64,000 nt of DNA from an uncultured Chitinophagaceae bacterium (GCA_964424665.1 CAYRJM010000001.1:15395-79394); one strand, 5' to 3'; numbered from the stretch's first letter, positions 1-64,000 are shown. The notes: generated from the sequence alone by a model not told the origin. Numbers and translations: made by a program.

Positions 1-616
1 TAATTCCCATTTGCTCCAGTCCGCCATCCAGCAGTCTGATCACTTCTAAAATCCTGTCCTTTTTCACCAGGTCGCAAGCTTCCCGCAAGGACACATGTGT
101 AGACACATGAACGACCCTGAAATTTTCCTCCGCCAGCAACATAGCATACTCGCTGGTATGAGTGTATTCTGCATAAATCTCTGTATGTCCTGAATAATGA
201 TGCCCCGCTTCATGAATAGCCTTTTTATTGATCGGGCCTGTCACCGTGGCGTCTAGCTTGCCATCAAGTGCCAATTCAATATTTTTTGTCACCGCCTGGA
301 ATGCCGCTTCGCCGGCCATAGCGGAAATTTCTCCGGGCCGTAATTTTTCTATGTCTACATTCCCTAGGTCATAGACATCCAATGTTTTGTAGACAAACCG
401 TGCTTCGGCAATGTTGTTCACTGAATGAATCTTTCCGTCCAACTGTAAAGCATCCATACACTTTTGCAACACCTCAGCATCACCAATGATGATCGGATTA
501 CATTTATCGTATACTTCTTCATTTAGCAATGCTTTCACGGCGATCTCCGGGCCAACACTTGCTGGATCGCCCATAGTAACACCAATTATAGGCTTGTGGT
601 TAGGTATCTTATACAT
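1..616 (-). CDS. PdxA-family NAD(P)-dependent dehydrogenase (4-hydroxythreonine-4-phosphate dehydrogenase-like). Only the N-terminal ~205 aa are in the window; the C-terminus lies beyond the window start.
   Basis: This ORF is not in the track because it runs off the edge. My own minus-strand translation from the ATG at 614-616 gives MYKIPNHKPIIGVTMGDPASVGPEIAVKALL...VTGPINKKAIHEAGHHYSGHTEIYAEY... The GDPAxxGPEI and GHTE motifs are typical of the PdxA family. The ATG overlaps the upstream stop codon (ATGTATAA), an 8-nt overlap. Confidence 0.8.
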   Translation of the reverse strand, partial: MYKIPNHKPIIGVTMGDPASVGPEIAVKALLNEEVYDKCNPIIIGDAEVLQKCMDALQLDGKIHSVNNIAEARFVYKTLDVYDLGNVDIEKLRPGEISAMAGEAAFQAVTKNIELALDGKLDATVTGPINKKAIHEAGHHYSGHTEIYAEYTHTSEYAMLLAEENFRVVHVSTHVSLREACDLVKKDRILEVIRLLDGGLEQMGI

Positions 617-1532
617 CCAATTCGTTTTTATGATTTGAATAATAGCGCTGAAATTGTTGAATAATTTCCGTTTCTTCTTCTTTGTTCATCCGGCGCAAAG
701 GTGGCAGTACATAAGCATGACATAGCGCCAGTTCCTGCATAATGACCTTTAACGCAGACAATGAATCCGGCAACAAGCGGTCTTTTTGATAAAGTGATCC
801 CAGCTCATCTGAAATCGTTTGCAGTTGGCTCGCCTTAAGATAATCCTGCACCTTCACTGCAGTTAATAATTTTTTGTATATGACCGGAAAGAGGTTCCCC
901 GAGCTGGGCACAACACCATCAGCACCAAGCTTCAGCGCTTCATAGGATTTGGCCGCCCAGCCAATAAAGTAGCTGAAATCACTTCTGTTCTTCCATCTTA
1001 AAACCGCCTCTTTGAATCTGTTTTCATCTCTCTGTGAGTCCTTCAATCCGACGATATTCTCATGTCGGCTCAACTGTTCAACCACCTCCAACGGAATACG
1101 CATCCCTGTCGTCGAAGGAATGTTATACAGCATCACCGGACAAGGGCTCTGATCAGCCAGGTCTTCGAACCATTTTAGCATGGCGGCAGCAGATAACGGA
1201 TACTGCGGTGGCAGATGCGCGACAAGGACATCTACACCGCTGTCTCCATATTTCTTTGCCAGGTCAATCATGTCGTCACGACAAACAGCCGATACCGATG
1301 CATAAAGCAGTACGTTTTTTCTTTTCCAGCGGACAAAACTGTCTATAACATCAAGTCTATTCGCTGTAGACAACGAAAGTCCTTCCCCGGTTGTTCCCAT
1401 CACAAAAGCATGACAGCCTTGTACAACTACACGCTCAAGGATTTTCTCCAGATGAACACGGTCTATTTTTAGTTCCCGGGTAAAAGGTGTTACCAGGGGC
1501 ACTATTACTCCTTCGTATTTTTTCATTTTCAT
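609..1532 (-). CDS. DHDPS/N-acetylneuraminate-lyase family class I aldolase (canonical motifs)
   Basis: 307-aa ORF. It carries FVMGTTGEGLSLS (the GTTGE motif), MLYNIP (the Tyr loop) and IVGLKDS (Schiff-base Lys context). There is a 2-nt gap to the upstream gene and an 8-nt overlap with the downstream gene. Confidence 0.85.
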   Translation of the reverse strand: MKMKKYEGVIVPLVTPFTRELKIDRVHLEKILERVVVQGCHAFVMGTTGEGLSLSTANRLDVIDSFVRWKRKNVLLYASVSAVCRDDMIDLAKKYGDSGVDVLVAHLPPQYPLSAAAMLKWFEDLADQSPCPVMLYNIPSTTGMRIPLEVVEQLSRHENIVGLKDSQRDENRFKEAVLRWKNRSDFSYFIGWAAKSYEALKLGADGVVPSSGNLFPVIYKKLLTAVKVQDYLKASQLQTISDELGSLYQKDRLLPDSLSALKVIMQELALCHAYVLPPLRRMNKEEETEIIQQFQRYYSNHKNELDV

Positions 1533-1534
1533 CT

Positions 1535-2686
1535 TTAATAAGCCGATTGATAAATTTTTATTGCATCCTTCAACTGTACCGCTCTTACATTATTTTTCAA
1601 TAACCTGGTAACCTTCATGGCGTCTGTTGCCATCTGTTCTATGGCATCTTCGGTGATGTTTAATGCTGATATGGTTAACGGCATATTACAATCCTTCATC
1701 AAGGTTTTAATTTTTTGAATTCCTGCCCGTGCAGTAGCTTCAGCAGTAGCTTTTCTGGGACATCCCATAGCCTCTGCTATCGCAGCATAGCGGTCAGGCG
1801 CAGCCGATAAATTAAAGTCCAGCACATGGGGAAGTAAAATGGCATTAGATAATCCGTGAGCAATATGAAAATGACTTCCCAAGGGATAAGATAACGCGTG
1901 CACAGCAGCCGTATTAACCGGACCCAAACAAATACCGCCAAACAGGCTTCCCCGCAACATCGCTGACCGCGCCTCCAGATCACGTCCATTCTGACAGGCC
2001 TGCACAATGTTAGCACTTATAAGCCGGATACCCTCAAGTGCATATACATCCACCAAGGGGTGTGCATATTCGTTCGCATATGCTTCAATACAGTGCGTAA
2101 GTGCATCTATTCCGGTAGCAGCGGTTACGGCGGGGGGAAGCGTAACCGTGAGCCCGGGATCCGCATAGACCACGTCCGGCATTAAAAACGGACTGATGAT
2201 TCCTTTTTTCTGATCATCTTTTTCATCAAGAAAAATTGCATTTGGCGAAACTTCACTTCCAGTGCCCGACGTTGTTGGCATACAGACCAACAGTAAATCA
2301 CGTCGCTTTAGTTTGTTAATCCCCACTATTTCCTCCAACGATTGTGTATTTTTCAGCTGTGCAGCCACTAATTTGGCTACATCCAGCACGCTACCGCCGC
2401 CTATTCCGATGATCCCGTCAGGATCTACTTCTTTGGCCATTTCCAATACGCGGTTGAAGTCCGCAAACGTGGGCTCTTTTTTGATGGAGGTATCAGTCGT
2501 TACCGCAATTCCGTTTATTTTTAATGTATTAAATAGCCTATCATCCAAAAGAGGGCAAACGTCAGATAACGTAACAACCAGAATTTTTTTTACATTCAGC
2601 GCATGTAAATCTTCTGCTAATTTCAGCATACATCCCGCACCAAAATTTAATTGGCGAGGTTGTGTAATCATTATTGAATCATTCAT
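1535..2686 (-). CDS. Iron-containing (group III) alcohol dehydrogenase; a FucO-like lactaldehyde/alcohol oxidoreductase is possible
   Basis: 383-aa ORF. It has the Fe-ADH glycine motif GIGGGSVLDVAK and the His cluster HALSYPLGSHFHIAHG. ATG start. Confidence 0.85.
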   Translation of the reverse strand: MNDSIMITQPRQLNFGAGCMLKLAEDLHALNVKKILVVTLSDVCPLLDDRLFNTLKINGIAVTTDTSIKKEPTFADFNRVLEMAKEVDPDGIIGIGGGSVLDVAKLVAAQLKNTQSLEEIVGINKLKRRDLLLVCMPTTSGTGSEVSPNAIFLDEKDDQKKGIISPFLMPDVVYADPGLTVTLPPAVTAATGIDALTHCIEAYANEYAHPLVDVYALEGIRLISANIVQACQNGRDLEARSAMLRGSLFGGICLGPVNTAAVHALSYPLGSHFHIAHGLSNAILLPHVLDFNLSAAPDRYAAIAEAMGCPRKATAEATARAGIQKIKTLMKDCNMPLTISALNITEDAIEQMATDAMKVTRLLKNNVRAVQLKDAIKIYQSAY

Positions 2687-2702
2687 ATCTCCTTCATTTT
2701 TT

Positions 2703-5033
2703 TCACTTGAGCATCAACCTGACATCTTTTTTCCTATGTTCAGGTATTACTGTTAACGATTCGATTTTCCCGTTTTTCAGGGTAGCCTCTACGGTAGTTT
2801 CAAAGGGGGCATGGAGTTTAAAATGCACATCTATGTCTTTAGGCCATGCGGGAAAGAGATAGATCTTTTTCCCCTTGGATTGTAACAGCATGGCTTGTAA
2901 CCCTATCATCCCCGACCCGCCCCAGTTGTGATCAGGCACCCAATCGAATCCGGGTCCCCAAAAAGCCGGGAACCGTCTTCCGGAATCCTTAAGTTTTAGA
3001 AAAGTCAGCTTCGCCGCTTCCTCCGTCAGCCCGAGACAGGCAGCAAAAATATTATCCTGTTTCCAACCCACGTAGCCTCTGTGGTTAATCGCGTCGGTAT
3101 CGTACTTCCAGGTATTTAGCGCAACCTGCAACCCCGGTCTGTCAATTCCATAAACATGCCAGGGAAAGACCGGATAAAGCTGGGGTGTTTCCGTATTATT
3201 GATCCGCTGCCATAATTCCGCCGGCGCAATCGTCTTATGTCCATTAAAATACCGAAAACTTAATGGGGGAATACGGTCTAACATCGTTTCCCACTTTTCT
3301 TTTTCTTCCTCAGTCAGATAGCTGTCAGGTAATGCCAACAGTTCTTTTAACACCGATCTTAATGCTACAACGGTCGTTGTAGCATTATAAGCCATTTTAT
3401 AGGTTTCCGCTGAAGACCCCGGATATAAAACCAAGTCGCCGTCTCCGTCAAATGTCTTACGTCCTCTTTTTTCAGCCAGATACTGATAATGGGCGTTAAA
3501 AAAAGTGAGGCAACTTTCGATAAATGGGATGTATTTCGATATATCCGCACCGGAATATTGGTGCATTTTCAGCATCATGTGACAAAATTCTAAAGCGGTA
3601 TCCCACTGATATTCCAGCCATGCATTGTATTGCATGCCCGGATCATAATCAGCCGGGCGCTCCCATCCGTACTCGCTGCAATTGGGCAGCCCGAAGTTTT
3701 CGAGTTGTTCGGTAAAACAGGCGCCTTGATGCCCCCAGTATACTTCGCTTCTTAACTCAGCGTTTTTTAAAATACGAAGATAAAAGTCAAAGGCTGCGCT
3801 CATCATATCAAAGTCACCACTCTTCAGCATGGGATAGTAAACGAGCCGTTGGTTTTGTTGCGTAAATGTTCCCCCGCCCCACCTTCTGAAGTCCGGGGTA
3901 AACGGCTTAGTCGAATCTACACATATCGGATCATAGGTAAACAGGCCTCCGTTAAATTTAGTCGGATACCTGCCATAGGCATTACATCCTAACATATACC
4001 TGAACAACTGATAATTACGTCCCGTTTGCCACGCAACAGCTTGCTTGTTTTGCTCATCTGATTCAATAAAAATAAAACTGCGGCTCCAGTACTGTCGCCA
4101 CCATTCTTTGGTTCTATCCCATGATTCCTCCACATCGGATACCTCTGCTTTTTTTAGTATCCCCATTTTCCAGGCTTTCAAAGGTTTTGCCCGGGTCGTC
4201 GACAAGGTGATTGAAAGGTCAAAGGAACGGGCAGGACGTTCACTCTCCAGTTTCCAGCCCCGGTAAGGTGTATGCAAATAGGTTCCATGGTAAGTACCGG
4301 CGGCAGAGAAATTATTACCGTGCATGAAACCTCCAAAGGTGAGGTCTTTTAAGGGATTAAACAATTGCGGTTTTACTCCGTCCAGTTTTTGTTGATGCAC
4401 CGTTACGTCAAAGATGGTATTCGGTTTATTGCGGTGATAAAACAATACTCCGTCATTTTTAAAATCAACCTCATCTTTGAATACCTTTACAACACCTTGA
4501 GGGGCAAACTTATAAGAGTTCTCATAGTTCTCTTTCCCTTTGACAATACGGTCCTTGTATCTCCAATTCTCATAGCCAATTTCCATACGGACAGCTTTGT
4601 TACTGTTCACTTCTAAATGAACAACAGGGCTAAAAACATCCACCCAAAGATGGACATCGACAGCATAATCTTTTTCTTTTCCGCTTATATAAACACTTCC
4701 GTCTGCTAAATTTAGCGTTTGTCTAAACTTACCATTATCAAACGGGTTGGGAAAAATACGCAACCGTACTCTTCCCAGCTTTAGCATCGCATTGTTTTCG
4801 TCAAAGGTTCCACTCCGTGCCAGGTAGAAGAAAACATTTCCGTCTTCCACCCAAACATTCAGGCCGACATCTCCGCCACCGCAGGGCATAGATTCGCCGG
4901 CGTCTTTGCTTTGGGAATGCCAAACAACATTGTTTTGGCTTAACGCTCCGGGATTCTGGGCGTGTACCTCTTGACGATGAAGCCCGCAGAATCCGGAAAG
5001 CAAAACAATAAATATGATGATGCTACTTTTCAA
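2703..5033 (-). CDS. Secreted GH95-related protein (DUF5703-like N-terminus); putative glycosidase
   Basis: 776-aa ORF with a signal peptide (MKSSIIIFIVLLSGFCG). The block SMPCGGGDVGLNVWVEDGNVFFYLARSGTFDENNAMLKLGRVRL matches what I recall as the DUF5703_N signature. The family call is from memory only. TTG start 3 nt after the upstream stop. Confidence 0.5.
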   Translation of the reverse strand: MKSSIIIFIVLLSGFCGLHRQEVHAQNPGALSQNNVVWHSQSKDAGESMPCGGGDVGLNVWVEDGNVFFYLARSGTFDENNAMLKLGRVRLRIFPNPFDNGKFRQTLNLADGSVYISGKEKDYAVDVHLWVDVFSPVVHLEVNSNKAVRMEIGYENWRYKDRIVKGKENYENSYKFAPQGVVKVFKDEVDFKNDGVLFYHRNKPNTIFDVTVHQQKLDGVKPQLFNPLKDLTFGGFMHGNNFSAAGTYHGTYLHTPYRGWKLESERPARSFDLSITLSTTRAKPLKAWKMGILKKAEVSDVEESWDRTKEWWRQYWSRSFIFIESDEQNKQAVAWQTGRNYQLFRYMLGCNAYGRYPTKFNGGLFTYDPICVDSTKPFTPDFRRWGGGTFTQQNQRLVYYPMLKSGDFDMMSAAFDFYLRILKNAELRSEVYWGHQGACFTEQLENFGLPNCSEYGWERPADYDPGMQYNAWLEYQWDTALEFCHMMLKMHQYSGADISKYIPFIESCLTFFNAHYQYLAEKRGRKTFDGDGDLVLYPGSSAETYKMAYNATTTVVALRSVLKELLALPDSYLTEEEKEKWETMLDRIPPLSFRYFNGHKTIAPAELWQRINNTETPQLYPVFPWHVYGIDRPGLQVALNTWKYDTDAINHRGYVGWKQDNIFAACLGLTEEAAKLTFLKLKDSGRRFPAFWGPGFDWVPDHNWGGSGMIGLQAMLLQSKGKKIYLFPAWPKDIDVHFKLHAPFETTVEATLKNGKIESLTVIPEHRKKDVRLMLK

Positions 5034-5036
5034 AGC

Positions 5037-7016
5037 CTATTCTTTAGTGACAATCATAATTCCGTTCATAGATAAATAGTGTCCCGGATAAGTACACAGG
5101 TAGGGATACTTCCCGGGTTTTTCTGGTGCTGTAAAATATATACTTTGCGCATGCCCGGGTTGTAAAAGACAGGTAGCTTGCAGCACTTCTTCTATATCCG
5201 GTACATACCCCTGATCCGGACCTGCCAACCCCATGTTTAACGCCGACTTGCCGATCTTATCTAACTGCCCGACCTGTCCGATAACCAGATTATGGAGCAT
5301 ATCATCCGTATTATTAAAAACAAGCTCTATATGGCTACCCGCCTTTACCTCAATTTTAGCTTTACTGAACCGAAGTCCGGGCTTGGTACCAATTGCGATC
5401 ACTTTATCCGGTCCGTTTTTCCATTCCGGCGGCAGCACCGTAACCGTCTTTAATTCATCCGCCGCGCAGACATCCGCTTTTGTATCCGTACCGGCGGATA
5501 GTTGATGATGGCCATTCCCACGGTGTTGAACATACCCTTCAGGAATATTATTTAAAGTGTAATAAGCAAACGTGTGAAGCAACCTTACACCGGAGTTTGA
5601 TTGAAGGTCATGAATTTTAACTTCATGAATATATCCAGCCCTTAGCCCGTCCACATATAACTTTACCGTTTTCCCGTCTTGCGACACCTCAACGTTTGTG
5701 ACCGGGCATTCTTGCTTATTAATGATAGGGCTGCCATAGCCACTATGATAGATATAGGTAAACCCGGTCACCGCATAAGAAGAAATCTTGCCTGCCATTT
5801 CTCTATTTACCGGCAGTGTAAATGCTATTTCAAAACCATAAGGTGTGGCGTGAATCGTCTTCATTTCAAAAGGCACTTTTCCCGTCCAGGTTAATCGTTG
5901 CAAGCCATAGGGTTTACCGCCCATTGAAGGCCAGCCTCTGCTGGTCATGCCAATATAAAGATCAGAGTTTTTTCCCCAGGCCAGCCTGAGAATACCTGAG
6001 GAAAAGCCCTTGCGAAAAGGGAAACAAGCCCCCTGGTATTCCCCTTTCACCTTTTCAAGTGCCACACGCATAATTTTACTCTGCCCCTGATCACCGATAA
6101 GCAACTGATCCTTAAAAGGGCCAAAGTCCGCCGGTGCGATATTCAAAACAGCAGAGGTGGAAATCCCCATAATACCTTGTGGAAACCACACGGAGGGGAG
6201 TTTGAGCGACGGATGCTCTTTATTAAATGCATACATTGTCCCTACCGAATCAGCGAACATATTGCGGTTTAGGCCATGTACGGTTGAAGAGGGATCGTGA
6301 CTCCATCTCAGTCCCATAGGATGTCCTGTAAAGTCTCCTTTTTCTATATGGGTAAGCCAACCGGATCCTATCCAATCGCCCTGGTTCTCCGTATAGAATA
6401 AATCGCCCTGCGCATTTAAGCCAAATCCCGCAGGAGAGCGCATGCCTGTCGCAACAGGAACCATTTTTCCTTCCGGCGAAATTTTCAGCATCCAGCCTCT
6501 CCACCTGGCCAGGCTTTCCATATGGCCGTGCGTCCATCCTAAGTTTAATGTGACGATCATGTCATCGTTAGGTAAGATCAATGGACCGTAGGAGTATTCA
6601 TGATAATTGCCGGACAACGGCCAGGCATATACTGTTTGGAAAAAATCGGCTTTCCCATCCTGGTCAGTATCGGTAATTTTTGTGAGCTCGCCACGCTGAG
6701 CAGTATAATAGGCCCCCTCATAAAAGGCCAGCCCTAAGGGCTCATGCAACCCGGAGGCAAATAACGTGTATTCAGGGTGCTTACTGCCAGGATGATCTAT
6801 CAACCAGATCTTCCCGTGGCGTGTAGCAACGGCCAACTGCCCATTTGCATTAAAAGCCATCCCTCCTACTTCTAATTTGACGGCATCCGGAACAGCAACG
6901 GTAGTTATCTTATAATAATCAGATTCTTCAGGCTGGTCGACGCCCTGACCATCTCCCGGGTAAAAAGCGCCCAGTAAAGCTAAAGTCAGGAACAACAGTC
7001 TGAATATCTTTTCCAT
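5037..7016 (-). CDS. Secreted glucose/sorbosone-dehydrogenase-like beta-propeller protein with a C-terminal azurin-type (type 1 copper) cupredoxin domain
   Basis: The track ORF is 5037..7022 with a TTG start. An ATG two codons in (7016) gives MEKIFRLLFLTLALLGA. Propeller motifs are DTDQDGKADF and GMRSPAGFGLNAQGDLFYTENQGDW. The C-terminus has MLHNLV ... CTYPGHYLSM, the azurin His/Cys/His/Met ligand pattern (compare azurin CTFPGHSALM). Confidence 0.75.
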   Translation of the reverse strand: MEKIFRLLFLTLALLGAFYPGDGQGVDQPEESDYYKITTVAVPDAVKLEVGGMAFNANGQLAVATRHGKIWLIDHPGSKHPEYTLFASGLHEPLGLAFYEGAYYTAQRGELTKITDTDQDGKADFFQTVYAWPLSGNYHEYSYGPLILPNDDMIVTLNLGWTHGHMESLARWRGWMLKISPEGKMVPVATGMRSPAGFGLNAQGDLFYTENQGDWIGSGWLTHIEKGDFTGHPMGLRWSHDPSSTVHGLNRNMFADSVGTMYAFNKEHPSLKLPSVWFPQGIMGISTSAVLNIAPADFGPFKDQLLIGDQGQSKIMRVALEKVKGEYQGACFPFRKGFSSGILRLAWGKNSDLYIGMTSRGWPSMGGKPYGLQRLTWTGKVPFEMKTIHATPYGFEIAFTLPVNREMAGKISSYAVTGFTYIYHSGYGSPIINKQECPVTNVEVSQDGKTVKLYVDGLRAGYIHEVKIHDLQSNSGVRLLHTFAYYTLNNIPEGYVQHRGNGHHQLSAGTDTKADVCAADELKTVTVLPPEWKNGPDKVIAIGTKPGLRFSKAKIEVKAGSHIELVFNNTDDMLHNLVIGQVGQLDKIGKSALNMGLAGPDQGYVPDIEEVLQATCLLQPGHAQSIYFTAPEKPGKYPYLCTYPGHYLSMNGIMIVTKE

Positions 7017-7027
7017 TTTCAACCAAT

Positions 7028-8899
7028 TTACCAGATAATATTATACTTGATACGCGCCACATTCCCCTGAGGTTTTAACGCAGCTACCAGTCTATAACCA
7101 TTTTCAACTTTAACGACTTCCGGTCTGGCCCCCGCGAGGTCCGTCAGATAATAATTATAATTATCTACAGCATAACTGCTATCCGGCAGTTTATCAATAA
7201 GGGCTCCTTCTGCAAGCAATACACATAAGTTTTCAGTCGCATTGTTAAAGGTTAAAGTAAGTTCTCTTTGCAAGCCTTTGCTGTTATCAACAGGATGAAT
7301 GTAATCGTTTACAGTGATATTTTTGTAGGTATAGGCAAACAGTGGCATCCCTTTGTCCGTCAGTCTATAGCTTCTGTTACGAAACACACCGGAATCAGCG
7401 GGAATATTTCGAGGCCATTCGTCTCCTTTATGCTGCATCATTTGAACTGTTGGTTTTCCTCCCAACACTGTAATTCCACCTAACGGAAGCGCCAACTGTT
7501 CTTCTCCCCTTGATCTCCACATGTCAGCAGCATCGATAAATCCCCCTCGCCAGACGCTAATAATATTATAATTATTCAGATTATATGCATAGTTTATCCC
7601 CCCGGGCAATCCAACGGCAATGACATGCGTGAGCTTCTCACCATCATGCATCATAAAACCGCGTTGAGTAACTGCTTTATCGGCCACCTCGACAATATAG
7701 GGTGCAGGAGCGGGCTTGGGAAATGCGGAAGAAGGCGTGCTAAGCAGGGTCTCCGGAATATGGGTCGCTTGATAACTCAATTTAAATTGTTGATATCTGT
7801 TATTATATACTAAAGCGAACAAATGATTCCCCTGATCTAAATGAACTTTCTCATAATGTGGTGTAAAATAATCTCCCGAGGTATCATTATCTACAACAAG
7901 CTGTGAATCTATCCACAACCAGGAAGGGCCACCGGCCTGAAGTTTAAAAATATATTCACCGTCAGCAGGGATGCTCATTGTTCCCTTATATACGCCTTGC
8001 TCATATTTATTGTAAGACAACTGAGATAGACTATCGGGTCGAAATATCCTAACTGGCTTAATCCGTTGTAATGTATCTAAGTTCGTATATAGGCTTTTAT
8101 ATACTTTAAGCGTCATGTCTTTTAAAGCGATTCTTTGAGGAATATACGTCCTGTACTTAATGTTCTTATACGCAACAGGACCGTGACTTCCTTGTATCTC
8201 CAGTGGACCCAAAGGCTGTTCATCTGAAAAATAGGATCCTAACGTGGGCAGGCTTGCTTCCACATTCTTTTGCACAAGGGCTCCATTTAAATACACATAT
8301 ACAAATTTGGCATTACTGATTTTCTTCCCTGAAGCATCAAAGCGGGGAGCCTGGAATCGAACTTTTAAATGTTGCCATAGTCCGGGGGCCTTACAGGCGT
8401 TAATCGCCGGAGCCTGCCCCTCGAAGCCCTGCCCATGAGCCATTCGTTCATAAATTCCGCCACAGTCTCCATATTGAAGGCTATCGTTTGGTTTCAGCCA
8501 ACTATCAAAGATTTGCACCTCATATCTTCCCATAAAATAAATACCTGAGTTAGAACCTTTAGGCATCATAAAATCCAACTCAAGATCAATATCTCCGTGC
8601 TTGAATTTCGTAAGAAGTTCTGCACGATCAGTATCGGTAGGCTTGCTCACTAAAATACCCGTACCTGGGCTTGTCTGCAGGCTATGAACAATGTTGCGGT
8701 TGGCATATACGGTTCCCGCGACCGACCAATTGTCATGATGATCAGAGCTGTATCTGAAATCAGAAATACTTTTCAAACTCAAATGCTCAAACGGTATGGC
8801 CGGCACCTTAGGTTCCTGGGTCTTATTTTTATCCTCCTGGTTCTTACAGGAAGTAAAAACAAGAAATAAAAGCAATAAAAAACCTAAATGTTTTCTCAT
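7028..8899 (-). CDS. Lipoprotein with an N-terminal DUF1080 (3-keto-disaccharide hydrolase family) domain, a central PA14 domain and an uncharacterised C-terminal half
   Basis: 623 aa. The lipobox is LVFTSC followed by KNQEDK. DUF1080 motifs are GSNSGIYFMGRYEVQIFDSW and LEIQGSHGPVAYKNIKYR. A PA14-like block reads GEYIFKLQAGGPSWLWIDSQLVVDND...VHLDQGNHLFALVYNN. Confidence 0.7.
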   Translation of the reverse strand: MRKHLGFLLLLFLVFTSCKNQEDKNKTQEPKVPAIPFEHLSLKSISDFRYSSDHHDNWSVAGTVYANRNIVHSLQTSPGTGILVSKPTDTDRAELLTKFKHGDIDLELDFMMPKGSNSGIYFMGRYEVQIFDSWLKPNDSLQYGDCGGIYERMAHGQGFEGQAPAINACKAPGLWQHLKVRFQAPRFDASGKKISNAKFVYVYLNGALVQKNVEASLPTLGSYFSDEQPLGPLEIQGSHGPVAYKNIKYRTYIPQRIALKDMTLKVYKSLYTNLDTLQRIKPVRIFRPDSLSQLSYNKYEQGVYKGTMSIPADGEYIFKLQAGGPSWLWIDSQLVVDNDTSGDYFTPHYEKVHLDQGNHLFALVYNNRYQQFKLSYQATHIPETLLSTPSSAFPKPAPAPYIVEVADKAVTQRGFMMHDGEKLTHVIAVGLPGGINYAYNLNNYNIISVWRGGFIDAADMWRSRGEEQLALPLGGITVLGGKPTVQMMQHKGDEWPRNIPADSGVFRNRSYRLTDKGMPLFAYTYKNITVNDYIHPVDNSKGLQRELTLTFNNATENLCVLLAEGALIDKLPDSSYAVDNYNYYLTDLAGARPEVVKVENGYRLVAALKPQGNVARIKYNIIW

Positions 8900-8913
8900 G
8901 AGCTTAATTAATT

Positions 8914-11790
8914 TTATTCCTGCAACAGTAAATCTCCATTAAGAACATATGTTTTATTTTTCCCGGTTTTAAAATTAACCATTTTATCGCCATATTTAAT
9001 TATACATTTTTTCCCGGCCCTGGACAAAATTTTTACTTTTTGCAGTTGTCCCTCGTTCCACTTGACATTCAGAACGAAGCCTCCCCGTGCGCATATTCCT
9101 TTCACTTGACCTGCAGGCAACGCATCGGGAAGTGCTGGTAAAAGTTCTATTATACCGGTTTCGCTTTGAACCAACATATTGGCGATTCCGGTTGCTCCGC
9201 CAAAATTACCATCGATCTGGAATGGCGGGTGAGCATCGAAGAGATTATTGTAAGAGCCTCCCCTGTTTTTTCTGCCAGGCATTTGTGCAGGGCTTAACAT
9301 CTCCTGCAATAATTTATAAGCATGATTGCCTTCTTTAAACATGGTCCATAAATTGATTTTCCATGCGAGGCTCCACCCGGTTCCTTCATCCCCCCGATAA
9401 ATCAGGGACTGCCGCGCCGCCTTCATTAACGCTGTATCTTTCCAGGTAATGTCTGTACCGGGAAACACCCCCCACAAATGAGAGACATGCCTGTAATGGT
9501 CGGATGTATCGTCAATATCGGAAAGCCATTCCTGCAACTGGCCGTATTGTCCGATTTGATTAGGCGCTATCCGCTTATACTGCTGCTTCAAAGTATCGGC
9601 AAATGCGCTATCCACGCCCAATATTTCTGCAGCCTGGATACAATTTTTAAATAAATCCCGGATAATCTGGTGATCCATGGTCGGACCAGCGACCAGCCCC
9701 CCATGCTCGGGAGAATTCGATGGAGAGCTAATCAACCAGCCCGTTTTGGGGTCTTCAATTAAAAAACAACTAAAAAATTTTGCTGCTGATTTCATAATCG
9801 GATAAGCGGTGTCTTTCAGAAACACCTCCTCCTGTGTAAATTGATAATGTTGCCAAAGCTGATGGCAGAGCCAGGCGCCTCCCGTAGGCCAGATGCCATG
9901 ATCAGCCTTGTCGATCGGGGCAGTTCCTAACCAAATATCTGTATTGTGATGCAAAACCCATCCGGGGCAACCATAATATTCTCTTGCTGTCTTTTTCCCC
10001 TTTTCAGCCAATCCCATCATCATGGTAAATAACGGCTCATGAAGCCGGGACAAATTAAGGACCTCAGCAGGCCAATAATTCATTTCTAAGTTGATATTGG
10101 TCGTATATTTACTGCCCCACGGCGGCCGCATTTGATCGTTCCAAATTCCCTGCAAGTTAGGCGGAAGGGTGCCCGGCCAGGATGAAGAAATCAATAAGTA
10201 TCTTGCGTACTGCAGATATAAAGCGACTAGCGCGGGGTCCGTATCCGACATAAATCTCCGGATTCTTACATCGGTAGGTAATTTTGCATTTTTTGACTGT
10301 CCTAAATCTATGGAAAAGGTATTAAAGTATTTTTGATAGGCTTGAACATGATCGGTTCTTATCGTCTCATAACTTTTTCCATCAAGTGAGGCTAAAGCAT
10401 TTACACAAGCCGTCGACGGATTACCATTTACCTGGTGATAATTAACAAAATTTGTTCCTGCCACAATATATAAAGTAGCTTCATCGGCATTTTTCACAGC
10501 AATCACGCTGGAGTCAATCGCCACTTCACCTCCTTTGATAATGACGCGTAACCTGCTTTCTCCTTTTAGAACCCCACCCTTTATCTTTAAAGTCTGAACA
10601 ATAGTATGATCATCTAATTTTTTAACGTCGGACAACTTATGCTTACTGCTTAAGGACGCCTGAAAATTCAAAGCATTATTATGATCCGATGTCAGATGGA
10701 CGACAATAGCCTGAGCGGGATGGCTGGCAAAGTATGTTCTTTTATAAGTAATACCACTACTTTTAAAAACCGTGCGGCTAATGGCATTTGAGATATCAAG
10801 GCTCCTTTTATAATGTGTGACAGAATCTAAACCGAAAAATTTCAGCCATAGGTCGGCAAAAGGCTGGTAGGAAGCCTCATAATGCGGAAAAGGCGGGGGA
10901 TTGTCATTCTGGATTTTAAATTTCCAGGCCCGCTCAAGTGAAATGCCCTTTTCAGCGCTGGTTCCCTTAGGATAAATAGCCATCGTCTTTTTATCCTCCG
11001 TAAAATGATAGCCAGCCAATCCTCCTTTGTCGTCTGGATTGATTACCTGAATAGCAACTACATTCCCTTTTTCCCGCAGATAACCGGCGGGAATGGTATA
11101 CTTCCTAAAATCCCACTTCGATTTATGACTTCCCAAAAAGTGGCCATTCACATACGTAAAGTCTATATCCCGCACATTCCCCAGATCCAGTATCAAAGGC
11201 TTCCCCTTCCAGCCGGCTTTTAAATCAAAACTTATTCTGAACCAGAAAGCTCCGTTTTCTCCTTCCATAGCGGGTACAACCCTTTCAAAACCATCTCCGG
11301 TGGGAATCTTCATCGTCTTCCACTTGCTGTCGTCATAAGCAGGATCTGCAGGTTCCAGGTTTTCGTCGGCTCTTACCTTATCCAACCAATGATTAAAGAG
11401 GCTGTCGTAAATATCCTCAAACCGCTCCGTTCCCATAAAATGCTTCTGCGCCAGGGCTTCTGCTTCATCTTGCCTTCCCTCAAATAACAGTTTTCTGATC
11501 CTTGGGAGGTATTGAAACGCGTTTTCCCTGTTATAATCTCTTGGACCCGCCGTCCAAAACGTTTCCTCATTTATCTGTATATGATCTTGTTTTACCCCAC
11601 CGAAAATCATGGCACCAAGCCTCCCGTTTCCAATAGGCAAAGCATCAGTCCATTCAACAGCCGGTCGCGTGTACCACAATAGAAGACGGGAGGGTGGGTG
11701 TTCTTTTTTATTGCAACCTGTACAAAATAAGGCAATACCAACAATTACAATGATAGAAAGACCAACGATATTTCTATTATACCCCTTCAT
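8914..11790 (-). CDS. GH95 glycoside hydrolase (alpha-L-fucosidase/alpha-L-galactosidase type) with an inserted galactose-binding-like domain
   Basis: 958 aa with lipobox LFCTGC. The GH95 N-terminal signature is LWYTRPAVEWTDALPIGNGRLGAMIFGG...INEETFW. The catalytic-region motif is TTNINLEMNYWPAE. An extra ~185 aa sits between KHFMG and SYQPFADLWLKF. Confidence 0.85.
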   Translation of the reverse strand: MKGYNRNIVGLSIIVIVGIALFCTGCNKKEHPPSRLLLWYTRPAVEWTDALPIGNGRLGAMIFGGVKQDHIQINEETFWTAGPRDYNRENAFQYLPRIRKLLFEGRQDEAEALAQKHFMGTERFEDIYDSLFNHWLDKVRADENLEPADPAYDDSKWKTMKIPTGDGFERVVPAMEGENGAFWFRISFDLKAGWKGKPLILDLGNVRDIDFTYVNGHFLGSHKSKWDFRKYTIPAGYLREKGNVVAIQVINPDDKGGLAGYHFTEDKKTMAIYPKGTSAEKGISLERAWKFKIQNDNPPPFPHYEASYQPFADLWLKFFGLDSVTHYKRSLDISNAISRTVFKSSGITYKRTYFASHPAQAIVVHLTSDHNNALNFQASLSSKHKLSDVKKLDDHTIVQTLKIKGGVLKGESRLRVIIKGGEVAIDSSVIAVKNADEATLYIVAGTNFVNYHQVNGNPSTACVNALASLDGKSYETIRTDHVQAYQKYFNTFSIDLGQSKNAKLPTDVRIRRFMSDTDPALVALYLQYARYLLISSSWPGTLPPNLQGIWNDQMRPPWGSKYTTNINLEMNYWPAEVLNLSRLHEPLFTMMMGLAEKGKKTAREYYGCPGWVLHHNTDIWLGTAPIDKADHGIWPTGGAWLCHQLWQHYQFTQEEVFLKDTAYPIMKSAAKFFSCFLIEDPKTGWLISSPSNSPEHGGLVAGPTMDHQIIRDLFKNCIQAAEILGVDSAFADTLKQQYKRIAPNQIGQYGQLQEWLSDIDDTSDHYRHVSHLWGVFPGTDITWKDTALMKAARQSLIYRGDEGTGWSLAWKINLWTMFKEGNHAYKLLQEMLSPAQMPGRKNRGGSYNNLFDAHPPFQIDGNFGGATGIANMLVQSETGIIELLPALPDALPAGQVKGICARGGFVLNVKWNEGQLQKVKILSRAGKKCIIKYGDKMVNFKTGKNKTYVLNGDLLLQE

Positions 11791-11799
11791 AAATTTGCA

Positions 11800-13356
11800 T
11801 TAATCTATTCTTGTTAGCCGCAGGGCCATGTATGGCTTATTGGGGATCGGAATGCTTCTTCCTTGAGTATCAACAAATTTATAGTCATTCAGTCTTTTTA
11901 TTTCAAACACCCCATCTACTGCTTTGATCGTCATATTCCAGGTGTCAATCAGCTCTGCCTTAAATTTCATACCATCTTCCAGCCCCTTATCCGGCAGCAA
12001 AAACCTCCATTGATCGGGCGTTTTCTTTCCGAAATATTTTAAATAATACTCCCCTATTTTACCTGCCATGTTCAAAATATAATACTGATCAATCGGATCT
12101 AAGGCCGGCGCGTCTTCAATAATTTTTTTGAGAAAAGCAATTCGCTCCGGACTTTTTCCAATCAATTTTCCACCTGTTGAAATCCATGGATTGTCTTCAA
12201 AAGCTTCGCCATGTGTAGCATAACCGCCACCAATGTAGGTGATCCAAAAGCGGTACGTCATTTCTTCACCCGTTAATTGCCCCCAACGCCTGTTGATATC
12301 CCCTTCATAATTAATTTCATCCAGAACAACAGGCTTTCTATAAATATCCCGTAAAAGTGGAACCACACCCGGAACATCAGCAGCATTGTAATACTGCATA
12401 CTCACATGAGATACCCACGGTTTTGTATAGTTATAAATACGGCCGGCATTATGGATCGATATAAGATGATGATAAGGGTCCAATCGCTTAATCTCCTTAA
12501 AGAGCGCAGTCCATTCTTCATCCGTCATACTTTCGATAAAGCTGTTTTCATTGGCCAGGCTCCACCAAACATTTCGATAAGCAGCAAAACGAGCAACACA
12601 GTAACGGACAAAACGTTTTCGGGTTGCCATATCCATTCTTTCGAATCCCCATCCTTCGTCATAGGGATTGAAGATAATAACATCCGCCTGAACACCTATG
12701 TTCCTTAATTTCAGAATACAGTTTTCCACCTTTTGAAAAAAAATCGGATTAAAACGCGACAGGTTCCAGTTGGCTTTAGCTGTTCCTTCAAACGGAAGAT
12801 TCGCCAATTTTCCAGGGCCCTTCAGGTACCTGTCATCGTAGGGAGGGATAACCAAAAAACGCGCCTTATTAAAAGGAGATTTTTTGAGGGTTTGAAGCGT
12901 TTGTTCAATCATTGTTTCGGATTGAAAATTCCATTGATAAATAGTAGTACCAAAAGGAATGTATTCAGAACTATCTGCAAAGGTGAAGTTATACATATCT
13001 TTTACACTCACCGGGCCATGGTTATCCGCTGAAGGGGCCGAGCAGATAAACTCCCCTTTAATATCATCCAGCGTATCCCTGTTACTATGGGTGACATAAG
13101 TCCACTTCCCTTCTGCGTTAGGCATAAACCTGATCTTGAATACACCGTTCCCATCATAAAACCCTTCGGGATTAAATACTTGGTCGCCGTGGCGAAACTC
13201 AGCAGACAGGTCAATTCCCACAAAAGGATTGCCTCCTTCCGGGCCATGAAGAGTCAGTTCAAAGACGTCCCATTTTTCAACTTTTTCCTGACTAAACGCT
13301 GCCTGAGCCATAAGCAAACAGGCCATAAGCAATAAACAATACCTTTTAATCTTCAT
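11800..13356 (-). CDS. DUF5060 / DUF4038-like (GH140 apiosidase-related) / DUF5605-type TIM-barrel glycosidase candidate
   Basis: The track ORF is 11800..13380 with a TTG start. The ATG at 13356 gives MKIKRYCLLLMACLLMAQAAFSQ, a good signal peptide. The N-terminal Ig-like block VEKWDVFELTLHGP...GKWTYVTHSN is followed by a TIM-barrel-like core and a C-terminal beta-sandwich (AELIDTWNMTI). The family assignment is from memory. Confidence 0.45.
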   Translation of the reverse strand: MKIKRYCLLLMACLLMAQAAFSQEKVEKWDVFELTLHGPEGGNPFVGIDLSAEFRHGDQVFNPEGFYDGNGVFKIRFMPNAEGKWTYVTHSNRDTLDDIKGEFICSAPSADNHGPVSVKDMYNFTFADSSEYIPFGTTIYQWNFQSETMIEQTLQTLKKSPFNKARFLVIPPYDDRYLKGPGKLANLPFEGTAKANWNLSRFNPIFFQKVENCILKLRNIGVQADVIIFNPYDEGWGFERMDMATRKRFVRYCVARFAAYRNVWWSLANENSFIESMTDEEWTALFKEIKRLDPYHHLISIHNAGRIYNYTKPWVSHVSMQYYNAADVPGVVPLLRDIYRKPVVLDEINYEGDINRRWGQLTGEEMTYRFWITYIGGGYATHGEAFEDNPWISTGGKLIGKSPERIAFLKKIIEDAPALDPIDQYYILNMAGKIGEYYLKYFGKKTPDQWRFLLPDKGLEDGMKFKAELIDTWNMTIKAVDGVFEIKRLNDYKFVDTQGRSIPIPNKPYMALRLTRID

Positions 13357-15799
13357 CTGTATCGTATTTTCTTTTTCCAAAATAAAAAGTCATTTGATTT
13401 GTTATTTCTCCCGCTTTGTTCCAGTTCGTTGTAGCTCCATGAGCAAAAACACTCCACCATTTAGACCTGGTTTTCTTTTGTCCATTAGACCAATAGGTAG
13501 TGTAGAGGATGGTTGCATATGGCGTGTGCTCTCTCGTCCATTTTAACGTACCATCCTTACTCCAGTATTTTTCTGTACCGGTTCGATGACCGTTGACGTA
13601 ATTGGTCACATATTGTTTTTGACCATTTTTATAGTACCACGTCTTTTGCCCGTTTAACAGAAAATTTCCATTGTTTCCTATCCATCCGCTGTAAGACAAT
13701 TTAATCTGTCCATTGGGGTATTTTTCCTCGTAATGTTTAATATCCGCTTCGGCAGGGAAGCCCGGATTTTCATACATCGGGGAATCGTAGTCAGAGAGTA
13801 TCCAAGCTTCATTAAACGCAAAATCAACAGCAGGATAACTTTTAGAGGAAACCAAATGGATCACCCCATTAGGCAGTTGGGCGACATCGCAGTAGCCAAT
13901 CGTACCAAAACCTTGTTGAGGTTTACCTTCATCCACCACGCCTCTCCACTCATTATGCGGCGGTGTCAAAGGCAGTTTTTTAATTGTCCAGGTTTTCCCT
14001 TCGTCTTGCGACAAAGCCACAAATGCCCCTCTTTGTTTAATACTTTCGGGGGGTGGCCCCTCGTCGTACATTTTACTGCTCTGAAAATCCCCTGCGAAAA
14101 GCAGGTTGCCGCTTTGCAATCTCATGATGATATGGCGTTGATTGCTGCCTACGGCAGGGAACGGTGTTTCCATCGCCTGGGTCCAGGTTTTTCCCAAATC
14201 AGAAGAATAACACTTTGGCGTATAACCATTTACGCTAGTGTTTTTGCCTCCAATAGCCAGAATTCTTCCGTCCTTCAACAATTCAAAGGCCGAATGCCTC
14301 CCGACTGTCCGGCCACCCTGATCATGCCAAGTCTTTCCATCATCTTTGCTGGCCCACAAGAAAGACTGTGGTCCATCGCCATCCATCGCCATAAAGATAA
14401 TACTATCGGGGCCTCTAAAAGCGTCGGAAATAGGTTGTGGGGTAATCGGACCGACAGCTCCTTTTACTACGGGGAAGGTCAGTTCACTCCAGGAAGCGCC
14501 ATTATCTGATGAGGTTGTAAATCTAAAGGGAGCCCTGCCAAAACCTCTGCCTCCACCGAAAAACCACAGTTTTCCATTGTCGTTCCACAACAAAGCCGAC
14601 TGATCATTTAATCCGGCCAAATCGTAAAATAAATTAGGCATATCCCATTCCTGAGAACCGTACCGCAACCGCGTTGCTACCATCGTGGTATTATTGGCAG
14701 ATTCACTCTTGCCCAATTGAGAGGAAAAAGCAATATAAAGCAAGTCGCCATTAGCGCATGCGGCCAATCCGCCGCTATGTAACCTACCAACGACACCACC
14801 ATCTAAGCCCACCGCCACGTCTTCATCCGGAAAAGTAAGGTCGGGAGGGCTGGAAATGAGCGGTCGGGCTTTAAAATAAGGCTTTTCGGGGTCAGGCCCG
14901 ATACCGGGATCTGCCTTTTTCTGACTAATTCCCTCAAAAGAAAATCCTAACTGAAAATCCAGGGGCTTGGTTTCAGGCAATGGGCCCATTACTACTCTAA
15001 ATCCTACGTAATGTGGCCGCGGTCCACTCCAGTTCTTATCCGGGTAAGCTGGTGGTAAGCTTGACCGGGTAAATGCAGTATAAAAAACTGAAGCAGTATC
15101 AGGCCGGTAAGTATCTGGTTTCCCATCGTCGATCTCCTTAATATCCAGCGGGCCGCCTCTCACCACTTTACTCCAGCTCTTGTCATAACCTACCGGATCT
15201 GTAACAGATGAATCCGGATAAGCGCCAAACCAATCGTAACACCATTCAGGCGCCTGAGAGGCCATGTTTTTTAATCCCCAGGGATTGACATCGTTGGCAG
15301 GCTGTCTATTGCCTGACCAAAAATAGGTAGCTGCTCCGGCCCTGGCGGCATATTCCCATTCCGCTTCTGTGGGCAAGCGATAAGGTTTACCTTCTTTTTT
15401 GCTCAGCCACGCACAAAAGGCCTGTGCCTCCTGCCAACTTACGCCCGTCACATAAGGTTCAAAATATCCGGTTCCTTCGTAGGCTGCTTTAAACTGCTTA
15501 AACTGTTCCACAGTTACTTCCTGAGTTCCCATGTAAAAGCCTTTACTAATCGTTACTTTATGCGTAGGGCCTTCACTCCAATAAGGAACATCTTTTGATC
15601 GATCCGTGAATTTTTGCAGCCGTAAGGAATCTTTTTTCGCCCCCATGATAAAACTACCCGAAGGAATATAAACCATTTTCATCCCGATAGAATTGGTAAA
15701 AGACTTACGGTCCTCCTGCCGCTTCGGTGCGCTGCAAGAAGTGAATAAGAAGACGACAAGGCAAAGCAGTACAATGATCTGATACCATCTTTTCAACAT
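13346..15799 (-). CDS. Multidomain lipoprotein: FGE/SUMF1-like domain + BNR/Asp-box sialidase-fold beta-propeller + MORN/YwqK-like repeats
   Basis: 817 aa with lipobox LFTSC. FGE-family motifs are HKVTISKGFYMGTQEVT, YRLPTEAEWEYAARAG, VVRGGP and VGFRVVMG. Asp-boxes are SSDNGASWS, SKDDGKTWH, SSDLGKTWT and SQDEGKTWT. The C-terminal repeats read YYKNGQKQYVTNYVNGHRTGTEKYWSKDGTLK. Confidence 0.75.
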   Translation of the reverse strand: MLKRWYQIIVLLCLVVFLFTSCSAPKRQEDRKSFTNSIGMKMVYIPSGSFIMGAKKDSLRLQKFTDRSKDVPYWSEGPTHKVTISKGFYMGTQEVTVEQFKQFKAAYEGTGYFEPYVTGVSWQEAQAFCAWLSKKEGKPYRLPTEAEWEYAARAGAATYFWSGNRQPANDVNPWGLKNMASQAPEWCYDWFGAYPDSSVTDPVGYDKSWSKVVRGGPLDIKEIDDGKPDTYRPDTASVFYTAFTRSSLPPAYPDKNWSGPRPHYVGFRVVMGPLPETKPLDFQLGFSFEGISQKKADPGIGPDPEKPYFKARPLISSPPDLTFPDEDVAVGLDGGVVGRLHSGGLAACANGDLLYIAFSSQLGKSESANNTTMVATRLRYGSQEWDMPNLFYDLAGLNDQSALLWNDNGKLWFFGGGRGFGRAPFRFTTSSDNGASWSELTFPVVKGAVGPITPQPISDAFRGPDSIIFMAMDGDGPQSFLWASKDDGKTWHDQGGRTVGRHSAFELLKDGRILAIGGKNTSVNGYTPKCYSSDLGKTWTQAMETPFPAVGSNQRHIIMRLQSGNLLFAGDFQSSKMYDEGPPPESIKQRGAFVALSQDEGKTWTIKKLPLTPPHNEWRGVVDEGKPQQGFGTIGYCDVAQLPNGVIHLVSSKSYPAVDFAFNEAWILSDYDSPMYENPGFPAEADIKHYEEKYPNGQIKLSYSGWIGNNGNFLLNGQKTWYYKNGQKQYVTNYVNGHRTGTEKYWSKDGTLKWTREHTPYATILYTTYWSNGQKKTRSKWWSVFAHGATTNWNKAGEITNQMTFYFGKRKYDTDED

Positions 15800-15825
15800 G
15801 GGTATTTTATTTTAACGGTTTACAA

Positions 15826-17388
15826 CTATATTTTTCCGGTAACGCTTTTTAACTGATCGGAGTGAATCACTCTCTTTCCGTTCACAAATACATTAAGCCC
15901 TTTCCCTTCACCGTATTTTGCTCCGGTTTTATCCCAAATTATAGTCAGGACATGTCCGTGGTAGGATACGTTATCCAGGCAAAACCAGTCCCATTTTCCT
16001 TCCGGTATCAAAGGATGGACCTCAATAATATTATCCGGGCGGGGTTTCAAACCAACTAAACCGCTAATAACCAAGTCACAATAGCCCGAATGGTTATAAA
16101 ACTTACTCCTGGGGCTATACCCTTTCAACCATTCCCCTGTTTTCCCATCCTGATATTCCCCGATAAAGGGCTTTCCATTTTTTTGCTGAGAATTGGAATA
16201 CTGCTTAAACAATTTAAAATAATCCGCTTTAGTCATTCCATGGTTCTGATAATCAGTCAACAGATTAGCGAGCCCTTTTAGCGTCTGCGTAGTAGCAAAG
16301 GGCCAAATCGCACCATCCCATTCACAATCTCCTGTACCGTGTGTTCTGAAGTATGGACTTCTGCGTTCAGCAGTTGTAATGCCCCAGGGGGCTAAAAAGC
16401 CCTGAGGATCCATCAATTGCGTCCACGCTTTGCCAAATTCAGGGGTGTCTTCAGGAAGATTAAAATACCAGGGAATAAATCCGATTTCTTCCCTGGTACC
16501 GCATAGTTGCCCACTTTTGGCTTCCAATACCTCAAAAAAATGATCTTTTTTACTCCACAAATTCCGCTGGACCAGATCCTTGAGTTCAGCGGCTTTCTTC
16601 GTATATTTACGATACAGACTGTCTATATTGACGACAGCCGCCATCTTGGCCAAGGCTTTGGCATTCCCGTACATATAACTGTTGATGGTCGGTCTGGTGT
16701 TTTTCACATGGCGCCCGCCTCCAATAGACTCTTCCATCCCGTCTCTTACATCGTATTGCCAGAACATACCATTTTTCAATTGCTTTTCTTCTTCCCATTG
16801 CATAAAATCGTGGTCCAAGCTTGTAATCAACGGTGTTATAAATGCCGTATCCAGGTTAACAAGGAAACGATTATAAACAGCATCATCTATCCAACTGCTG
16901 TATTTATGAAATACGGGATGAGGTTCGTATTGATCATGAAACAACCAATACCAAATGGTTTGATCAACGTATTTTTTTTGATGAAGCCATCTTCCTTCAT
17001 AAATATGATGGCCGAGCGCACAGCTAATAGAGTTATAAGCACCGGCATGGCCAACAGGCGTAAGAAATTCGGTAAAAAGAAAACCTTCAGGTGTCTTTAC
17101 TAAGTGTTTACGGAAAGTCCACCAACGGTAATAATACATTTTTTCAATAACGGAATCCGGGCACTCAAACAATGGGATATTGTTGGATAGCCAGGAAAAA
17201 GACGCTGCATCCGAAACATAATTTACTACGGATTCCGTATCACCGCGATTAAATTCGACGACATAATTTTTCAGCTGATCGGTACTGAGCACGAGTGATT
17301 GAGGAACAAGGCTGTCTTGCGCGCGGACGAAAGTATTTCCTAAGCCCGCAAACAGGATGAGTCCTACTATAAGTAACCGGTAATTCAT
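15826..17388 (-). CDS. Secreted (alpha/alpha)6-barrel glycosidase-like protein (GH63/MGH1-like by eye; GH142-like not excluded)
   Basis: 520 aa with a signal peptide ending VRAQ. Motifs are WQYDVRDGMEESIGGG and GDCEWDGAIWPFATTQTLKGL, which resemble trehalase/MGH1-type six-hairpin enzymes. It is the first gene of the 17.4-kb minus-strand block. Confidence 0.45.
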   Translation of the reverse strand: MNYRLLIVGLILFAGLGNTFVRAQDSLVPQSLVLSTDQLKNYVVEFNRGDTESVVNYVSDAASFSWLSNNIPLFECPDSVIEKMYYYRWWTFRKHLVKTPEGFLFTEFLTPVGHAGAYNSISCALGHHIYEGRWLHQKKYVDQTIWYWLFHDQYEPHPVFHKYSSWIDDAVYNRFLVNLDTAFITPLITSLDHDFMQWEEEKQLKNGMFWQYDVRDGMEESIGGGRHVKNTRPTINSYMYGNAKALAKMAAVVNIDSLYRKYTKKAAELKDLVQRNLWSKKDHFFEVLEAKSGQLCGTREEIGFIPWYFNLPEDTPEFGKAWTQLMDPQGFLAPWGITTAERRSPYFRTHGTGDCEWDGAIWPFATTQTLKGLANLLTDYQNHGMTKADYFKLFKQYSNSQQKNGKPFIGEYQDGKTGEWLKGYSPRSKFYNHSGYCDLVISGLVGLKPRPDNIIEVHPLIPEGKWDWFCLDNVSYHGHVLTIIWDKTGAKYGEGKGLNVFVNGKRVIHSDQLKSVTGKI

Positions 17389-17459
17389 AAAGATAAAATG
17401 CTAAAATAATTGACTGATCCTACCCATTTTTTGCATTAAGAATGCGATAATTTACAATT

Positions 17460-17467
17460 CAAATATA
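17460..17467 (-). promoter_or_regulatory. Candidate -7 box (TATATTTG = TAnnTTTG) for the 17.4-kb minus-strand block
   Basis: There is an exact consensus match on the minus strand, 72 nt upstream of the ATG at 17388, within the 233-nt AT-rich divergent intergenic region. Confidence 0.3.
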
Positions 17468-17563
17468 AATACATATTTTACAAATAAAGAAAAAAACCGA
17501 AAATAGGATAATTTTATATAAAGTATTGAAAACATCTTAAAAAGAAGCGTGCATAATGAATCC

Positions 17564-17571
17564 TACTTTTG
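17564..17571 (+). promoter_or_regulatory. Candidate -7 box (TACTTTTG = TAnnTTTG) for the plus-strand GH29 block
   Basis: There is an exact consensus match 50 nt upstream of the GTG start at 17622. Confidence 0.3.
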
Positions 17572-17621
17572 CTTAAACCGCAAATTGGATAATTCACCCT
17601 TTAATAGCAAAAATCATTTCC

Positions 17622-19064
17622 GTGCAAACCATAAAATATACCTGTCGTCTTTTTACCGGATTAATTCTTCTTTTCAACTGCGTTGAAGCATCCGCGCAAA
17701 ATTCCTATAAATATGAACCGGACTGGCAATCGTTAGCACGACACCAATCGGTGCCGGAATGGATGCGAGACGCTAAATTTGGCATCTATGTACATTGGGG
17801 CGTTTATTCCGTACCAGCCTACGGGAACGAAAAATACATGAAACATATGTATAAAGATACCGGGTTCAGCATTTTTGGCACCTATAAAAGACATCTGGAG
17901 TTGTATGGTCCTTTATCAGAATTCGGATATGAAGATTTTATCCCGCAGTTCAAAGCCCAAAACTTCAATGCGGATAAATGGGCGCAACTATTCAAAGAAG
18001 CCGGTGCGCGCTTCGCTGGTTTGGTTGGAGAACACCATGATGGATTCGCCATGTGGGCCAGCAAATTAACTCCTTTTAATGCAAAAGACATGGGTCCGCA
18101 CAGAGATATTGTAGGCGAGTTAGCGAAAGCTATACGTGCGCATAATATGCACTTGTTCGTCTCTCTGCATCACGGACATAATTATGACTATGTAACAAAC
18201 ATAAAGCCGTCATGGACCGCCGCTGACCCTCAGTATCAAAAGCTTTATGGCGCTACCATGCCCCGGAATCAATGGTTAAAGATGTGGTTAGGTAAATGTA
18301 ATGAGGTGGTCGATAGGTATCATCCAGACATCATGTATTTTGACGCCTGGCTGAAAGACATACCCGATAGCCTGGTCAAACGTTATCTCGCCCATTACTT
18401 TAACACCGCGGAACAAAACGGGCAACAGGTTGCTGTAGCTTACAAAAATCACGACCTGCCTCCTTCGGTAGGTATGCTGGATTATGAAAACACCAATCCT
18501 GATTCCATTATGGATCAGCCCTTTCTTTGTGACTTTCCTATCGGCACAGGGCAATCTTATTCCTGGGGATACACCGCTGACATGAAGATAAGAAGTGCAG
18601 AAAATATCCTGCATACTTTAATCAGGGCAGTCAGTAAAAACGGCCAAATGCTATTGAATTTATCGCCAAAAGCCGACGGGACAATCCCTGAAGATCAAAA
18701 GAATACGGTATTAAGGGTGGGGCGCTGGTTGTGGACCTATGGAGAAGCGATTTATGGCACCCGGCCATTTAGTAGTTTTGGGGAAGTACTGGCCTCGGGC
18801 CTCCCCGTTTATTATACCCAAAAGGAGGAAGAACATAAGTTGTACGCCATTTTGCTGGGTTGGCCAGGTAAAAATTCGGCCATTCTGTTAAAAAAAGTAA
18901 CGCCAAAGACGTTGGCGGGGCCAATAAAAAAAATAACCTTAGAGGGATTTAAAGAAGACGCAAACTGTCCTTTTAAAATGACCCAAAGTGGATTACTAAT
19001 AGAAATTCCTGACGCACGCCTTCCAGATGATATTGCTGTTGTCTTAAGCATAGAAACCCGGTAA
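17622..19064 (+). CDS. GH29 alpha-L-fucosidase
   Basis: 480 aa with a GTG start and a signal peptide ending EASAQ. GH29 hallmarks are DAKFGIYVHWGVYSVPAYG and GEHHDGFAMW. Confidence 0.85.
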   Translation: MQTIKYTCRLFTGLILLFNCVEASAQNSYKYEPDWQSLARHQSVPEWMRDAKFGIYVHWGVYSVPAYGNEKYMKHMYKDTGFSIFGTYKRHLELYGPLSEFGYEDFIPQFKAQNFNADKWAQLFKEAGARFAGLVGEHHDGFAMWASKLTPFNAKDMGPHRDIVGELAKAIRAHNMHLFVSLHHGHNYDYVTNIKPSWTAADPQYQKLYGATMPRNQWLKMWLGKCNEVVDRYHPDIMYFDAWLKDIPDSLVKRYLAHYFNTAEQNGQQVAVAYKNHDLPPSVGMLDYENTNPDSIMDQPFLCDFPIGTGQSYSWGYTADMKIRSAENILHTLIRAVSKNGQMLLNLSPKADGTIPEDQKNTVLRVGRWLWTYGEAIYGTRPFSSFGEVLASGLPVYYTQKEEEHKLYAILLGWPGKNSAILLKKVTPKTLAGPIKKITLEGFKEDANCPFKMTQSGLLIEIPDARLPDDIAVVLSIETR

Positions 19065-19067
19065 ATT

Positions 19068-20255
19068 ATGAAACGACCTTTGAAAAAGATGAAACGGACA
19101 ATTTTTGTAGCTTTAATATTACTTGGTCTTACACGCTGCCACGCCAATGCGCAAAAAACCCCGACCACTCCCCCGTTATTTACTGTTGTTGGCGGAGAGA
19201 ATTTACCGGTTATCCGTGAAGGAATGCCCGGGACCCGGGGCATACAGGGCGGATTTGAAGGAGGACGTTGTATAAAAATAGGGACTACCTATCATTTATT
19301 CCCTACAGAAAGAACCGGAGAAAAAGGAATTCCTTCCTATTATGACAGAGTAAAAACACGCATTGGCCACTGGATAAGTAAAGACGCTATCCATTGGGAG
19401 CGGGTCAACACCCTTTATCAGTCCAGCGGAACCTACGCGGTTTCCGATTACGACAATCCTGCCAACGATCGCAGAGCAGCCATATGGTCCTTCATGCCCA
19501 TCTTTAGTAAAGCCGGAAACAGATGGCATGCCTTTTATGTAGCTTATACCGTCAGTAAAACAATAGCACCCAATCACTCCTTTGGAAGGATCTGGCATGC
19601 AATATCCCAAACACCGGGTATAACAGGTATCGGCGGTCCTTATATAGATCAACAGGTTGTCATAGAACCCGGTTTAAATTCTCAACTATGGGAAGGGCGC
19701 CAGGGCATACAGTCCTTTTTCCCTTTCAAAGTCAATGACGGATGGTATGCCTTTTATGGCGGCGCTTACCCCTGGCACAACTGGCGCGATTATCCATATA
19801 ACGGCCATAAAGGTTGGAACGTCGGCCTGGCGACTTCCGACAGTTTAGGCGGACCCTGGCTCAGAATGGATACTTCCGTCAACCCTATTACCTCGATCCA
19901 TCCTTCTTTCGTCGAAAACCCCATCGTCAGTAAACTGCCTAACGGGATCTACATCGCCATTTTTGATGGCGGACCCAATGCGTGGGGATTACACCTCCCC
20001 AATAAGATGGCATTTGCCCTTTCTAAAGACGGTTTGCACTGGAGCAAGGCGCGGTACATAGACTTTACAAAAAAAGTGGATAAATGGTGGGATATTATGC
20101 GTACGCCTTTGTGTCTAATCCCCGAAGGCAACGGCATTTACACCGTTTTGTACGCCGCGATAGTGGAGAAACAACGCTTCCACCCTATCGGAATGGTCAA
20201 GCTCAGACTCAATGAAGAAGTGTTAAAGGAAATGACAAGACAATTAAAAGATTAA
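19068..20255 (+). CDS. Secreted hypothetical protein, beta-propeller-like (possibly a clan GH-F/GH43-like glycosidase)
   Basis: 395 aa with a signal peptide ending ANAQ. It shows repeated blade-like strands: GTTYHLFPTE, GNRWHAFYVAY, NDGWYAFYGG, NGIYIAIFDGG, NGIYTVLYAAI. I recognise no diagnostic catalytic motif. There is a 3-nt gap after the GH29 gene. Confidence 0.3.
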   Translation: MKRPLKKMKRTIFVALILLGLTRCHANAQKTPTTPPLFTVVGGENLPVIREGMPGTRGIQGGFEGGRCIKIGTTYHLFPTERTGEKGIPSYYDRVKTRIGHWISKDAIHWERVNTLYQSSGTYAVSDYDNPANDRRAAIWSFMPIFSKAGNRWHAFYVAYTVSKTIAPNHSFGRIWHAISQTPGITGIGGPYIDQQVVIEPGLNSQLWEGRQGIQSFFPFKVNDGWYAFYGGAYPWHNWRDYPYNGHKGWNVGLATSDSLGGPWLRMDTSVNPITSIHPSFVENPIVSKLPNGIYIAIFDGGPNAWGLHLPNKMAFALSKDGLHWSKARYIDFTKKVDKWWDIMRTPLCLIPEGNGIYTVLYAAIVEKQRFHPIGMVKLRLNEEVLKEMTRQLKD

Positions 20256-20374
20256 AGGCAGCCTCCACAATGCGCAGTATCCATTTGATGGGTGTTAAAG
20301 GCTTGCCGTTCTGTAACAGATTTCGACTGGCAGACGACAATCCACCTGGAAATTAAACTGACTTAATTATAATT

Positions 20375-23116
20375 ATGCGACCTCTGTATTTTATCGTGTT
20401 CGGTTTATTGCTTTTGAGCACAGCCTGTACACAAAAAACAATCACTATTGTTAAACCGAAAGACAGCAATGCACGGCTGGATTTCGGGGTGACCAAATTA
20501 AATCAAGCGCTGAGGGCAGCTGATTTTCAAGTTCAGATAACCGAACAACAAGCCTACGCCGGCCGGGAAAGTAAAAACAAGACCATCGTTGTAGGTCCTC
20601 TAAAAGGAGATTTAGTTCAGAATTATTTAAAGGCAAATACGATTACATTAGATAGCATCCCCGCCAAAGAAGGCTATGTGATCAAAAGCGTAAATAATAC
20701 CATCGTTATCGGTGGAGCGGACTCATCCGGCACTTTATACGGATGTTTGGATCTTAAAGACAAAATCACAACAACGGGCCGGATCCCCTCCACACTTTCC
20801 ATTAATGATCAACCGGAAATGGTGATAAGGGGGACGGCTATAGGCCTACAAAAGATGACGATCCTGCCCGGAAGAAAAGTTTATGAATATCCTATCAATG
20901 AAAAGAACTTCCCTTGGTTTTATAATAAAAAACTATGGATAAAATATTTAAATATGATGGTCAAAAACAGATACAATGCCTTGTATCTATGGAACGGTCA
21001 CCCGTTCTCCTCTTTGGTGCGATTAGAAAAATACCCCTATGCAGTTGAAGTAGATAGCGCAACCTTTAGAAAAAACAAAGAGATGTACGCTTTTCTTACC
21101 CGGGAGGCCAACAAAAGAGGAATATGGGTGATACAAATGTTTTATAACATACTGGTGTCGAAGCCTTTCGCCGAAACACATCATATGGAGACCCAAGACA
21201 GAAAACGCCCTATCATCCCTGTTATCGCTGATTATACCCGGAGGTCTGTAGCTAAATTCGTGGAAAACTATCCCAACGTAGGTTTATTAGTATGCCTGGG
21301 AGAAGCGATCCACACGCTACAGGATGATATAGACTGGTTCACCAAAACGATCATCCCCGGTGTAAAGGACGGGCTGAAGGCACTGGGAAGAACAGATGAG
21401 CCTCCGGTCATTTTAAGGGGGCATGACACCCAGGCTCCGGCGGTAATGGAGGCCGCACTGCCGCTCTATCACAATTTATATACAATGGAAAAATACACCG
21501 GCGAATCGCTCACCACCTACGAACCGAGAGGCCCCTGGGCTAAAGTGCACCGCAAATTAGCAGCTATGGGAAGCACCCATATGGATAACGTACATATTCT
21601 TTCCAACCTGGAACCCTTTCGTTGGGGGTCCCCTGACTTTGTCCAAAAAGCAGTCCAAGCAATGCATCGTGTACATCATTCCAATGGACTTCATTTATAT
21701 CCTCAGGCATCCTACTGGGATTGGCCGTACACGGCGGACAATGTAAAACCTCGCTTATTGGAAATTGAAAGAGATTGGATCTGGTATAAAACATGGGGAA
21801 GGTATGCATGGAACTGTCACCGAAGCAGAAAGGACGAAATTCAATACTGGTCGGCCGTCCTTGGAAAAAAGTTTGGTTGTAAAGATTATGGCAAAGCCAT
21901 ATTAAGGGCTTACGAAACTTCAGGGCGCATTTCGCCCATTATTATCAGACGGTTTGGGATTACTGAAGGAAACAGACAAACGATGTCTTTAGGAATGTTT
22001 ATGAGTCAGTTGATTAGCCCCGACCGCTGGGGGGTTATCGCACTGCTGTATAATTCAGATGGACCGGAAGGGGAAACACTAACCCAATACGCCAAAAGAG
22101 AATGGCAGCATAAACCACACCAAGGAGAAACACCACTCTGGGCTATTAACGAAATCCTAAAGGAAGCGAAAGCAGCTGTTTCGGCCATTGAAAAGGCGGC
22201 ACCACATGTAACACAAAACACCGCTGAATTTGACCGGCTCAAAAACGATATATACTGTTATCATGCAATGGCCCATTACTATGCACAAAAAGTACAGGCT
22301 GCCTTGCTGGTGTTGCGCTATCAATACTCCAACAACATCAACGATCTTGAAAAAGCTATTCCTTTTTTGGAAAAAAGCGTCGAATGGTTTTCAAAGCTAG
22401 CGGACTTAACCAAAGACAGTTATTTGTATGCAAACAGTATGCAAACAGGACAAAGAACAATTCCTATCAGTGGCGCTGAAGGAAAGAACAAAACCTGGGT
22501 GGAGTTACTTCCGCATTATAGAAAAGAGCTCGATAACTTTAAAAATAATATTTCTTTTTTAAAATCAGGAAAAACAAAGGCATTAGATGTAGAACCGCTT
22601 GCAGCTGCGACAGTAGACATCTTGAATAAAGATTTATCCACCTATACAGTAAAAAAAGGAGCAAAGCCTTTTAGCGATAAAAATTACACCATTAGAAACG
22701 TAGCGACCGAATTAAAAGGATTAACCGGATATCAGACGAATATGTCAAGGCAACAAATAGACGGTATCGCCACCAACATCCAATTTAAAAACGATGTACC
22801 GGTAAAACTAGTAGTCGGATTCTTTAACTCCGGAGACCGAGATTTTGTCGCTCCTTCTGCATTGGAAACCAATGCACACGCCAACAATAGAGGGCAGGCC
22901 AGTGTTCGCCTCCTCAATGCGGTCGATATTCCAGGCCTGCCTCCCGTGAACATACACACCTATTATTACAAGCCGGGAAAAAACCGGTTTAAGCTGGATC
23001 ATGGAGCATGTCTTATTCTCGGGTTTATAAAAGGAGACGAAGTAATTAAAGAAAGAAATGCAGGCTTCAACGGTGGTGCGGTAAAAGATATTGGATTAGA
23101 CTGGTTATTTTATTAA
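20375..23116 (+). CDS. Large lipoprotein, uncharacterised glycosidase candidate (GH20b/GH67N-like N-domain + TIM-barrel-like core + C-terminal beta-sandwich)
   Basis: 913 aa with lipobox LLSTAC. The N-domain has EGYVIKSVNNTIVIGGADSSGTLYGCLDL. The TIM-barrel-like start reads MVIRGTAIGLQ...RYNALYLWNGHPFSSLV. I cannot assign a family by eye. Confidence 0.35.
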   Translation: MRPLYFIVFGLLLLSTACTQKTITIVKPKDSNARLDFGVTKLNQALRAADFQVQITEQQAYAGRESKNKTIVVGPLKGDLVQNYLKANTITLDSIPAKEGYVIKSVNNTIVIGGADSSGTLYGCLDLKDKITTTGRIPSTLSINDQPEMVIRGTAIGLQKMTILPGRKVYEYPINEKNFPWFYNKKLWIKYLNMMVKNRYNALYLWNGHPFSSLVRLEKYPYAVEVDSATFRKNKEMYAFLTREANKRGIWVIQMFYNILVSKPFAETHHMETQDRKRPIIPVIADYTRRSVAKFVENYPNVGLLVCLGEAIHTLQDDIDWFTKTIIPGVKDGLKALGRTDEPPVILRGHDTQAPAVMEAALPLYHNLYTMEKYTGESLTTYEPRGPWAKVHRKLAAMGSTHMDNVHILSNLEPFRWGSPDFVQKAVQAMHRVHHSNGLHLYPQASYWDWPYTADNVKPRLLEIERDWIWYKTWGRYAWNCHRSRKDEIQYWSAVLGKKFGCKDYGKAILRAYETSGRISPIIIRRFGITEGNRQTMSLGMFMSQLISPDRWGVIALLYNSDGPEGETLTQYAKREWQHKPHQGETPLWAINEILKEAKAAVSAIEKAAPHVTQNTAEFDRLKNDIYCYHAMAHYYAQKVQAALLVLRYQYSNNINDLEKAIPFLEKSVEWFSKLADLTKDSYLYANSMQTGQRTIPISGAEGKNKTWVELLPHYRKELDNFKNNISFLKSGKTKALDVEPLAAATVDILNKDLSTYTVKKGAKPFSDKNYTIRNVATELKGLTGYQTNMSRQQIDGIATNIQFKNDVPVKLVVGFFNSGDRDFVAPSALETNAHANNRGQASVRLLNAVDIPGLPPVNIHTYYYKPGKNRFKLDHGACLILGFIKGDEVIKERNAGFNGGAVKDIGLDWLFY

Positions 23117-23155
23117 TCTGCCAAAAAAACGAATTAAATATTAAAAACACATCCT

Positions 23156-25942
23156 ATGAAAGCCATCTTATATAAGATCTTCTGTTTCTCCGGCATGTTA
23201 TTGTATACGTTCACTACAATAGCTCAGTTAAAGGTAGATCATTTGCGTACTGAATACAAGGAAAATCCCATCGGCATAGACGTTACCCGTCCGAGATTAA
23301 GTTGGCAATTAACAGGTACCCACAATGGAACGCAACAAATAGCTTATCAGGTAAGGGCGTCAAATACCATTACCGGCCTGAACAATAAACAAAATTTACT
23401 TTGGAATTCAGGAAAGGTAACTTCTGATAAGAGCATTCAGGTTCCTTATTCCGGCCCGCATCCAAAGTCCGGAGAACGGATATACTGGCAGGTCCGGGTG
23501 TGGGACAAGCACGGCAATACATCCCCATGGAGTCAGGCAGCCTTTTTTGAAATGGGATTATTAAACCCAAAAGAATGGAAAGCACATTGGATTACAAGTG
23601 GTTTTACCATAGATACGCTTCGATCTAATCCAAGTCCCTATTTCAGAAATTCCTTTACACTTAATAAAAAAATAAAAGCCGCACGCATCTATGTTACTTC
23701 CCTGGGGTTGTATGATTTATTCCTGAATGGTGAAAAAGTCGGAGACCAGGTCTTTACCCCCGGATGGACGAGCTACAACAAGCGATTACAATATCAGACT
23801 TATGATGTAACCAATCAATTAAAACCCGGCGGAAATGCAATTGGTGCCATCTTGGGCGATGGTTGGTACAGGGGTCAAATAGGATGGGAAGATTACAACC
23901 GGAACAGATATGGCACCCGATTGGCACTTTTATTACAATTAGAGATCATTTTCATTGATGGAACCAAAAAGACCATTACAACAGATCCCTCCTGGAAGGT
24001 AAAAACCGGCGCCATAAGATCTTCTGATATTTATGCCGGAGAACAGTATGATGCGCGTTTGTTTTTTAATGGTTGGTCCACCTCATCTTTCGACGACAAG
24101 CGTTGGAAACCGGTAGAGATTCTCGACCATCCCACAAGCATGCTCGTCGCTTCCTGCGGTCCTCCTGTAAAACGAATTCAGGAGTTAAAACCCATAGAAT
24201 TAATGACCACGTTAAAAGGGGAAAAAGTTTTTGACCTTGGGCAAATAATAACCGGTTGGGTTAGGTTAAAAATAAAGGGTACGAAAGGAGATACCATCAC
24301 CCTTTCTTTCGCTGAGGTGTTGGACCAAAACGGGAATTTTTATACCGACAATTTAAGGAAGGCCAAGGCAGAGGACGTCTATATACTAAGCGGAAAAGGA
24401 ACCGAAGTGTACGAACCGCATTTCACTTATCATGGTTTTCGTTATGTAAAAGTTGAAGGGGCTGAGGGTAAACTAACGCCCGACGCCATTACTGGCATTG
24501 TCATTCATTCTGATATTGCCCCAACGGGCCATTTCTCCTGTTCCGATTCTTTAATCAATCAACTCTGGCATAATATTGTCTGGAGCCAAAAAGGAAACTT
24601 TCTGGATGTGCCTACCGACTGCCCTCAACGAGACGAAAGGCTGGGCTGGACAGGAGACGCGCAGGTTTTCTCTCCCACTGCCTGTTATAATTTTAATTCC
24701 GCGGGCTTTTTTGAAAAATGGTTAAAAGATCTAAAGGCCGATCAATGGGACAATGGACTGGTTCCTGATGTTATTCCAGATATTCTAAACGTCAACCATC
24801 AACCGGCACTACATGGCAAGCCTTTTTGGGGCGCTTCGACAGGCTGGGCCGACGCAGCCATTATCATCCCGTGGAACCTTTATCGCTTTTATGCTGACAA
24901 AAGGGTACTCAAAGAACAATACGCCAGTATGAAAGCGTGGATTGAGTACATGAAAAACAGGGCAGGAAGTGATTATTTGTGGGATGGTGATAAGCATTAT
25001 GGGGACTGGCTCTCCTTTAGCTCTAATGACTCTGGTTTCCCGGGGGCATATACTGACGTCGACCTGATAGCTACCGCTTATTATGCCCATTCATGCGATC
25101 TGATGTCAAAGATCGCCCGCATTTTAGGAAAACCGGAAGATGCCGGGGTTTATAAAGATTTATTCAATAATATAAAAGCAGCTTTTAATAAAACCTACGT
25201 TACTTCCGCCGGATATTTAATGTCAAATACGCAAACCGCCTATGCCATTGCGCTCAAATTTCACTTACTCCCTAAAAATAAGGTACCGCTAGCTTCCCAA
25301 CATTTAGCCGACCGTATCACCGCCTTCGATCATATTACTACTGGCTTCTTAGGTACACCACTCCTCTGCCCGGTATTAACACAAACCGAGCGGGATAGCC
25401 TGGCATATTTGCTGTTAAACAGAAAAACTTACCCCTCCTGGCTGTATCCGGTAACCCGGGGAGCTACCACCATCTGGGAGCGTTGGGACGGCATTAAGCC
25501 CGACGGCACCTTCCAGACTACGGGAATGAATAGTTTCAACCACTATGCGTACGGAGCCATCGGTCAATGGTTGTACGGGACCGTCGCAGGAATAATGCCG
25601 GATGTGCACCAACCGGGATTCAAGCATATAATCTTAGCCCCGCACCCTGGCGGCGGCTTGTCTTCCGCGCAGGCCAGTTATCATTCCATGTATGGAAAAA
25701 TCCTGTCGAAGTGGGAGATTTCAAACGGCAGGATGCGCTATACGGTTGTTATCCCTTCTAATACCACCGCGAACATTACACTTCCGGCAGCTGCTAATGT
25801 AGCTGTTTTAGTGAATGATAAAGACTTGCATCAGATCAAGTATATTTCCCAATTAACGCGGGAGCAGAATAATTTAATTTTCGAAGTAGAATCAGGTACA
25901 TACACTTTTGAATACCCCATTAAAGACAAAAGCTTGTTATAA
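23156..25942 (+). CDS. GH78 alpha-L-rhamnosidase
   Basis: 928 aa. It has the Bac_rhamnosid N-terminal signature LRTEYKENPIGIDVTRPRLSWQL and the catalytic-domain block DVPTDCPQRDERLGWTGDAQVF. Confidence 0.9.
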   Translation: MKAILYKIFCFSGMLLYTFTTIAQLKVDHLRTEYKENPIGIDVTRPRLSWQLTGTHNGTQQIAYQVRASNTITGLNNKQNLLWNSGKVTSDKSIQVPYSGPHPKSGERIYWQVRVWDKHGNTSPWSQAAFFEMGLLNPKEWKAHWITSGFTIDTLRSNPSPYFRNSFTLNKKIKAARIYVTSLGLYDLFLNGEKVGDQVFTPGWTSYNKRLQYQTYDVTNQLKPGGNAIGAILGDGWYRGQIGWEDYNRNRYGTRLALLLQLEIIFIDGTKKTITTDPSWKVKTGAIRSSDIYAGEQYDARLFFNGWSTSSFDDKRWKPVEILDHPTSMLVASCGPPVKRIQELKPIELMTTLKGEKVFDLGQIITGWVRLKIKGTKGDTITLSFAEVLDQNGNFYTDNLRKAKAEDVYILSGKGTEVYEPHFTYHGFRYVKVEGAEGKLTPDAITGIVIHSDIAPTGHFSCSDSLINQLWHNIVWSQKGNFLDVPTDCPQRDERLGWTGDAQVFSPTACYNFNSAGFFEKWLKDLKADQWDNGLVPDVIPDILNVNHQPALHGKPFWGASTGWADAAIIIPWNLYRFYADKRVLKEQYASMKAWIEYMKNRAGSDYLWDGDKHYGDWLSFSSNDSGFPGAYTDVDLIATAYYAHSCDLMSKIARILGKPEDAGVYKDLFNNIKAAFNKTYVTSAGYLMSNTQTAYAIALKFHLLPKNKVPLASQHLADRITAFDHITTGFLGTPLLCPVLTQTERDSLAYLLLNRKTYPSWLYPVTRGATTIWERWDGIKPDGTFQTTGMNSFNHYAYGAIGQWLYGTVAGIMPDVHQPGFKHIILAPHPGGGLSSAQASYHSMYGKILSKWEISNGRMRYTVVIPSNTTANITLPAAANVAVLVNDKDLHQIKYISQLTREQNNLIFEVESGTYTFEYPIKDKSLL

Positions 25943-25944
25943 CA

Positions 25945-28900
25945 ATGAAGCGGAGCCTTTCCATAACGGTTTTTCTTTTTACACTTTGGTCTGCCTTACC
26001 GGCGGCCGCACAGCATCATCCATCTTCTATACGACTAGAAAAAAACCTGAATAACGGCTGGCGCACAATTGCGCATAGTACGAACCAACACATGTATGAT
26101 AATTTTGTGCAAGCCGATTACAATGTAGTCACCTGGAAAACTGTGGATGTACCGCACAACTGGGACGACTATGGTGGATATCGCCGCTTACTGAATGGCA
26201 ATCGCTACGGTTACGCCTGGTACAGGAGAACATTTTCCATAAAGAAGCTCAGGAAAAACCAGCGGTGTTTCTTATGGTTCGAAGGAGTTGGTTCCTACGC
26301 TACGGTATGGGTAAACGGGCAAAAAGTAGGTTACCATGCCGGAGGAAGGACGACCTTTACAATTGATATAACAGATGCTGTTCGCCCGGGCGCTTCGAAC
26401 CTGCTTTGTGTCCGGGCAGATCATCCTAAGCACATAAGAGATCTCCCCTGGGTAAGCGGAGGAGATGCGAAGGAAATTGGTTTTTCTGAAGGCTCTCAAC
26501 CTATGGGGATCTTCAGGCCGGTTCACTTATTTGTTACCAATCAAACGCGTATAGTACCATTTGGCGTACACATCTGGAATGACACCACGGTTTCCGGCAA
26601 GTCCGCCACCTTATATTTGGAAACTACACTTAAAAACTATAACATACGGGCAAAAACACAAACAGTAACTGTAAAAAATATCCTGAAAGATCATTCAGGC
26701 AAAACAGTAGCGCAGGTTCAATCCAAAGTTCCGCTGTCTCCGGGAAAGGCTAAAGCGGTGAAGCAACAGTTCAAGAATATTCGCAATCCTCGTTTATGGT
26801 CCCCCAAATCCCCCTATCGCTATAGCGTGATTACCCAAATAATAAAAAACGACCAATGTATCGATCAAACTACGACTCCCTACGGGATCAGATGGATTTC
26901 ATGGCCCGTCAACCGGGTTGGGGAAAATAAACAGCTTCTCGTGAATGGCAAGCCGGTTTATCTCAATGGGGTTTGCGGTTATGAACATCTTTTTGGCCAA
27001 AGTCATGCGTTTAGTGCAGCGCAAATAAAAACAAGGGTCCGACAAGCGGAAGCAGCAGGATTTAACGCGTTTCGGGATGCTCATCAACCCCACAATTTAC
27101 GATTTCAGAAACAGTGGGCAAAGGATGGTATTCTTTGGTGGCCTCAATTCGCAGCACATATCTGGTTTGACAATCCTAAATTTAAGGAACATTTTAAGCA
27201 GCTCCTGCATGATTGGGTTATAGAACGCAGAAACAATCCGGCCGTTATATTATGGGGCCTGGAAAATGAAAGTACCCTGCCTAGCGAGTTCGCAAAAGAA
27301 TGTACCGAAATCATTCGAGAATTAGATCCCACAGCCTCCATCCAGCGACCGGTTACGACTTGTAACGGGGGAACCGGAACCGACTGGAACGTTCCTCAAA
27401 ACTGGTCGGGGACTTATGGGGGTGACCCCTATAATTACGCTAATGAAGTGCAAAAGGAAAAGCTCATAGGAGAATACGGGGCGTGGCGAAGCATAGATTT
27501 GCACTCGGAAAAAGATTTCAAAGCAGATAATACTTCAAGCGAAAACCGCATGTCCCAGCTACTCGAGCTAAAAGTCCGGTTGGCTGATTCCGTCAAAGAC
27601 AAGTTCTGTGGACAGTTTTTGTGGCTGTTACACTCTCACGATAATCCCGGAAGAGTCCAAAGTGGTGAAGGGCTGAGGGCTTTGGATCGGATTGGCCCTG
27701 TCAATTACAAAGGACTATTCACTATTTGGGGAGAACCGGTAGATGCCTTTTATATGTATCGCTCAAATTATGTCTCCAATAAGGAACATGCGATGGTATA
27801 TATTGTTTCTCATACCTGGCCTGACCGATGGAAAGAACCAGGGATAAAAAGTAATATTACCATTTATTCTAACTGTGATAAAGTAGCATTATTTAACGAT
27901 ATCAACGCCGCTCCATTAGGAGTTAAAACAAGAAATGGCGTGGGCACTCATTTCCAATGGAATCAGGTAAATATCCGGTACAATGTTTTATATGCAGTGG
28001 GTTACGTCGATGGGAAGCCAGTTGCAACAGATTGCATCGTATTAAACCACCTGCCGGAAGCGCCACATTTTACCGCTTTAGTGGACTCCACAAATGTTTT
28101 GCACGACAGTGTGGGGCTAAACTACTTGTACCGCGTCAACTGCGGAGGAGGAAATTACAAGGATCATAGCGGAAATATATGGCAGGCAGACCGCCCGCTA
28201 TCCCAAAAAAACACCTGGGGGTCGGTTTCCTGGACAACACATTATTCAGGTTTACCTCCGTTTTACGGGAGTCAAAGGCGGACATTCGACCCCATTAAAG
28301 GGACACCCGATTGGAACTTATTCCAGACCTACCGGTATGGCCGACACGATTTAAAGTATGTTTTCCCTGTACCGAATGGAGATTATATCGTAGAATTATA
28401 TTTTATTGAACCCTGGTTTGGCATAGGCGGCGGAATCAATTGCCAGGGATGGCGCCTCTTCGACGTAGCAGTCAATAACAAGACGATGTTACGGAACCTG
28501 GACATCTGGAAAGAAGCAGGAACAAATCATGCCCTCAAAAAAACATTGAAGGTTCATGTCACAGCGGGTCAAATAGTCCTTTCCTTTCCCAAAGTGAATT
28601 CAGTGCAAGCCGTGATATCAGCTATTGCTGTTGCCACGGCAGATGAAACTATCCGGCCTGCCTCCCCTTCTCCTTTATTAATTAAAGATCTAACCGTGTC
28701 GGAAAAAGAACAAGCCGATAAATGGCATATCCGGACTTGGCTGGATACAGGCAAGCCCTTATATTCCGATGACAAAGCAACTATTTACTCACTACCCTCC
28801 GAACTCTACGGAAGCACGTGGATACAAGCGCCAAAAAGTATCACAACTATAAATAAAAAAAACTTAGCGAAATTTCAGGTATCCGCTGACGCCGATATCT

Positions 28901-29529
28901 ACATAGGAGTAGACAGTCGCCAGAGCGGTAAGCCCGCTTGGTTAAGTGGTTATGATTCAACCGATACTTATATAGAAAATGACCGGGGGAAGCGGTTCGT
29001 CCTGTTTCACAAGCGCTATTCAAAAGGTGATATCGTCACCATCGGCAGTCCGGCACCCGATGAAAAAATAAATAGCTACTTTATCGCAGGGAAGTATGCT
29101 ACAGATATGATGCCTACCTACGATTTAAAACCCACCACACACTATCCTGTTACCAAAGCCATATTGAAGGGTAAGCATCTACATCTTATGCACAAGGATG
29201 ACAAAGAATACGTCATTTTTAGCCGGCCACAGGAAACCGATACGTTACAGTTTAAGGTAAAAATTGGCATTGCAGGAAAGTACGCTATTCGAGTCCGCTA
29301 TTCCAACCCCCAAAAAGAAACAAAATATCTACAACTTCAAATAGCCTCCGAGGGAGGCATCCTGTTGCAAAGTACACGGTTAACTTTTCCTCCTACTGAA
29401 CCAGGGAAGCGAAGGAATATAATGACCATGACGGACACCCCCATCAACGCCGGGAACTATAAAATCCACTTAATCCCAACCGACAAACCTGTAAATGGTT
29501 TAATGGTTTCAGAAATAGCGATACAATAA
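25945..29529 (+). CDS. GH2 glycosidase fused to a malectin-like domain and a C-terminal CBM6/35-like module
   Basis: 1194 aa. GH2 motifs are WKTVDVPHNWDD, NAFRDAHQPH, ILWGLENES (acid/base) and IGEYGAW (nucleophile). The malectin-like block is YRVNCGGGNYKDHSGNIWQADR. The C-terminus has YAIRVRYSNPQ...LQLQIASEGG. Confidence 0.8.
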   Translation: MKRSLSITVFLFTLWSALPAAAQHHPSSIRLEKNLNNGWRTIAHSTNQHMYDNFVQADYNVVTWKTVDVPHNWDDYGGYRRLLNGNRYGYAWYRRTFSIKKLRKNQRCFLWFEGVGSYATVWVNGQKVGYHAGGRTTFTIDITDAVRPGASNLLCVRADHPKHIRDLPWVSGGDAKEIGFSEGSQPMGIFRPVHLFVTNQTRIVPFGVHIWNDTTVSGKSATLYLETTLKNYNIRAKTQTVTVKNILKDHSGKTVAQVQSKVPLSPGKAKAVKQQFKNIRNPRLWSPKSPYRYSVITQIIKNDQCIDQTTTPYGIRWISWPVNRVGENKQLLVNGKPVYLNGVCGYEHLFGQSHAFSAAQIKTRVRQAEAAGFNAFRDAHQPHNLRFQKQWAKDGILWWPQFAAHIWFDNPKFKEHFKQLLHDWVIERRNNPAVILWGLENESTLPSEFAKECTEIIRELDPTASIQRPVTTCNGGTGTDWNVPQNWSGTYGGDPYNYANEVQKEKLIGEYGAWRSIDLHSEKDFKADNTSSENRMSQLLELKVRLADSVKDKFCGQFLWLLHSHDNPGRVQSGEGLRALDRIGPVNYKGLFTIWGEPVDAFYMYRSNYVSNKEHAMVYIVSHTWPDRWKEPGIKSNITIYSNCDKVALFNDINAAPLGVKTRNGVGTHFQWNQVNIRYNVLYAVGYVDGKPVATDCIVLNHLPEAPHFTALVDSTNVLHDSVGLNYLYRVNCGGGNYKDHSGNIWQADRPLSQKNTWGSVSWTTHYSGLPPFYGSQRRTFDPIKGTPDWNLFQTYRYGRHDLKYVFPVPNGDYIVELYFIEPWFGIGGGINCQGWRLFDVAVNNKTMLRNLDIWKEAGTNHALKKTLKVHVTAGQIVLSFPKVNSVQAVISAIAVATADETIRPASPSPLLIKDLTVSEKEQADKWHIRTWLDTGKPLYSDDKATIYSLPSELYGSTWIQAPKSITTINKKNLAKFQVSADADIYIGVDSRQSGKPAWLSGYDSTDTYIENDRGKRFVLFHKRYSKGDIVTIGSPAPDEKINSYFIAGKYATDMMPTYDLKPTTHYPVTKAILKGKHLHLMHKDDKEYVIFSRPQETDTLQFKVKIGIAGKYAIRVRYSNPQKETKYLQLQIASEGGILLQSTRLTFPPTEPGKRRNIMTMTDTPINAGNYKIHLIPTDKPVNGLMVSEIAIQ

Positions 29530-29537
29530 TTAAATAT

Positions 29538-30554
29538 ATGAGAGCATTAATATGTAAACAGCCGGGCCAATTTGCCTACGAAAACATTCAAGAACCCATT
29601 CCCCGAAAAGGCACCTCAATCGTGAGAATTAAACGAATCGGAATCTGCGGGACCGACTTCCATGCTTTTAAAGGGACACAACCATTCTTTAAATATCCAA
29701 GAATCTTCGGTCACGAACTATCGGGGTACGTATACTCCTGCGATAACGCATCGGGTCTGAAAAAAGGAGATAAGGTAACTATCTTACCTTATCTCAGTTG
29801 TGGTACCTGTATAGCGTGCAGATCAGCCAAGCCCAATTGCTGCGACAAAATTAAGGTTTGTGGTGTACATATAGATGGCGGAATGGCTGAATATATACAG
29901 GTTCCAAACAGTTCAATAGTCAAAGGAGACGAACTGACCTACAACGAGTTAGCCTTGATAGAGCCGCTGTCGATAGGAGCACATGGCGTGAATAGAGCCA
30001 ACATACACGCCGGGGAAACGGCCTTGGTTGTAGGGGCCGGCCCTATTGGATTAAGTATTATTCATTTTTTAAAAATACAGGGTGCGCAAGTTATTGTCTT
30101 GGATGTCAACAACAGTCGTCTTGCCTATTGCAAACAAACAGCCAAGGCGGATATCGTCATCAACGCAAACAGTGAAAACATAGCTACTCAAATAAAAGAT
30201 CAGACCAATAACGATTTACCTACCGCACTTTTTGATGCTACGGGAAACAGAAAGGCTATTCTTGACACTTTTGAATTAATGGCGCATGGCGCAAGATATA
30301 TTTTGGTCGGCCTGCAAAAAGGAGAAATCTGTTTTAGCCACCCGGAATTCCACAAAAGAGAAAGCACATTGATGAGCAGCAGAAACGCGACAAGGAAAGA
30401 TTTTGAATATGTCATTAATTGTTTAAAAGAAAAGAAAATCAAAGCTTCTGACTTTATCACGCAGGAGATTCCGTTTAATGTGGTAAAAGACGAGTTCGGC
30501 CTTTTATCCCATCCGGAAAGTGACCAGATAAAAACAATTATAAGAATGGATTAA
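29538..30554 (+). CDS. Zinc-dependent medium-chain dehydrogenase/reductase (sugar-alcohol or sugar-acid dehydrogenase type)
   Basis: 338 aa. It has the catalytic Zn motifs GICGTDFH and GHELSG, the structural Zn Cys cluster CGTCIACRSAKPNCC and the Rossmann motif VVGAGPIGL. Confidence 0.85.
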   Translation: MRALICKQPGQFAYENIQEPIPRKGTSIVRIKRIGICGTDFHAFKGTQPFFKYPRIFGHELSGYVYSCDNASGLKKGDKVTILPYLSCGTCIACRSAKPNCCDKIKVCGVHIDGGMAEYIQVPNSSIVKGDELTYNELALIEPLSIGAHGVNRANIHAGETALVVGAGPIGLSIIHFLKIQGAQVIVLDVNNSRLAYCKQTAKADIVINANSENIATQIKDQTNNDLPTALFDATGNRKAILDTFELMAHGARYILVGLQKGEICFSHPEFHKRESTLMSSRNATRKDFEYVINCLKEKKIKASDFITQEIPFNVVKDEFGLLSHPESDQIKTIIRMD

Positions 30555-30595
30555 ACAGGACTATTTTTAGACGGAATAATTTTTACTACTTTCCA

Positions 30596-32632
30596 TTATC
30601 TGTCAAACGGCAACCAAACCGTCATGTCATACAATCCTCTGTTATCCCATGCATAATAGGGAATCATTTGAATAGGAATTTGTTTATATTTCATTGTTTT
30701 AACGGGTCGGTATAAATCACTATCCCAACTTTGTTCGGGAAGCACCGCTGCGTTCCCCGTCAGAGCTACTATTTCGCTGTTATCTATAACAACGGGTCTA
30801 AGCGCAAAGCGGATATCTGCCGGCAATACAACGTTAAACAGGTTTTGGTTTTTTAAAAGATCAGCCCCTTCCAAACAATAGACGATAGGACCGCGCTTTA
30901 CGGCAACTTGATTTCGGGTGGCCTCTACTAACGGGTTAGCCTGGATTAATTGGACCTTTTCCGGTAATACCAGCCTAACCCGGTCACTTTTCTCCCAAAC
31001 GCGGCTGATTTCAATATAGCTGCCAGCACTTAAATTATTTTTATACAAAGTCCCGTTGATAAATACGCTTGCTCCCTTACACCAGCCGGGAATGCGAAGG
31101 AATACAGAAAATTTTTCGTCAGGTGTATCTTCAAATTTAATATTCACCGTTCCATCCCATGGATAGGCTGTTTGTTGTGTTAACGTTACGGCTTGTCCAT
31201 TCTTTAAGTGCGTTGCCAGTTTATTGCTGCCGTATAAGTTAAACCACAGTCCGCTATCTGAAAGGCTGTATACATAATCATTTACTTCAGCAATGGTTCG
31301 AACTACATTGGGTGGACAACAAAACGAAAGAGGAATGTAAGGTACCCGGTCCTTCGACCATCGCAGCGTGAAGGGTAATTGATGGTTATAGGCTAACGGG
31401 TTCGTATAGCAGTAGTTTTTCCCATTCAAGCTAATGCCTGATAAAACGCTGTTGTATAAGGTAAGTTCCAATATATCCATATATTTCGCGTCGCCGGTAA
31501 TTTGAAACATTCGCCAATTCCACAGGACATTTCCGATATTCGCACATGTTTCATTATGGGCCGTAAGGTTTGGCAATTGATAATCGCTGCCATAAGCCTG
31601 ATGAATCTGTTGGATTTCTCTGGGCTGATAAGAAGTCCCATTGGGTGAGACGCCGTCATATAAGGCACCACAAGCGCCCGTGATATACATTTTCCGGTGA
31701 ACCACATCGTTCCAGATAAGTTTCAAAGGCTTTAACAATGTACTGTCGCCTGTTTCCATAAAGAGATCCGCAGCGCCTGCGTATAGATAATTGGCCCTGA
31801 CTGCATGACCAACAGCCTTGGTTTGTTGCCTAAAAGGAATCCTGTCCTGGTTGTTATCCGTTCCGTTTTTTACTTCCTGCCTGATGTTAAATAACCGCTT
31901 AGCCATTTTCAAATATTTTGGATCCCGGGTAGTCCTGTACAGTTCTATCGTTCCCATATAATGCGAGGGACAGACAGCCGTCCTCGTCACTTCAGACGGT
32001 GCGTTTCGATAGAATTTACCCAAAAAATCCGCGGCTTGTTTGGCTATCTTAAGTAGAGACGTCTTCCCGGTCGCACGATAGTGAATACACGCTGCCGTCA
32101 TTAGATGGCCAAAGTTATAAGCCTCAAAACTTAATTCATCCTGAAATTCAAAAACGGAATCTGGATAGTTTCGTTGAGCGATAATTACCGGCGTGTGTAT
32201 ATAGCCGTCAGGTCTTTGTGCCAACCCAATGACGTGAATAACAGAATCCATCAATTGATCTAGTTCAAAAGAACCCGTTACGCTATACACTGCAGCTACT
32301 GCTTCCAGCCATTTATAAACGTCACCATCCATAAATGGGGGACCTAGATGGCTTCCGGTATCCAGGCCTGCGGCTATCCTAAAATTCTCAAAAGCATGGC
32401 TTAGCTGATCGTTCTTAAAAAGCCTCCACATATTTGTTATCATAGAATCCCTGCATACATCAAAACGGTCTTTCCAAAAGCCTCCGATCCATGTTACCTC
32501 CCCCATACCGACACTACTTAATAATGCAAAAGGGCTTTGTGTGGTATTGGTAATCCCTTTATTCTGAGCCTGTACTTCCTCTAAACAGAAACCTCCCAGA
32601 ATAAGTAATGAAATGAAGATATATTTTCTCAT
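30596..32632 (-). CDS. GH127 (DUF1680) beta-L-arabinofuranosidase-family enzyme
   Basis: 678 aa. The N-terminus reads GGFWKDRFDVC. The Zn/catalytic residues are conserved as in HypBA1-type enzymes: HNETCA (Glu-x-Cys) and LSFCCPPNVVRT (Cys-Cys). Confidence 0.85.
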   Translation of the reverse strand: MRKYIFISLLILGGFCLEEVQAQNKGITNTTQSPFALLSSVGMGEVTWIGGFWKDRFDVCRDSMITNMWRLFKNDQLSHAFENFRIAAGLDTGSHLGPPFMDGDVYKWLEAVAAVYSVTGSFELDQLMDSVIHVIGLAQRPDGYIHTPVIIAQRNYPDSVFEFQDELSFEAYNFGHLMTAACIHYRATGKTSLLKIAKQAADFLGKFYRNAPSEVTRTAVCPSHYMGTIELYRTTRDPKYLKMAKRLFNIRQEVKNGTDNNQDRIPFRQQTKAVGHAVRANYLYAGAADLFMETGDSTLLKPLKLIWNDVVHRKMYITGACGALYDGVSPNGTSYQPREIQQIHQAYGSDYQLPNLTAHNETCANIGNVLWNWRMFQITGDAKYMDILELTLYNSVLSGISLNGKNYCYTNPLAYNHQLPFTLRWSKDRVPYIPLSFCCPPNVVRTIAEVNDYVYSLSDSGLWFNLYGSNKLATHLKNGQAVTLTQQTAYPWDGTVNIKFEDTPDEKFSVFLRIPGWCKGASVFINGTLYKNNLSAGSYIEISRVWEKSDRVRLVLPEKVQLIQANPLVEATRNQVAVKRGPIVYCLEGADLLKNQNLFNVVLPADIRFALRPVVIDNSEIVALTGNAAVLPEQSWDSDLYRPVKTMKYKQIPIQMIPYYAWDNRGLYDMTVWLPFDR

Positions 32633-32661
32633 AGTTGATGATATAACAGGTAATTACTAAT

Positions 32662-35600
32662 TTATTTCATGAGCTGTACAGGCCCCAATAGACCGGCAGA
32701 TAACAGACCAACTCCCTCTAAACGATACTCGGCATTGGTATCAGTAGCTCTTTTTTCCGGTGGAAGTTCATGATCCCTCATTAATCTGTTGGCCCAGGTA
32801 TTACTTACGTCAATTTCAATGTGATTTTCTCCTTTTTTCAAAGCCTTGGATATATCAACCCTGTAGGGATAAGTCCAGGCTACTCCACAATCAATCCCAT
32901 TCACTTTTACCGCTGCTATATTAGCCACTTTTCCCAGTGACAACCATACTTTTTCCTTGTTGTCGGAACGCTGGTTCCAGGTAAAAGAAGTAGTATAGAC
33001 CGCAGTACCTGCATAATATCTGATATCATTATCCGTACTTTTTGTCCAGTCTTTAAGTGTATCCCATTGAAAGCTTTTGTTCAGATCATCATACACAGAA
33101 TTAAAGTGCACATTCCATGGCCCGGTTATGGTTTTCACTTTTGCAGGGGAGTCCCAATTCTTTCCTTTGGAACGGCTGCTTAAAGAAGTAGAGTCTTTTA
33201 AAATAATAAAAACAGATCCGTTTCTGGGCAGCTTAACGGGCAGTATAGTACGGCCATTTTTTATTTTCCACGTGCCGGCTGTCCACCGTTCATCTGTAAC
33301 AGCATCGTAAAATTCAGGAACCTTACCGGAAATTCTCAGGGAAAGCTGAATAGTTTTGGTCTTCTCGGTTTGATTTGAGATAAAGTAGATGTCTTCATCC
33401 TTTGTTTTTCGATGTGTCCAGGCTATTTTTTCCGCATAATCTCCATCCGCTGCGCTGACAATCACATCTTTCTCTATACCCAACCCTTTGAAAGAAGCGG
33501 GAAGGTAAGGTCCCTTTACTACCCTGCCTTTGCCTACCTGTTTTACATAATAGCTTCCCGATTGTGTTTCTACCCTTTTAAAAGTGCCGCCAAAGAGTTT
33601 TTGGCCAAGGCTATACAATATTTTACTTTTCCTTTTAGAATTCTTTAGTCCGGGAACATATTCAGGTTGGTCTACCATCAAAATGGTAGCACCCGAGTTG
33701 ACTAATGCCAGGAGCCGCTCAGCAACAGGTAACCTCATCATGTTTCCTTCGGGCAGTTGCCTACGTTTTCCAGGAATGATTAACAGGCGATAGCTGGCAC
33801 CTCCCGGTAATTGAATCCGGTCATCTTCCACCTGAGATAATCTCAATAAGGCGTCTTCATTGAAGGAGTCGTAGTGATAACCACGGAGCGGATCAATCCA
33901 ATCGATGGGTTTATAGATATTAGCAGAAGAAGTTACCCCTTTAGGGACTTCTTGTAAAGGTTGTCCGATATTGGCCAGTCTTGCTTTCTCCCGTTTAACT
34001 GCTTCCTCCCCAAATAGTCCCGGTATCACCGGGATAAGTCGGTCAGGCAAAAGCCCTCTTCTGGGTATTTCCCAACCATTAAAAACGGCAATATCTACTA
34101 CTGGATGTCCTTTTTGCAGTAACTTCTGGCAACGTTTGGCATATTCCACCCAGGCCCTGCCAGCCTTCCACCAGGTTTGATCTCTTTGAAAGTATAAGCC
34201 GACCCCGTTCAAGGTCATTCCAGGTTTCCTGTCCAACCAGGGATTGTGTACGAACAGATGGTACACTATCCTGTTTATGCCCAATGCGTAATTCCGGTCT
34301 AATAATGTTTTTAACATCCCCGGATATTCATCCCAATCTATCCTTAATTCTGTAAAACCTTCCGCCTGTACAAACCTTTTTCCGTAAATGTGTGCACCTG
34401 AAACAGCGTCCCGAATGTCGTTGGGTTTGTCGTGGGTAGGGCTTCGTAACCAAAACTCTCCCATCGGCAGGTCGACCTGGCCAGCATGCTTTAAGTTGGC
34501 GCTGACCATGGTGGGAGCAATGCTTTCCGCACTGAACAGACAACCTTTTTCATGGGCCAGTTCGCTAAGGGTGCCGTAAAAGTTCTCGTTAATCAACTGA
34601 GCAATGGTATATCTTATATCGTAAAGGAACTGTTCTGATATCCTGGCACTTTGAACAGGGATTCCGGCCATTACCGGTAAGTATTCCAAAGGGTCATATC
34701 CGCAATATTGCATAAAGGCATCCCTGAAAACGGGAGACCAGTTTTGGCTACCGCATTCCCAACTGTCTACATGGAATATTTTTAACACATCAGAAGCAAG
34801 CGTGCTGTCAATCTTTTCAAAAACCTTTCCAAACCAATTGTTAAACTGCAGCGCTACCGCCTCGGGATTAAACTTATCACATTCCAGCCCTTTGCCACCA
34901 CCTCCCGTCGCGTTTACCTGGCCGGTAGAGGTATGGCCCATTCTTAAGACGGTCCATTCACCCTCGGGAGCATCCCAGTTTAATATGCCGTTAGAATCCA
35001 AATAGTCGGTGATATTGATTAATTGGTCTTTAGGAACACAAAGGAAATTGGGAATTTGTTTCGAATCAGTACGTTCACTTATTCTCCATACCGATCCGTT
35101 TTTGCCTTCAATTTGGTCTATCTGTGGTTTACTGAATAAAGAAAGCCCAATTAATTTAAAAGTCGGCCGCCATTTCGCGCCATCCAGGTCCTCGGAGCCG
35201 GGTTCACTGCCAGCAGGGTCATAAACAAATCTAAAATAACGGGCAGTTACGGTGGGAATGCTAAAGGTAGCATAAGGCACTGCATAATCCTGCCAGCCGC
35301 TTCTGGCAGGTTTCAACCGCGTGATAGGTCGAAAATTTTCACCGTCATCACTCACTTCTATCAGTACCCGGTACGCCTGTACGGTCGGACCTCTCACGCG
35401 TATCTTTATAGACCGGCAGGTGAACGGTTTATCAAATCTATACTGTATCCAACAGGGATCGTGGCTAACAAAATGTTTTTGATTATCCTTTTCTATTAAA
35501 AAAGCCGCCGGATCACCATTGCTTGTAGTCACCTCCGGTATTTGAGTAAAAGTAGAAATCCCGGTGCCGTCTAAAGAAGGAAAGGCGTAGACAGCGATAT

Positions 35601-36093
35601 CTTCATAGTAGTCTTTTACCGATTCGGGTTCAGGCAATTTCTCCCTGTATTTCTTTCCTCCTTCTAAGTGTACTTGCGACCAAACTATTTTTTGCATCGA
35701 TAGTTCAGGCGTAATCCATGGTCCACCTGCCGTTGCAAAGCCATCGCAAACATCCATCGCCAATTTAATGCCCAGACTATCGGCTTTCCTCATCGCCAAC
35801 GCTACCATTCGCCACCAGTAGGGTGATAACTGTGTTGCAGGGGGGTGAATAAGCGGAGGATCTTCAGGCCCCGAAATGGGCATCAGGTATGCTCCTGCAA
35901 TTCCGGCGGCTTGCATGGCCTCCAAATCCGCACGTATTCCTTCCGGCGAGACGGCCGCGTTCATCCAATACCAAAACACCCAGGGAGCGGATGGATCTTC
36001 AAGGTGGAGTTGTTTGGCAGACTGGCCATACCCTTTCTGCCCGATCAAAAACAGGCTGCTGAGAAGGACCAATAAATAGAAAACGCCTTTCAT
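32662..36093 (-). CDS. GH106-type alpha-L-rhamnosidase
   Basis: 1143 aa with a signal peptide. The N-terminal block PWVFWYWMNAAVSPEGIRADLEAMQAAGIAGAYL matches what I recall as typical of GH106. The large size is consistent with that family. Confidence 0.65.
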   Translation of the reverse strand: MKGVFYLLVLLSSLFLIGQKGYGQSAKQLHLEDPSAPWVFWYWMNAAVSPEGIRADLEAMQAAGIAGAYLMPISGPEDPPLIHPPATQLSPYWWRMVALAMRKADSLGIKLAMDVCDGFATAGGPWITPELSMQKIVWSQVHLEGGKKYREKLPEPESVKDYYEDIAVYAFPSLDGTGISTFTQIPEVTTSNGDPAAFLIEKDNQKHFVSHDPCWIQYRFDKPFTCRSIKIRVRGPTVQAYRVLIEVSDDGENFRPITRLKPARSGWQDYAVPYATFSIPTVTARYFRFVYDPAGSEPGSEDLDGAKWRPTFKLIGLSLFSKPQIDQIEGKNGSVWRISERTDSKQIPNFLCVPKDQLINITDYLDSNGILNWDAPEGEWTVLRMGHTSTGQVNATGGGGKGLECDKFNPEAVALQFNNWFGKVFEKIDSTLASDVLKIFHVDSWECGSQNWSPVFRDAFMQYCGYDPLEYLPVMAGIPVQSARISEQFLYDIRYTIAQLINENFYGTLSELAHEKGCLFSAESIAPTMVSANLKHAGQVDLPMGEFWLRSPTHDKPNDIRDAVSGAHIYGKRFVQAEGFTELRIDWDEYPGMLKTLLDRNYALGINRIVYHLFVHNPWLDRKPGMTLNGVGLYFQRDQTWWKAGRAWVEYAKRCQKLLQKGHPVVDIAVFNGWEIPRRGLLPDRLIPVIPGLFGEEAVKREKARLANIGQPLQEVPKGVTSSANIYKPIDWIDPLRGYHYDSFNEDALLRLSQVEDDRIQLPGGASYRLLIIPGKRRQLPEGNMMRLPVAERLLALVNSGATILMVDQPEYVPGLKNSKRKSKILYSLGQKLFGGTFKRVETQSGSYYVKQVGKGRVVKGPYLPASFKGLGIEKDVIVSAADGDYAEKIAWTHRKTKDEDIYFISNQTEKTKTIQLSLRISGKVPEFYDAVTDERWTAGTWKIKNGRTILPVKLPRNGSVFIILKDSTSLSSRSKGKNWDSPAKVKTITGPWNVHFNSVYDDLNKSFQWDTLKDWTKSTDNDIRYYAGTAVYTTSFTWNQRSDNKEKVWLSLGKVANIAAVKVNGIDCGVAWTYPYRVDISKALKKGENHIEIDVSNTWANRLMRDHELPPEKRATDTNAEYRLEGVGLLSAGLLGPVQLMK

Positions 36094-36111
36094 TAATGTT
36101 TATTTAATACT

Positions 36112-38529
36112 TTATTTGCTCTTGATAAGCAAAGAATCTGAAATCAAACCATTTGAGCTTGCAATAATCTGAATAGTACCCGTCTGATTCTTAGCCTGAA
36201 CAACAGCCAGGCAGCGCCCATTAAAGGCCTTATGTTCACTGGATTTAAAAGACGCAAGATCTGCCTGATACCCGTTATTAGTCCCGACTATGGCCCCAGT
36301 CTGACTGGCCTTAAACTGAAGGAGATTGTCAGCATGGGGAACGAGATTGCCATTTTTATCCAGAACCTTTGCCGTTACAAAGGCAAGGTCTGTTCCATTG
36401 GCCGCTATGGCTGTCCTGTCGGCTACAAGCTCAATTTTATAAGGAGTGCCCGCGGTATGTATCTCCCGGGTTAAAACGACTTCTCCTTTCTTTTTAGACA
36501 CGGCTTTCAGCGTACCCGGTTTATATTTCAAACGCCACATTACATGCATATCATCGCCTTTTTTACGGCGAATACCCATTGATTTTCCATTTAAGAATAA
36601 TTCTACCTCATCAGCATTATTATAATAAGCCCATACATCTATGGTTTGCCCCTCTTTCCAGTTCCAATGCGGAAAAATATGCAGGACCGGTTTGTCAGTC
36701 CATAAGCTTTGGTATAAATAATAGGCGTCTTTGGGAAACCCGGCGAGGTCAATGATGCCAAAATAGGAGCTTCTGGCGGGCCAGGGGTAGGGTAATGGTT
36801 CCCCCAGATAATCAAAACCACTCCAAACAAACAGCCCTGCAAGATGGGGCGCTTTTCTGAATGCTTTTAACGTTTCCTCATGAGTGGAGCCCCAATAGGC
36901 GGAAACATTATCATAAGCCGAAACCGTATAGTCAGGATTTCCCTCAAAAGGGGCATCGTAGCTTTTTGGCCATCGCATAATACTGTCTGACGGCATATCG
37001 TAATGACCTCTGGTTTCTAATGCTGACATGGTTTCTGTAGCAATATATTTTTGATCAGGAAACAAGTCAGGAAGGTCCTCATAAGATTCATGGTTGTAGT
37101 TAAAGCCCAGAACATCCAGCGCCTGTGCTTGATATACAAAGTTTTTTTCCGGATCCATCTCCGTTAGTGCACAGGTAACAGGTCTTGTCGCATCTAATGT
37201 TTTGACTATATGTACCAACTCCCGGGTTTTAGGAATACCGCTGCTATCAAATTGGGCTCTTATTTCATTGCCAATACTCCACATAATAATAGAAGGATGG
37301 TTCCTGTCCCGCTTAATGAGATCCTGTAAGTCTCTCCTATGCCATTTATTCCAAAAAATATGATAGTCGTAGTCTACCTTTTGCTTGGCCCATACATCAA
37401 AAGCCTCATCCATAACCAAAAAACCCATTTTATCACATAAATCCAAAAACACTTCTGCCGGAGGGTTATGGGCGGTCCGGATAGCATTACAACCCATCTC
37501 CTTCAATAGTAATAATCTTCTCTTTATAGCGCTTTTATTCACTGCCACACCGAGCGCACCCAAGTCTTCGTGCAGACAAACTCCATGAATACGCATAGGA
37601 TGACCATTTAACGAAAAACCACTGCGTTTATCAAAATGAAAGAACCGTATTCCTAATGAGGTCAGGTAGGTATCCTTTAGCTTTCCATTAAGTAATATTT
37701 TTGTTTTGATCTGGTATAGATAAGGGTTGTTTATAGACCATAGTTCAGGGTCTTTCATTTCTATTTCCTGAGAAGTGCTCGTCAATGAATCTTTCAAAAC
37801 GACCTCTTTTGAAGGGAAGACAGCCACTTCATTGCCGGATGAATCAAGGATACTTGTTTCTATAACAATATCTTTAGTACCGCCGGTAGCATTACTTATA
37901 GTAGTCTTCACGTGGATATCGGCCGAATTGCTATCTACATTTGAAGTAGTTACAAACGTTCCCCATTGCGCCACAGCGACTTTATTCGTTACTACAAGTT
38001 TAACATTTCTGTAAATACCCGACCCTGTATACCATCGGGAGTTAGGTTGTTCTGAATTATCGACCCGTACCGCAACTATATTCTTTTTTTCACCAAAATT
38101 TAAGTAAGGAGTCATGTCGTATCTGAAGGAAATGTGACCATTGGGGCGGGCTCCGATCAGCTGTCCGTTAATCCATACTTTACTGTGGCGGTAAATTCCG
38201 CCAAAGTAAATATAAACTTTTTTATTCTTGTAACCTGCAGGGAGCTTGAACGTTTTCCTATACCAGCCAATGCCCGCCGGCAAAGCCGCCTCTGCCGTCG
38301 TCCCTGGATTGTCCTCACTAAAATTACCCTCAATACTCCAGTCGTGAGGCAGATTTAACAGTCGCCATTGCGCATCATCATATCCCGTGCGCTTGGCCGC
38401 ACTGTCATCTCCGAGAAAAAAACGCCAGTTGTGATTGAAATTCGTTATAATTCTAGCTTTCTGATCCTGCTGGGAACAAGCCATCAGCGAAAATAAAGCG
38501 AGCGTAACTATCCAAAGTTTTGATTTCAT
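36112..38529 (-). CDS. GH2 glycosidase (beta-galactosidase/beta-glucuronidase type)
   Basis: 805 aa with lipobox SLMAC. Motifs are FNHNWRFFLGDD, WRLLNLPHDWSIEG, NAIRTAHNPP, IMWSIGNE (acid/base) and YIATETMSA. Confidence 0.85.
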   Translation of the reverse strand: MKSKLWIVTLALFSLMACSQQDQKARIITNFNHNWRFFLGDDSAAKRTGYDDAQWRLLNLPHDWSIEGNFSEDNPGTTAEAALPAGIGWYRKTFKLPAGYKNKKVYIYFGGIYRHSKVWINGQLIGARPNGHISFRYDMTPYLNFGEKKNIVAVRVDNSEQPNSRWYTGSGIYRNVKLVVTNKVAVAQWGTFVTTSNVDSNSADIHVKTTISNATGGTKDIVIETSILDSSGNEVAVFPSKEVVLKDSLTSTSQEIEMKDPELWSINNPYLYQIKTKILLNGKLKDTYLTSLGIRFFHFDKRSGFSLNGHPMRIHGVCLHEDLGALGVAVNKSAIKRRLLLLKEMGCNAIRTAHNPPAEVFLDLCDKMGFLVMDEAFDVWAKQKVDYDYHIFWNKWHRRDLQDLIKRDRNHPSIIMWSIGNEIRAQFDSSGIPKTRELVHIVKTLDATRPVTCALTEMDPEKNFVYQAQALDVLGFNYNHESYEDLPDLFPDQKYIATETMSALETRGHYDMPSDSIMRWPKSYDAPFEGNPDYTVSAYDNVSAYWGSTHEETLKAFRKAPHLAGLFVWSGFDYLGEPLPYPWPARSSYFGIIDLAGFPKDAYYLYQSLWTDKPVLHIFPHWNWKEGQTIDVWAYYNNADEVELFLNGKSMGIRRKKGDDMHVMWRLKYKPGTLKAVSKKKGEVVLTREIHTAGTPYKIELVADRTAIAANGTDLAFVTAKVLDKNGNLVPHADNLLQFKASQTGAIVGTNNGYQADLASFKSSEHKAFNGRCLAVVQAKNQTGTIQIIASSNGLISDSLLIKSK

Positions 38530-38531
38530 AT

Positions 38532-41021
38532 TTACCTGAGTTTAACTTTATATCCTACTAAAATATTTACCTTTCGTGTCATAGAATCTCCTGATTTATC
38601 CGTTACTGTAAATAAAAATGAGGCCAACCCTTTATTTTCTGATTTAAATATTGCACGGTCATCAACTACTTTAACTTGTCCGTTTTTCACGGAATTAATC
38701 CTATAAACGGGGGCGTTGCTGTAGCCCGTGGTCAATTTTTTAAGACTTACTTCAACAGGGACTCCAGTAGGAGTACGGACATGCGGACTGGCCATCCAGG
38801 ACAGGTAGTCATTTAAACGGGTATATCCATCACCATCCTTGTCCTCATTGGCATCTGCAAAATTACCACTCGTCGAGTAAAGGTTGGTTTGATGAATAGA
38901 CTCCCACCAATCCGGTAGTCCGTCTTTGTCACTATCCCAATTATCGGGACGATGTTTTTCGGGATAATTTTCCCAGCCTCCGGCGTCCGCCTGGTCATCA
39001 GGAAAGCCAGGAAGGTTACTTACACTTCCGCGAACAGAAAACGTATCCGTAAGCGTTTCTTTTATTATTCTAACATCATGGTCATCCAAGGCGGGAAGGT
39101 TACATCCCACGTCAGATAAAACATTTTTATAGGCCCCTTCTGCGGTCTGTGTAGTGACATAAGCGGGGAAAAAAGGATTATCTACAAAATTATTGTAACT
39201 CACCGCTACTCCCGACGCCTTCCGGCCCCGCTTTTGGTTATGTTTATTAAATACACCCGGCATTATATTCCCTTTAAAATAACAGCGCTGCATTCCCTTT
39301 CCAGCCCCTTCGTTTTGCGCATTGAAGGCATAGAAAAATGTTGTTCCGGCTCCAGGTTGATAATAATTATTTACAAAATTTACTTGTTGTGCGCCGCCAT
39401 CCGTAGCACGGGTTCCCCAGTTGTAAACTACATTATTTCTGATGTCCAGCCTGCCGGCGTAATATCCGTTTCCATCTAATCCTCCCGCAAGGCTCCAATT
39501 TCTTCCGTAGCAATCTGCAATTAAATTGTGATGAAAGCTTCCTATGTCTCCACCAATACTCGCCGCATAGCCATGCGCTGTTCCAGGAGGATAATTATGA
39601 TGCCCCGCCACATTAAGCGCTTCGGATATCAAGGTTCTTTGCAAGGTTATATGATGAGCACCTCTTGAGCTAAAAGCCTCATCCATCGTCCAGCTGATGG
39701 AACAATGATCAATTATACTATGGTCACAACCCGTAAGCCCCATCCCCCCATAAGAAACATTCGGCTTTCCCAATCTAACCCGAATAAAACGAACGATGTC
39801 GTCATTTGCCGTTATACCAAAAGTTGCACTTCGGATACAAATCCCCTTTCCCGGAGCGGTCTGTCCGGCTACCGTGACATAAGGATCTGTAATATTTAAT
39901 CTTGACTTTAACGTTATCAATCCGGATACCGCAAAAACAATGGTTCTCGGTCCTATGTCATTTGTTATGGCTTCTCTTAAACTTCCCGGACCGCTGTCAT
40001 TTAGGTTAGTGACCGTGACCACCTTCCCTCCTCTGCCTCCACGAGCAAAACGACCATAGCCTTCGGCGCCGGGAAAAGCCAAATGGGCAGGCCTGAAATA
40101 CCAGACATTTCCTTTTACCGTATTTTCATTTTTAATTTCATCTACCCGCCAGTAATAGGTTTTCATGCTATTTACCGAATCTGCCATAAAAGATTCAAAG
40201 GTCGTATTTCCTTTGAATGCGGGAGAAGCATGATCGGCCAAAGCAACGGTTGCAGAATCTGTTCCAAAATAAATATCGTGAGACTCCACACCACCCGCTC
40301 CGGTCCATTTTAGCTCAAGCCTATCGTTTTCAGACACTGCATGTTCATTACCATTAAAAGGAATCGGATTTCTGGACTGCTCCTTAATATCAGGTGTATT
40401 TAGTTCAAAACCGTTTATCGTTACGTTTTTAACAGACGCCTCGCTAGCAGGAACTGGCTTAAAAACCACAACAACATCTTCTCCTTTCACCGCACTTAAA
40501 TGTAAATAGGCTGTTGCTACATTATATTTTTCCAGAACACGTACGCTGGGTTTGAGGTGATTCACCTGAAGGTTCCCATCCACATAAATATCAATAGGAC
40601 TGAAAGTTCTTCCCTTTGCACTTTGCTCAATATTATGGAAAGTAAGTAAAGTATGCGCTCCTGGGGCCAATCCACTGATGCGCATCTCAATGGCTCCGCC
40701 CTTATTGCCTTTTTCCACCGTAAGTCCATCTCCGGTTAACCGGGAGTCGACATCGCTTCTTATACCCGCTTTATACCAATCTGTCTTAAGTCCCGTCCCG
40801 TTCACGCCATGTTTAGCGAATGTTACTTTAATATTGCCAAAAACCCTGCTATTCGAGGAGGCTTCACTAATTACCCAAGGCTGATAACCCTCCTCAGTGA
40901 CCTGTCTTTCCGGCCTTCCTGAAATATTTAAATCCACTTTTAGCCTCTTCTGGCCCAATACCGAACAGGGAATAATCAAAAACAACACACAAGTAATATT
41001 TTTCAAAGAAGGCAGTGTCAT
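38532..41021 (-). CDS. PL1 pectate lyase with a ~290-aa N-terminal accessory module and C-terminal Ca-binding DxDxDG repeats (paralog A)
   Basis: 829 aa. The PL1 core has FPGAEGYGRFARGGRGGKVVTVTNLNDSGPGSLREA and VAGQTAPGKGICI. The C-terminal repeats are DSDKDGLPDWWE and DKDGDGYTRLNDYL. The N-terminal module includes IYFGTDSATV...YYWRVDEI. Confidence 0.8.
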   Translation of the reverse strand: MTLPSLKNITCVLFLIIPCSVLGQKRLKVDLNISGRPERQVTEEGYQPWVISEASSNSRVFGNIKVTFAKHGVNGTGLKTDWYKAGIRSDVDSRLTGDGLTVEKGNKGGAIEMRISGLAPGAHTLLTFHNIEQSAKGRTFSPIDIYVDGNLQVNHLKPSVRVLEKYNVATAYLHLSAVKGEDVVVVFKPVPASEASVKNVTINGFELNTPDIKEQSRNPIPFNGNEHAVSENDRLELKWTGAGGVESHDIYFGTDSATVALADHASPAFKGNTTFESFMADSVNSMKTYYWRVDEIKNENTVKGNVWYFRPAHLAFPGAEGYGRFARGGRGGKVVTVTNLNDSGPGSLREAITNDIGPRTIVFAVSGLITLKSRLNITDPYVTVAGQTAPGKGICIRSATFGITANDDIVRFIRVRLGKPNVSYGGMGLTGCDHSIIDHCSISWTMDEAFSSRGAHHITLQRTLISEALNVAGHHNYPPGTAHGYAASIGGDIGSFHHNLIADCYGRNWSLAGGLDGNGYYAGRLDIRNNVVYNWGTRATDGGAQQVNFVNNYYQPGAGTTFFYAFNAQNEGAGKGMQRCYFKGNIMPGVFNKHNQKRGRKASGVAVSYNNFVDNPFFPAYVTTQTAEGAYKNVLSDVGCNLPALDDHDVRIIKETLTDTFSVRGSVSNLPGFPDDQADAGGWENYPEKHRPDNWDSDKDGLPDWWESIHQTNLYSTSGNFADANEDKDGDGYTRLNDYLSWMASPHVRTPTGVPVEVSLKKLTTGYSNAPVYRINSVKNGQVKVVDDRAIFKSENKGLASFLFTVTDKSGDSMTRKVNILVGYKVKLR

Positions 41022-41036
41022 ACTATAAAAGTTAAG

Positions 41037-41070
41037 CCTGTTTATTATTTCTTTCCCTTATTCAAACAGG
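41037..41070 (-). terminator. Candidate intergenic stem-loop between the PL1 paralogs (7-bp stem, 20-nt loop)
   Basis: There is a perfect inverted repeat CCTGTTT (41037-41043) / AAACAGG (64-70). On the minus-strand transcript it is followed by the U-rich CUUAACUUUUAU. The stem is weak and the loop is large. Confidence 0.2.
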
Positions 41071-41073
41071 GGA

Positions 41074-43599
41074 TTACCTCAATTGGACCTGATATCCGCT
41101 TAATATGTTTACCGTTCTGGTCATGGCGTCTCCGTCTGCATCCGCTACCACGAAAGTAAAAGAAGACAATCCTTTTTGATCCGGAGTAAAGATTGCTTCA
41201 CCATTTTTAATCTCCACCTGGCCATTCATTACATTATGAATTGTAAATGAAGGATGATTGGTATACCCTCTGGTTAGTTTACCAAGGTTAATTTTAATTG
41301 TTTTTCCATTGGGGTTATTAACATGCGGGCGAGCCATCCAGGACAGGTAATCATTAAGGTTTGTATACCCATCGCCATCTTTATCGGCATTTGTATCAGA
41401 AAAGTCCCCTTTTTCGGAATGAGGATTTAAGCCATGAATAGATTCCCACCAATCAGGCAAGCCATCCTTATCACTATCCCAATTTTCCGGTCTGTGTTTT
41501 TCTGGGTACTTTTCCCAACCGCCCGCATCGGATTCATCGTCTGGAAATCCGGGCAGGCCACTTACACTGCCCCTGATAGAAAAGGTATCGTTCAACGTCT
41601 CATTGATAATTCTGACATCATGGTCATCAAGCATTGGAATATTGCACCCCACATCAGATAATACATTTTTATAAGCGTTATTAGCTGTTTGGGTAGTTAC
41701 ATAGGAAGGGAAAAACGGGTGATCCACGTATGTAGGGTAGTCCACCTTTCCGGAAACCATGCGACCTCGTTTCTCATTTCGTTCATCAAATACACCTGGC
41801 ATTGCGTTCCCCTTAAAATAACAACGCTGCATTCCTTTCCCGTAAAATTCATGTTGCGCATTGAACGCATAGAAAAAAGTAGTTCCTGCACCCGGTTTAT
41901 AATAATTATTGACAAAATTCACTTCATGCGCACCGCCGTCGGTAGCGCGCGTTCCCCAATTATAAACCACATTATTCCTGATATCCAATCTACCGGTATA
42001 CCATCCATTTCCATTTACGCCGCCGGCAAGGCTCCAGTTTCTGCCGTAGCAATCTGCTAATAAATTATGGTGAAAACTTCCGATATCTCCCCCTATACTC
42101 GCCGCATAACCATGCGCTGTTCCTGGCGGATAATTATGGTGCCCGGCCACGTTAAGCGCTTCTGAAATAAGGGTTCTCTGCAGGGTAATGTTATGCGCAC
42201 CTCTGGAGCTAAAAGCTTCGTCCATCGTCCAGCTAATAGAGCAATGGTCTACAATACTGTAATTACATCCGGTAAGCCCCATGCCACCATAGGATATATT
42301 GGGCTTTCCTAACCGGACTCTCATGAATCGGATAATATTGTCATCTCCCGTTACTCCCAAGGTCGCGTTCCTGATGCAGATACCTTTACCGGGAGCGGTT
42401 TGCCCGGCCACGGTAATATGGGAATCCGTCAGGTTTAGTCGTGATTTTAAAGTGATTAATCCCGAGACCGCGAAGACGATCGTACGGGGTCCGATATCGT
42501 TGGTCACGGCGGCTCTGAAACTTCCCGGCCCGCTATCATTTAAGTTTGTCACGACAACTACTTTCCCGCCTCTGCCACCGCGGGCAAAACGACCGTAACC
42601 TTCCGCCCCCGGAAAAGCTAAATGAGCCAGCCGAAAATACCATACGTTTCCTTTAATGACCTTATCCTTTTTTATTTCGTCTACCCGCCAGTAATAGTGT
42701 TTCATCGTATTGAGGCTGTCGGTAAGGAATGAAGTATAAACCATATTTCCCTTGTAGGTCGGCGAGGAATGGTCCGCAACCGCAACAGTTGCCGAATCTG
42801 TTCCGAAATAAACATCATGAGATTCTGCTCCATTTGCCGATACCCACTGCATCATAAGTTTATTGTTTTCCATGATAGCATGTTCATTTCCGTTAAAAGG
42901 GACCGGACTACGGGCCTGTTCTTTTATATTCGGAGTATTTAATTCAAAACCGTTGATAATCACATTTCTAACCGAAGCATTGCTACCCGGCGACGGCTTA
43001 AAAAGTAGCACGATATCCTTCCCTTTTTCAGCGTTCAAGCGTAAATAGGCCGTAGCAGTATTAAATTTTGTTAAAGCACGGACACTTGGCAAAAGATGGC
43101 TTACCCTGATCTCGCCATTTACATAGATGTCTATCGGGCTAAAAGTATTTCCGGAGGCGCTTTGCACCTCATTATGATATGTCAACAGGGTATGTTCTCC
43201 GGGCGTCAGCCCGCTGATACGCATTTCGATAGCTCCTCCGCTGTTCCCATCTTCAACGGTAATGCCATCACTGATCAACTTCGGTCTGGCTTCACTTCTC
43301 ATTCCTGCTTTGTACCAATCGGTTTTTAAACCTTTTCCAAAGTCGCCTTTTTTTGTAAAGGTAACTTTCACATCTCCAAAAGTTTTACTTACTGCAGGTT
43401 CCGATTGTATGACCCATGATTGAAATCCCAGTTTGTTCACTTCAGACAGGGGTCTGCCTGACAGGTCTAAATCTACTTTTACATCATTAGGCTGTGCCAA
43501 CAGGGTAATTGGCATGATCAAAAAGATAAAAAAAACACTCTCATAAAAGCCATGTTTAATTCTACGTAATTTTCTTTTAATAATACAAGTAATTGTCAT
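41074..43599 (-). CDS. PL1 pectate lyase with the same architecture (paralog B)
   Basis: 841 aa, collinear with paralog A along its full length. Long stretches are identical, for example SISWTMDEAFSSRGAH and ITLQRTLISEALNVAGHHNYPPGTAHGYAASIGGDIGSFHHNL on either side of a single H/N substitution. Confidence 0.8.
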   Translation of the reverse strand: MTITCIIKRKLRRIKHGFYESVFFIFLIMPITLLAQPNDVKVDLDLSGRPLSEVNKLGFQSWVIQSEPAVSKTFGDVKVTFTKKGDFGKGLKTDWYKAGMRSEARPKLISDGITVEDGNSGGAIEMRISGLTPGEHTLLTYHNEVQSASGNTFSPIDIYVNGEIRVSHLLPSVRALTKFNTATAYLRLNAEKGKDIVLLFKPSPGSNASVRNVIINGFELNTPNIKEQARSPVPFNGNEHAIMENNKLMMQWVSANGAESHDVYFGTDSATVAVADHSSPTYKGNMVYTSFLTDSLNTMKHYYWRVDEIKKDKVIKGNVWYFRLAHLAFPGAEGYGRFARGGRGGKVVVVTNLNDSGPGSFRAAVTNDIGPRTIVFAVSGLITLKSRLNLTDSHITVAGQTAPGKGICIRNATLGVTGDDNIIRFMRVRLGKPNISYGGMGLTGCNYSIVDHCSISWTMDEAFSSRGAHNITLQRTLISEALNVAGHHNYPPGTAHGYAASIGGDIGSFHHNLLADCYGRNWSLAGGVNGNGWYTGRLDIRNNVVYNWGTRATDGGAHEVNFVNNYYKPGAGTTFFYAFNAQHEFYGKGMQRCYFKGNAMPGVFDERNEKRGRMVSGKVDYPTYVDHPFFPSYVTTQTANNAYKNVLSDVGCNIPMLDDHDVRIINETLNDTFSIRGSVSGLPGFPDDESDAGGWEKYPEKHRPENWDSDKDGLPDWWESIHGLNPHSEKGDFSDTNADKDGDGYTNLNDYLSWMARPHVNNPNGKTIKINLGKLTRGYTNHPSFTIHNVMNGQVEIKNGEAIFTPDQKGLSSFTFVVADADGDAMTRTVNILSGYQVQLR

Positions 43600-43661
43600 A
43601 ATGCCAGTTTGTATTTTCTACAAATTATTAAATAGTATATTATTTGAGATGATACCGCGAA

Positions 43662-44792
43662 TTATTTTTTTGAGTCTTTTATTTCCGGGAACCGCAAGGC
43701 GCTCTTCCCTAAATTCTCGGAAGTAGCCACTGCAATTCCGCGTTGAAAAGATTTATTTACCGCACAGTAAAAATGATAGACCACTCCTTTCCATTTAACG
43801 ACGAAGGATTTATGAGCAAAGACCTCATCATAAGGTTCGGAGGGTTCAATCAAATTATCCCCATTCCAGTCTGTCCAGTGAACCAGGTCATAGGAACAGG
43901 CAAAGCGGTTAAAAGCCCCTTCCGTATCGGGCCAAAAGGCACCAAAGTAAAACATCACCCATAGCTCACCAATCTTTTGGATATAAGCGTCTCCTGTAAT
44001 GCCAGTATGATGATTCAATACCGGGTCTTCTCCATACCTTTTCCAGTGTGTCATGTCATCGGATACGGCCATTCCGATACGCTCCGCTCCGCGCTTTTCA
44101 TCCAGGCTATCACCATTTGCATTGTAATACATAATGAAGGGGTAGCCGAGGCTTTCTGATTTATCCCAAATCACGGTACTTTTGTATAAATCATGGTTGT
44201 CCCACCAACTTACCTCCTTATCTTTTACACTAAGGACCGGATGGTCCAGTCGTCGCCACTCGTGAGGCCGGGCGGGATTCCTCCGGGTATAGGCCATACC
44301 AATCGATAACACGCCGGCTTCATAGCCCCGGGTCCGCCCGCCGAAATAGGACATCCAATACTTATGATCGAATTTTTGAAGGTTATACTTCCCTCCCCAC
44401 CTATAATCTTGTAAAGAAATATAGCCCGCTTTTTGATTATTATCCCAATCGGTAGTATCGGAAAAGGAAAGAATCCTGCCCAGTGTTTCCCAATGCAATA
44501 AGTCTTTACTTCTGGCCAGCCATGTTTCATACCCCCGCCCGTCATACTTAATATAAGTCATATACCACTTCCCTGCTTTTCTGAAGATGCTTGGACAATC
44601 CACCTTTTTTGAATTCGCTGTGGACACAAGCACTAACCCGTATTTATAAGGTGTTTTTATCTCGTTATAAATATCATTCATCACGGAATCAGGCACTTTG
44701 TTGACCTCGGACTGGGCAAAGCTCATTTGGCCGCAGTACACTAAAATCGTTATCAATAACAGGGTCTTGTTATTAGATTTTATAGCTTTCAT
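43662..44792 (-). CDS. Secreted five-bladed beta-propeller glycosidase-like protein (GH43/clan GH-F-like; GH137-like not excluded)
   Basis: 376 aa with a signal peptide ending SFAQ. VDCPSIFRKAGKWYMTY resembles the GH43 general-base Asp context. Other blade-like blocks are DLLHWE, MTHWKRYGEDPVL, GELWVMFYFG and GVVYHFYCAV. Confidence 0.4.
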   Translation of the reverse strand: MKAIKSNNKTLLLITILVYCGQMSFAQSEVNKVPDSVMNDIYNEIKTPYKYGLVLVSTANSKKVDCPSIFRKAGKWYMTYIKYDGRGYETWLARSKDLLHWETLGRILSFSDTTDWDNNQKAGYISLQDYRWGGKYNLQKFDHKYWMSYFGGRTRGYEAGVLSIGMAYTRRNPARPHEWRRLDHPVLSVKDKEVSWWDNHDLYKSTVIWDKSESLGYPFIMYYNANGDSLDEKRGAERIGMAVSDDMTHWKRYGEDPVLNHHTGITGDAYIQKIGELWVMFYFGAFWPDTEGAFNRFACSYDLVHWTDWNGDNLIEPSEPYDEVFAHKSFVVKWKGVVYHFYCAVNKSFQRGIAVATSENLGKSALRFPEIKDSKK

Positions 44793-44801
44793 GCTTTTGA
44801 T

Positions 44802-47564
44802 TTACTCTATTTTAAAATTATATTTTCCGGATCCGGTTCTTATAAAAATCTTCCCATTTACTTTCTTAACGAGATGAACATATTTATTTTCGCTTAAGGT
44901 CTTCCCTCCCGCAGAAACTTTCTGATTTGGCTTAAAGGGCAAAATCAATATAGCCGAAGAATTCGCAGGGATGCTGACAGAAATGTTAAATCTCTTTCCA
45001 TCCAGTGACCACTTACTGCTTATCCTACCGTATGGAGACTCAAAATGCGTATTGGCGGCAGTTATATCTCCGACTATTTTCGGTGCAATTTTCACCTGTT
45101 TGTAGGCAATAGAACTATCTGTTTGTCCTATCCCGCCAATCCCCGCATAAAACCACTCCATGAGATGCCCCAACATAAAATGATTATTAGAAGCCGATGA
45201 AGACCCCAGCCAGGATTCGGTTAATGCCGTCGCTCCCTTTTTTATCTGATAGCCATAACCGGGGACATCGGTGCGGTTATTCATTTTAAATATCAATCCA
45301 GATTTTCCCGCTTGCTCCAAGACTTTTAACAAATAACGAAAACCTATATCTCCTGTGGTAAAGCTTGTATTGTGTTGTTTAATATCTTCAACAATGTTAT
45401 TAATTACATCACCTTTATATTGGGCTGGCACCAGATTCATATATACAGCAATTGCATTTGCCGTCTGGCTCCCTGAGGCGTATTCCTTTGTGTCAGCATG
45501 GAAAAAGGTACGATTAAAAGCCTCCTTTACTTTTTGGGCTAATGCCGTGTAGTGATGGGCATCCTCCTGTTGATTCAATAGACGCGCAATTTGAGCCATA
45601 AGGTTTAAATCATAGTAATAATAGGCGGTAGCCGTCACTCCATCAGGGGTTAACTGACTGAAGCCAGGACGTTCAGGTCCCAGATCATACCAGTCACTCA
45701 AACCAAAATACAATATATTATCCCTAGCCTTATTTCCTAAATAAGTAATATACTTTTGCATCATATCGTAACTGTGCTTCAGGACTCTTTTATCCCCAAA
45801 CCATTTATACATAAACCAGGGAACAATTATGCTGCTACTCCCCCATTCCGGAGAATCTCTAAAATCTCCGCCAAACTGTGTATATTCCGGGGCTATTTCA
45901 GGAACAAGTCCTTCTGAAGTTTGTGCGGCTTTCATGTTTTTAACGGTTCTTCTAAAGAGGTTTGCTATATCATAAGTAAAATGAACAGATGGGCCCATTA
46001 GATTCATTTGCTCTAACCAGCCTAGCTTTTCACGATGCGGACAATCAGTAAACAGGCTCATCATATTATTCTGAATCGCCCAATCAATTAGCTGATACGT
46101 CTGATTGAACAATTGATTGGAACAACTAAAACCTCCGATTTTTCTTGCCGCGTTTCGGGTATGTAATCCCTGAATGTTTGTTATTACCGGCAAGTCGGCT
46201 GGGTTCGGCTCGGTTACTGGAACACCGCCGACAACTTTGAGGTATCTATAACCATAGTACGTAAATCTGGGTTTCCAGCTTTCCTCCCCCATTCCTTTTA
46301 AAATGTACGTATAATAAAATGGCCCGCCAGAAGCCTTTTGACTGGGTACGCCCTGTTCATTTACTACTTCTGCCGGAATTATTTTCAGGCTATCTCCCTT
46401 GTGACCTTTTACGGTGATTTTGGGAATGCCAGCGGCATTTTGTCCCAAATCATATACCCAGGAGCTGTCGTCAAGTCTATAGATTTTTGTCGGTGAAAAT
46501 TTTCGAACGACCTTAATGGGATCAGTTATTTGAGCATAAAGTTCGGGGGGACCCTCAACTACAACCGCCGTCCGCCAATTATCATCATTAAAATCCGTTT
46601 CGGCCCAGCCTTCCTGCGCGAGGTTGGCATTATAATCTTCGCCTCCATAGATACTTGAATAAGTAACAGGTCCGGGGGCCGCTTTCCAACTATCGTCTGT
46701 TTTGACATAGGCTGACGTTCCATCCGTGTACTCCAGTTTAACCAGACAGATGACCTTTGGATAACCGTATTTTACGGTAAGTTTTCTATATCGATGCTGC
46801 CATACCGGAATATAGTAAAAGCCGTTTCCTAACATGACGCCTAATGCGTTTTCCCCTTTATTGAGTTCATCGGTGATATCAAAAGTCACATAAAGAGCCT
46901 CTTTTTCATATTGGGTCCATCCGGGGTCCATAAAATGATCACCAACTTTTTCCCCGTTTAGGTAGAGTTCAAACTGTCCCAGGCCTGAAATAAAGGCCGT
47001 AGCCCTTTTGATGTTTTTAGGAATTGAAAATATTTTCCTTAATAACGGCAGCGTATCGTTCCATTGTTTATGCTTATTGTAAGGTTGTCCGGGCAAGGCC
47101 TTATTCGAATCAGGCAGCCTGTTGTAGGCGATCCATTGTGCCTCTTTCCAATCACTTTGCGTAAATAATCCGGTTTGCCAATAGGATGTTTCACTCCAGG
47201 CGGAATCCTTTTTATTATCCCAGACCTGAACTTTCCAATAATAGGTTTTAGCTGGTTTTAATGGCCTGCCTTTATATTCTATCTGGATAGATGAGTCAGA
47301 ATAAATTTTGTCAGAGGTCCAGATATTGCCATCACCTGCCCTTAGAGACTTCAGGTTATCGGATACTAAGACCCGATAGGCGGTTTGTTCTACACCTTTA
47401 AGCTCGGAGGAAAGCTGCCAGCTCAAATGAGGCGAGGAGGTCTGAATCCCTAATGGGCTATCCTTATATTCGCATTTTAGCTGAATAACCTTCAATCCCT
47501 TTTCCGGCAGACGGCAACCCACTGCAAGGAAAAAAATCAGAAAAAGAAAATATTTATCCTTCAT
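44802..47564 (-). CDS. GH78 alpha-L-rhamnosidase
   Basis: 920 aa with lipobox LAVGC. Motifs are LKCEYKDSPLGIQTSSPHLSWQL and LFTDCPHREKLGWLEQ. Confidence 0.9.
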   Translation of the reverse strand: MKDKYFLFLIFFLAVGCRLPEKGLKVIQLKCEYKDSPLGIQTSSPHLSWQLSSELKGVEQTAYRVLVSDNLKSLRAGDGNIWTSDKIYSDSSIQIEYKGRPLKPAKTYYWKVQVWDNKKDSAWSETSYWQTGLFTQSDWKEAQWIAYNRLPDSNKALPGQPYNKHKQWNDTLPLLRKIFSIPKNIKRATAFISGLGQFELYLNGEKVGDHFMDPGWTQYEKEALYVTFDITDELNKGENALGVMLGNGFYYIPVWQHRYRKLTVKYGYPKVICLVKLEYTDGTSAYVKTDDSWKAAPGPVTYSSIYGGEDYNANLAQEGWAETDFNDDNWRTAVVVEGPPELYAQITDPIKVVRKFSPTKIYRLDDSSWVYDLGQNAAGIPKITVKGHKGDSLKIIPAEVVNEQGVPSQKASGGPFYYTYILKGMGEESWKPRFTYYGYRYLKVVGGVPVTEPNPADLPVITNIQGLHTRNAARKIGGFSCSNQLFNQTYQLIDWAIQNNMMSLFTDCPHREKLGWLEQMNLMGPSVHFTYDIANLFRRTVKNMKAAQTSEGLVPEIAPEYTQFGGDFRDSPEWGSSSIIVPWFMYKWFGDKRVLKHSYDMMQKYITYLGNKARDNILYFGLSDWYDLGPERPGFSQLTPDGVTATAYYYYDLNLMAQIARLLNQQEDAHHYTALAQKVKEAFNRTFFHADTKEYASGSQTANAIAVYMNLVPAQYKGDVINNIVEDIKQHNTSFTTGDIGFRYLLKVLEQAGKSGLIFKMNNRTDVPGYGYQIKKGATALTESWLGSSSASNNHFMLGHLMEWFYAGIGGIGQTDSSIAYKQVKIAPKIVGDITAANTHFESPYGRISSKWSLDGKRFNISVSIPANSSAILILPFKPNQKVSAGGKTLSENKYVHLVKKVNGKIFIRTGSGKYNFKIE

Positions 47565-47597
47565 TGAAAATAAAGATAGTTGGCCGGTAAAGAAACC

Positions 47598-48269
47598 CTA
47601 TCTGCTTGCCTGAGCAGCTGCTCTCCTTTTCTTCCAGTTTTTCCTTTCCAGATCCAGGTTATAGCCCTCTTTAGATAAATAATTATTAATCCGTCCTTTA
47701 TATTTGCCAAACCACCAGTGTTTTTCCCTGGAAGACCCTCCGTCCATGGCATATTCTCTCGCTTCTATCAGATTGGCCATAATATACGTTTTTTGTTGTT
47801 CGGTAAGGCTGGGAATCATATCGACATATCCCTTGTAGGTAACTTCTAAAACCCCATAAGTCATCCCATCTTTAACCTGCCCGACCTGATCCGGCGTCAA
47901 TCTGGCTTGAAGTTTCCCAATAAAAGCCCGGTGCAATTTTTCCAGTTCACGCTGAGCAACCAGTTTAATCATCCTTTGTTTCAATTCCGTAGCGTCCTCA
48001 GAGAGATTCGCCTTTTTTAACAATTTTTCCTCTGCTTCTTTCAAGTCATAGACTTTTCCAATATTTTTGTACTGCTCAACAAGTATATTGGTCACAGCTT
48101 CTGCTTTAGCCGCATCCGAAAGGTGAAGAACGTCAACAATCTTTCGGGAGCGCTCAGTAAGGACCTTGGTATAGGCAGCCTCTTCTTCGGCTGTTTTAAC
48201 GAGTTGGGCGGTAGCAAAATGCCCGCTAAATAACATCGTCAGCACGACCAGGAAACGGAATTTTCTCAT
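47598..48269 (-). CDS. DUF3826-family secreted protein (function unknown)
   Basis: 223 aa with a signal peptide ending FATAQ. The body is helical and Lys/Glu-rich (EEEAAYTKVLTERSRKIVDVLHLSD...), as I recall for DUF3826. It is the promoter-proximal gene of block (iii). Confidence 0.6.
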   Translation of the reverse strand: MRKFRFLVVLTMLFSGHFATAQLVKTAEEEAAYTKVLTERSRKIVDVLHLSDAAKAEAVTNILVEQYKNIGKVYDLKEAEEKLLKKANLSEDATELKQRMIKLVAQRELEKLHRAFIGKLQARLTPDQVGQVKDGMTYGVLEVTYKGYVDMIPSLTEQQKTYIMANLIEAREYAMDGGSSREKHWWFGKYKGRINNYLSKEGYNLDLERKNWKKRRAAAQASR

Positions 48270-48337
48270 AGATTTTCAAGTTTAAAATGAAAAATATTTT
48301 TTCGTTTAATAAATTTATATGTAAATTTACGATTTAA

Positions 48338-48364
48338 ATGCAAATAAACAAATGTTTATGCAAA
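48338..48364 (+). promoter_or_regulatory. Direct repeat ATGCAAA(n13)ATGCAAA, 20 bp centre to centre, in the divergent AraC / DUF3826 intergenic region; candidate regulator binding site
   Basis: The sequence is ttaaATGCAAAtaaacaaatgtttATGCAAAaaaag, read directly. A 10-mer, ATGCAAAAAA, recurs on the minus strand at 17427-17436 in the other divergent promoter region. Confidence 0.25.
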
Positions 48365-48490
48365 AAAAGTTCTGTTAAGTTGCCTTAAGCGTTTGTATGC
48401 TGTCATTGGAAGTGTCGTTCCCAGGAAATCAGCGATGTTAACCGGTTTTGACTTCTAAATAAATTTTATAACCCGAAAAAAGATAAAGTT

Positions 48491-49369
48491 ATGAAAGCGC
48501 ATTTTCACATTGTACCCGTAATGATGCAAAACTCCTTTACAGTAAAGCATGAAGTGCAGTCAAACTTTGGAACTACCTGGCATTATCATCCTGAATTAGA
48601 ACTGCACTATGTTATCAAGGGAAACGGCACAAGATTCATTGGAAACAGCATAGAATCATTTTCAGAAGGAGAACTGGTGTTACTTGGTGAGAACCTTCCC
48701 CATACCTGGAAGTGTAACCAGGAATATTTCCAAGAGAAATCCAATTTAGAAGTTGAAGCAATTGTAATTCAATTTAGAAAAGATTTCTTGGGGGAAAGTT
48801 TCTTGAACCTTCCGGAATCGCATTTAATACCTCACCTGTTTGAAACGGCCAAATCCGGAATGATTATCAAAGGAAAAGTTAAAAAACAGATTATCCCGCT
48901 TATGCACGCTTCTTTACAGGCTACCGGGCTGGACCGCATAATAATAATGTTATCTATCCTAAAGGCCCTGGCGGAAAATAAGGAGTTTTCAACGATCACT
49001 GTTCCGCACAAATACCAGTTTAATTCGGACGAGCATGCAAAAAACCGGCTTGATAAAGTATATAGCTATACAATATCTAATTATAAGGAGGAGATCAGCC
49101 TCGAAGACATTTCCTCCATCAGCAACCTGAGTATAACGTCATTTTGCCGGTATTTTAAAATGATGACCAAAATGACGTATTACGATTTTCTTACGCGGAT
49201 CAGAATAAGCCAGGCTTGTCGTTTATTAATTGATGACAAGGTACCCACGAACATCATATGTTATGAATGTGGATTTAATAACATCTCGAATTTTTACAGG
49301 CATTTCAAGCGGATCACCGGTCTAACGCCTAAAGCATATAAGCAGTCTTATCTAAGTGGCGTTAACTAG
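48491..49369 (+). CDS. AraC-family transcriptional regulator (N-terminal cupin sensor + C-terminal double HTH)
   Basis: 292 aa. The cupin-like N-terminus reads WHYHPELELHYVIKGNGTRFIGN. The AraC HTH region reads LEDISSISNLSITSFCRYFK...ICYECGFNNISNFYRHFKRITGLTPKAYK. Confidence 0.9.
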   Translation: MKAHFHIVPVMMQNSFTVKHEVQSNFGTTWHYHPELELHYVIKGNGTRFIGNSIESFSEGELVLLGENLPHTWKCNQEYFQEKSNLEVEAIVIQFRKDFLGESFLNLPESHLIPHLFETAKSGMIIKGKVKKQIIPLMHASLQATGLDRIIIMLSILKALAENKEFSTITVPHKYQFNSDEHAKNRLDKVYSYTISNYKEEISLEDISSISNLSITSFCRYFKMMTKMTYYDFLTRIRISQACRLLIDDKVPTNIICYECGFNNISNFYRHFKRITGLTPKAYKQSYLSGVN

Positions 49370-49403
49370 CCGCCTTCTTGCAAAAGCAAAAACCTCTATA
49401 CGG

Positions 49404-50351
49404 TCATACAGCGGCGACCAAATCGATATTCAGCCTGTTAACCAGGTCTTTGTAATCCCGATAGAGTTGATCCAGGTCTTCGGATGTTTGCCGGGAAAAA
49501 ATTCCGACTTGCCGGCGCGAAAAGGTATTTATTTTAAGGCCTTTTTTCCGGAGAAGGTATTTGGCTACTACAGGATAAATATGATGCATTACATACATGT
49601 TGTCCATAAAAAACTTCTGAACCGCTATCGCCGCATTTTGCGTTTCAACGTCCAGATAATGGTCACAAAGCCAGACAATCAGTTCCGGGAAAAAATTACC
49701 CTGGATGCAGGATAAACCAGCCGCTCCCTCCTGTAAGGACGCTATAGCATTCCCGATATAGGCATCATAAAGTCCAAAGTTCTCCTTTTCGCTACAAGCC
49801 GCTAACTTTCCCTTAATACTGGCTATATCCAGGCTGGTGTCCTTATGATAATTCACTCTTCCGGTCTTCACAAAAGCGCCTAGCAGCGCCGGAGGCAATA
49901 CCCGCTTATAGGGGACCGGGCATTCATAGAAACCTACCGGTATATTATCCGTCAGATCCAGTAACCGGAACACCCTATCCTCCAATAGGCTATCAGGCTC
50001 GCTGGCTTCTGAAAGGAGGCTGGTAATGAGTATGACAGAGGTTACCCCTTTATCATATATTTTTTTTATCGCGTCGGCATTTTCTATTAATGAATTACCA
50101 AAACTACCTGTTGCTACAACCGGCACCCTTCCGTTGACCTGGGTGACTATATTTTCTATAATCATCAATCTTTCCTTCATCGACAATTCAAACATTTCAC
50201 TGGAAAGGCAATTAGCGAATAACCCGGATGCTCCGGCATTTAAATAGAACGCCGTTAACTCGGACAACGCCTTGTAGTCAACATCTCCGTTTTCTTTGAA
50301 AGGAGTTAACATTACGGGGACAAATCCCTTTTTTTCTTTAATCTGAATCAT
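49404..50351 (-). CDS. DHDPS/NAL-family aldolase, divergent subgroup (degenerate GTTGE motif)
   Basis: 315 aa. CLSSEMFELS replaces the usual GTTGE motif. The Tyr loop (VGFYECP) and Lys context (VNYHKDTS) are retained. It lies 6 nt downstream of the SSS transporter gene. Confidence 0.75.
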   Translation of the reverse strand: MIQIKEKKGFVPVMLTPFKENGDVDYKALSELTAFYLNAGASGLFANCLSSEMFELSMKERLMIIENIVTQVNGRVPVVATGSFGNSLIENADAIKKIYDKGVTSVILITSLLSEASEPDSLLEDRVFRLLDLTDNIPVGFYECPVPYKRVLPPALLGAFVKTGRVNYHKDTSLDIASIKGKLAACSEKENFGLYDAYIGNAIASLQEGAAGLSCIQGNFFPELIVWLCDHYLDVETQNAAIAVQKFFMDNMYVMHHIYPVVAKYLLRKKGLKINTFSRRQVGIFSRQTSEDLDQLYRDYKDLVNRLNIDLVAAV

Positions 50352-50357
50352 TTTATA

Positions 50358-51932
50358 CTAACTGTTATTTCGAACTATTTTCTGTGTAAAAAGCGGCAAC
50401 TTGGTAAGCAACATTCCAACTAAAAAAATGGTAAGTGTACCAATTACGATAATCATATTCGCATGAAGCGGATTTCTTAGATAGGCATACTCCGGAGATA
50501 TAAACCTGGACAAGCTCATCCATATAATTACGACCACGCCTATAATAGTTGCTGTCAGCGCTTCGTGGTTTCTGGATTGCCTGCATATAATCCCCAACAA
50601 AAATAAGCCCAACATACCACCGGCAAAGATCCCGGAAAGCTCCCACCAGATATCTAAAATGCTTTTAATGCCGATCATAGCTATCCCCGCCCCCATTCCC
50701 AGAAGGCCCACGATTACTGTCGTAATGTGTAACAATCTAAGCATTTGTCTGTCACTTAGATCAGATTTGACATAGCGTTTATAAATATCAATAGAAAATA
50801 CAGTGGCTGAAGCATTCATGCCTGAACTGATGGTACTCATGGCAGCTGACAATATTGCGGAGATAATAAGTCCCGTGACACCTACCGGTATCCTGTTGAC
50901 AATAAAATGGGGCATAACCTTGTCTCCAAAATCGGAAGGCTGAAGGTTTGAAGCCAAATGAGAAACTGCGGCAGCGTTGCCATCAGGAAGTAAATAACCG
51001 GCCACTTCATGTTCAAGTCCCGAAAGTAACTTCGGATGTAGTTGATAGAAAGCGAACAAAAACGAACCTATGATAAAAAACAACAAGGATACTGGAATAT
51101 AAGACCAAACACACAGCCAGATGGATTTGGCGGCGGCTTTTTCGGATTTGGCCGTATGGTACCGCTGAACATAATTCTGATCAATGCCGAAGTTGTTTAA
51201 GTTAATAAAAAAACCATACAATAAAACCACCCAAAAAGTAGACGTGGTAAAGTCAAAAGAAAAACTACCAAGGCTAAACTTATTCTTGGCCATATTTATA
51301 TCTATAATGTTGCCAAGCCCTCCCGGTGTATCCAGGACAATTATCACCAAAACAATCAGGGCCCCCACAGTAAGGATAATAGCCTGAACAACATCCGTCC
51401 AGATGATAGCCTCCATACCTCCCATTACCGTATAGATAATAATGCAGACCCCCACTACCAGCATAATCTGCGCCATGGAGTATCCGGTTAATGCTTGCAA
51501 ACAAAGAGCGATACCAAAGAAAATAGAGCCGATCCTGGCTAACTGTGTCAGTAAAAAACAAATGACCGCATACGTTCGTGCCCATGGCCCAAAACGGCGT
51601 TCAAAATGCGTATAAGCAGAAACTTCTCCGCTTTTCCTGTAAAAAGGGATAAAATACTTGGCAGCACACCATGCTGCTAACGGCATCGACAGGCTAAATA
51701 CAAAAGCATTCCAATTTCCACCGAAAGCCTTCCCCGGAACACCTAAAAACGTATTACTGCTTAAAAAGGTTGCGTATATAGAAATACCGACTGCCCAGGC
51801 AGGAATAAGGCCGGAAGCCTTTGTAAACTGAGCCGAATTTTTATTTTTTTTAGAAAAATAAAAACCAACAAACAGCATCGCCAGCAGATAAATAACAATT
51901 ATACTCAAGTCTATGAATAGTAGGCTATGCAT
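50358..51932 (-). CDS. Sodium:solute symporter (SSS) family transporter
   Basis: 524 aa, polytopic and hydrophobic throughout, with about 13 predicted TM stretches by eye. The SSS-like N-terminus reads YLLAMLFVGFYFSKK...SAQFTKASGLIPAW. Confidence 0.85.
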   Translation of the reverse strand: MHSLLFIDLSIIVIYLLAMLFVGFYFSKKNKNSAQFTKASGLIPAWAVGISIYATFLSSNTFLGVPGKAFGGNWNAFVFSLSMPLAAWCAAKYFIPFYRKSGEVSAYTHFERRFGPWARTYAVICFLLTQLARIGSIFFGIALCLQALTGYSMAQIMLVVGVCIIIYTVMGGMEAIIWTDVVQAIILTVGALIVLVIIVLDTPGGLGNIIDINMAKNKFSLGSFSFDFTTSTFWVVLLYGFFINLNNFGIDQNYVQRYHTAKSEKAAAKSIWLCVWSYIPVSLLFFIIGSFLFAFYQLHPKLLSGLEHEVAGYLLPDGNAAAVSHLASNLQPSDFGDKVMPHFIVNRIPVGVTGLIISAILSAAMSTISSGMNASATVFSIDIYKRYVKSDLSDRQMLRLLHITTVIVGLLGMGAGIAMIGIKSILDIWWELSGIFAGGMLGLFLLGIICRQSRNHEALTATIIGVVVIIWMSLSRFISPEYAYLRNPLHANMIIVIGTLTIFLVGMLLTKLPLFTQKIVRNNS

Positions 51933-51976
51933 AAGCAGTCTCTTTTTGGCTTTCGGTCACGCGTGTAACTACTCCA

Positions 51977-51984
51977 CAAATGTA
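51977..51984 (-). promoter_or_regulatory. Candidate Bacteroidota -7 box (TACATTTG = TAnnTTTG) for an internal promoter ahead of the SSS/aldolase pair
   Basis: There is an exact consensus match on the minus strand, 45 nt upstream of the ATG at 51932. It sits inside the only large (135-nt) gap in block (v). Confidence 0.3.
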
Positions 51985-52067
51985 CTCTTCCCTGTCACGG
52001 GGATAGCATGAGATTTTAGCCTTCTCTTATAACATCTTATCCACGCATTCCTGCTTTTTCCAAAAAA

Positions 52068-53015
52068 TCAGTTTTGAAAAATTTTTTTCAGATAGCGGGC
52101 GTTCGCACCATAATTCCAAACTCGGTTGTGTACATCGCTTACATCTCTGGACCGTTCCATAACCAACCATCCTTTCCAACCCATCGCGTCTAAAGTAGCT
52201 TTTACTTTAAGCAGGTCTATTGCCGGATCGTTTTGTAACCACACACCATCTTCATTGGTACAATGAATCTGACAAATTCTGCTTTTCCCGAGAATTTTTA
52301 ATTCCTGGCATAAATCCCTGTTTCCCCGTATGGGGTTCTCAAAATTAAAATAGCTTTGAATGGCAGTTGAACCTATGTCATTTAATAAGTCAACTTCCCC
52401 GGAAGCGTCAAGCGCTGTTTCAATGCCTACAATTACTTTAGCTTGTTCCGCATATTTTGCAACCGTTTGTAACCGTTTAACCACGGGCGTCCTCAATTCG
52501 GGGTATTTCACCAGGTCACCTTGGATTCCCAGGGGTAAAAATGCTATTTTTACCTTCATTTGCTGCATGGTATCAATACAGCCTTTAACTAAATCGACGG
52601 CCTCTTTTCTTTCGGGGAATGACTGTGCGTAAAATGCAGACATTGACAGGGAACATATTTTTAACCCATAATTTGCCGCGGTTTCAAGAAAAGCCTGACG
52701 AACCGTGGGATCAGACAGCTGGTTGTCAAAGGCCTTACGATTACCCAGACCGCCCATGTCTACTTCCACGCCATTTACACCAATTCTTTTTGACAATTTA
52801 AACGCGCCTATGTCCTGGCGCTTTAGAATCATCCAGTCACAAACCCCTACGGAATAACGATGTGTCGATGCTGTTGTATCCTCTGCCACTAAAGAAGCAG
52901 CACGTAGCAGCTGTTTTGAAACCAGAACGCCCCCGGCGGTAAGTGCTGTCCACATCATAAACCTACGCCGATTTATTGCTATTTCTGTATAAACTTTACT
53001 TTTGTCCATTTCCAT
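52068..53015 (-). CDS. Tat-exported xylose-isomerase-like TIM-barrel protein (annotation class: sugar phosphate isomerase/epimerase)
   Basis: 315 aa. The twin-arginine signal is NRRRFMMWTALTAGGVLV. The TIM-barrel pattern includes GVNGVEVDMGG, KIAFLPLG, IVGIETA and WLVMER. Confidence 0.7.
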   Translation of the reverse strand: MEMDKSKVYTEIAINRRRFMMWTALTAGGVLVSKQLLRAASLVAEDTTASTHRYSVGVCDWMILKRQDIGAFKLSKRIGVNGVEVDMGGLGNRKAFDNQLSDPTVRQAFLETAANYGLKICSLSMSAFYAQSFPERKEAVDLVKGCIDTMQQMKVKIAFLPLGIQGDLVKYPELRTPVVKRLQTVAKYAEQAKVIVGIETALDASGEVDLLNDIGSTAIQSYFNFENPIRGNRDLCQELKILGKSRICQIHCTNEDGVWLQNDPAIDLLKVKATLDAMGWKGWLVMERSRDVSDVHNRVWNYGANARYLKKIFQN

Positions 53016-53043
53016 TATTTTTATTCCCTTGAAAGCTAGTCAA

Positions 53044-53766
53044 TCATTTGGCATGCACCTTATCATAGTAATCCTGATAAATCTGCCGCCAATTCCTGCC
53101 ATGTGTATTCAGATAGTCTTCACACTTTGTTTTATAGATTTCAAATATTGCAGAAATTTCTTTCATGCTTTTAAAACCTATAGCCTGTGCCCTAGCCTGC
53201 TTTAAATAGCCTAAAATAACCGCTTGTTCCTTTGGCTTAAGATCAGGAACTATCGTTTTATAGGCGGAAAACGTAAAATCCACCTTACCAATGGTCCACT
53301 TATCTAAAATAGCCTCCACCTGCTTTTTAGTGAGGTTTTCATTGAGCCTTTTCATGAAATTACCTTGAACAGAATCCGGAATAGAAGAATCTATTATAAT
53401 CTGTCGGTCCAGTTCACTCAATGGTAGTCCTGTCTTGGGGTTGATACCGGCTGGAACGCTTTCATACGAATGGCTATTGTGCCAGTCTCTTATAGCCTTT
53501 AGATAATCGGCAACTACCTTACTTAGCATCTCTACTTTCTGGTTATCCTTTAAATTCAAATCCTGAATCCATTGTACCGCTTTCCGTTTTTGCTCGGCAC
53601 TTGGAACTGCCCTAATGCCATCCTTCAGGAATAATTTTACTTCTTGTTTAGTTACAATCTGGCTTATAGCCTGGAAGGGGCATAATCCGACTAAGGTTAC
53701 CGCGCAGATAATTATTATTTTTCTCACAATCAAATATTTTATAAAATTTATTATTGAGCGGGCCAA
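53044..53766 (-). CDS. DUF3826-like secreted protein (second copy)
   Basis: The track ORF starts at a TTG (53766). The GVG at 53727, read as GTG, would give MRKIIIICAVTLVGLCPFQAISQ, a cleaner signal peptide. Its helical composition and length are similar to ORF 47598..48269. Confidence 0.5.
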   Translation of the reverse strand: MARSIINFIKYLIVRKIIIICAVTLVGLCPFQAISQIVTKQEVKLFLKDGIRAVPSAEQKRKAVQWIQDLNLKDNQKVEMLSKVVADYLKAIRDWHNSHSYESVPAGINPKTGLPLSELDRQIIIDSSIPDSVQGNFMKRLNENLTKKQVEAILDKWTIGKVDFTFSAYKTIVPDLKPKEQAVILGYLKQARAQAIGFKSMKEISAIFEIYKTKCEDYLNTHGRNWRQIYQDYYDKVHAK

Positions 53767-54872
53767 TGACCATCTGCCATTTTTGAAGATTCAATCTTAG
53801 CCGGATCAATAACGACATGTTTTATGCGGGTACGCCTCCAGGTATAAACAATATGTACCAGTCCATCTTTAGTTTGAATAACCGCCGGATAAGAATATTC
53901 ATCATCAATGTTCTTCAGCTCGGGGTGAGGTACTTCAATAACGTTGGTTGCAGACCAATTCTCTCCATCCGTGGAAACAGCTACATTCAAGGGGGCCCTT
54001 TCTCCCTTATATTCCCCTTTGGGAGGCCATACGTGGTTGTACACTAAAAGTTGCCTGCCATCAGACAAGGTTACCGCATCTATGCCCGACCCATTGCCCG
54101 GTAAAGAAGTTTTCTCCAGCGGACTCCAGGTTTTCCCGTTATCAGAAGACCAGGTCTGAAAAATCGTCCTGTTTTTACTGCGACATAAGGCTTGTAGCCG
54201 GCCACCCTGATAAAGTAAAATCGTTGGTTGAATAGCTTCATAACCGCCGTCTTTTTTTACATCTGTCGTTTTATGCCATGTTTTTCCAAAATTATCCGAC
54301 CATTCGAAATGAACGTTCCAACCATTATCTTCTGTACTGGAACCGCTTAATAAAATTCCGTTCTCAAGCAGCACCGGTTTATTCTTGATCGGACCTAAAA
54401 TACCTTCTGGTAATTTCGTTGCCGCAGACCATGTCTTGCCTCCGTCTGAGGAGGTTTTCACCCATCCTTTCCATGTAGAGGGGCTGGGGCCAATTTTATA
54501 ATACAATTGCAGTTTCCCGTCGGGCACTTGAAACAACACAGGATTCCAACAGGGGTAGCGCACGGTATCTGAAACTACCCCGTCGGCAACTTCAACAGGT
54601 TGTGTCCATTGTCCGTTTTCTTTTCTACTCACCCATATACCTACGTTATCAGCCCCTTCCTTATCACCGCCAAACCAGGCAGCGACAATTCCGGTTGGTG
54701 TTTCGGCAATAGTCGATGCATGGCAGGATTTAAACGGCGCTTCTGTGAAGACAAATTCATCGATAAGTATTCCTTTTCTCCACCGATTTGTTTCATCCGA
54801 TTTCTTTTTGTTTTGACAACCCGTCAGCATTAAACAAATAAATGCTGACCACAGTATTCCATTTTTTAGCAT
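53751..54872 (-). CDS. BNR/Asp-box sialidase-fold lipoprotein (non-canonical: no FRIP motif)
   Basis: 373 aa with lipobox MLTGC. The Asp-boxes are SSDGGKTWS, SDNFGKTWH, SSDNGKTWS and STDGENWS. The N-terminus reads FKSCHASTIAETPTGIVAAWFGG. There is no RIP tripeptide anywhere in the protein. Confidence 0.75.
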   Translation of the reverse strand: MLKNGILWSAFICLMLTGCQNKKKSDETNRWRKGILIDEFVFTEAPFKSCHASTIAETPTGIVAAWFGGDKEGADNVGIWVSRKENGQWTQPVEVADGVVSDTVRYPCWNPVLFQVPDGKLQLYYKIGPSPSTWKGWVKTSSDGGKTWSAATKLPEGILGPIKNKPVLLENGILLSGSSTEDNGWNVHFEWSDNFGKTWHKTTDVKKDGGYEAIQPTILLYQGGRLQALCRSKNRTIFQTWSSDNGKTWSPLEKTSLPGNGSGIDAVTLSDGRQLLVYNHVWPPKGEYKGERAPLNVAVSTDGENWSATNVIEVPHPELKNIDDEYSYPAVIQTKDGLVHIVYTWRRTRIKHVVIDPAKIESSKMADGHWPAQ

Positions 54873-54891
54873 AAGTCTCGTTCTTTATGGT

Positions 54892-57663
54892 TTACAATAA
54901 TGATTTAAACTCGTAATGACCGGATTTAAGCTTTATAATAGCAAATCCATTTTTCATTTTTTCAAATTTAACGTTATCCGCATTATCTATAGAAATACCG
55001 TTTTCTGTTACCGACTGCGGAGACGACGCCGGAAGATAAACTACGGCAGAGGTATTTCCGGGAATGGAAATATCCCAATAGAAGGCTTTATCATTTTTTT
55101 CCCAATTGCTTGTAATCAATCCATGAACGGAATGATAAGAAGCATCTACAAATTGTAGGCTGTCCGTAAGCTGTGGCTTCATAATGATCTGCTTAAACCC
55201 CGGAGCAGTGGCTGAACTTTTTATCCCCGCCACATCTTCAAAATACCATACCACCAAATCACCCAAAAGCATGACATGGTTTCTGGAGCACATCCATGGA
55301 TTGGCTTTATCACCATTCCACAATTCCCATATTGTTGTCGCTCCATTGGCGACCATATAGCCCCAACCTGGATATTCAGTGGTATTTACGATGCTAAATG
55401 CCAGGTCTGGACGACCATACTTTGTTATTCCACGCATAATCCATTGCGTGCCCAGTGTCCCTGTGCTGATGTGCCTATCATATGCTTTGATTGTTTTTTT
55501 AACAATGTTATCAAACACCTCTTGCAAGTACGCTTGAGGAGTTATTCCAAAAATCAAGGGCAATAAGTTAGCGGTTACCGTATTGTTACTGTATTGCCCG
55601 GTCGTTTTGTTCAGGAATTTTTTATTAAAAGCGCTCCTTATCTTTCCGGCTAAAGTTAAATATTCAAGCCGGTCCTCTTTTTTGTTCAGTCTTTCAGCAA
55701 AACGAGACATCAAATCGAGAATATGGTAGTAGTAGGCAGTACCGATTAAAGTGCCATCGGTTATTCTGGACGGCTCCTTCGCATGAATCAATTCAGTATA
55801 TTTTGGCGGCATGCACCAATCACCGAACTTATCATCATAGATTAAATAATTTTCCATGTATGACCTTTCGATATGTCGTACCCATCTTTTCATAGAAGGA
55901 TAATGCTTTTCAATAGGTCGAAGCAAACCATATTGATGATACAACATCTCTGCCACCTGAAAATACGCTGCAGGCCAGGCGACATCATCAATATAGTATT
56001 TCCAAAAAGCCGGAGCCACATCAGGAATAATGCCGTCAGCTGTTTGTGCTTCGTCAATATCCTCCAGCCATTGAGCATATAACTTAGCATTGCCAAAAAT
56101 AAAGCTCTCCCCGTATGAACTCATCGTACGATCTCCCATCCAAGGCATACGTTCATCCCGCTGAGGACAGTCAACCGGCAGACCTTTGTAATTGCTGTTA
56201 ATCCCCCAGCAGGCATTATGGTATATCTTATTAAGCAAAGTGTTTGAGCTTTCGAAGTTTCCGGTTGTTTTCAGGCCGTCATATACCACCATGCCACTAA
56301 AGTTGGCTTTATCAGGAATCCCCGGATAATTTGTTATCTCCACATACCTAAAGCCATGATAAACAAAAGCGGGTTCCCACACTTCCAATCCTTCGCCGCT
56401 AAGCGTATAAACATCTGTTGCCTTGGCTTCTCTCAGGTTAGTAGTTGCCAATTCTCCGTTTTGTTGCAGGGTTTCTGCAAAACGCAGGGTGACTTGTCTG
56501 CCGCGTTTTCCTTTAACTTTCATTTTGATCCATCCCGCCATATTTTGCCCCATATCCATGATATAAACACCTGGGCGGAGATAATGAATAGTAACGGGAT
56601 TAATGGTATCCATCACCTTCACCTTTTCACTCATTTGAGCTTTCAACCGCCCCCCGGGAGCCGATACCAATTCTACCGGCAACCAGGTCGTATCATTGAA
56701 GGCAACCGTATTCCAGCCGGGCATTGTTTTTCTTGCATCATATTCTGCTCCATCGTAAATATTATTTGTTCGCATCGGGCCATCAGCGGTTACTTTCCAG
56801 GACGAATTACTTACAATGGTTTTTTTCGTTCCGTCAGCATATTTGATTTCCAATTGCAGTATCATTTTCGGAAAGCCAAAATTCCTGATTTTATAGGTCT
56901 TATAATTTTGCCTCATGGTAAAAAATAATCCATTGCCCAGTATGGTCCCGATTGCATTTTTTCCTGTTTTGACGTCATCAGTTACATCATAGGTGTTATA
57001 CAACACACTTTTAGTATAGTCTGTCGGGGAAGGAGTTAACACCTGATGGCCAATTCTCCTTCCATTTAGGTATAATTGGTAATAACCCAGGCCACAAATA
57101 AAAACAGTAGCGCTTTGAATATTTTTGGTGCACTTAAACTCCTTTCTAAAATACCTGGCGGACAGCCTGGAAAATTGCGCTTTTGCATTGTCCCAGGGGA
57201 ATGAACGGTCCAACCCGATCCACGCCGCCTTCCAGTCCTCTGGATTTAATAATCCCATCGTCCAATACTGTACTTTACTCCATGAAGACGCGCCTTTATT
57301 CGTCCAAACCCTTGCTCTCCAGAAGTATTTAGACCCGCTTTTCAATACCGATCCCGCGTACACAACATGAATGGACTGATCCGATTTTACTTTTCCCGAA
57401 TTCCAGATATCTCCGATTCCGTTTAATAACTTTTCTTTTGACGAAGCTACCACTATTTGATAGTGCGTTTGTTCTATTCCCCGCCCATTTCCGTAAATTT
57501 CCCAGCTTAAACGGGGCTTTACCACATCAATACCCAACGGATTAACGGATAATTCACATCGTAAGTTCTGTAAATAAATCTTCTCTTTCTTACCCATGCC
57601 CATTATAGGTAAGAAAAAAAACATACAGAGTACGGCCAGAAAATATTTACTTCTCTTATTCAT
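54892..57663 (-). CDS. GH78 alpha-L-rhamnosidase (third copy)
   Basis: The track ORF is 54892..57678 with a GTG start. The ATG at 57663 gives MNKRSKYFLAVLCMFFFLPIMG. Motifs are LRCELSVNPLGIDVVKPRLSWEI and LPVDCPQRDERMPWMGD. Confidence 0.9.
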   Translation of the reverse strand: MNKRSKYFLAVLCMFFFLPIMGMGKKEKIYLQNLRCELSVNPLGIDVVKPRLSWEIYGNGRGIEQTHYQIVVASSKEKLLNGIGDIWNSGKVKSDQSIHVVYAGSVLKSGSKYFWRARVWTNKGASSWSKVQYWTMGLLNPEDWKAAWIGLDRSFPWDNAKAQFSRLSARYFRKEFKCTKNIQSATVFICGLGYYQLYLNGRRIGHQVLTPSPTDYTKSVLYNTYDVTDDVKTGKNAIGTILGNGLFFTMRQNYKTYKIRNFGFPKMILQLEIKYADGTKKTIVSNSSWKVTADGPMRTNNIYDGAEYDARKTMPGWNTVAFNDTTWLPVELVSAPGGRLKAQMSEKVKVMDTINPVTIHYLRPGVYIMDMGQNMAGWIKMKVKGKRGRQVTLRFAETLQQNGELATTNLREAKATDVYTLSGEGLEVWEPAFVYHGFRYVEITNYPGIPDKANFSGMVVYDGLKTTGNFESSNTLLNKIYHNACWGINSNYKGLPVDCPQRDERMPWMGDRTMSSYGESFIFGNAKLYAQWLEDIDEAQTADGIIPDVAPAFWKYYIDDVAWPAAYFQVAEMLYHQYGLLRPIEKHYPSMKRWVRHIERSYMENYLIYDDKFGDWCMPPKYTELIHAKEPSRITDGTLIGTAYYYHILDLMSRFAERLNKKEDRLEYLTLAGKIRSAFNKKFLNKTTGQYSNNTVTANLLPLIFGITPQAYLQEVFDNIVKKTIKAYDRHISTGTLGTQWIMRGITKYGRPDLAFSIVNTTEYPGWGYMVANGATTIWELWNGDKANPWMCSRNHVMLLGDLVVWYFEDVAGIKSSATAPGFKQIIMKPQLTDSLQFVDASYHSVHGLITSNWEKNDKAFYWDISIPGNTSAVVYLPASSPQSVTENGISIDNADNVKFEKMKNGFAIIKLKSGHYEFKSLL

Positions 57664-57705
57664 GATAATTAAAAGCACCTAAATACCTTCGCTTTTTGCC
57701 TGTTG

Positions 57706-58470
57706 TTACCCCTTAATCGCTTTTAGCCATGCATGAGCCATTAAACCCGCCCCGGCCATGGTAGGATGTACACCATCAAGTGTCCAGTAAGATCCGGGAG
57801 CGTGTTTGAGGGCTTTATTATAAATTTCCTGATAAGGAATAAATACCGCATCAAATTTTTCCGCTACCTCCCTGGCGGCTTGACGGTATTTGTTAAAGGA
57901 CGGATACCAGCTTTGATCAACCGACTTCACGCCCGGAATGGCATAGGGCTCTCCTATTATTAATTTTACATCCGGCAGCTTTTGTTTCGTTTTCTCTAGT
58001 AAAGCAACATAATCCTTCTTATAGGTTTCAACGGTTCCATCGTAATCCCTTACCAGGGTATGCCAAAAGTCGTTCACACCGACTAAAATACTCAGAACAT
58101 CCGGTTTCAACTTCAAACAATCATTTTCCCAACGTTCCGCTAATTGATAAACTTTGTTTCCACTTACTCCCCTGTTATAAAGGAGTAATTGCTTTTCGGG
58201 ATATCGAAAAACCAAATCCGTAGCGGCATAAGCCGCGTACCCTACCCCCATGGCATCAGCTGAATTAGGCTTATTATCTCCCCGATCCCGGTGAAAGTCT
58301 GTGATAGAGTCTCCCTGAAATAAGATGACATCGTTCTTACTTATCCGTTGCTTCTTAACCCACTGTTCTTCGTTAAATGCTGCCGATACGATTTCAGGAA
58401 CACAACAGGTCATTACACCACCAAAGGCGGCTTTCTTAACAAAATTTCTTCTGTTTACAGGCTTACTCAT
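57706..58470 (-). CDS. Tat-signal SGNH/GDSL hydrolase (carbohydrate acetylesterase candidate)
   Basis: 254 aa. The twin-arginine signal is NRRNFVKKAAFGG. The SGNH blocks are FQGDSITD (I), NRGVSGN (II), LVGVNDF (III) and DGVHPT (V). Confidence 0.8.
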   Translation of the reverse strand: MSKPVNRRNFVKKAAFGGVMTCCVPEIVSAAFNEEQWVKKQRISKNDVILFQGDSITDFHRDRGDNKPNSADAMGVGYAAYAATDLVFRYPEKQLLLYNRGVSGNKVYQLAERWENDCLKLKPDVLSILVGVNDFWHTLVRDYDGTVETYKKDYVALLEKTKQKLPDVKLIIGEPYAIPGVKSVDQSWYPSFNKYRQAAREVAEKFDAVFIPYQEIYNKALKHAPGSYWTLDGVHPTMAGAGLMAHAWLKAIKG

Positions 58471-58482
58471 TCTGTAGTATAT

Positions 58483-61400
58483 TTACTTTTTAGTTATCCA
58501 TAATACCACCTCTTTGGTAGTGTTTTTTTTCAAAGTGACAACCCCGCCACCTTGGAATGTTCTTCTTTTAAAAACACGTCCTGAATCGGGATTAATCCAG
58601 GTTACTTTATACCTTCCAGAATAGGAAGACAGATCTATTTGTACCGGGCGGATAGAGGCGTTATAAACAATATAAGCCTTCCCCTCATCGGCAAGTACCC
58701 ATTGCCGCTTCGGACGTCCGACCAAATCAGCAATATGCATTTTCGCAGCGCTTTGCAAAAAGCCGTCGGCTTCTATCTGAGGTATGGTCGCTAAAGAGCC
58801 ACTGGCCATAAATACCGCCCACCCGAAATGATTATAATTTCTATAAGAATACATTACCGCTTTATCCGGGTATTTTTCTCTGTACGTCCTCACCGCGCGG
58901 TATACCTGCCCAAATGAACTGCCTTTGGGGTGCAGCAACCTTGCAAATTGTCTCGGGGCCAGGCTTTGTCCGCCTTCCGGTGCGTATAATGTACTGTCTT
59001 TCTCATAATGCCAATGCCGTATATCAATGACGTCTACAATAGGCCCTCTTTGAGGATCTGATAAGACCGCATCCTGAACATCCTTAGTCGTACTGAGGCC
59101 GATAAATTCATTTTTTCCTGTTTCTTTTTCCCATTGTATAATGACATCCAGCCAAAACTGTACAAAGGATAACGGTCCCGTATACTCCGCGGCTGTAAAC
59201 TGAATAACATTGCTGTTGTTTTTAAAATTATCCAGGCATTTCTTGATGTACGCAATATGTAACTTCTTGCGAACCAGATTTGTAGTATCATAGAACTGTT
59301 GCGCCATGAATATCCTTTTATCTCCGGCAAAAGGGGGTGGTTCGGGAAAGCCGACATGATTTATATTATTGGCTGTTCGCCATGGAAAGTCGACCCAGTG
59401 CGCACCCGCTTCTATTATATTATGCTGAAAATAGTTCTTATGTATTAAAACAAGGCCTTTCTGATCCGCAAGGCGGGCAAACTTTTCTAGCCTGTTCCAA
59501 TACCAATAATTATACTTCGTCAAGTCATACTTACTCAGTCCATCCCAGGCCAACCCTTTCCCTGACCGTTTAAAAGGCAACACATAAAATGGAGCCCAAA
59601 CATTACCATTCATCCTGCGTACCCTCAGATGATCATCCCTTCGACGGTCGTACCAAAGTCCGTAATTTTGTTCAAATACAGTGACCTGATTTTCCTTTAA
59701 GGAATCGGCAACTACTGCAAGATCATCCGTATATCCCCGTCCGATGCGCCCCGGAACAAAACGAGTGATAGCAGGCTTTGCTTCCCGGGCTTTGCCCGGT
59801 TGAACGTCCCCCCTCCACCATGGCGTCACCGTTCTGGTGCCGGTCATTACCTTTCCATCCCTGACAAGCCAACCGTTTTTCAACGCCATGGGATGAACTG
59901 CTATTTCTTCCTTCCGAGGTGCTTTGAGCTTAAGTTGCGCGACACCTAATGCCCTCTTAGCCTGGGTCGGGATAGGATCTCTTTGAGCGGCCGCATCAAT
60001 CCAGTCTGATAATCGCGGAGCCGGTTTTGCAGCAAGTGCGGAAAGCCGGCCAGCCTCCTTAATAGTGGGGCTGCTCGTAGGATTGCTTCTGATTTGAAGG
60101 AGCTTTCCTCTTGCAATAACTTTTTGACCCAGTCTATCTTTCAGCTGAGCGTAGTACAGGCTAAAAGGCTCAACATGTTCATTGGTATGCCCCCAATATC
60201 CGTGCCCCTCAGGCTGCGCCCAACTTCCAAATGCCCAGTTTTCTGCTGTTGGAGGCTGATAACAAGCGATTTTAGCTGCATCGCATTGCCAAAAAACACT
60301 GTTAGCCGCATTCCACCCTGCACCGCGATTGTATTGTCCTAAGTTCTTAAAAACCAAAGCGCCTCCATCAATTCGAACATTATCATAAAGAACTCCTGAG
60401 GCCCAACTGTTGACCGGACCGCTAAAGCTAAATGGCAGATGCGCTTTACACTGGACAAATGCGTTAGGTCCTGCAGCACAGAAACCTACTGTAAAATCAT
60501 GATATCCGTATTCGGAATATATCCTTTGAAAGAGCGTTAATTGGCCATCTGTTCTGAATGCGTATCTCCGCTCACCCCCGATTTCGGAAACAGGCGCCAA
60601 CGACTTACAGTCCTGAACAGTCACTCTACTAGAAGAGCTCAGTCCATAGACCGCGGAGCCGGCAAAATGTTTAAAAATGACCTGCCTGACCCAAGCATCC
60701 CGCACATGCGCTAACGTCACGCCCATCCAACAGTGCGCTTCATCTTTAAGATTAGAAGAATCGTAATCAGAAACAAGGCAAAGATTCTCTATTCCAATTT
60801 GCTCTATCCGGCCCGGCCAGTGGTACGCCGCCACAGTCCCTCCACCAAAAGCAGAGTCTATGGCCGTAGTCAGTGCAATATTCAGGGTTAGTTCGTTGCC
60901 ATGAACCGCGGTAATTTTGCGGTCCCATGTAATGACTTCTTCCCCAGGCTTCCAGCCAATCCAGCCAGACTCGCCGCCAAAGTCAGCGACCCCTAAGGTG
61001 TCAATCCATTCCGCAGTACAGTTCCGGTAAACCATCACATGGTCCCCTTGCTTAAACCTACTTCCATCGGCAACATGTATTTTATCGGAGCCGACTGGCA
61101 CATAGGCGTCCGTAATCGCAGCTGCAGAATCCAACCGGATATTATGCTTACCATACACCCTGATCAAGGCGGCTCTATCTTTCCCTTTGGCCACAATGGT
61201 AGTTCCGTTTTCGGTCATGCCACTTCCCCGAAGTACTATGCCGGAAGCACGAATCTCCAATCTTCCATAGAGCTTATAGATGCCCTTCTTTAATAAAACC
61301 GTTCCCCTGAATCCGCTTTTATCCAGTGGCAGTGAAGAAACGTAATCAATAGCCTGTTGAATACGGCCGGTAGCATCCCCGTTTAGAGCCGGGACAACCA

Positions 61401-61659
61401 CACGAACAGGGACGTCGGGAATGCTATCCGCTGCTCCTTTATAACCACAATAAGAAAAATCAGGTATTCTATTCCCTTTTTTATCCGGTTGATAAACAAG
61501 TCTTCCTGAAGCTCCCGCTGCAACTGGCGACGTCTTTACTTGCGCCGATGAAGTTGTTCGGATAGCAGACAAAGAGAATATTAATCCTAAAACAAGTATG
61601 GCGAAAAACAATCGTTTCGCCATACTGCTCCTTATTAAAAACACCATATTTTTCACCAT
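58483..61659 (-). CDS. Large secreted two-part protein: N-terminal right-handed beta-helix (pectate-lyase-3-like) + ~500-aa uncharacterised C-terminal domain
   Basis: 1058 aa. The likely true start is the ATG at 61623, giving MAKRLFFAILVLGLIFSLSA. The N-terminus has NGDATGRIQQAIDYVSS...GTVLLKKGIYKLYGRLEIRASGIVLRGSG, a tailspike/Pectate_lyase_3-type entry motif. The C-terminal half has GLWYDRRRDDHLRVRR...NYWYWNRLEKFARLADQKGLVLIHKNYFQHNI, which looks like a glycosidase TIM barrel. Confidence 0.5.
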   Translation of the reverse strand: MVKNMVFLIRSSMAKRLFFAILVLGLIFSLSAIRTTSSAQVKTSPVAAGASGRLVYQPDKKGNRIPDFSYCGYKGAADSIPDVPVRVVVPALNGDATGRIQQAIDYVSSLPLDKSGFRGTVLLKKGIYKLYGRLEIRASGIVLRGSGMTENGTTIVAKGKDRAALIRVYGKHNIRLDSAAAITDAYVPVGSDKIHVADGSRFKQGDHVMVYRNCTAEWIDTLGVADFGGESGWIGWKPGEEVITWDRKITAVHGNELTLNIALTTAIDSAFGGGTVAAYHWPGRIEQIGIENLCLVSDYDSSNLKDEAHCWMGVTLAHVRDAWVRQVIFKHFAGSAVYGLSSSSRVTVQDCKSLAPVSEIGGERRYAFRTDGQLTLFQRIYSEYGYHDFTVGFCAAGPNAFVQCKAHLPFSFSGPVNSWASGVLYDNVRIDGGALVFKNLGQYNRGAGWNAANSVFWQCDAAKIACYQPPTAENWAFGSWAQPEGHGYWGHTNEHVEPFSLYYAQLKDRLGQKVIARGKLLQIRSNPTSSPTIKEAGRLSALAAKPAPRLSDWIDAAAQRDPIPTQAKRALGVAQLKLKAPRKEEIAVHPMALKNGWLVRDGKVMTGTRTVTPWWRGDVQPGKAREAKPAITRFVPGRIGRGYTDDLAVVADSLKENQVTVFEQNYGLWYDRRRDDHLRVRRMNGNVWAPFYVLPFKRSGKGLAWDGLSKYDLTKYNYWYWNRLEKFARLADQKGLVLIHKNYFQHNIIEAGAHWVDFPWRTANNINHVGFPEPPPFAGDKRIFMAQQFYDTTNLVRKKLHIAYIKKCLDNFKNNSNVIQFTAAEYTGPLSFVQFWLDVIIQWEKETGKNEFIGLSTTKDVQDAVLSDPQRGPIVDVIDIRHWHYEKDSTLYAPEGGQSLAPRQFARLLHPKGSSFGQVYRAVRTYREKYPDKAVMYSYRNYNHFGWAVFMASGSLATIPQIEADGFLQSAAKMHIADLVGRPKRQWVLADEGKAYIVYNASIRPVQIDLSSYSGRYKVTWINPDSGRVFKRRTFQGGGVVTLKKNTTKEVVLWITKK

Positions 61660-61697
61660 TCAGCTATGTGGTTTAGTCCGGTTACCAGGCGCCCATA

Positions 61698-63416
61698 TCA
61701 GTGTTTGGTAAACCAGTTGTCAGAACCTTCCAACGGGCTATAATTATTGTTAGGATCCGTATAATCTACTTTATAATTAGGGTTAGTACCATTGAGGAAT
61801 TCCTCGATGTTCATATAACCATCCCCATCTGTATCTTTTGTGGCATCCGTTTTATCGCTCCTATCAAGTCCGTATTTTTCTTCCCATGCATCCGGCATGC
61901 CGTCATTGTCCTTATCCGTATAGGGCGTACCCTGATAATCAGGATAACCACCTACTTCCACAGGATTAGTAATGATTCCTTTTTTATACCCGTCCTTGGG
62001 TACTCTGCGATACTTAAATTGATACATGGTATCTGCATTAAAATCTTCCAAATAGTCAATTTTCCCCGTCCTTACCTGTTTAATGACCCGTGTATCTACA
62101 GAGTCACGCACAGGCAAAGTAGCACCCACATGCTTTAATACGTAATGAAAGGCCTCCTGGGCGGTCATAATGGTAATAGGCGGCATCGGAAACGGAGTTT
62201 CTGCCTTCATGTCAGGAAAGTAAGCTTTAGCTTCTGCATAAGTCATCAACTCGCCGTCCATCCCTTCCATTTGTATACCGCCATGCCAGTTATTATTAGT
62301 CACGCTATCATTTCCATACATAATATTGCCGTGTACATAACACCTTCCAAACACTTTCCTACCCAGGTTACTACGACCCGATTCAGGTTTTAAAATACGG
62401 TGATGAATGGGACCATCTAATGTGATCGGGCCGGGCTTATAATAATTGTTAATAATATTATATAATGCGGTATAATCCCCGCCATCGACGGAACGATGCC
62501 GCCAGTTAAAGATGACATTATTAACAAAATTAAAAATACCGTTCCATCCAATTGAAGGATTACGCCCTACATTATCCGCCCACAAGTTACGCATAAATGT
62601 GGCATTTTCCCCACCCAGGGTACTACCAAATGCATGATTATAAGTATCTAACCCTTCGGAGAAAATAGAATTTTGGATGGTTACATTTACGGTAGGATAT
62701 TTCTTTCTTTTAGAACCATCGCCCGGGTCATACATGTGTCGGTAGATAGACATATTCTCGTCCAGTCCCCAGCTCGCGGATACGTGATCAATCATAATAT
62801 TGCCAACAGGATTTCCTCCTATAGCATCGTCCCGGCGTCCGACGTTGGTAGCTCCCCTTCTAAAGCGCATGTATCTAATAACTACATCATGTGTATTGAT
62901 CCAGAAAGATTCGCCGGCAATACAGATGCCGTCGCCCGGGGCAGACTGCCCCGCAATGGTGATATACGGCGCTTTTATAATAATTGGTGTCTTTAAGCGA
63001 ACAATTCCCGCTACATTAAACACTACAATCCTTGGACCAACCGCCTCACAGGCTGCCCTGAAAGACCCCGGGCCGCTATCATTCAAATTGGTTACAACAT
63101 ATACTTTGCCACCACGTCCGCCAAAAGTATACATTCCGCCCCCTTCCGCGCCAGGGAATGCAGGTATTTTAGCCTGGGGTAAGTCCGTCGGCCGATGAGC
63201 GAAGGGAATATAGGGCTTGCCTTCTCTTTTATTTTCTTCAATAACCGATTTATTTTGCTCCCAGATTCTGTTTACTCTTGCTTCTTCTGCTTTAAGCATG
63301 GAATCTGCTGCTTTTTGTATTTCTTCCGGAACTTCTGGATATTGCGCATCTGCCTGTTTTTGCATACAAAACAATATACCAAATAAACATAAAACCATTC
63401 CAATTTTTCTCATCAT
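61698..63416 (-). CDS. PL1 pectate lyase (short form, no N-terminal accessory module) with C-terminal DxDxDG repeats
   Basis: 572 aa. Motifs are FPGAEGGGMYTFGGRGGKVYVVTNLNDSGPGSFRAA, IAGQSAPGDGICI, VGRNPS, DKDNDGMPDAWEEKYGLD and DTDGDGYMNIEEFLNGT. Confidence 0.85.
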   Translation of the reverse strand: MMRKIGMVLCLFGILFCMQKQADAQYPEVPEEIQKAADSMLKAEEARVNRIWEQNKSVIEENKREGKPYIPFAHRPTDLPQAKIPAFPGAEGGGMYTFGGRGGKVYVVTNLNDSGPGSFRAACEAVGPRIVVFNVAGIVRLKTPIIIKAPYITIAGQSAPGDGICIAGESFWINTHDVVIRYMRFRRGATNVGRRDDAIGGNPVGNIMIDHVSASWGLDENMSIYRHMYDPGDGSKRKKYPTVNVTIQNSIFSEGLDTYNHAFGSTLGGENATFMRNLWADNVGRNPSIGWNGIFNFVNNVIFNWRHRSVDGGDYTALYNIINNYYKPGPITLDGPIHHRILKPESGRSNLGRKVFGRCYVHGNIMYGNDSVTNNNWHGGIQMEGMDGELMTYAEAKAYFPDMKAETPFPMPPITIMTAQEAFHYVLKHVGATLPVRDSVDTRVIKQVRTGKIDYLEDFNADTMYQFKYRRVPKDGYKKGIITNPVEVGGYPDYQGTPYTDKDNDGMPDAWEEKYGLDRSDKTDATKDTDGDGYMNIEEFLNGTNPNYKVDYTDPNNNYSPLEGSDNWFTKH

Positions 63417-63533
63417 AAAATCTAATTTGTTATTTTTTATAATTGTTTACTATATTAGTTCCATAGTCAAAATGAAATAATTCGGAGGTTAGTATTATGG
63501 CTTAACAAACAAATGCTAATAATTCATTTATCA

Positions 63534-64000
63534 CTAATCCAGCCAGCGGGGATCTCCCCAACCCAATGTTTTTAATGTATTTTTTCCAATGGTAAAGTCT
63601 CCATTATCGGGATCTTTATACTGTGGGTCTACATGTTTAATATTGGTTACTGGTGAAAATGTAAGATGGTTCCAATAGCCCCAAGAGGCAAAAAAGCCCT
63701 CCCTATTTGTGCCAAATGTATTGTTATCATTAGCATAACCATTTACAAAAATTCCTAATTCACTACCCGTACTTTGGTCATTTGTCAAAATAGAGTTATT
63801 AACATGAATTATAAAATTACTTATTTGGATTCTTATAAATGCTTTTGAAGCTATATTATTCAAGGTGCAATGATCAATGGTTGGTGGATCTCCGGAATCC
63901 TTACCGGCATATTGTTCCCCTCCCTCAGTATTATTTCCGGTATATGCAACATCTTCATCAATCCTTAAAAACCTACGGGCCAGGTTCCAAAATGTTGAGT
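63534..64000 (-). CDS. C-terminal part of a beta-helix/pectin-associated protein (DUF5123-like ending); the N-terminus lies beyond the window end
   Basis: The track lists 63534..63863 from an internal TTG. My translation shows the frame stays open to position 64000 (...STFWNLARRFLRIDEDVAYTGNNTEGGEQYAGKDSGDPPTIDHCTLNNIASKAF...). It ends ...LKTLGWGDPRWLD. Confidence 0.55.
   Translation of the reverse strand, partial: STFWNLARRFLRIDEDVAYTGNNTEGGEQYAGKDSGDPPTIDHCTLNNIASKAFIRIQISNFIIHVNNSILTNDQSTGSELGIFVNGYANDNNTFGTNREGFFASWGYWNHLTFSPVTNIKHVDPQYKDPDNGDFTIGKNTLKTLGWGDPRWLD

Follow-up and report, generated by a model that had tools for sequence, protein, structure and literature searches.

Gene content of the locus

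We analysed a 64,000-nucleotide stretch of DNA from an uncultured soil bacterium of the Chitinophagaceae, hereafter called the window. It is an RG-II degradome, with three GH78 proteins together with GH106, GH127, GH95, GH2 and GH29 members and an apiosidase-like protein. An initial annotation had proposed that five adjacent minus-strand genes in this window mediate the release, import and cleavage of an RG-II ulosonic acid, Kdo or Dha. This gene set should be widened to include a GH78 gene (54892-57678) and a convergent AraC gene (48491-49369), giving the following features:

54892..57678, minus strand: GH78 alpha-L-rhamnosidase, with matches to all five GH78 Pfam domains
53751..54872, minus strand: BNR_2 (sialidase-fold) lipoprotein (Pfam BNR_2, 3.1e-87)
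53044..53766, minus strand: DUF3826 protein with a signal peptide (PF12875, 3.4e-60)
52068..53015, minus strand: xylose-isomerase-like TIM barrel with a Tat leader (PF01261, 1.4e-19)
51977..51984, minus strand: TACATTTG box, inside the 135-nt gap between the TIM and SSS genes
50358..51932, minus strand: SiaT-like SSS Na+/solute symporter (PF00474, 1.4e-44)
49404..50351, minus strand: divergent DHDPS/NAL-family protein of the 'CLSSEM' subfamily (PF00701, 1.2e-24), hereafter called the lyase
48491..49369, plus strand: AraC-family regulator (HTH_18, 3.7e-20, and a cupin domain)

The sequence features described in the initial annotation were recovered. The BNR lipoprotein carries four Asp-boxes (SSDGGKTW, SDNFGKTW, SSDNGKTW and STDGENW) and lacks a FRIP motif, and we also read a lipobox (LTGC). 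The profile matches listed above agree with the DUF3826-like and TIM barrel assignments, the latter protein having a twin-arginine leader (NRRRFMMW), and the SSS gene is followed after 6 nt by the DHDPS-family gene, whose product harbours CLSSEMF, FYECP and HKDTS.

The GH78 gene is 19 nt upstream of the BNR gene. The AraC gene converges with the lyase gene and diverges from the DUF3826-GH78 operon that follows; a second DUF3826 copy (47598-48269) adjoins another GH78 gene. AraC regulators of ~60% identity are found at the lyase's side in 63 of 80 relative loci, and AraC-type regulators have been reported to head RG-II loci in Flavobacterium (bioRxiv 10.64898/2026.03.13.711244). The six genes from GH78 to lyase make up two separable units, A (GH78, BNR_2, DUF3826 and Tat-TIM) and B (SSS and lyase).

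Unit A, a putative periplasmic release unit

At the position equivalent to the FRIP/RIP motif, which is absent from the BNR protein, the sequence reads CHAST, with an invariant His residue (H51). The other invariant residues in an alignment of 121 homologues are R231, R292, R347, Y328, E181 and E313; the three Arg residues, identified from this alignment, are located outside the RIP position. The model for GH143, the Dha hydrolase family (PF24067, the propeller of the BT_1020 N-terminal domain), is not among the Pfam matches of this protein and has no match in the whole genome, which is 78% complete.

Kdo is an eight-carbon ulosonic acid, present in RG-II side chain C (Rha-a1,5-Kdo-a2,3-GalA). 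BNR homologues with 57-63% identity correspond to the C-terminal part of GH78-BNR fusions, which are single polypeptides of 1180-1280 residues. Of the 120 best long BNR homologues, 107 have a GH78 domain (51-57% identity) fused on the N-terminal side of BNR, and fusions in this set include 24 GH78-BNR-TIM and 5 BNR-esterase-like-TIM proteins. According to PMC13501991, which summarises Ndeh et al. 2017, BT1013 of Bacteroides thetaiotaomicron is composed of an N-terminal rhamnosidase and a C-terminal Kdo hydrolase and targets side chain C of RG-II. Judged by this reported architecture, unit A may represent a split form of BT1013: the two predicted activities and their order are kept, but the two halves are separate genes, and the DUF3826 and Tat-TIM genes come next here, with the TIM domain fused on in roughly one homologue out of five. 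For the GH78 protein of unit A, which corresponds to the N-terminal half of BT1013-type fusions, the predicted function is removal of the Rha cap from side chain C, and the BNR_2 lipoprotein is a candidate Kdo hydrolase. The DUF3826 domain also occurs in BT1017 and BT1022, for neither of which RG-II binding was detected (PMC7939467); we regard the DUF3826 protein as a marker of RG-II loci.

The TIM barrel protein carries the leader NRRRFMMWTALTAGGVLV, in which a twin-arginine motif precedes a hydrophobic stretch, and the same Tat leader is present in its orthologue from locus L082, the closest syntenic relative. It is predicted to be exported to the periplasm by the Tat pathway. The best folds for its AlphaFold2 model (pLDDT 86) are those of UlaE, D-tagatose/D-psicose 3-epimerases and IolE, with E values of 1e-12 for UlaE and ketose 3-epimerases; the TM scores with these ketose 3-epimerase relatives are 0.62-0.69 (normalised to the model) and 0.66-0.78 (normalised to the target), at 13-16% identity. 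In the model, the barrel strands bear conserved acidic and His residues (E84, D86, E199, H251 and E287). Candidates for a Glu/Asp/His/Glu metal-binding tetrad, defined by alignment of 22 orthologues, include E199, H251 and E287, all three invariant, and D234, which is nearly invariant. The protein differs from ketose 3-epimerases by its predicted Tat export and by its fusion or adjacency to the predicted GH78-Kdo hydrolase, and since Kdo has no hydroxyl at C3, plain 3-epimerization cannot be its reaction.

The initial annotation had also considered that this protein might be a periplasmic 3-keto-glycoside lyase, linking it to a DUF1080 finding; its partner in oxidative glycan cleavage would then be the product of the DUF1080 gene (7028-8899). 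The xylose-isomerase-like superfamily, to which this predicted periplasmic protein belongs, includes such lyases. In addition, the neighbourhood of a lyase-BNR-SSS trio in genome G116 contains a DUF1080 gene as well as a copper-dehydrogenase/DUF1080 pair, and in G315 the TIM gene has a GFO/IDH/MocA gene 2.6 kb away. Nevertheless, 29 of the 120 best long BNR homologues combine a TIM domain with BNR, GH78 being present or absent, and none of the 120 joins TIM to a DUF1080 or oxidoreductase domain; TIM orthologues (55-61% identity) are encoded at most ~3 kb from the BNR gene in seven of the eight genomes that hold one. With the DUF1080 gene of the window 43 kb away and ketose 3-epimerases as the nearest folds, we regard this assignment as highly improbable. 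We favour a role for the TIM barrel alongside the predicted Kdo hydrolase in the periplasm. The TIM gene sits beside the BNR gene in lyase-positive and lyase-negative genomes alike; as a putative unit for release in the periplasm, GH78-BNR-(DUF3826)-TIM occurs both in RG-II loci that have the lyase and in others that lack it.

Unit B, a SiaT-like symporter and a divergent DHDPS-family lyase

Among solved structures, SiaT, a symporter for sialic acid (5nv9), is by far the best match to the SSS protein at 3.6e-72, and the second SSS structure comes at 1.4e-41. The SiaT residues that bind the carboxylate (S60, T63 and R135) correspond to S58, T61 and R133, which are invariant in 82 orthologues; retention of this site suggests that the substrate is an acid taken up as such. 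The positions that accommodate the glycerol tail and anomeric hydroxyl of Neu5Ac (T58 and Q82 in SiaT) are occupied by F56 and L/I81, which speaks against transport of sialic acid. We propose the symporter as a candidate Kdo importer.

The PF00701 match of the lyase spans residues 8 to 294 of 315, and its AlphaFold2 model matches DHDPS/NAL structures with a probability of 1.00. The Schiff-base Lys of DapA (GVKDA motif) has its counterpart in K170 (YHKDTS) and the catalytic Tyr (YNVP) in Y142 (FYECP), K170 and Y142 being invariant in a subfamily with the strict signature FANCLSSEM / YECPxPYK / YHKDTS. The GxxGE carboxylate motif (GTTGE or GSTGE) is replaced by CLSSE, with L49 and S50 as the equivalents of T44 and T45. 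Similarly, the TPYY/TPFY relay Tyr is not kept: the sequence reads TSLL (L112 and L113), L112 being the equivalent of Y107. Without the DapA/NAL relay residues (L49 and L112 instead), the chemistry may differ from that of a plain aldolase. The protein falls below every NCBIfam equivalog cut-off, including those for NanA (25.3 bits versus 382 for TIGR00683, 35.8 versus 281 for NF003164), DapA (71.2 versus 206 for TIGR00674) and KdgD (42.5 versus 374 for TIGR03249, over the N-terminal 113 residues only). Other DHDPS-family genes, which are candidates for DapA, are present elsewhere in the genome.

This departure from the canonical relay at T44 and Y107 would also suit a Schiff-base dehydratase of the KdgD or L-2-keto-3-deoxyarabonate dehydratase type, which would convert an imported keto-deoxy acid sugar to a diketo acid with no retro-aldol cleavage. 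Partial NCBIfam matches to KdgD, at 42-44 bits and confined to the N-terminal 110 residues, are consistent with such an activity, as is a PDB match to L-KDA dehydratase. Sister sequences with the same motifs (38-40% identity) occur in an aldarate-like context, between genes for a GarD/UxaA-type dehydratase and an aldehyde dehydrogenase, with an FAA hydrolase; Schiff-base dehydratases of the DHDPS superfamily operate in aldarate-like contexts too. However, that context fits a dehydratase-aldolase-aldehyde dehydrogenase route equally well, and the KdgD scores are far under the cut-off of 374 and lower than the DapA scores. Beside the RG-II-type lyases, no aldehyde dehydrogenase or diketo-acid enzyme is conserved; an aldose isomerase is conserved there, alone or accompanied by a kinase. 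A dehydratase thus appears quite improbable, and we consider the protein a candidate Kdo aldolase, with pyruvate and D-arabinose as predicted products. The reverse condensation of D-arabinose and pyruvate to Kdo has been described for NAL-family enzymes (PMC4016182).

Genetic context and co-occurrence in relatives

The SSS and lyase genes are adjacent in 77 of 80 relative loci, all of the RG-II type. In genomes of the same family, the gene orders are [GH78-BNR fusion]-SSS-lyase (G315) and [GH78-BNR]-SSS-FucI-like-lyase (G251), and in G116, outside the class of the window's bacterium, lyase, BNR and SSS are contiguous with neither GH78 nor GH143. In most Sphingobacteriaceae loci the BNR and lyase genes are not adjacent, and the neighbours are GH2, GH143 or GH43-like genes. 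We then determined co-occurrence in a sample of 401 genomes of the phylum, in which counts are not phylogenetically independent. BNR is present in 13 of the 14 lyase-positive genomes and GH143 in 8, and four complete genomes (G116, G331, G227 and G385) harbour lyase and BNR without GH143. Two large families of the sample gave no lyase (0/28 in f5, of which 8 carry BNR, and 0/87 in f24). Bacteroides and most Flavobacterium strains were reported to release Kdo but to leave it in the medium (bioRxiv 10.64898/2026.03.13.711244); the distribution of the lyase is consistent with that report, f5 and f24 being sample labels that we do not equate with those genera. The SSS-lyase pair is an optional, putatively catabolic add-on to RG-II loci. 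Comparative genomics thus supports the core proposal of the initial annotation, release, import and cleavage of an RG-II ulosonic acid, but not a single conserved module.

A FucI-like isomerase (~72% identity) is encoded less than 10 kb from the lyase in 34 of the 80 loci. Among genomes checked for this isomerase, 6 of 13 with the lyase and 0 of 7 without the lyase had it, and in G043 an FGGY kinase gene comes next. In the window's genome (78% complete), we found neither a D-arabinose isomerase, FucI-like or canonical FucI, nor an FGGY kinase of the type neighbouring the lyase. The linked aldose isomerase fits an aldose product, D-arabinose, rather than the acid that would result from Dha cleavage.

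As many sugars are released from RG-II, the pair might handle another acid, of the KDG, L-KDR or L-KDF type (derived from GalA, rhamnose, fucose or L-galactose) or derived from aceric acid, its placement in RG-II loci reflecting only shared regulation. DHDPS-family aldolases exist for KDG, L-KDR and L-KDF types, and YagE and an archaeal KDG aldolase are among the matches of the lyase. Aceric acid, for which we know of no described catabolic route, is likewise left in the medium by Bacteroides. Nevertheless, non-phosphorylative routes require a dehydrogenase, a lactonase and a dehydratase ahead of the aldolase, and none of these is conserved near the pair across the 80 loci. Kdo and Dha are the sole RG-II sugars released as 4-hydroxy-2-keto acids, the symporter keeps the SiaT carboxylate site, and the isolated trio of G116 links the lyase to a sialidase-fold hydrolase. 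We therefore view another acid as rather unlikely.

Dha has the same C4-C6 configuration and 2-keto-3-deoxy acid head as Kdo, and this likeness makes it a conceivable substrate of the SSS-lyase pair, with cleavage to pyruvate and a four-carbon aldehydo-acid. A GH143-type protein (BT_1020 beta-propeller) is encoded directly upstream of SSS-lyase in L082, and GH143 occurs in the 8 lyase-positive genomes mentioned above. The lyase nonetheless tracks BNR better than GH143, as illustrated by the four genomes devoid of the latter, and the FucI-like isomerase and FGGY kinase encoded beside it are enzymes expected for an aldose product. Moreover, a separate five-gene cassette at the start of the window (Fe-ADH, DHDPS#2, PdxA, DUF1537 kinase and SSS#2) would cover each step from Dha to pyruvate, DHAP and CO2. 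In G101 this cassette lies 7 kb from GH143, with no lyase or BNR match in that genome; on the other side, it is missing from GH143-bearing Sphingobacteriaceae (0/7 in family f6). It is a better fit to Dha than the SSS-lyase pair, for which we deem Dha an unlikely substrate. Of the two substrates initially envisaged, Kdo is therefore favoured by the co-occurrence of lyase and BNR and by the isomerase and kinase that travel with the lyase, and Dha is better assigned to the window-start cassette.

Proposed route for Kdo

Considering domain identities, motifs, fusions, gene order and co-occurrence, we propose, with a probability of roughly 0.55, that the locus pairs one unit for releasing the Kdo of RG-II side chain C with another for its catabolism, all substrates and reactions being predictions from these sequence data. 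In the periplasm, the GH78 enzyme would take off the rhamnose cap, and the BNR_2 lipoprotein would then hydrolyse the Kdo ketoside, with the DUF3826 protein as a putative accessory protein. The Tat-exported TIM barrel, possibly a metal-dependent enzyme similar to ketose 3-epimerases, would act at the release step; we speculate that it might work on the keto form of freed Kdo, for instance by accelerating the interchange of anomers or ring forms, or some other change that proceeds through enolisation. Free Kdo would enter the cytoplasm through the SiaT-like symporter, its carboxylate bound by S58, T61 and R133, and the CLSSEM-type lyase would form a Schiff base through K170 and cleave it to pyruvate and D-arabinose. 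In relatives, the FucI-like isomerase and FGGY kinase encoded beside the lyase would convert D-arabinose to a D-ribulose phosphate.

Kdo aldolase activity (EC 4.1.2.23) was reportedly described by Ghalambor and Heath in 1966. The predicted lyase reaction is the same, but the EC entry is defined by activity only and nothing ties that enzyme to the CLSSEM family. A 2025 paper cites Kdo aldolase without a gene (PMC12199768). In the literature searched, we found no reference gene for EC 4.1.2.23 and no published gene assignment for a Kdo release-import-cleavage route.

Sialic-acid clusters comprise the sialidase NanH, a SiaT or NanT carrier, the lyase NanA and the periplasmic mutarotase NanM. The locus is predicted to follow a similar scheme: a sialidase-fold exo-hydrolase would free a 2-keto-3-deoxy acid sugar outside the cytoplasm, a SiaT-type SSS importer with a conserved carboxylate site would take it up, and a DHDPS/NAL Schiff-base lyase would yield pyruvate and an aldose that is isomerised and phosphorylated. 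In contrast with those clusters, the hydrolase has no FRIP motif, the residues for the glycerol tail are altered in the symporter and the lyase is not NanA but belongs to its own CLSSEM subfamily. NanE, NanK and NagA/B genes are absent, with the FucI-like isomerase and FGGY kinase of relatives instead, and this is a plant-pectin locus with Kdo as the predicted sugar. Unlike B. thetaiotaomicron, reported to leave freed Kdo in the medium, the locus adds an importer and a lyase. If our proposal is correct, an RG-II locus supplies genes for Kdo import and breakdown, beyond Kdo release.

The exact TAnnTTTG box noted in the initial annotation is present in the 135-nt gap upstream of the SSS gene (TACATTTG). 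With 50 occurrences in the window versus 64 expected by chance, the motif carries no statistical weight, and we take it as a weak hint of a candidate Bacteroidota -7 promoter element and of an internal promoter ahead of unit B.

Organization of the locus

All six features reported in the initial annotation of this RG-II locus, from the BNR_2 lipoprotein gene to that of a divergent DHDPS-family lyase, were recovered on the minus strand. With the adjacent GH78 and AraC genes, they are arranged as follows.

Features of the locus
54892-57678, minus strand: GH78 rhamnosidase, 19 nt upstream of the BNR gene
53751-54872, minus strand: BNR_2 lipoprotein with lipobox LTGC and four Asp-boxes, FRIP motif absent
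53044-53766, minus strand: DUF3826 protein
52068-53015, minus strand: xylose-isomerase-like TIM barrel with twin-arginine leader RRRF
135-nt gap after the TIM gene, minus strand: holds TACATTTG (TAnnTTTG box)
50358-51932, minus strand: SSS transporter
49404-50351, minus strand: DHDPS-family lyase, 6 nt after the SSS gene, with CLSSEMF, FYECP and HKDTS motifs
48491-49369, convergent with the lyase gene: AraC regulator

The feature is real and conserved. These genes had been read as a module for an ulosonic acid, Kdo or Dha; gene context and motifs support the release-import-cleavage scheme, and four lines favour Kdo over Dha. We consider a Kdo release, import and cleavage system the most probable reading, at roughly 55%. 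The GH78, BNR, DUF3826 and TIM genes would form its release unit, and the SSS and lyase genes its catabolic unit.

The RG-II degradome of the window includes three GH78, GH106, GH127, GH95, GH2, GH29 and an apiosidase-like protein. Its source is a Bacteroidota assembly of 3.2 Mb, 78% complete. Sequencing runs with window DNA come from one study and are labelled soil metagenome, which may be the source sample; no RNA runs carrying this DNA were listed. The TAnnTTTG box is not enriched, with 50 occurrences in the window and 64 expected by chance, and scans of the window for sigma-70 promoters and terminators gave background levels only.

The window harbours two DUF3826 genes. One (47598-48269) is directly upstream of a GH78 gene, and the other (53044-53766) is separated by one gene, that of the BNR protein, from a different GH78 gene upstream.

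A predicted split release enzyme

For side chain C of RG-II, a review (PMC13501991, citing Ndeh 2017) describes BT1013 of B. thetaiotaomicron as a two-domain enzyme, with a GH78 rhamnosidase at the N-terminus and a Kdo hydrolase at the C-terminus. Longer proteins related to the BNR protein were sought, and the best 120 matches analysed (42-63% identity; 54-63% for those fused to GH78). Among these 120 proteins, 83 are GH78-BNR fusions of ~1180-1280 residues, 24 are GH78-BNR-TIM triple fusions of ~1530 residues, and 5 are BNR-esterase-like-TIM fusions of ~1100 residues. The GH78 and TIM parts of the fusions share 51-58% identity with the window's own GH78 and TIM proteins, and the order of the domains is that of the genes in the window. 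Given these fusions, with matching identity and order, the window GH78 and BNR proteins are predicted to be a split BT1013-type enzyme.

DUF3826 is a general marker of RG-II loci. It is present in BT1022 and at the C-terminus of BT1017, two proteins with no detected RG-II binding (PMC7939467).

The esterase-like domain, of ~480 residues with weak GCE_fung/AXE1 matches, occupies the middle of the BNR-esterase-TIM fusions (P0167, P0175, P0191, P0208 and P0240). It is also encoded directly before the TIM gene in genomes G315 and G251 (L083 5874-7343 and L090 4245-5672). The sole match in the window's genome, at 36% identity, is located on the same contig, ~74 kb past the window end.

Legume proteins of 678-727 residues from Clitoria and Crotalaria (P0137 and P0151), annotated as 'Sialidase domain-containing protein', share 42% identity with the BNR protein over ~89% of the bacterial protein. 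Since plants make RG-II containing Kdo, a plant Kdo-directed hydrolase is conceivable.

The putative Tat-exported TIM barrel

The triple fusions also tie the putative Tat-exported TIM barrel to the BT1013-type enzyme. Ten sampled genomes, five lyase-positive and five lyase-negative, were examined for TIM orthologues. Eight of them contain one, at 55-61% identity, and in seven of these the TIM and BNR genes are within ~3 kb of each other. As the TIM gene thus sits beside the BNR gene with or without the lyase, its product is predicted to belong to the periplasmic release step and not to cytoplasmic catabolism.

Its AlphaFold model (pLDDT 86) is closest in fold to UlaE, D-tagatose and D-psicose 3-epimerases and IolE, and acidic and His positions of the barrel are conserved; a PDB sequence search yielded no solved relative. 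Plain 3-epimerisation of Kdo is impossible because C3 of this sugar carries no hydroxyl. A speculative possibility is that it acts on freed Kdo through an enolisation-based reaction or by interconverting ring forms, with a purpose akin to that of the sialic-acid mutarotase NanM. The conserved GH78-BNR-TIM fusions suggest that this putative periplasmic partner of the predicted Kdo hydrolase is an extra, as yet unexplained component of side-chain C processing. Neither the fusions nor the gene neighbourhoods support the earlier proposal that it is a DUF1080-coupled 3-keto-glycoside lyase.

Homologues of the copper-dehydrogenase/DUF1080-PA14 pair of the window (5037-8899), together with a small DUF1080 protein, are found in genome G116, which lies outside the window's class (L085 4-3545 and 11163-11798). 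They flank an isolated lyase-BNR-SSS trio.

The transporter and the lyase

The closest solved relative of the SSS protein is the sialic-acid symporter SiaT, at 3.6e-72, the next match being at 1e-41. The carboxylate ligands of SiaT, Ser60, Thr63 and Arg135, are invariant in 82 SSS orthologues, and other residues stand in place of Thr58 and Gln82, the ligands of the glycerol tail. This combination fits a predicted substrate that is an acid sugar related to sialic acid and not identical with it.

Relatives of the lyase with 56-66% identity occur in Pedobacter, Mucilaginibacter, Arcticibacter, Arcicella, Fibrella and Olivibacter, where they are annotated solely as 'dihydrodipicolinate synthase family protein'. 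The invariant motifs of the subfamily are FANCLSSEM, GFYECPVPYKR and YHKDT. In an alignment with DapA, lyase K170 and Y142 fall on the Schiff-base Lys and the catalytic Tyr, and Leu occupies the relay positions T44 and Y107 (DapA numbering). The protein falls below every NCBIfam equivalog cut-off, including those of DapA, NanA, KdgD, HpaI-like and archaeal KDG aldolase, and in a fold search DapA, YagE and NAL structures matched about equally well (model-normalised TM ~0.6-0.65), so that no subfamily was singled out.

Of 80 related genome loci, 77 have the SSS gene directly upstream of the lyase gene, 63 have an AraC gene convergent with the lyase gene, and 61 have a DUF3826 gene after that for the AraC regulator. 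Complete reading of two neighbourhoods, those of a Pedobacter locus and of the closest syntenic relative, showed RG-II loci with genes for GH95, GH2-malectin, GH28, GH78, GH143, an apiosidase-like protein and SusC/SusD.

The range of the lyase subfamily extends beyond RG-II, possibly to a further acid-sugar route. Sister lyases with 38-40% identity carry the same CLSSEM motifs, and in genome G331 (L094 7370-14070) sister lyases and an SSS carrier are flanked by genes for a GarD/UxaA-type dehydratase and an aldehyde dehydrogenase; an FAA hydrolase gene lies close by. Such surroundings would suit a dehydratase-aldolase route as well as a KdgD-like Schiff-base dehydratase, and members of the subfamily may therefore act as aldolases or as dehydratases.

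Kdo versus Dha

Gene orders in the window's own family link the lyase to the release enzyme, namely [GH78-BNR]-SSS-lyase in G315 and [GH78-BNR]-SSS-FucI-like-lyase in G251. In G116, lyase-BNR-SSS stand alone, and both GH78 and GH143 (PF24067), the Dha hydrolase family, are absent. The lyases of these three genomes share ~40% identity and keep the signature motifs. Of the 401 genomes in a phylum sample, 14 encode the lyase, 40 the BNR protein and 16 GH143; BNR co-occurs with the lyase in 13 of the 14 genomes and GH143 in 8, counts that include non-independent relatives and hence overstate the association. Four complete genomes possess the lyase and BNR without GH143.

A FucI-like protein of 545-551 residues is a conserved companion of the lyase. 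It has a weak Fucose_iso_C match and is labelled 'putative FucIase' in the Atlas (score 0.97), and a PDB sequence search found no solved relative. Its gene is within 10 kb of the lyase gene in 34 of 80 loci. Among the genomes checked, 6 of 13 with the lyase yielded this protein, and 0 of 7 without the lyase did. In G043, an FGGY kinase gene follows the FucI-like gene. D-arabinose, the product of Kdo cleavage, would need an aldose isomerase and a kinase, and the acid from Dha would not; the linked isomerase and kinase thus favour Kdo. In the window genome (78% complete), we found no FucI-like protein, canonical FucI (PF07881) or GH143, and the FGGY kinase on the window's contig is part of an ordinary araBDA L-arabinose operon.

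RG-II breakdown is deemed enzymatically solved in B. thetaiotaomicron, and the fate of its rare sugars is not. Sources of Kdo are pectin, the walls of algae and bacterial LPS. According to a 2026 preprint (bioRxiv 10.64898/2026.03.13.711244), D-Kdo stays behind in the medium of B. thetaiotaomicron and of most Flavobacterium strains, and Kdo pathways in other gut microbes are unconfirmed. The distribution of the lyase, not found in two large families of our sample (f5 and f24), is suggestive of a tie to this Kdo-leaving physiology of Bacteroides and Flavobacterium. Kdo aldolase activity (EC 4.1.2.23) has been known since 1966, and a 2025 paper still names no gene for it (PMC12199768). NAL enzymes form Kdo from D-arabinose and pyruvate with ~1% relative activity (PMC4016182). 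Within the literature searched, we found no paper on Kdo catabolism, utilization or degradation.

The window system would work like the sialic-acid (nan/sia) clusters, transposed to a plant-pectin ulosonic acid, and we rate it as a variant of the sialic-acid-utilisation type. Unlike in those clusters, the lyase is not NanA, the hydrolase is not a classical FRIP sialidase, and the sugar pocket of the carrier is changed. If the Kdo reading is correct, the EC 4.1.2.23 activity gains a gene family with a simple sequence signature, Kdo consumers and cross-feeders become predictable among soil and rhizosphere Bacteroidota (Pedobacter, Mucilaginibacter, Arcticibacter and others), and a natural Kdo-specific aldolase could be used in synthesis. 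A wider proposal is rather unlikely to hold as a whole: the CLSSEM lyase would be the Kdo aldolase gene product, catalysing the first step of a pathway with a SiaT-like carrier, the lyase, a FucI-like D-arabinose isomerase and an FGGY kinase, and the Tat-TIM protein fused to the GH78-Kdo hydrolase would be a so far unrecognised RG-II degradome enzyme performing a new periplasmic reaction on Kdo or side chain C.

A candidate Dha route

A five-gene cassette with an IclR regulator alongside spans window positions 1-2686 and the upstream contig (L089 1164-7081, corresponding to G000:C1:12163-18080 in the window's own genome).

Genes of the cassette
Fe-ADH
Canonical GTTGE/KDS DHDPS protein, 22% identity to the first lyase
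PdxA-family dehydrogenase
DUF1537 kinase, best NCBIfam match D-threonate kinase, below cut-off
Second SSS transporter

All five sampled genomes with the cassette share a single gene order. In G101, it is located 7 kb from GH143, and neither the lyase nor BNR was matched in that genome. The cassette fits as a better candidate for Dha than the SSS-lyase pair. Aldol cleavage of Dha would yield pyruvate and a threo-configured four-carbon aldehydo-acid, according to stereochemistry derived on paper, and reduction of the latter would give D-threonate. In the D-threonate pathway, the DtnK/PdxA2 steps yield DHAP and CO2, and the same steps could complete the route here.

The window also encodes an FGE-sulfatase + BNR_2 lipoprotein (13346-15799), a 42% homologue of which (L092 1544-3928) is found ~1.5 kb upstream of the cassette in G185. 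This lipoprotein may represent another kind of Dha hydrolase, one with a sialidase fold; PF24067 has no match in G185 or in the window's genome.

Upstream of the IclR gene, an odd mix of genes lies beside the pectin locus (G000:C1:3899-11195, L087), coding for two family-III CoA-transferases, two solute-binding proteins, a GFO/IDH/MocA oxidoreductase and a RhaT-type permease.
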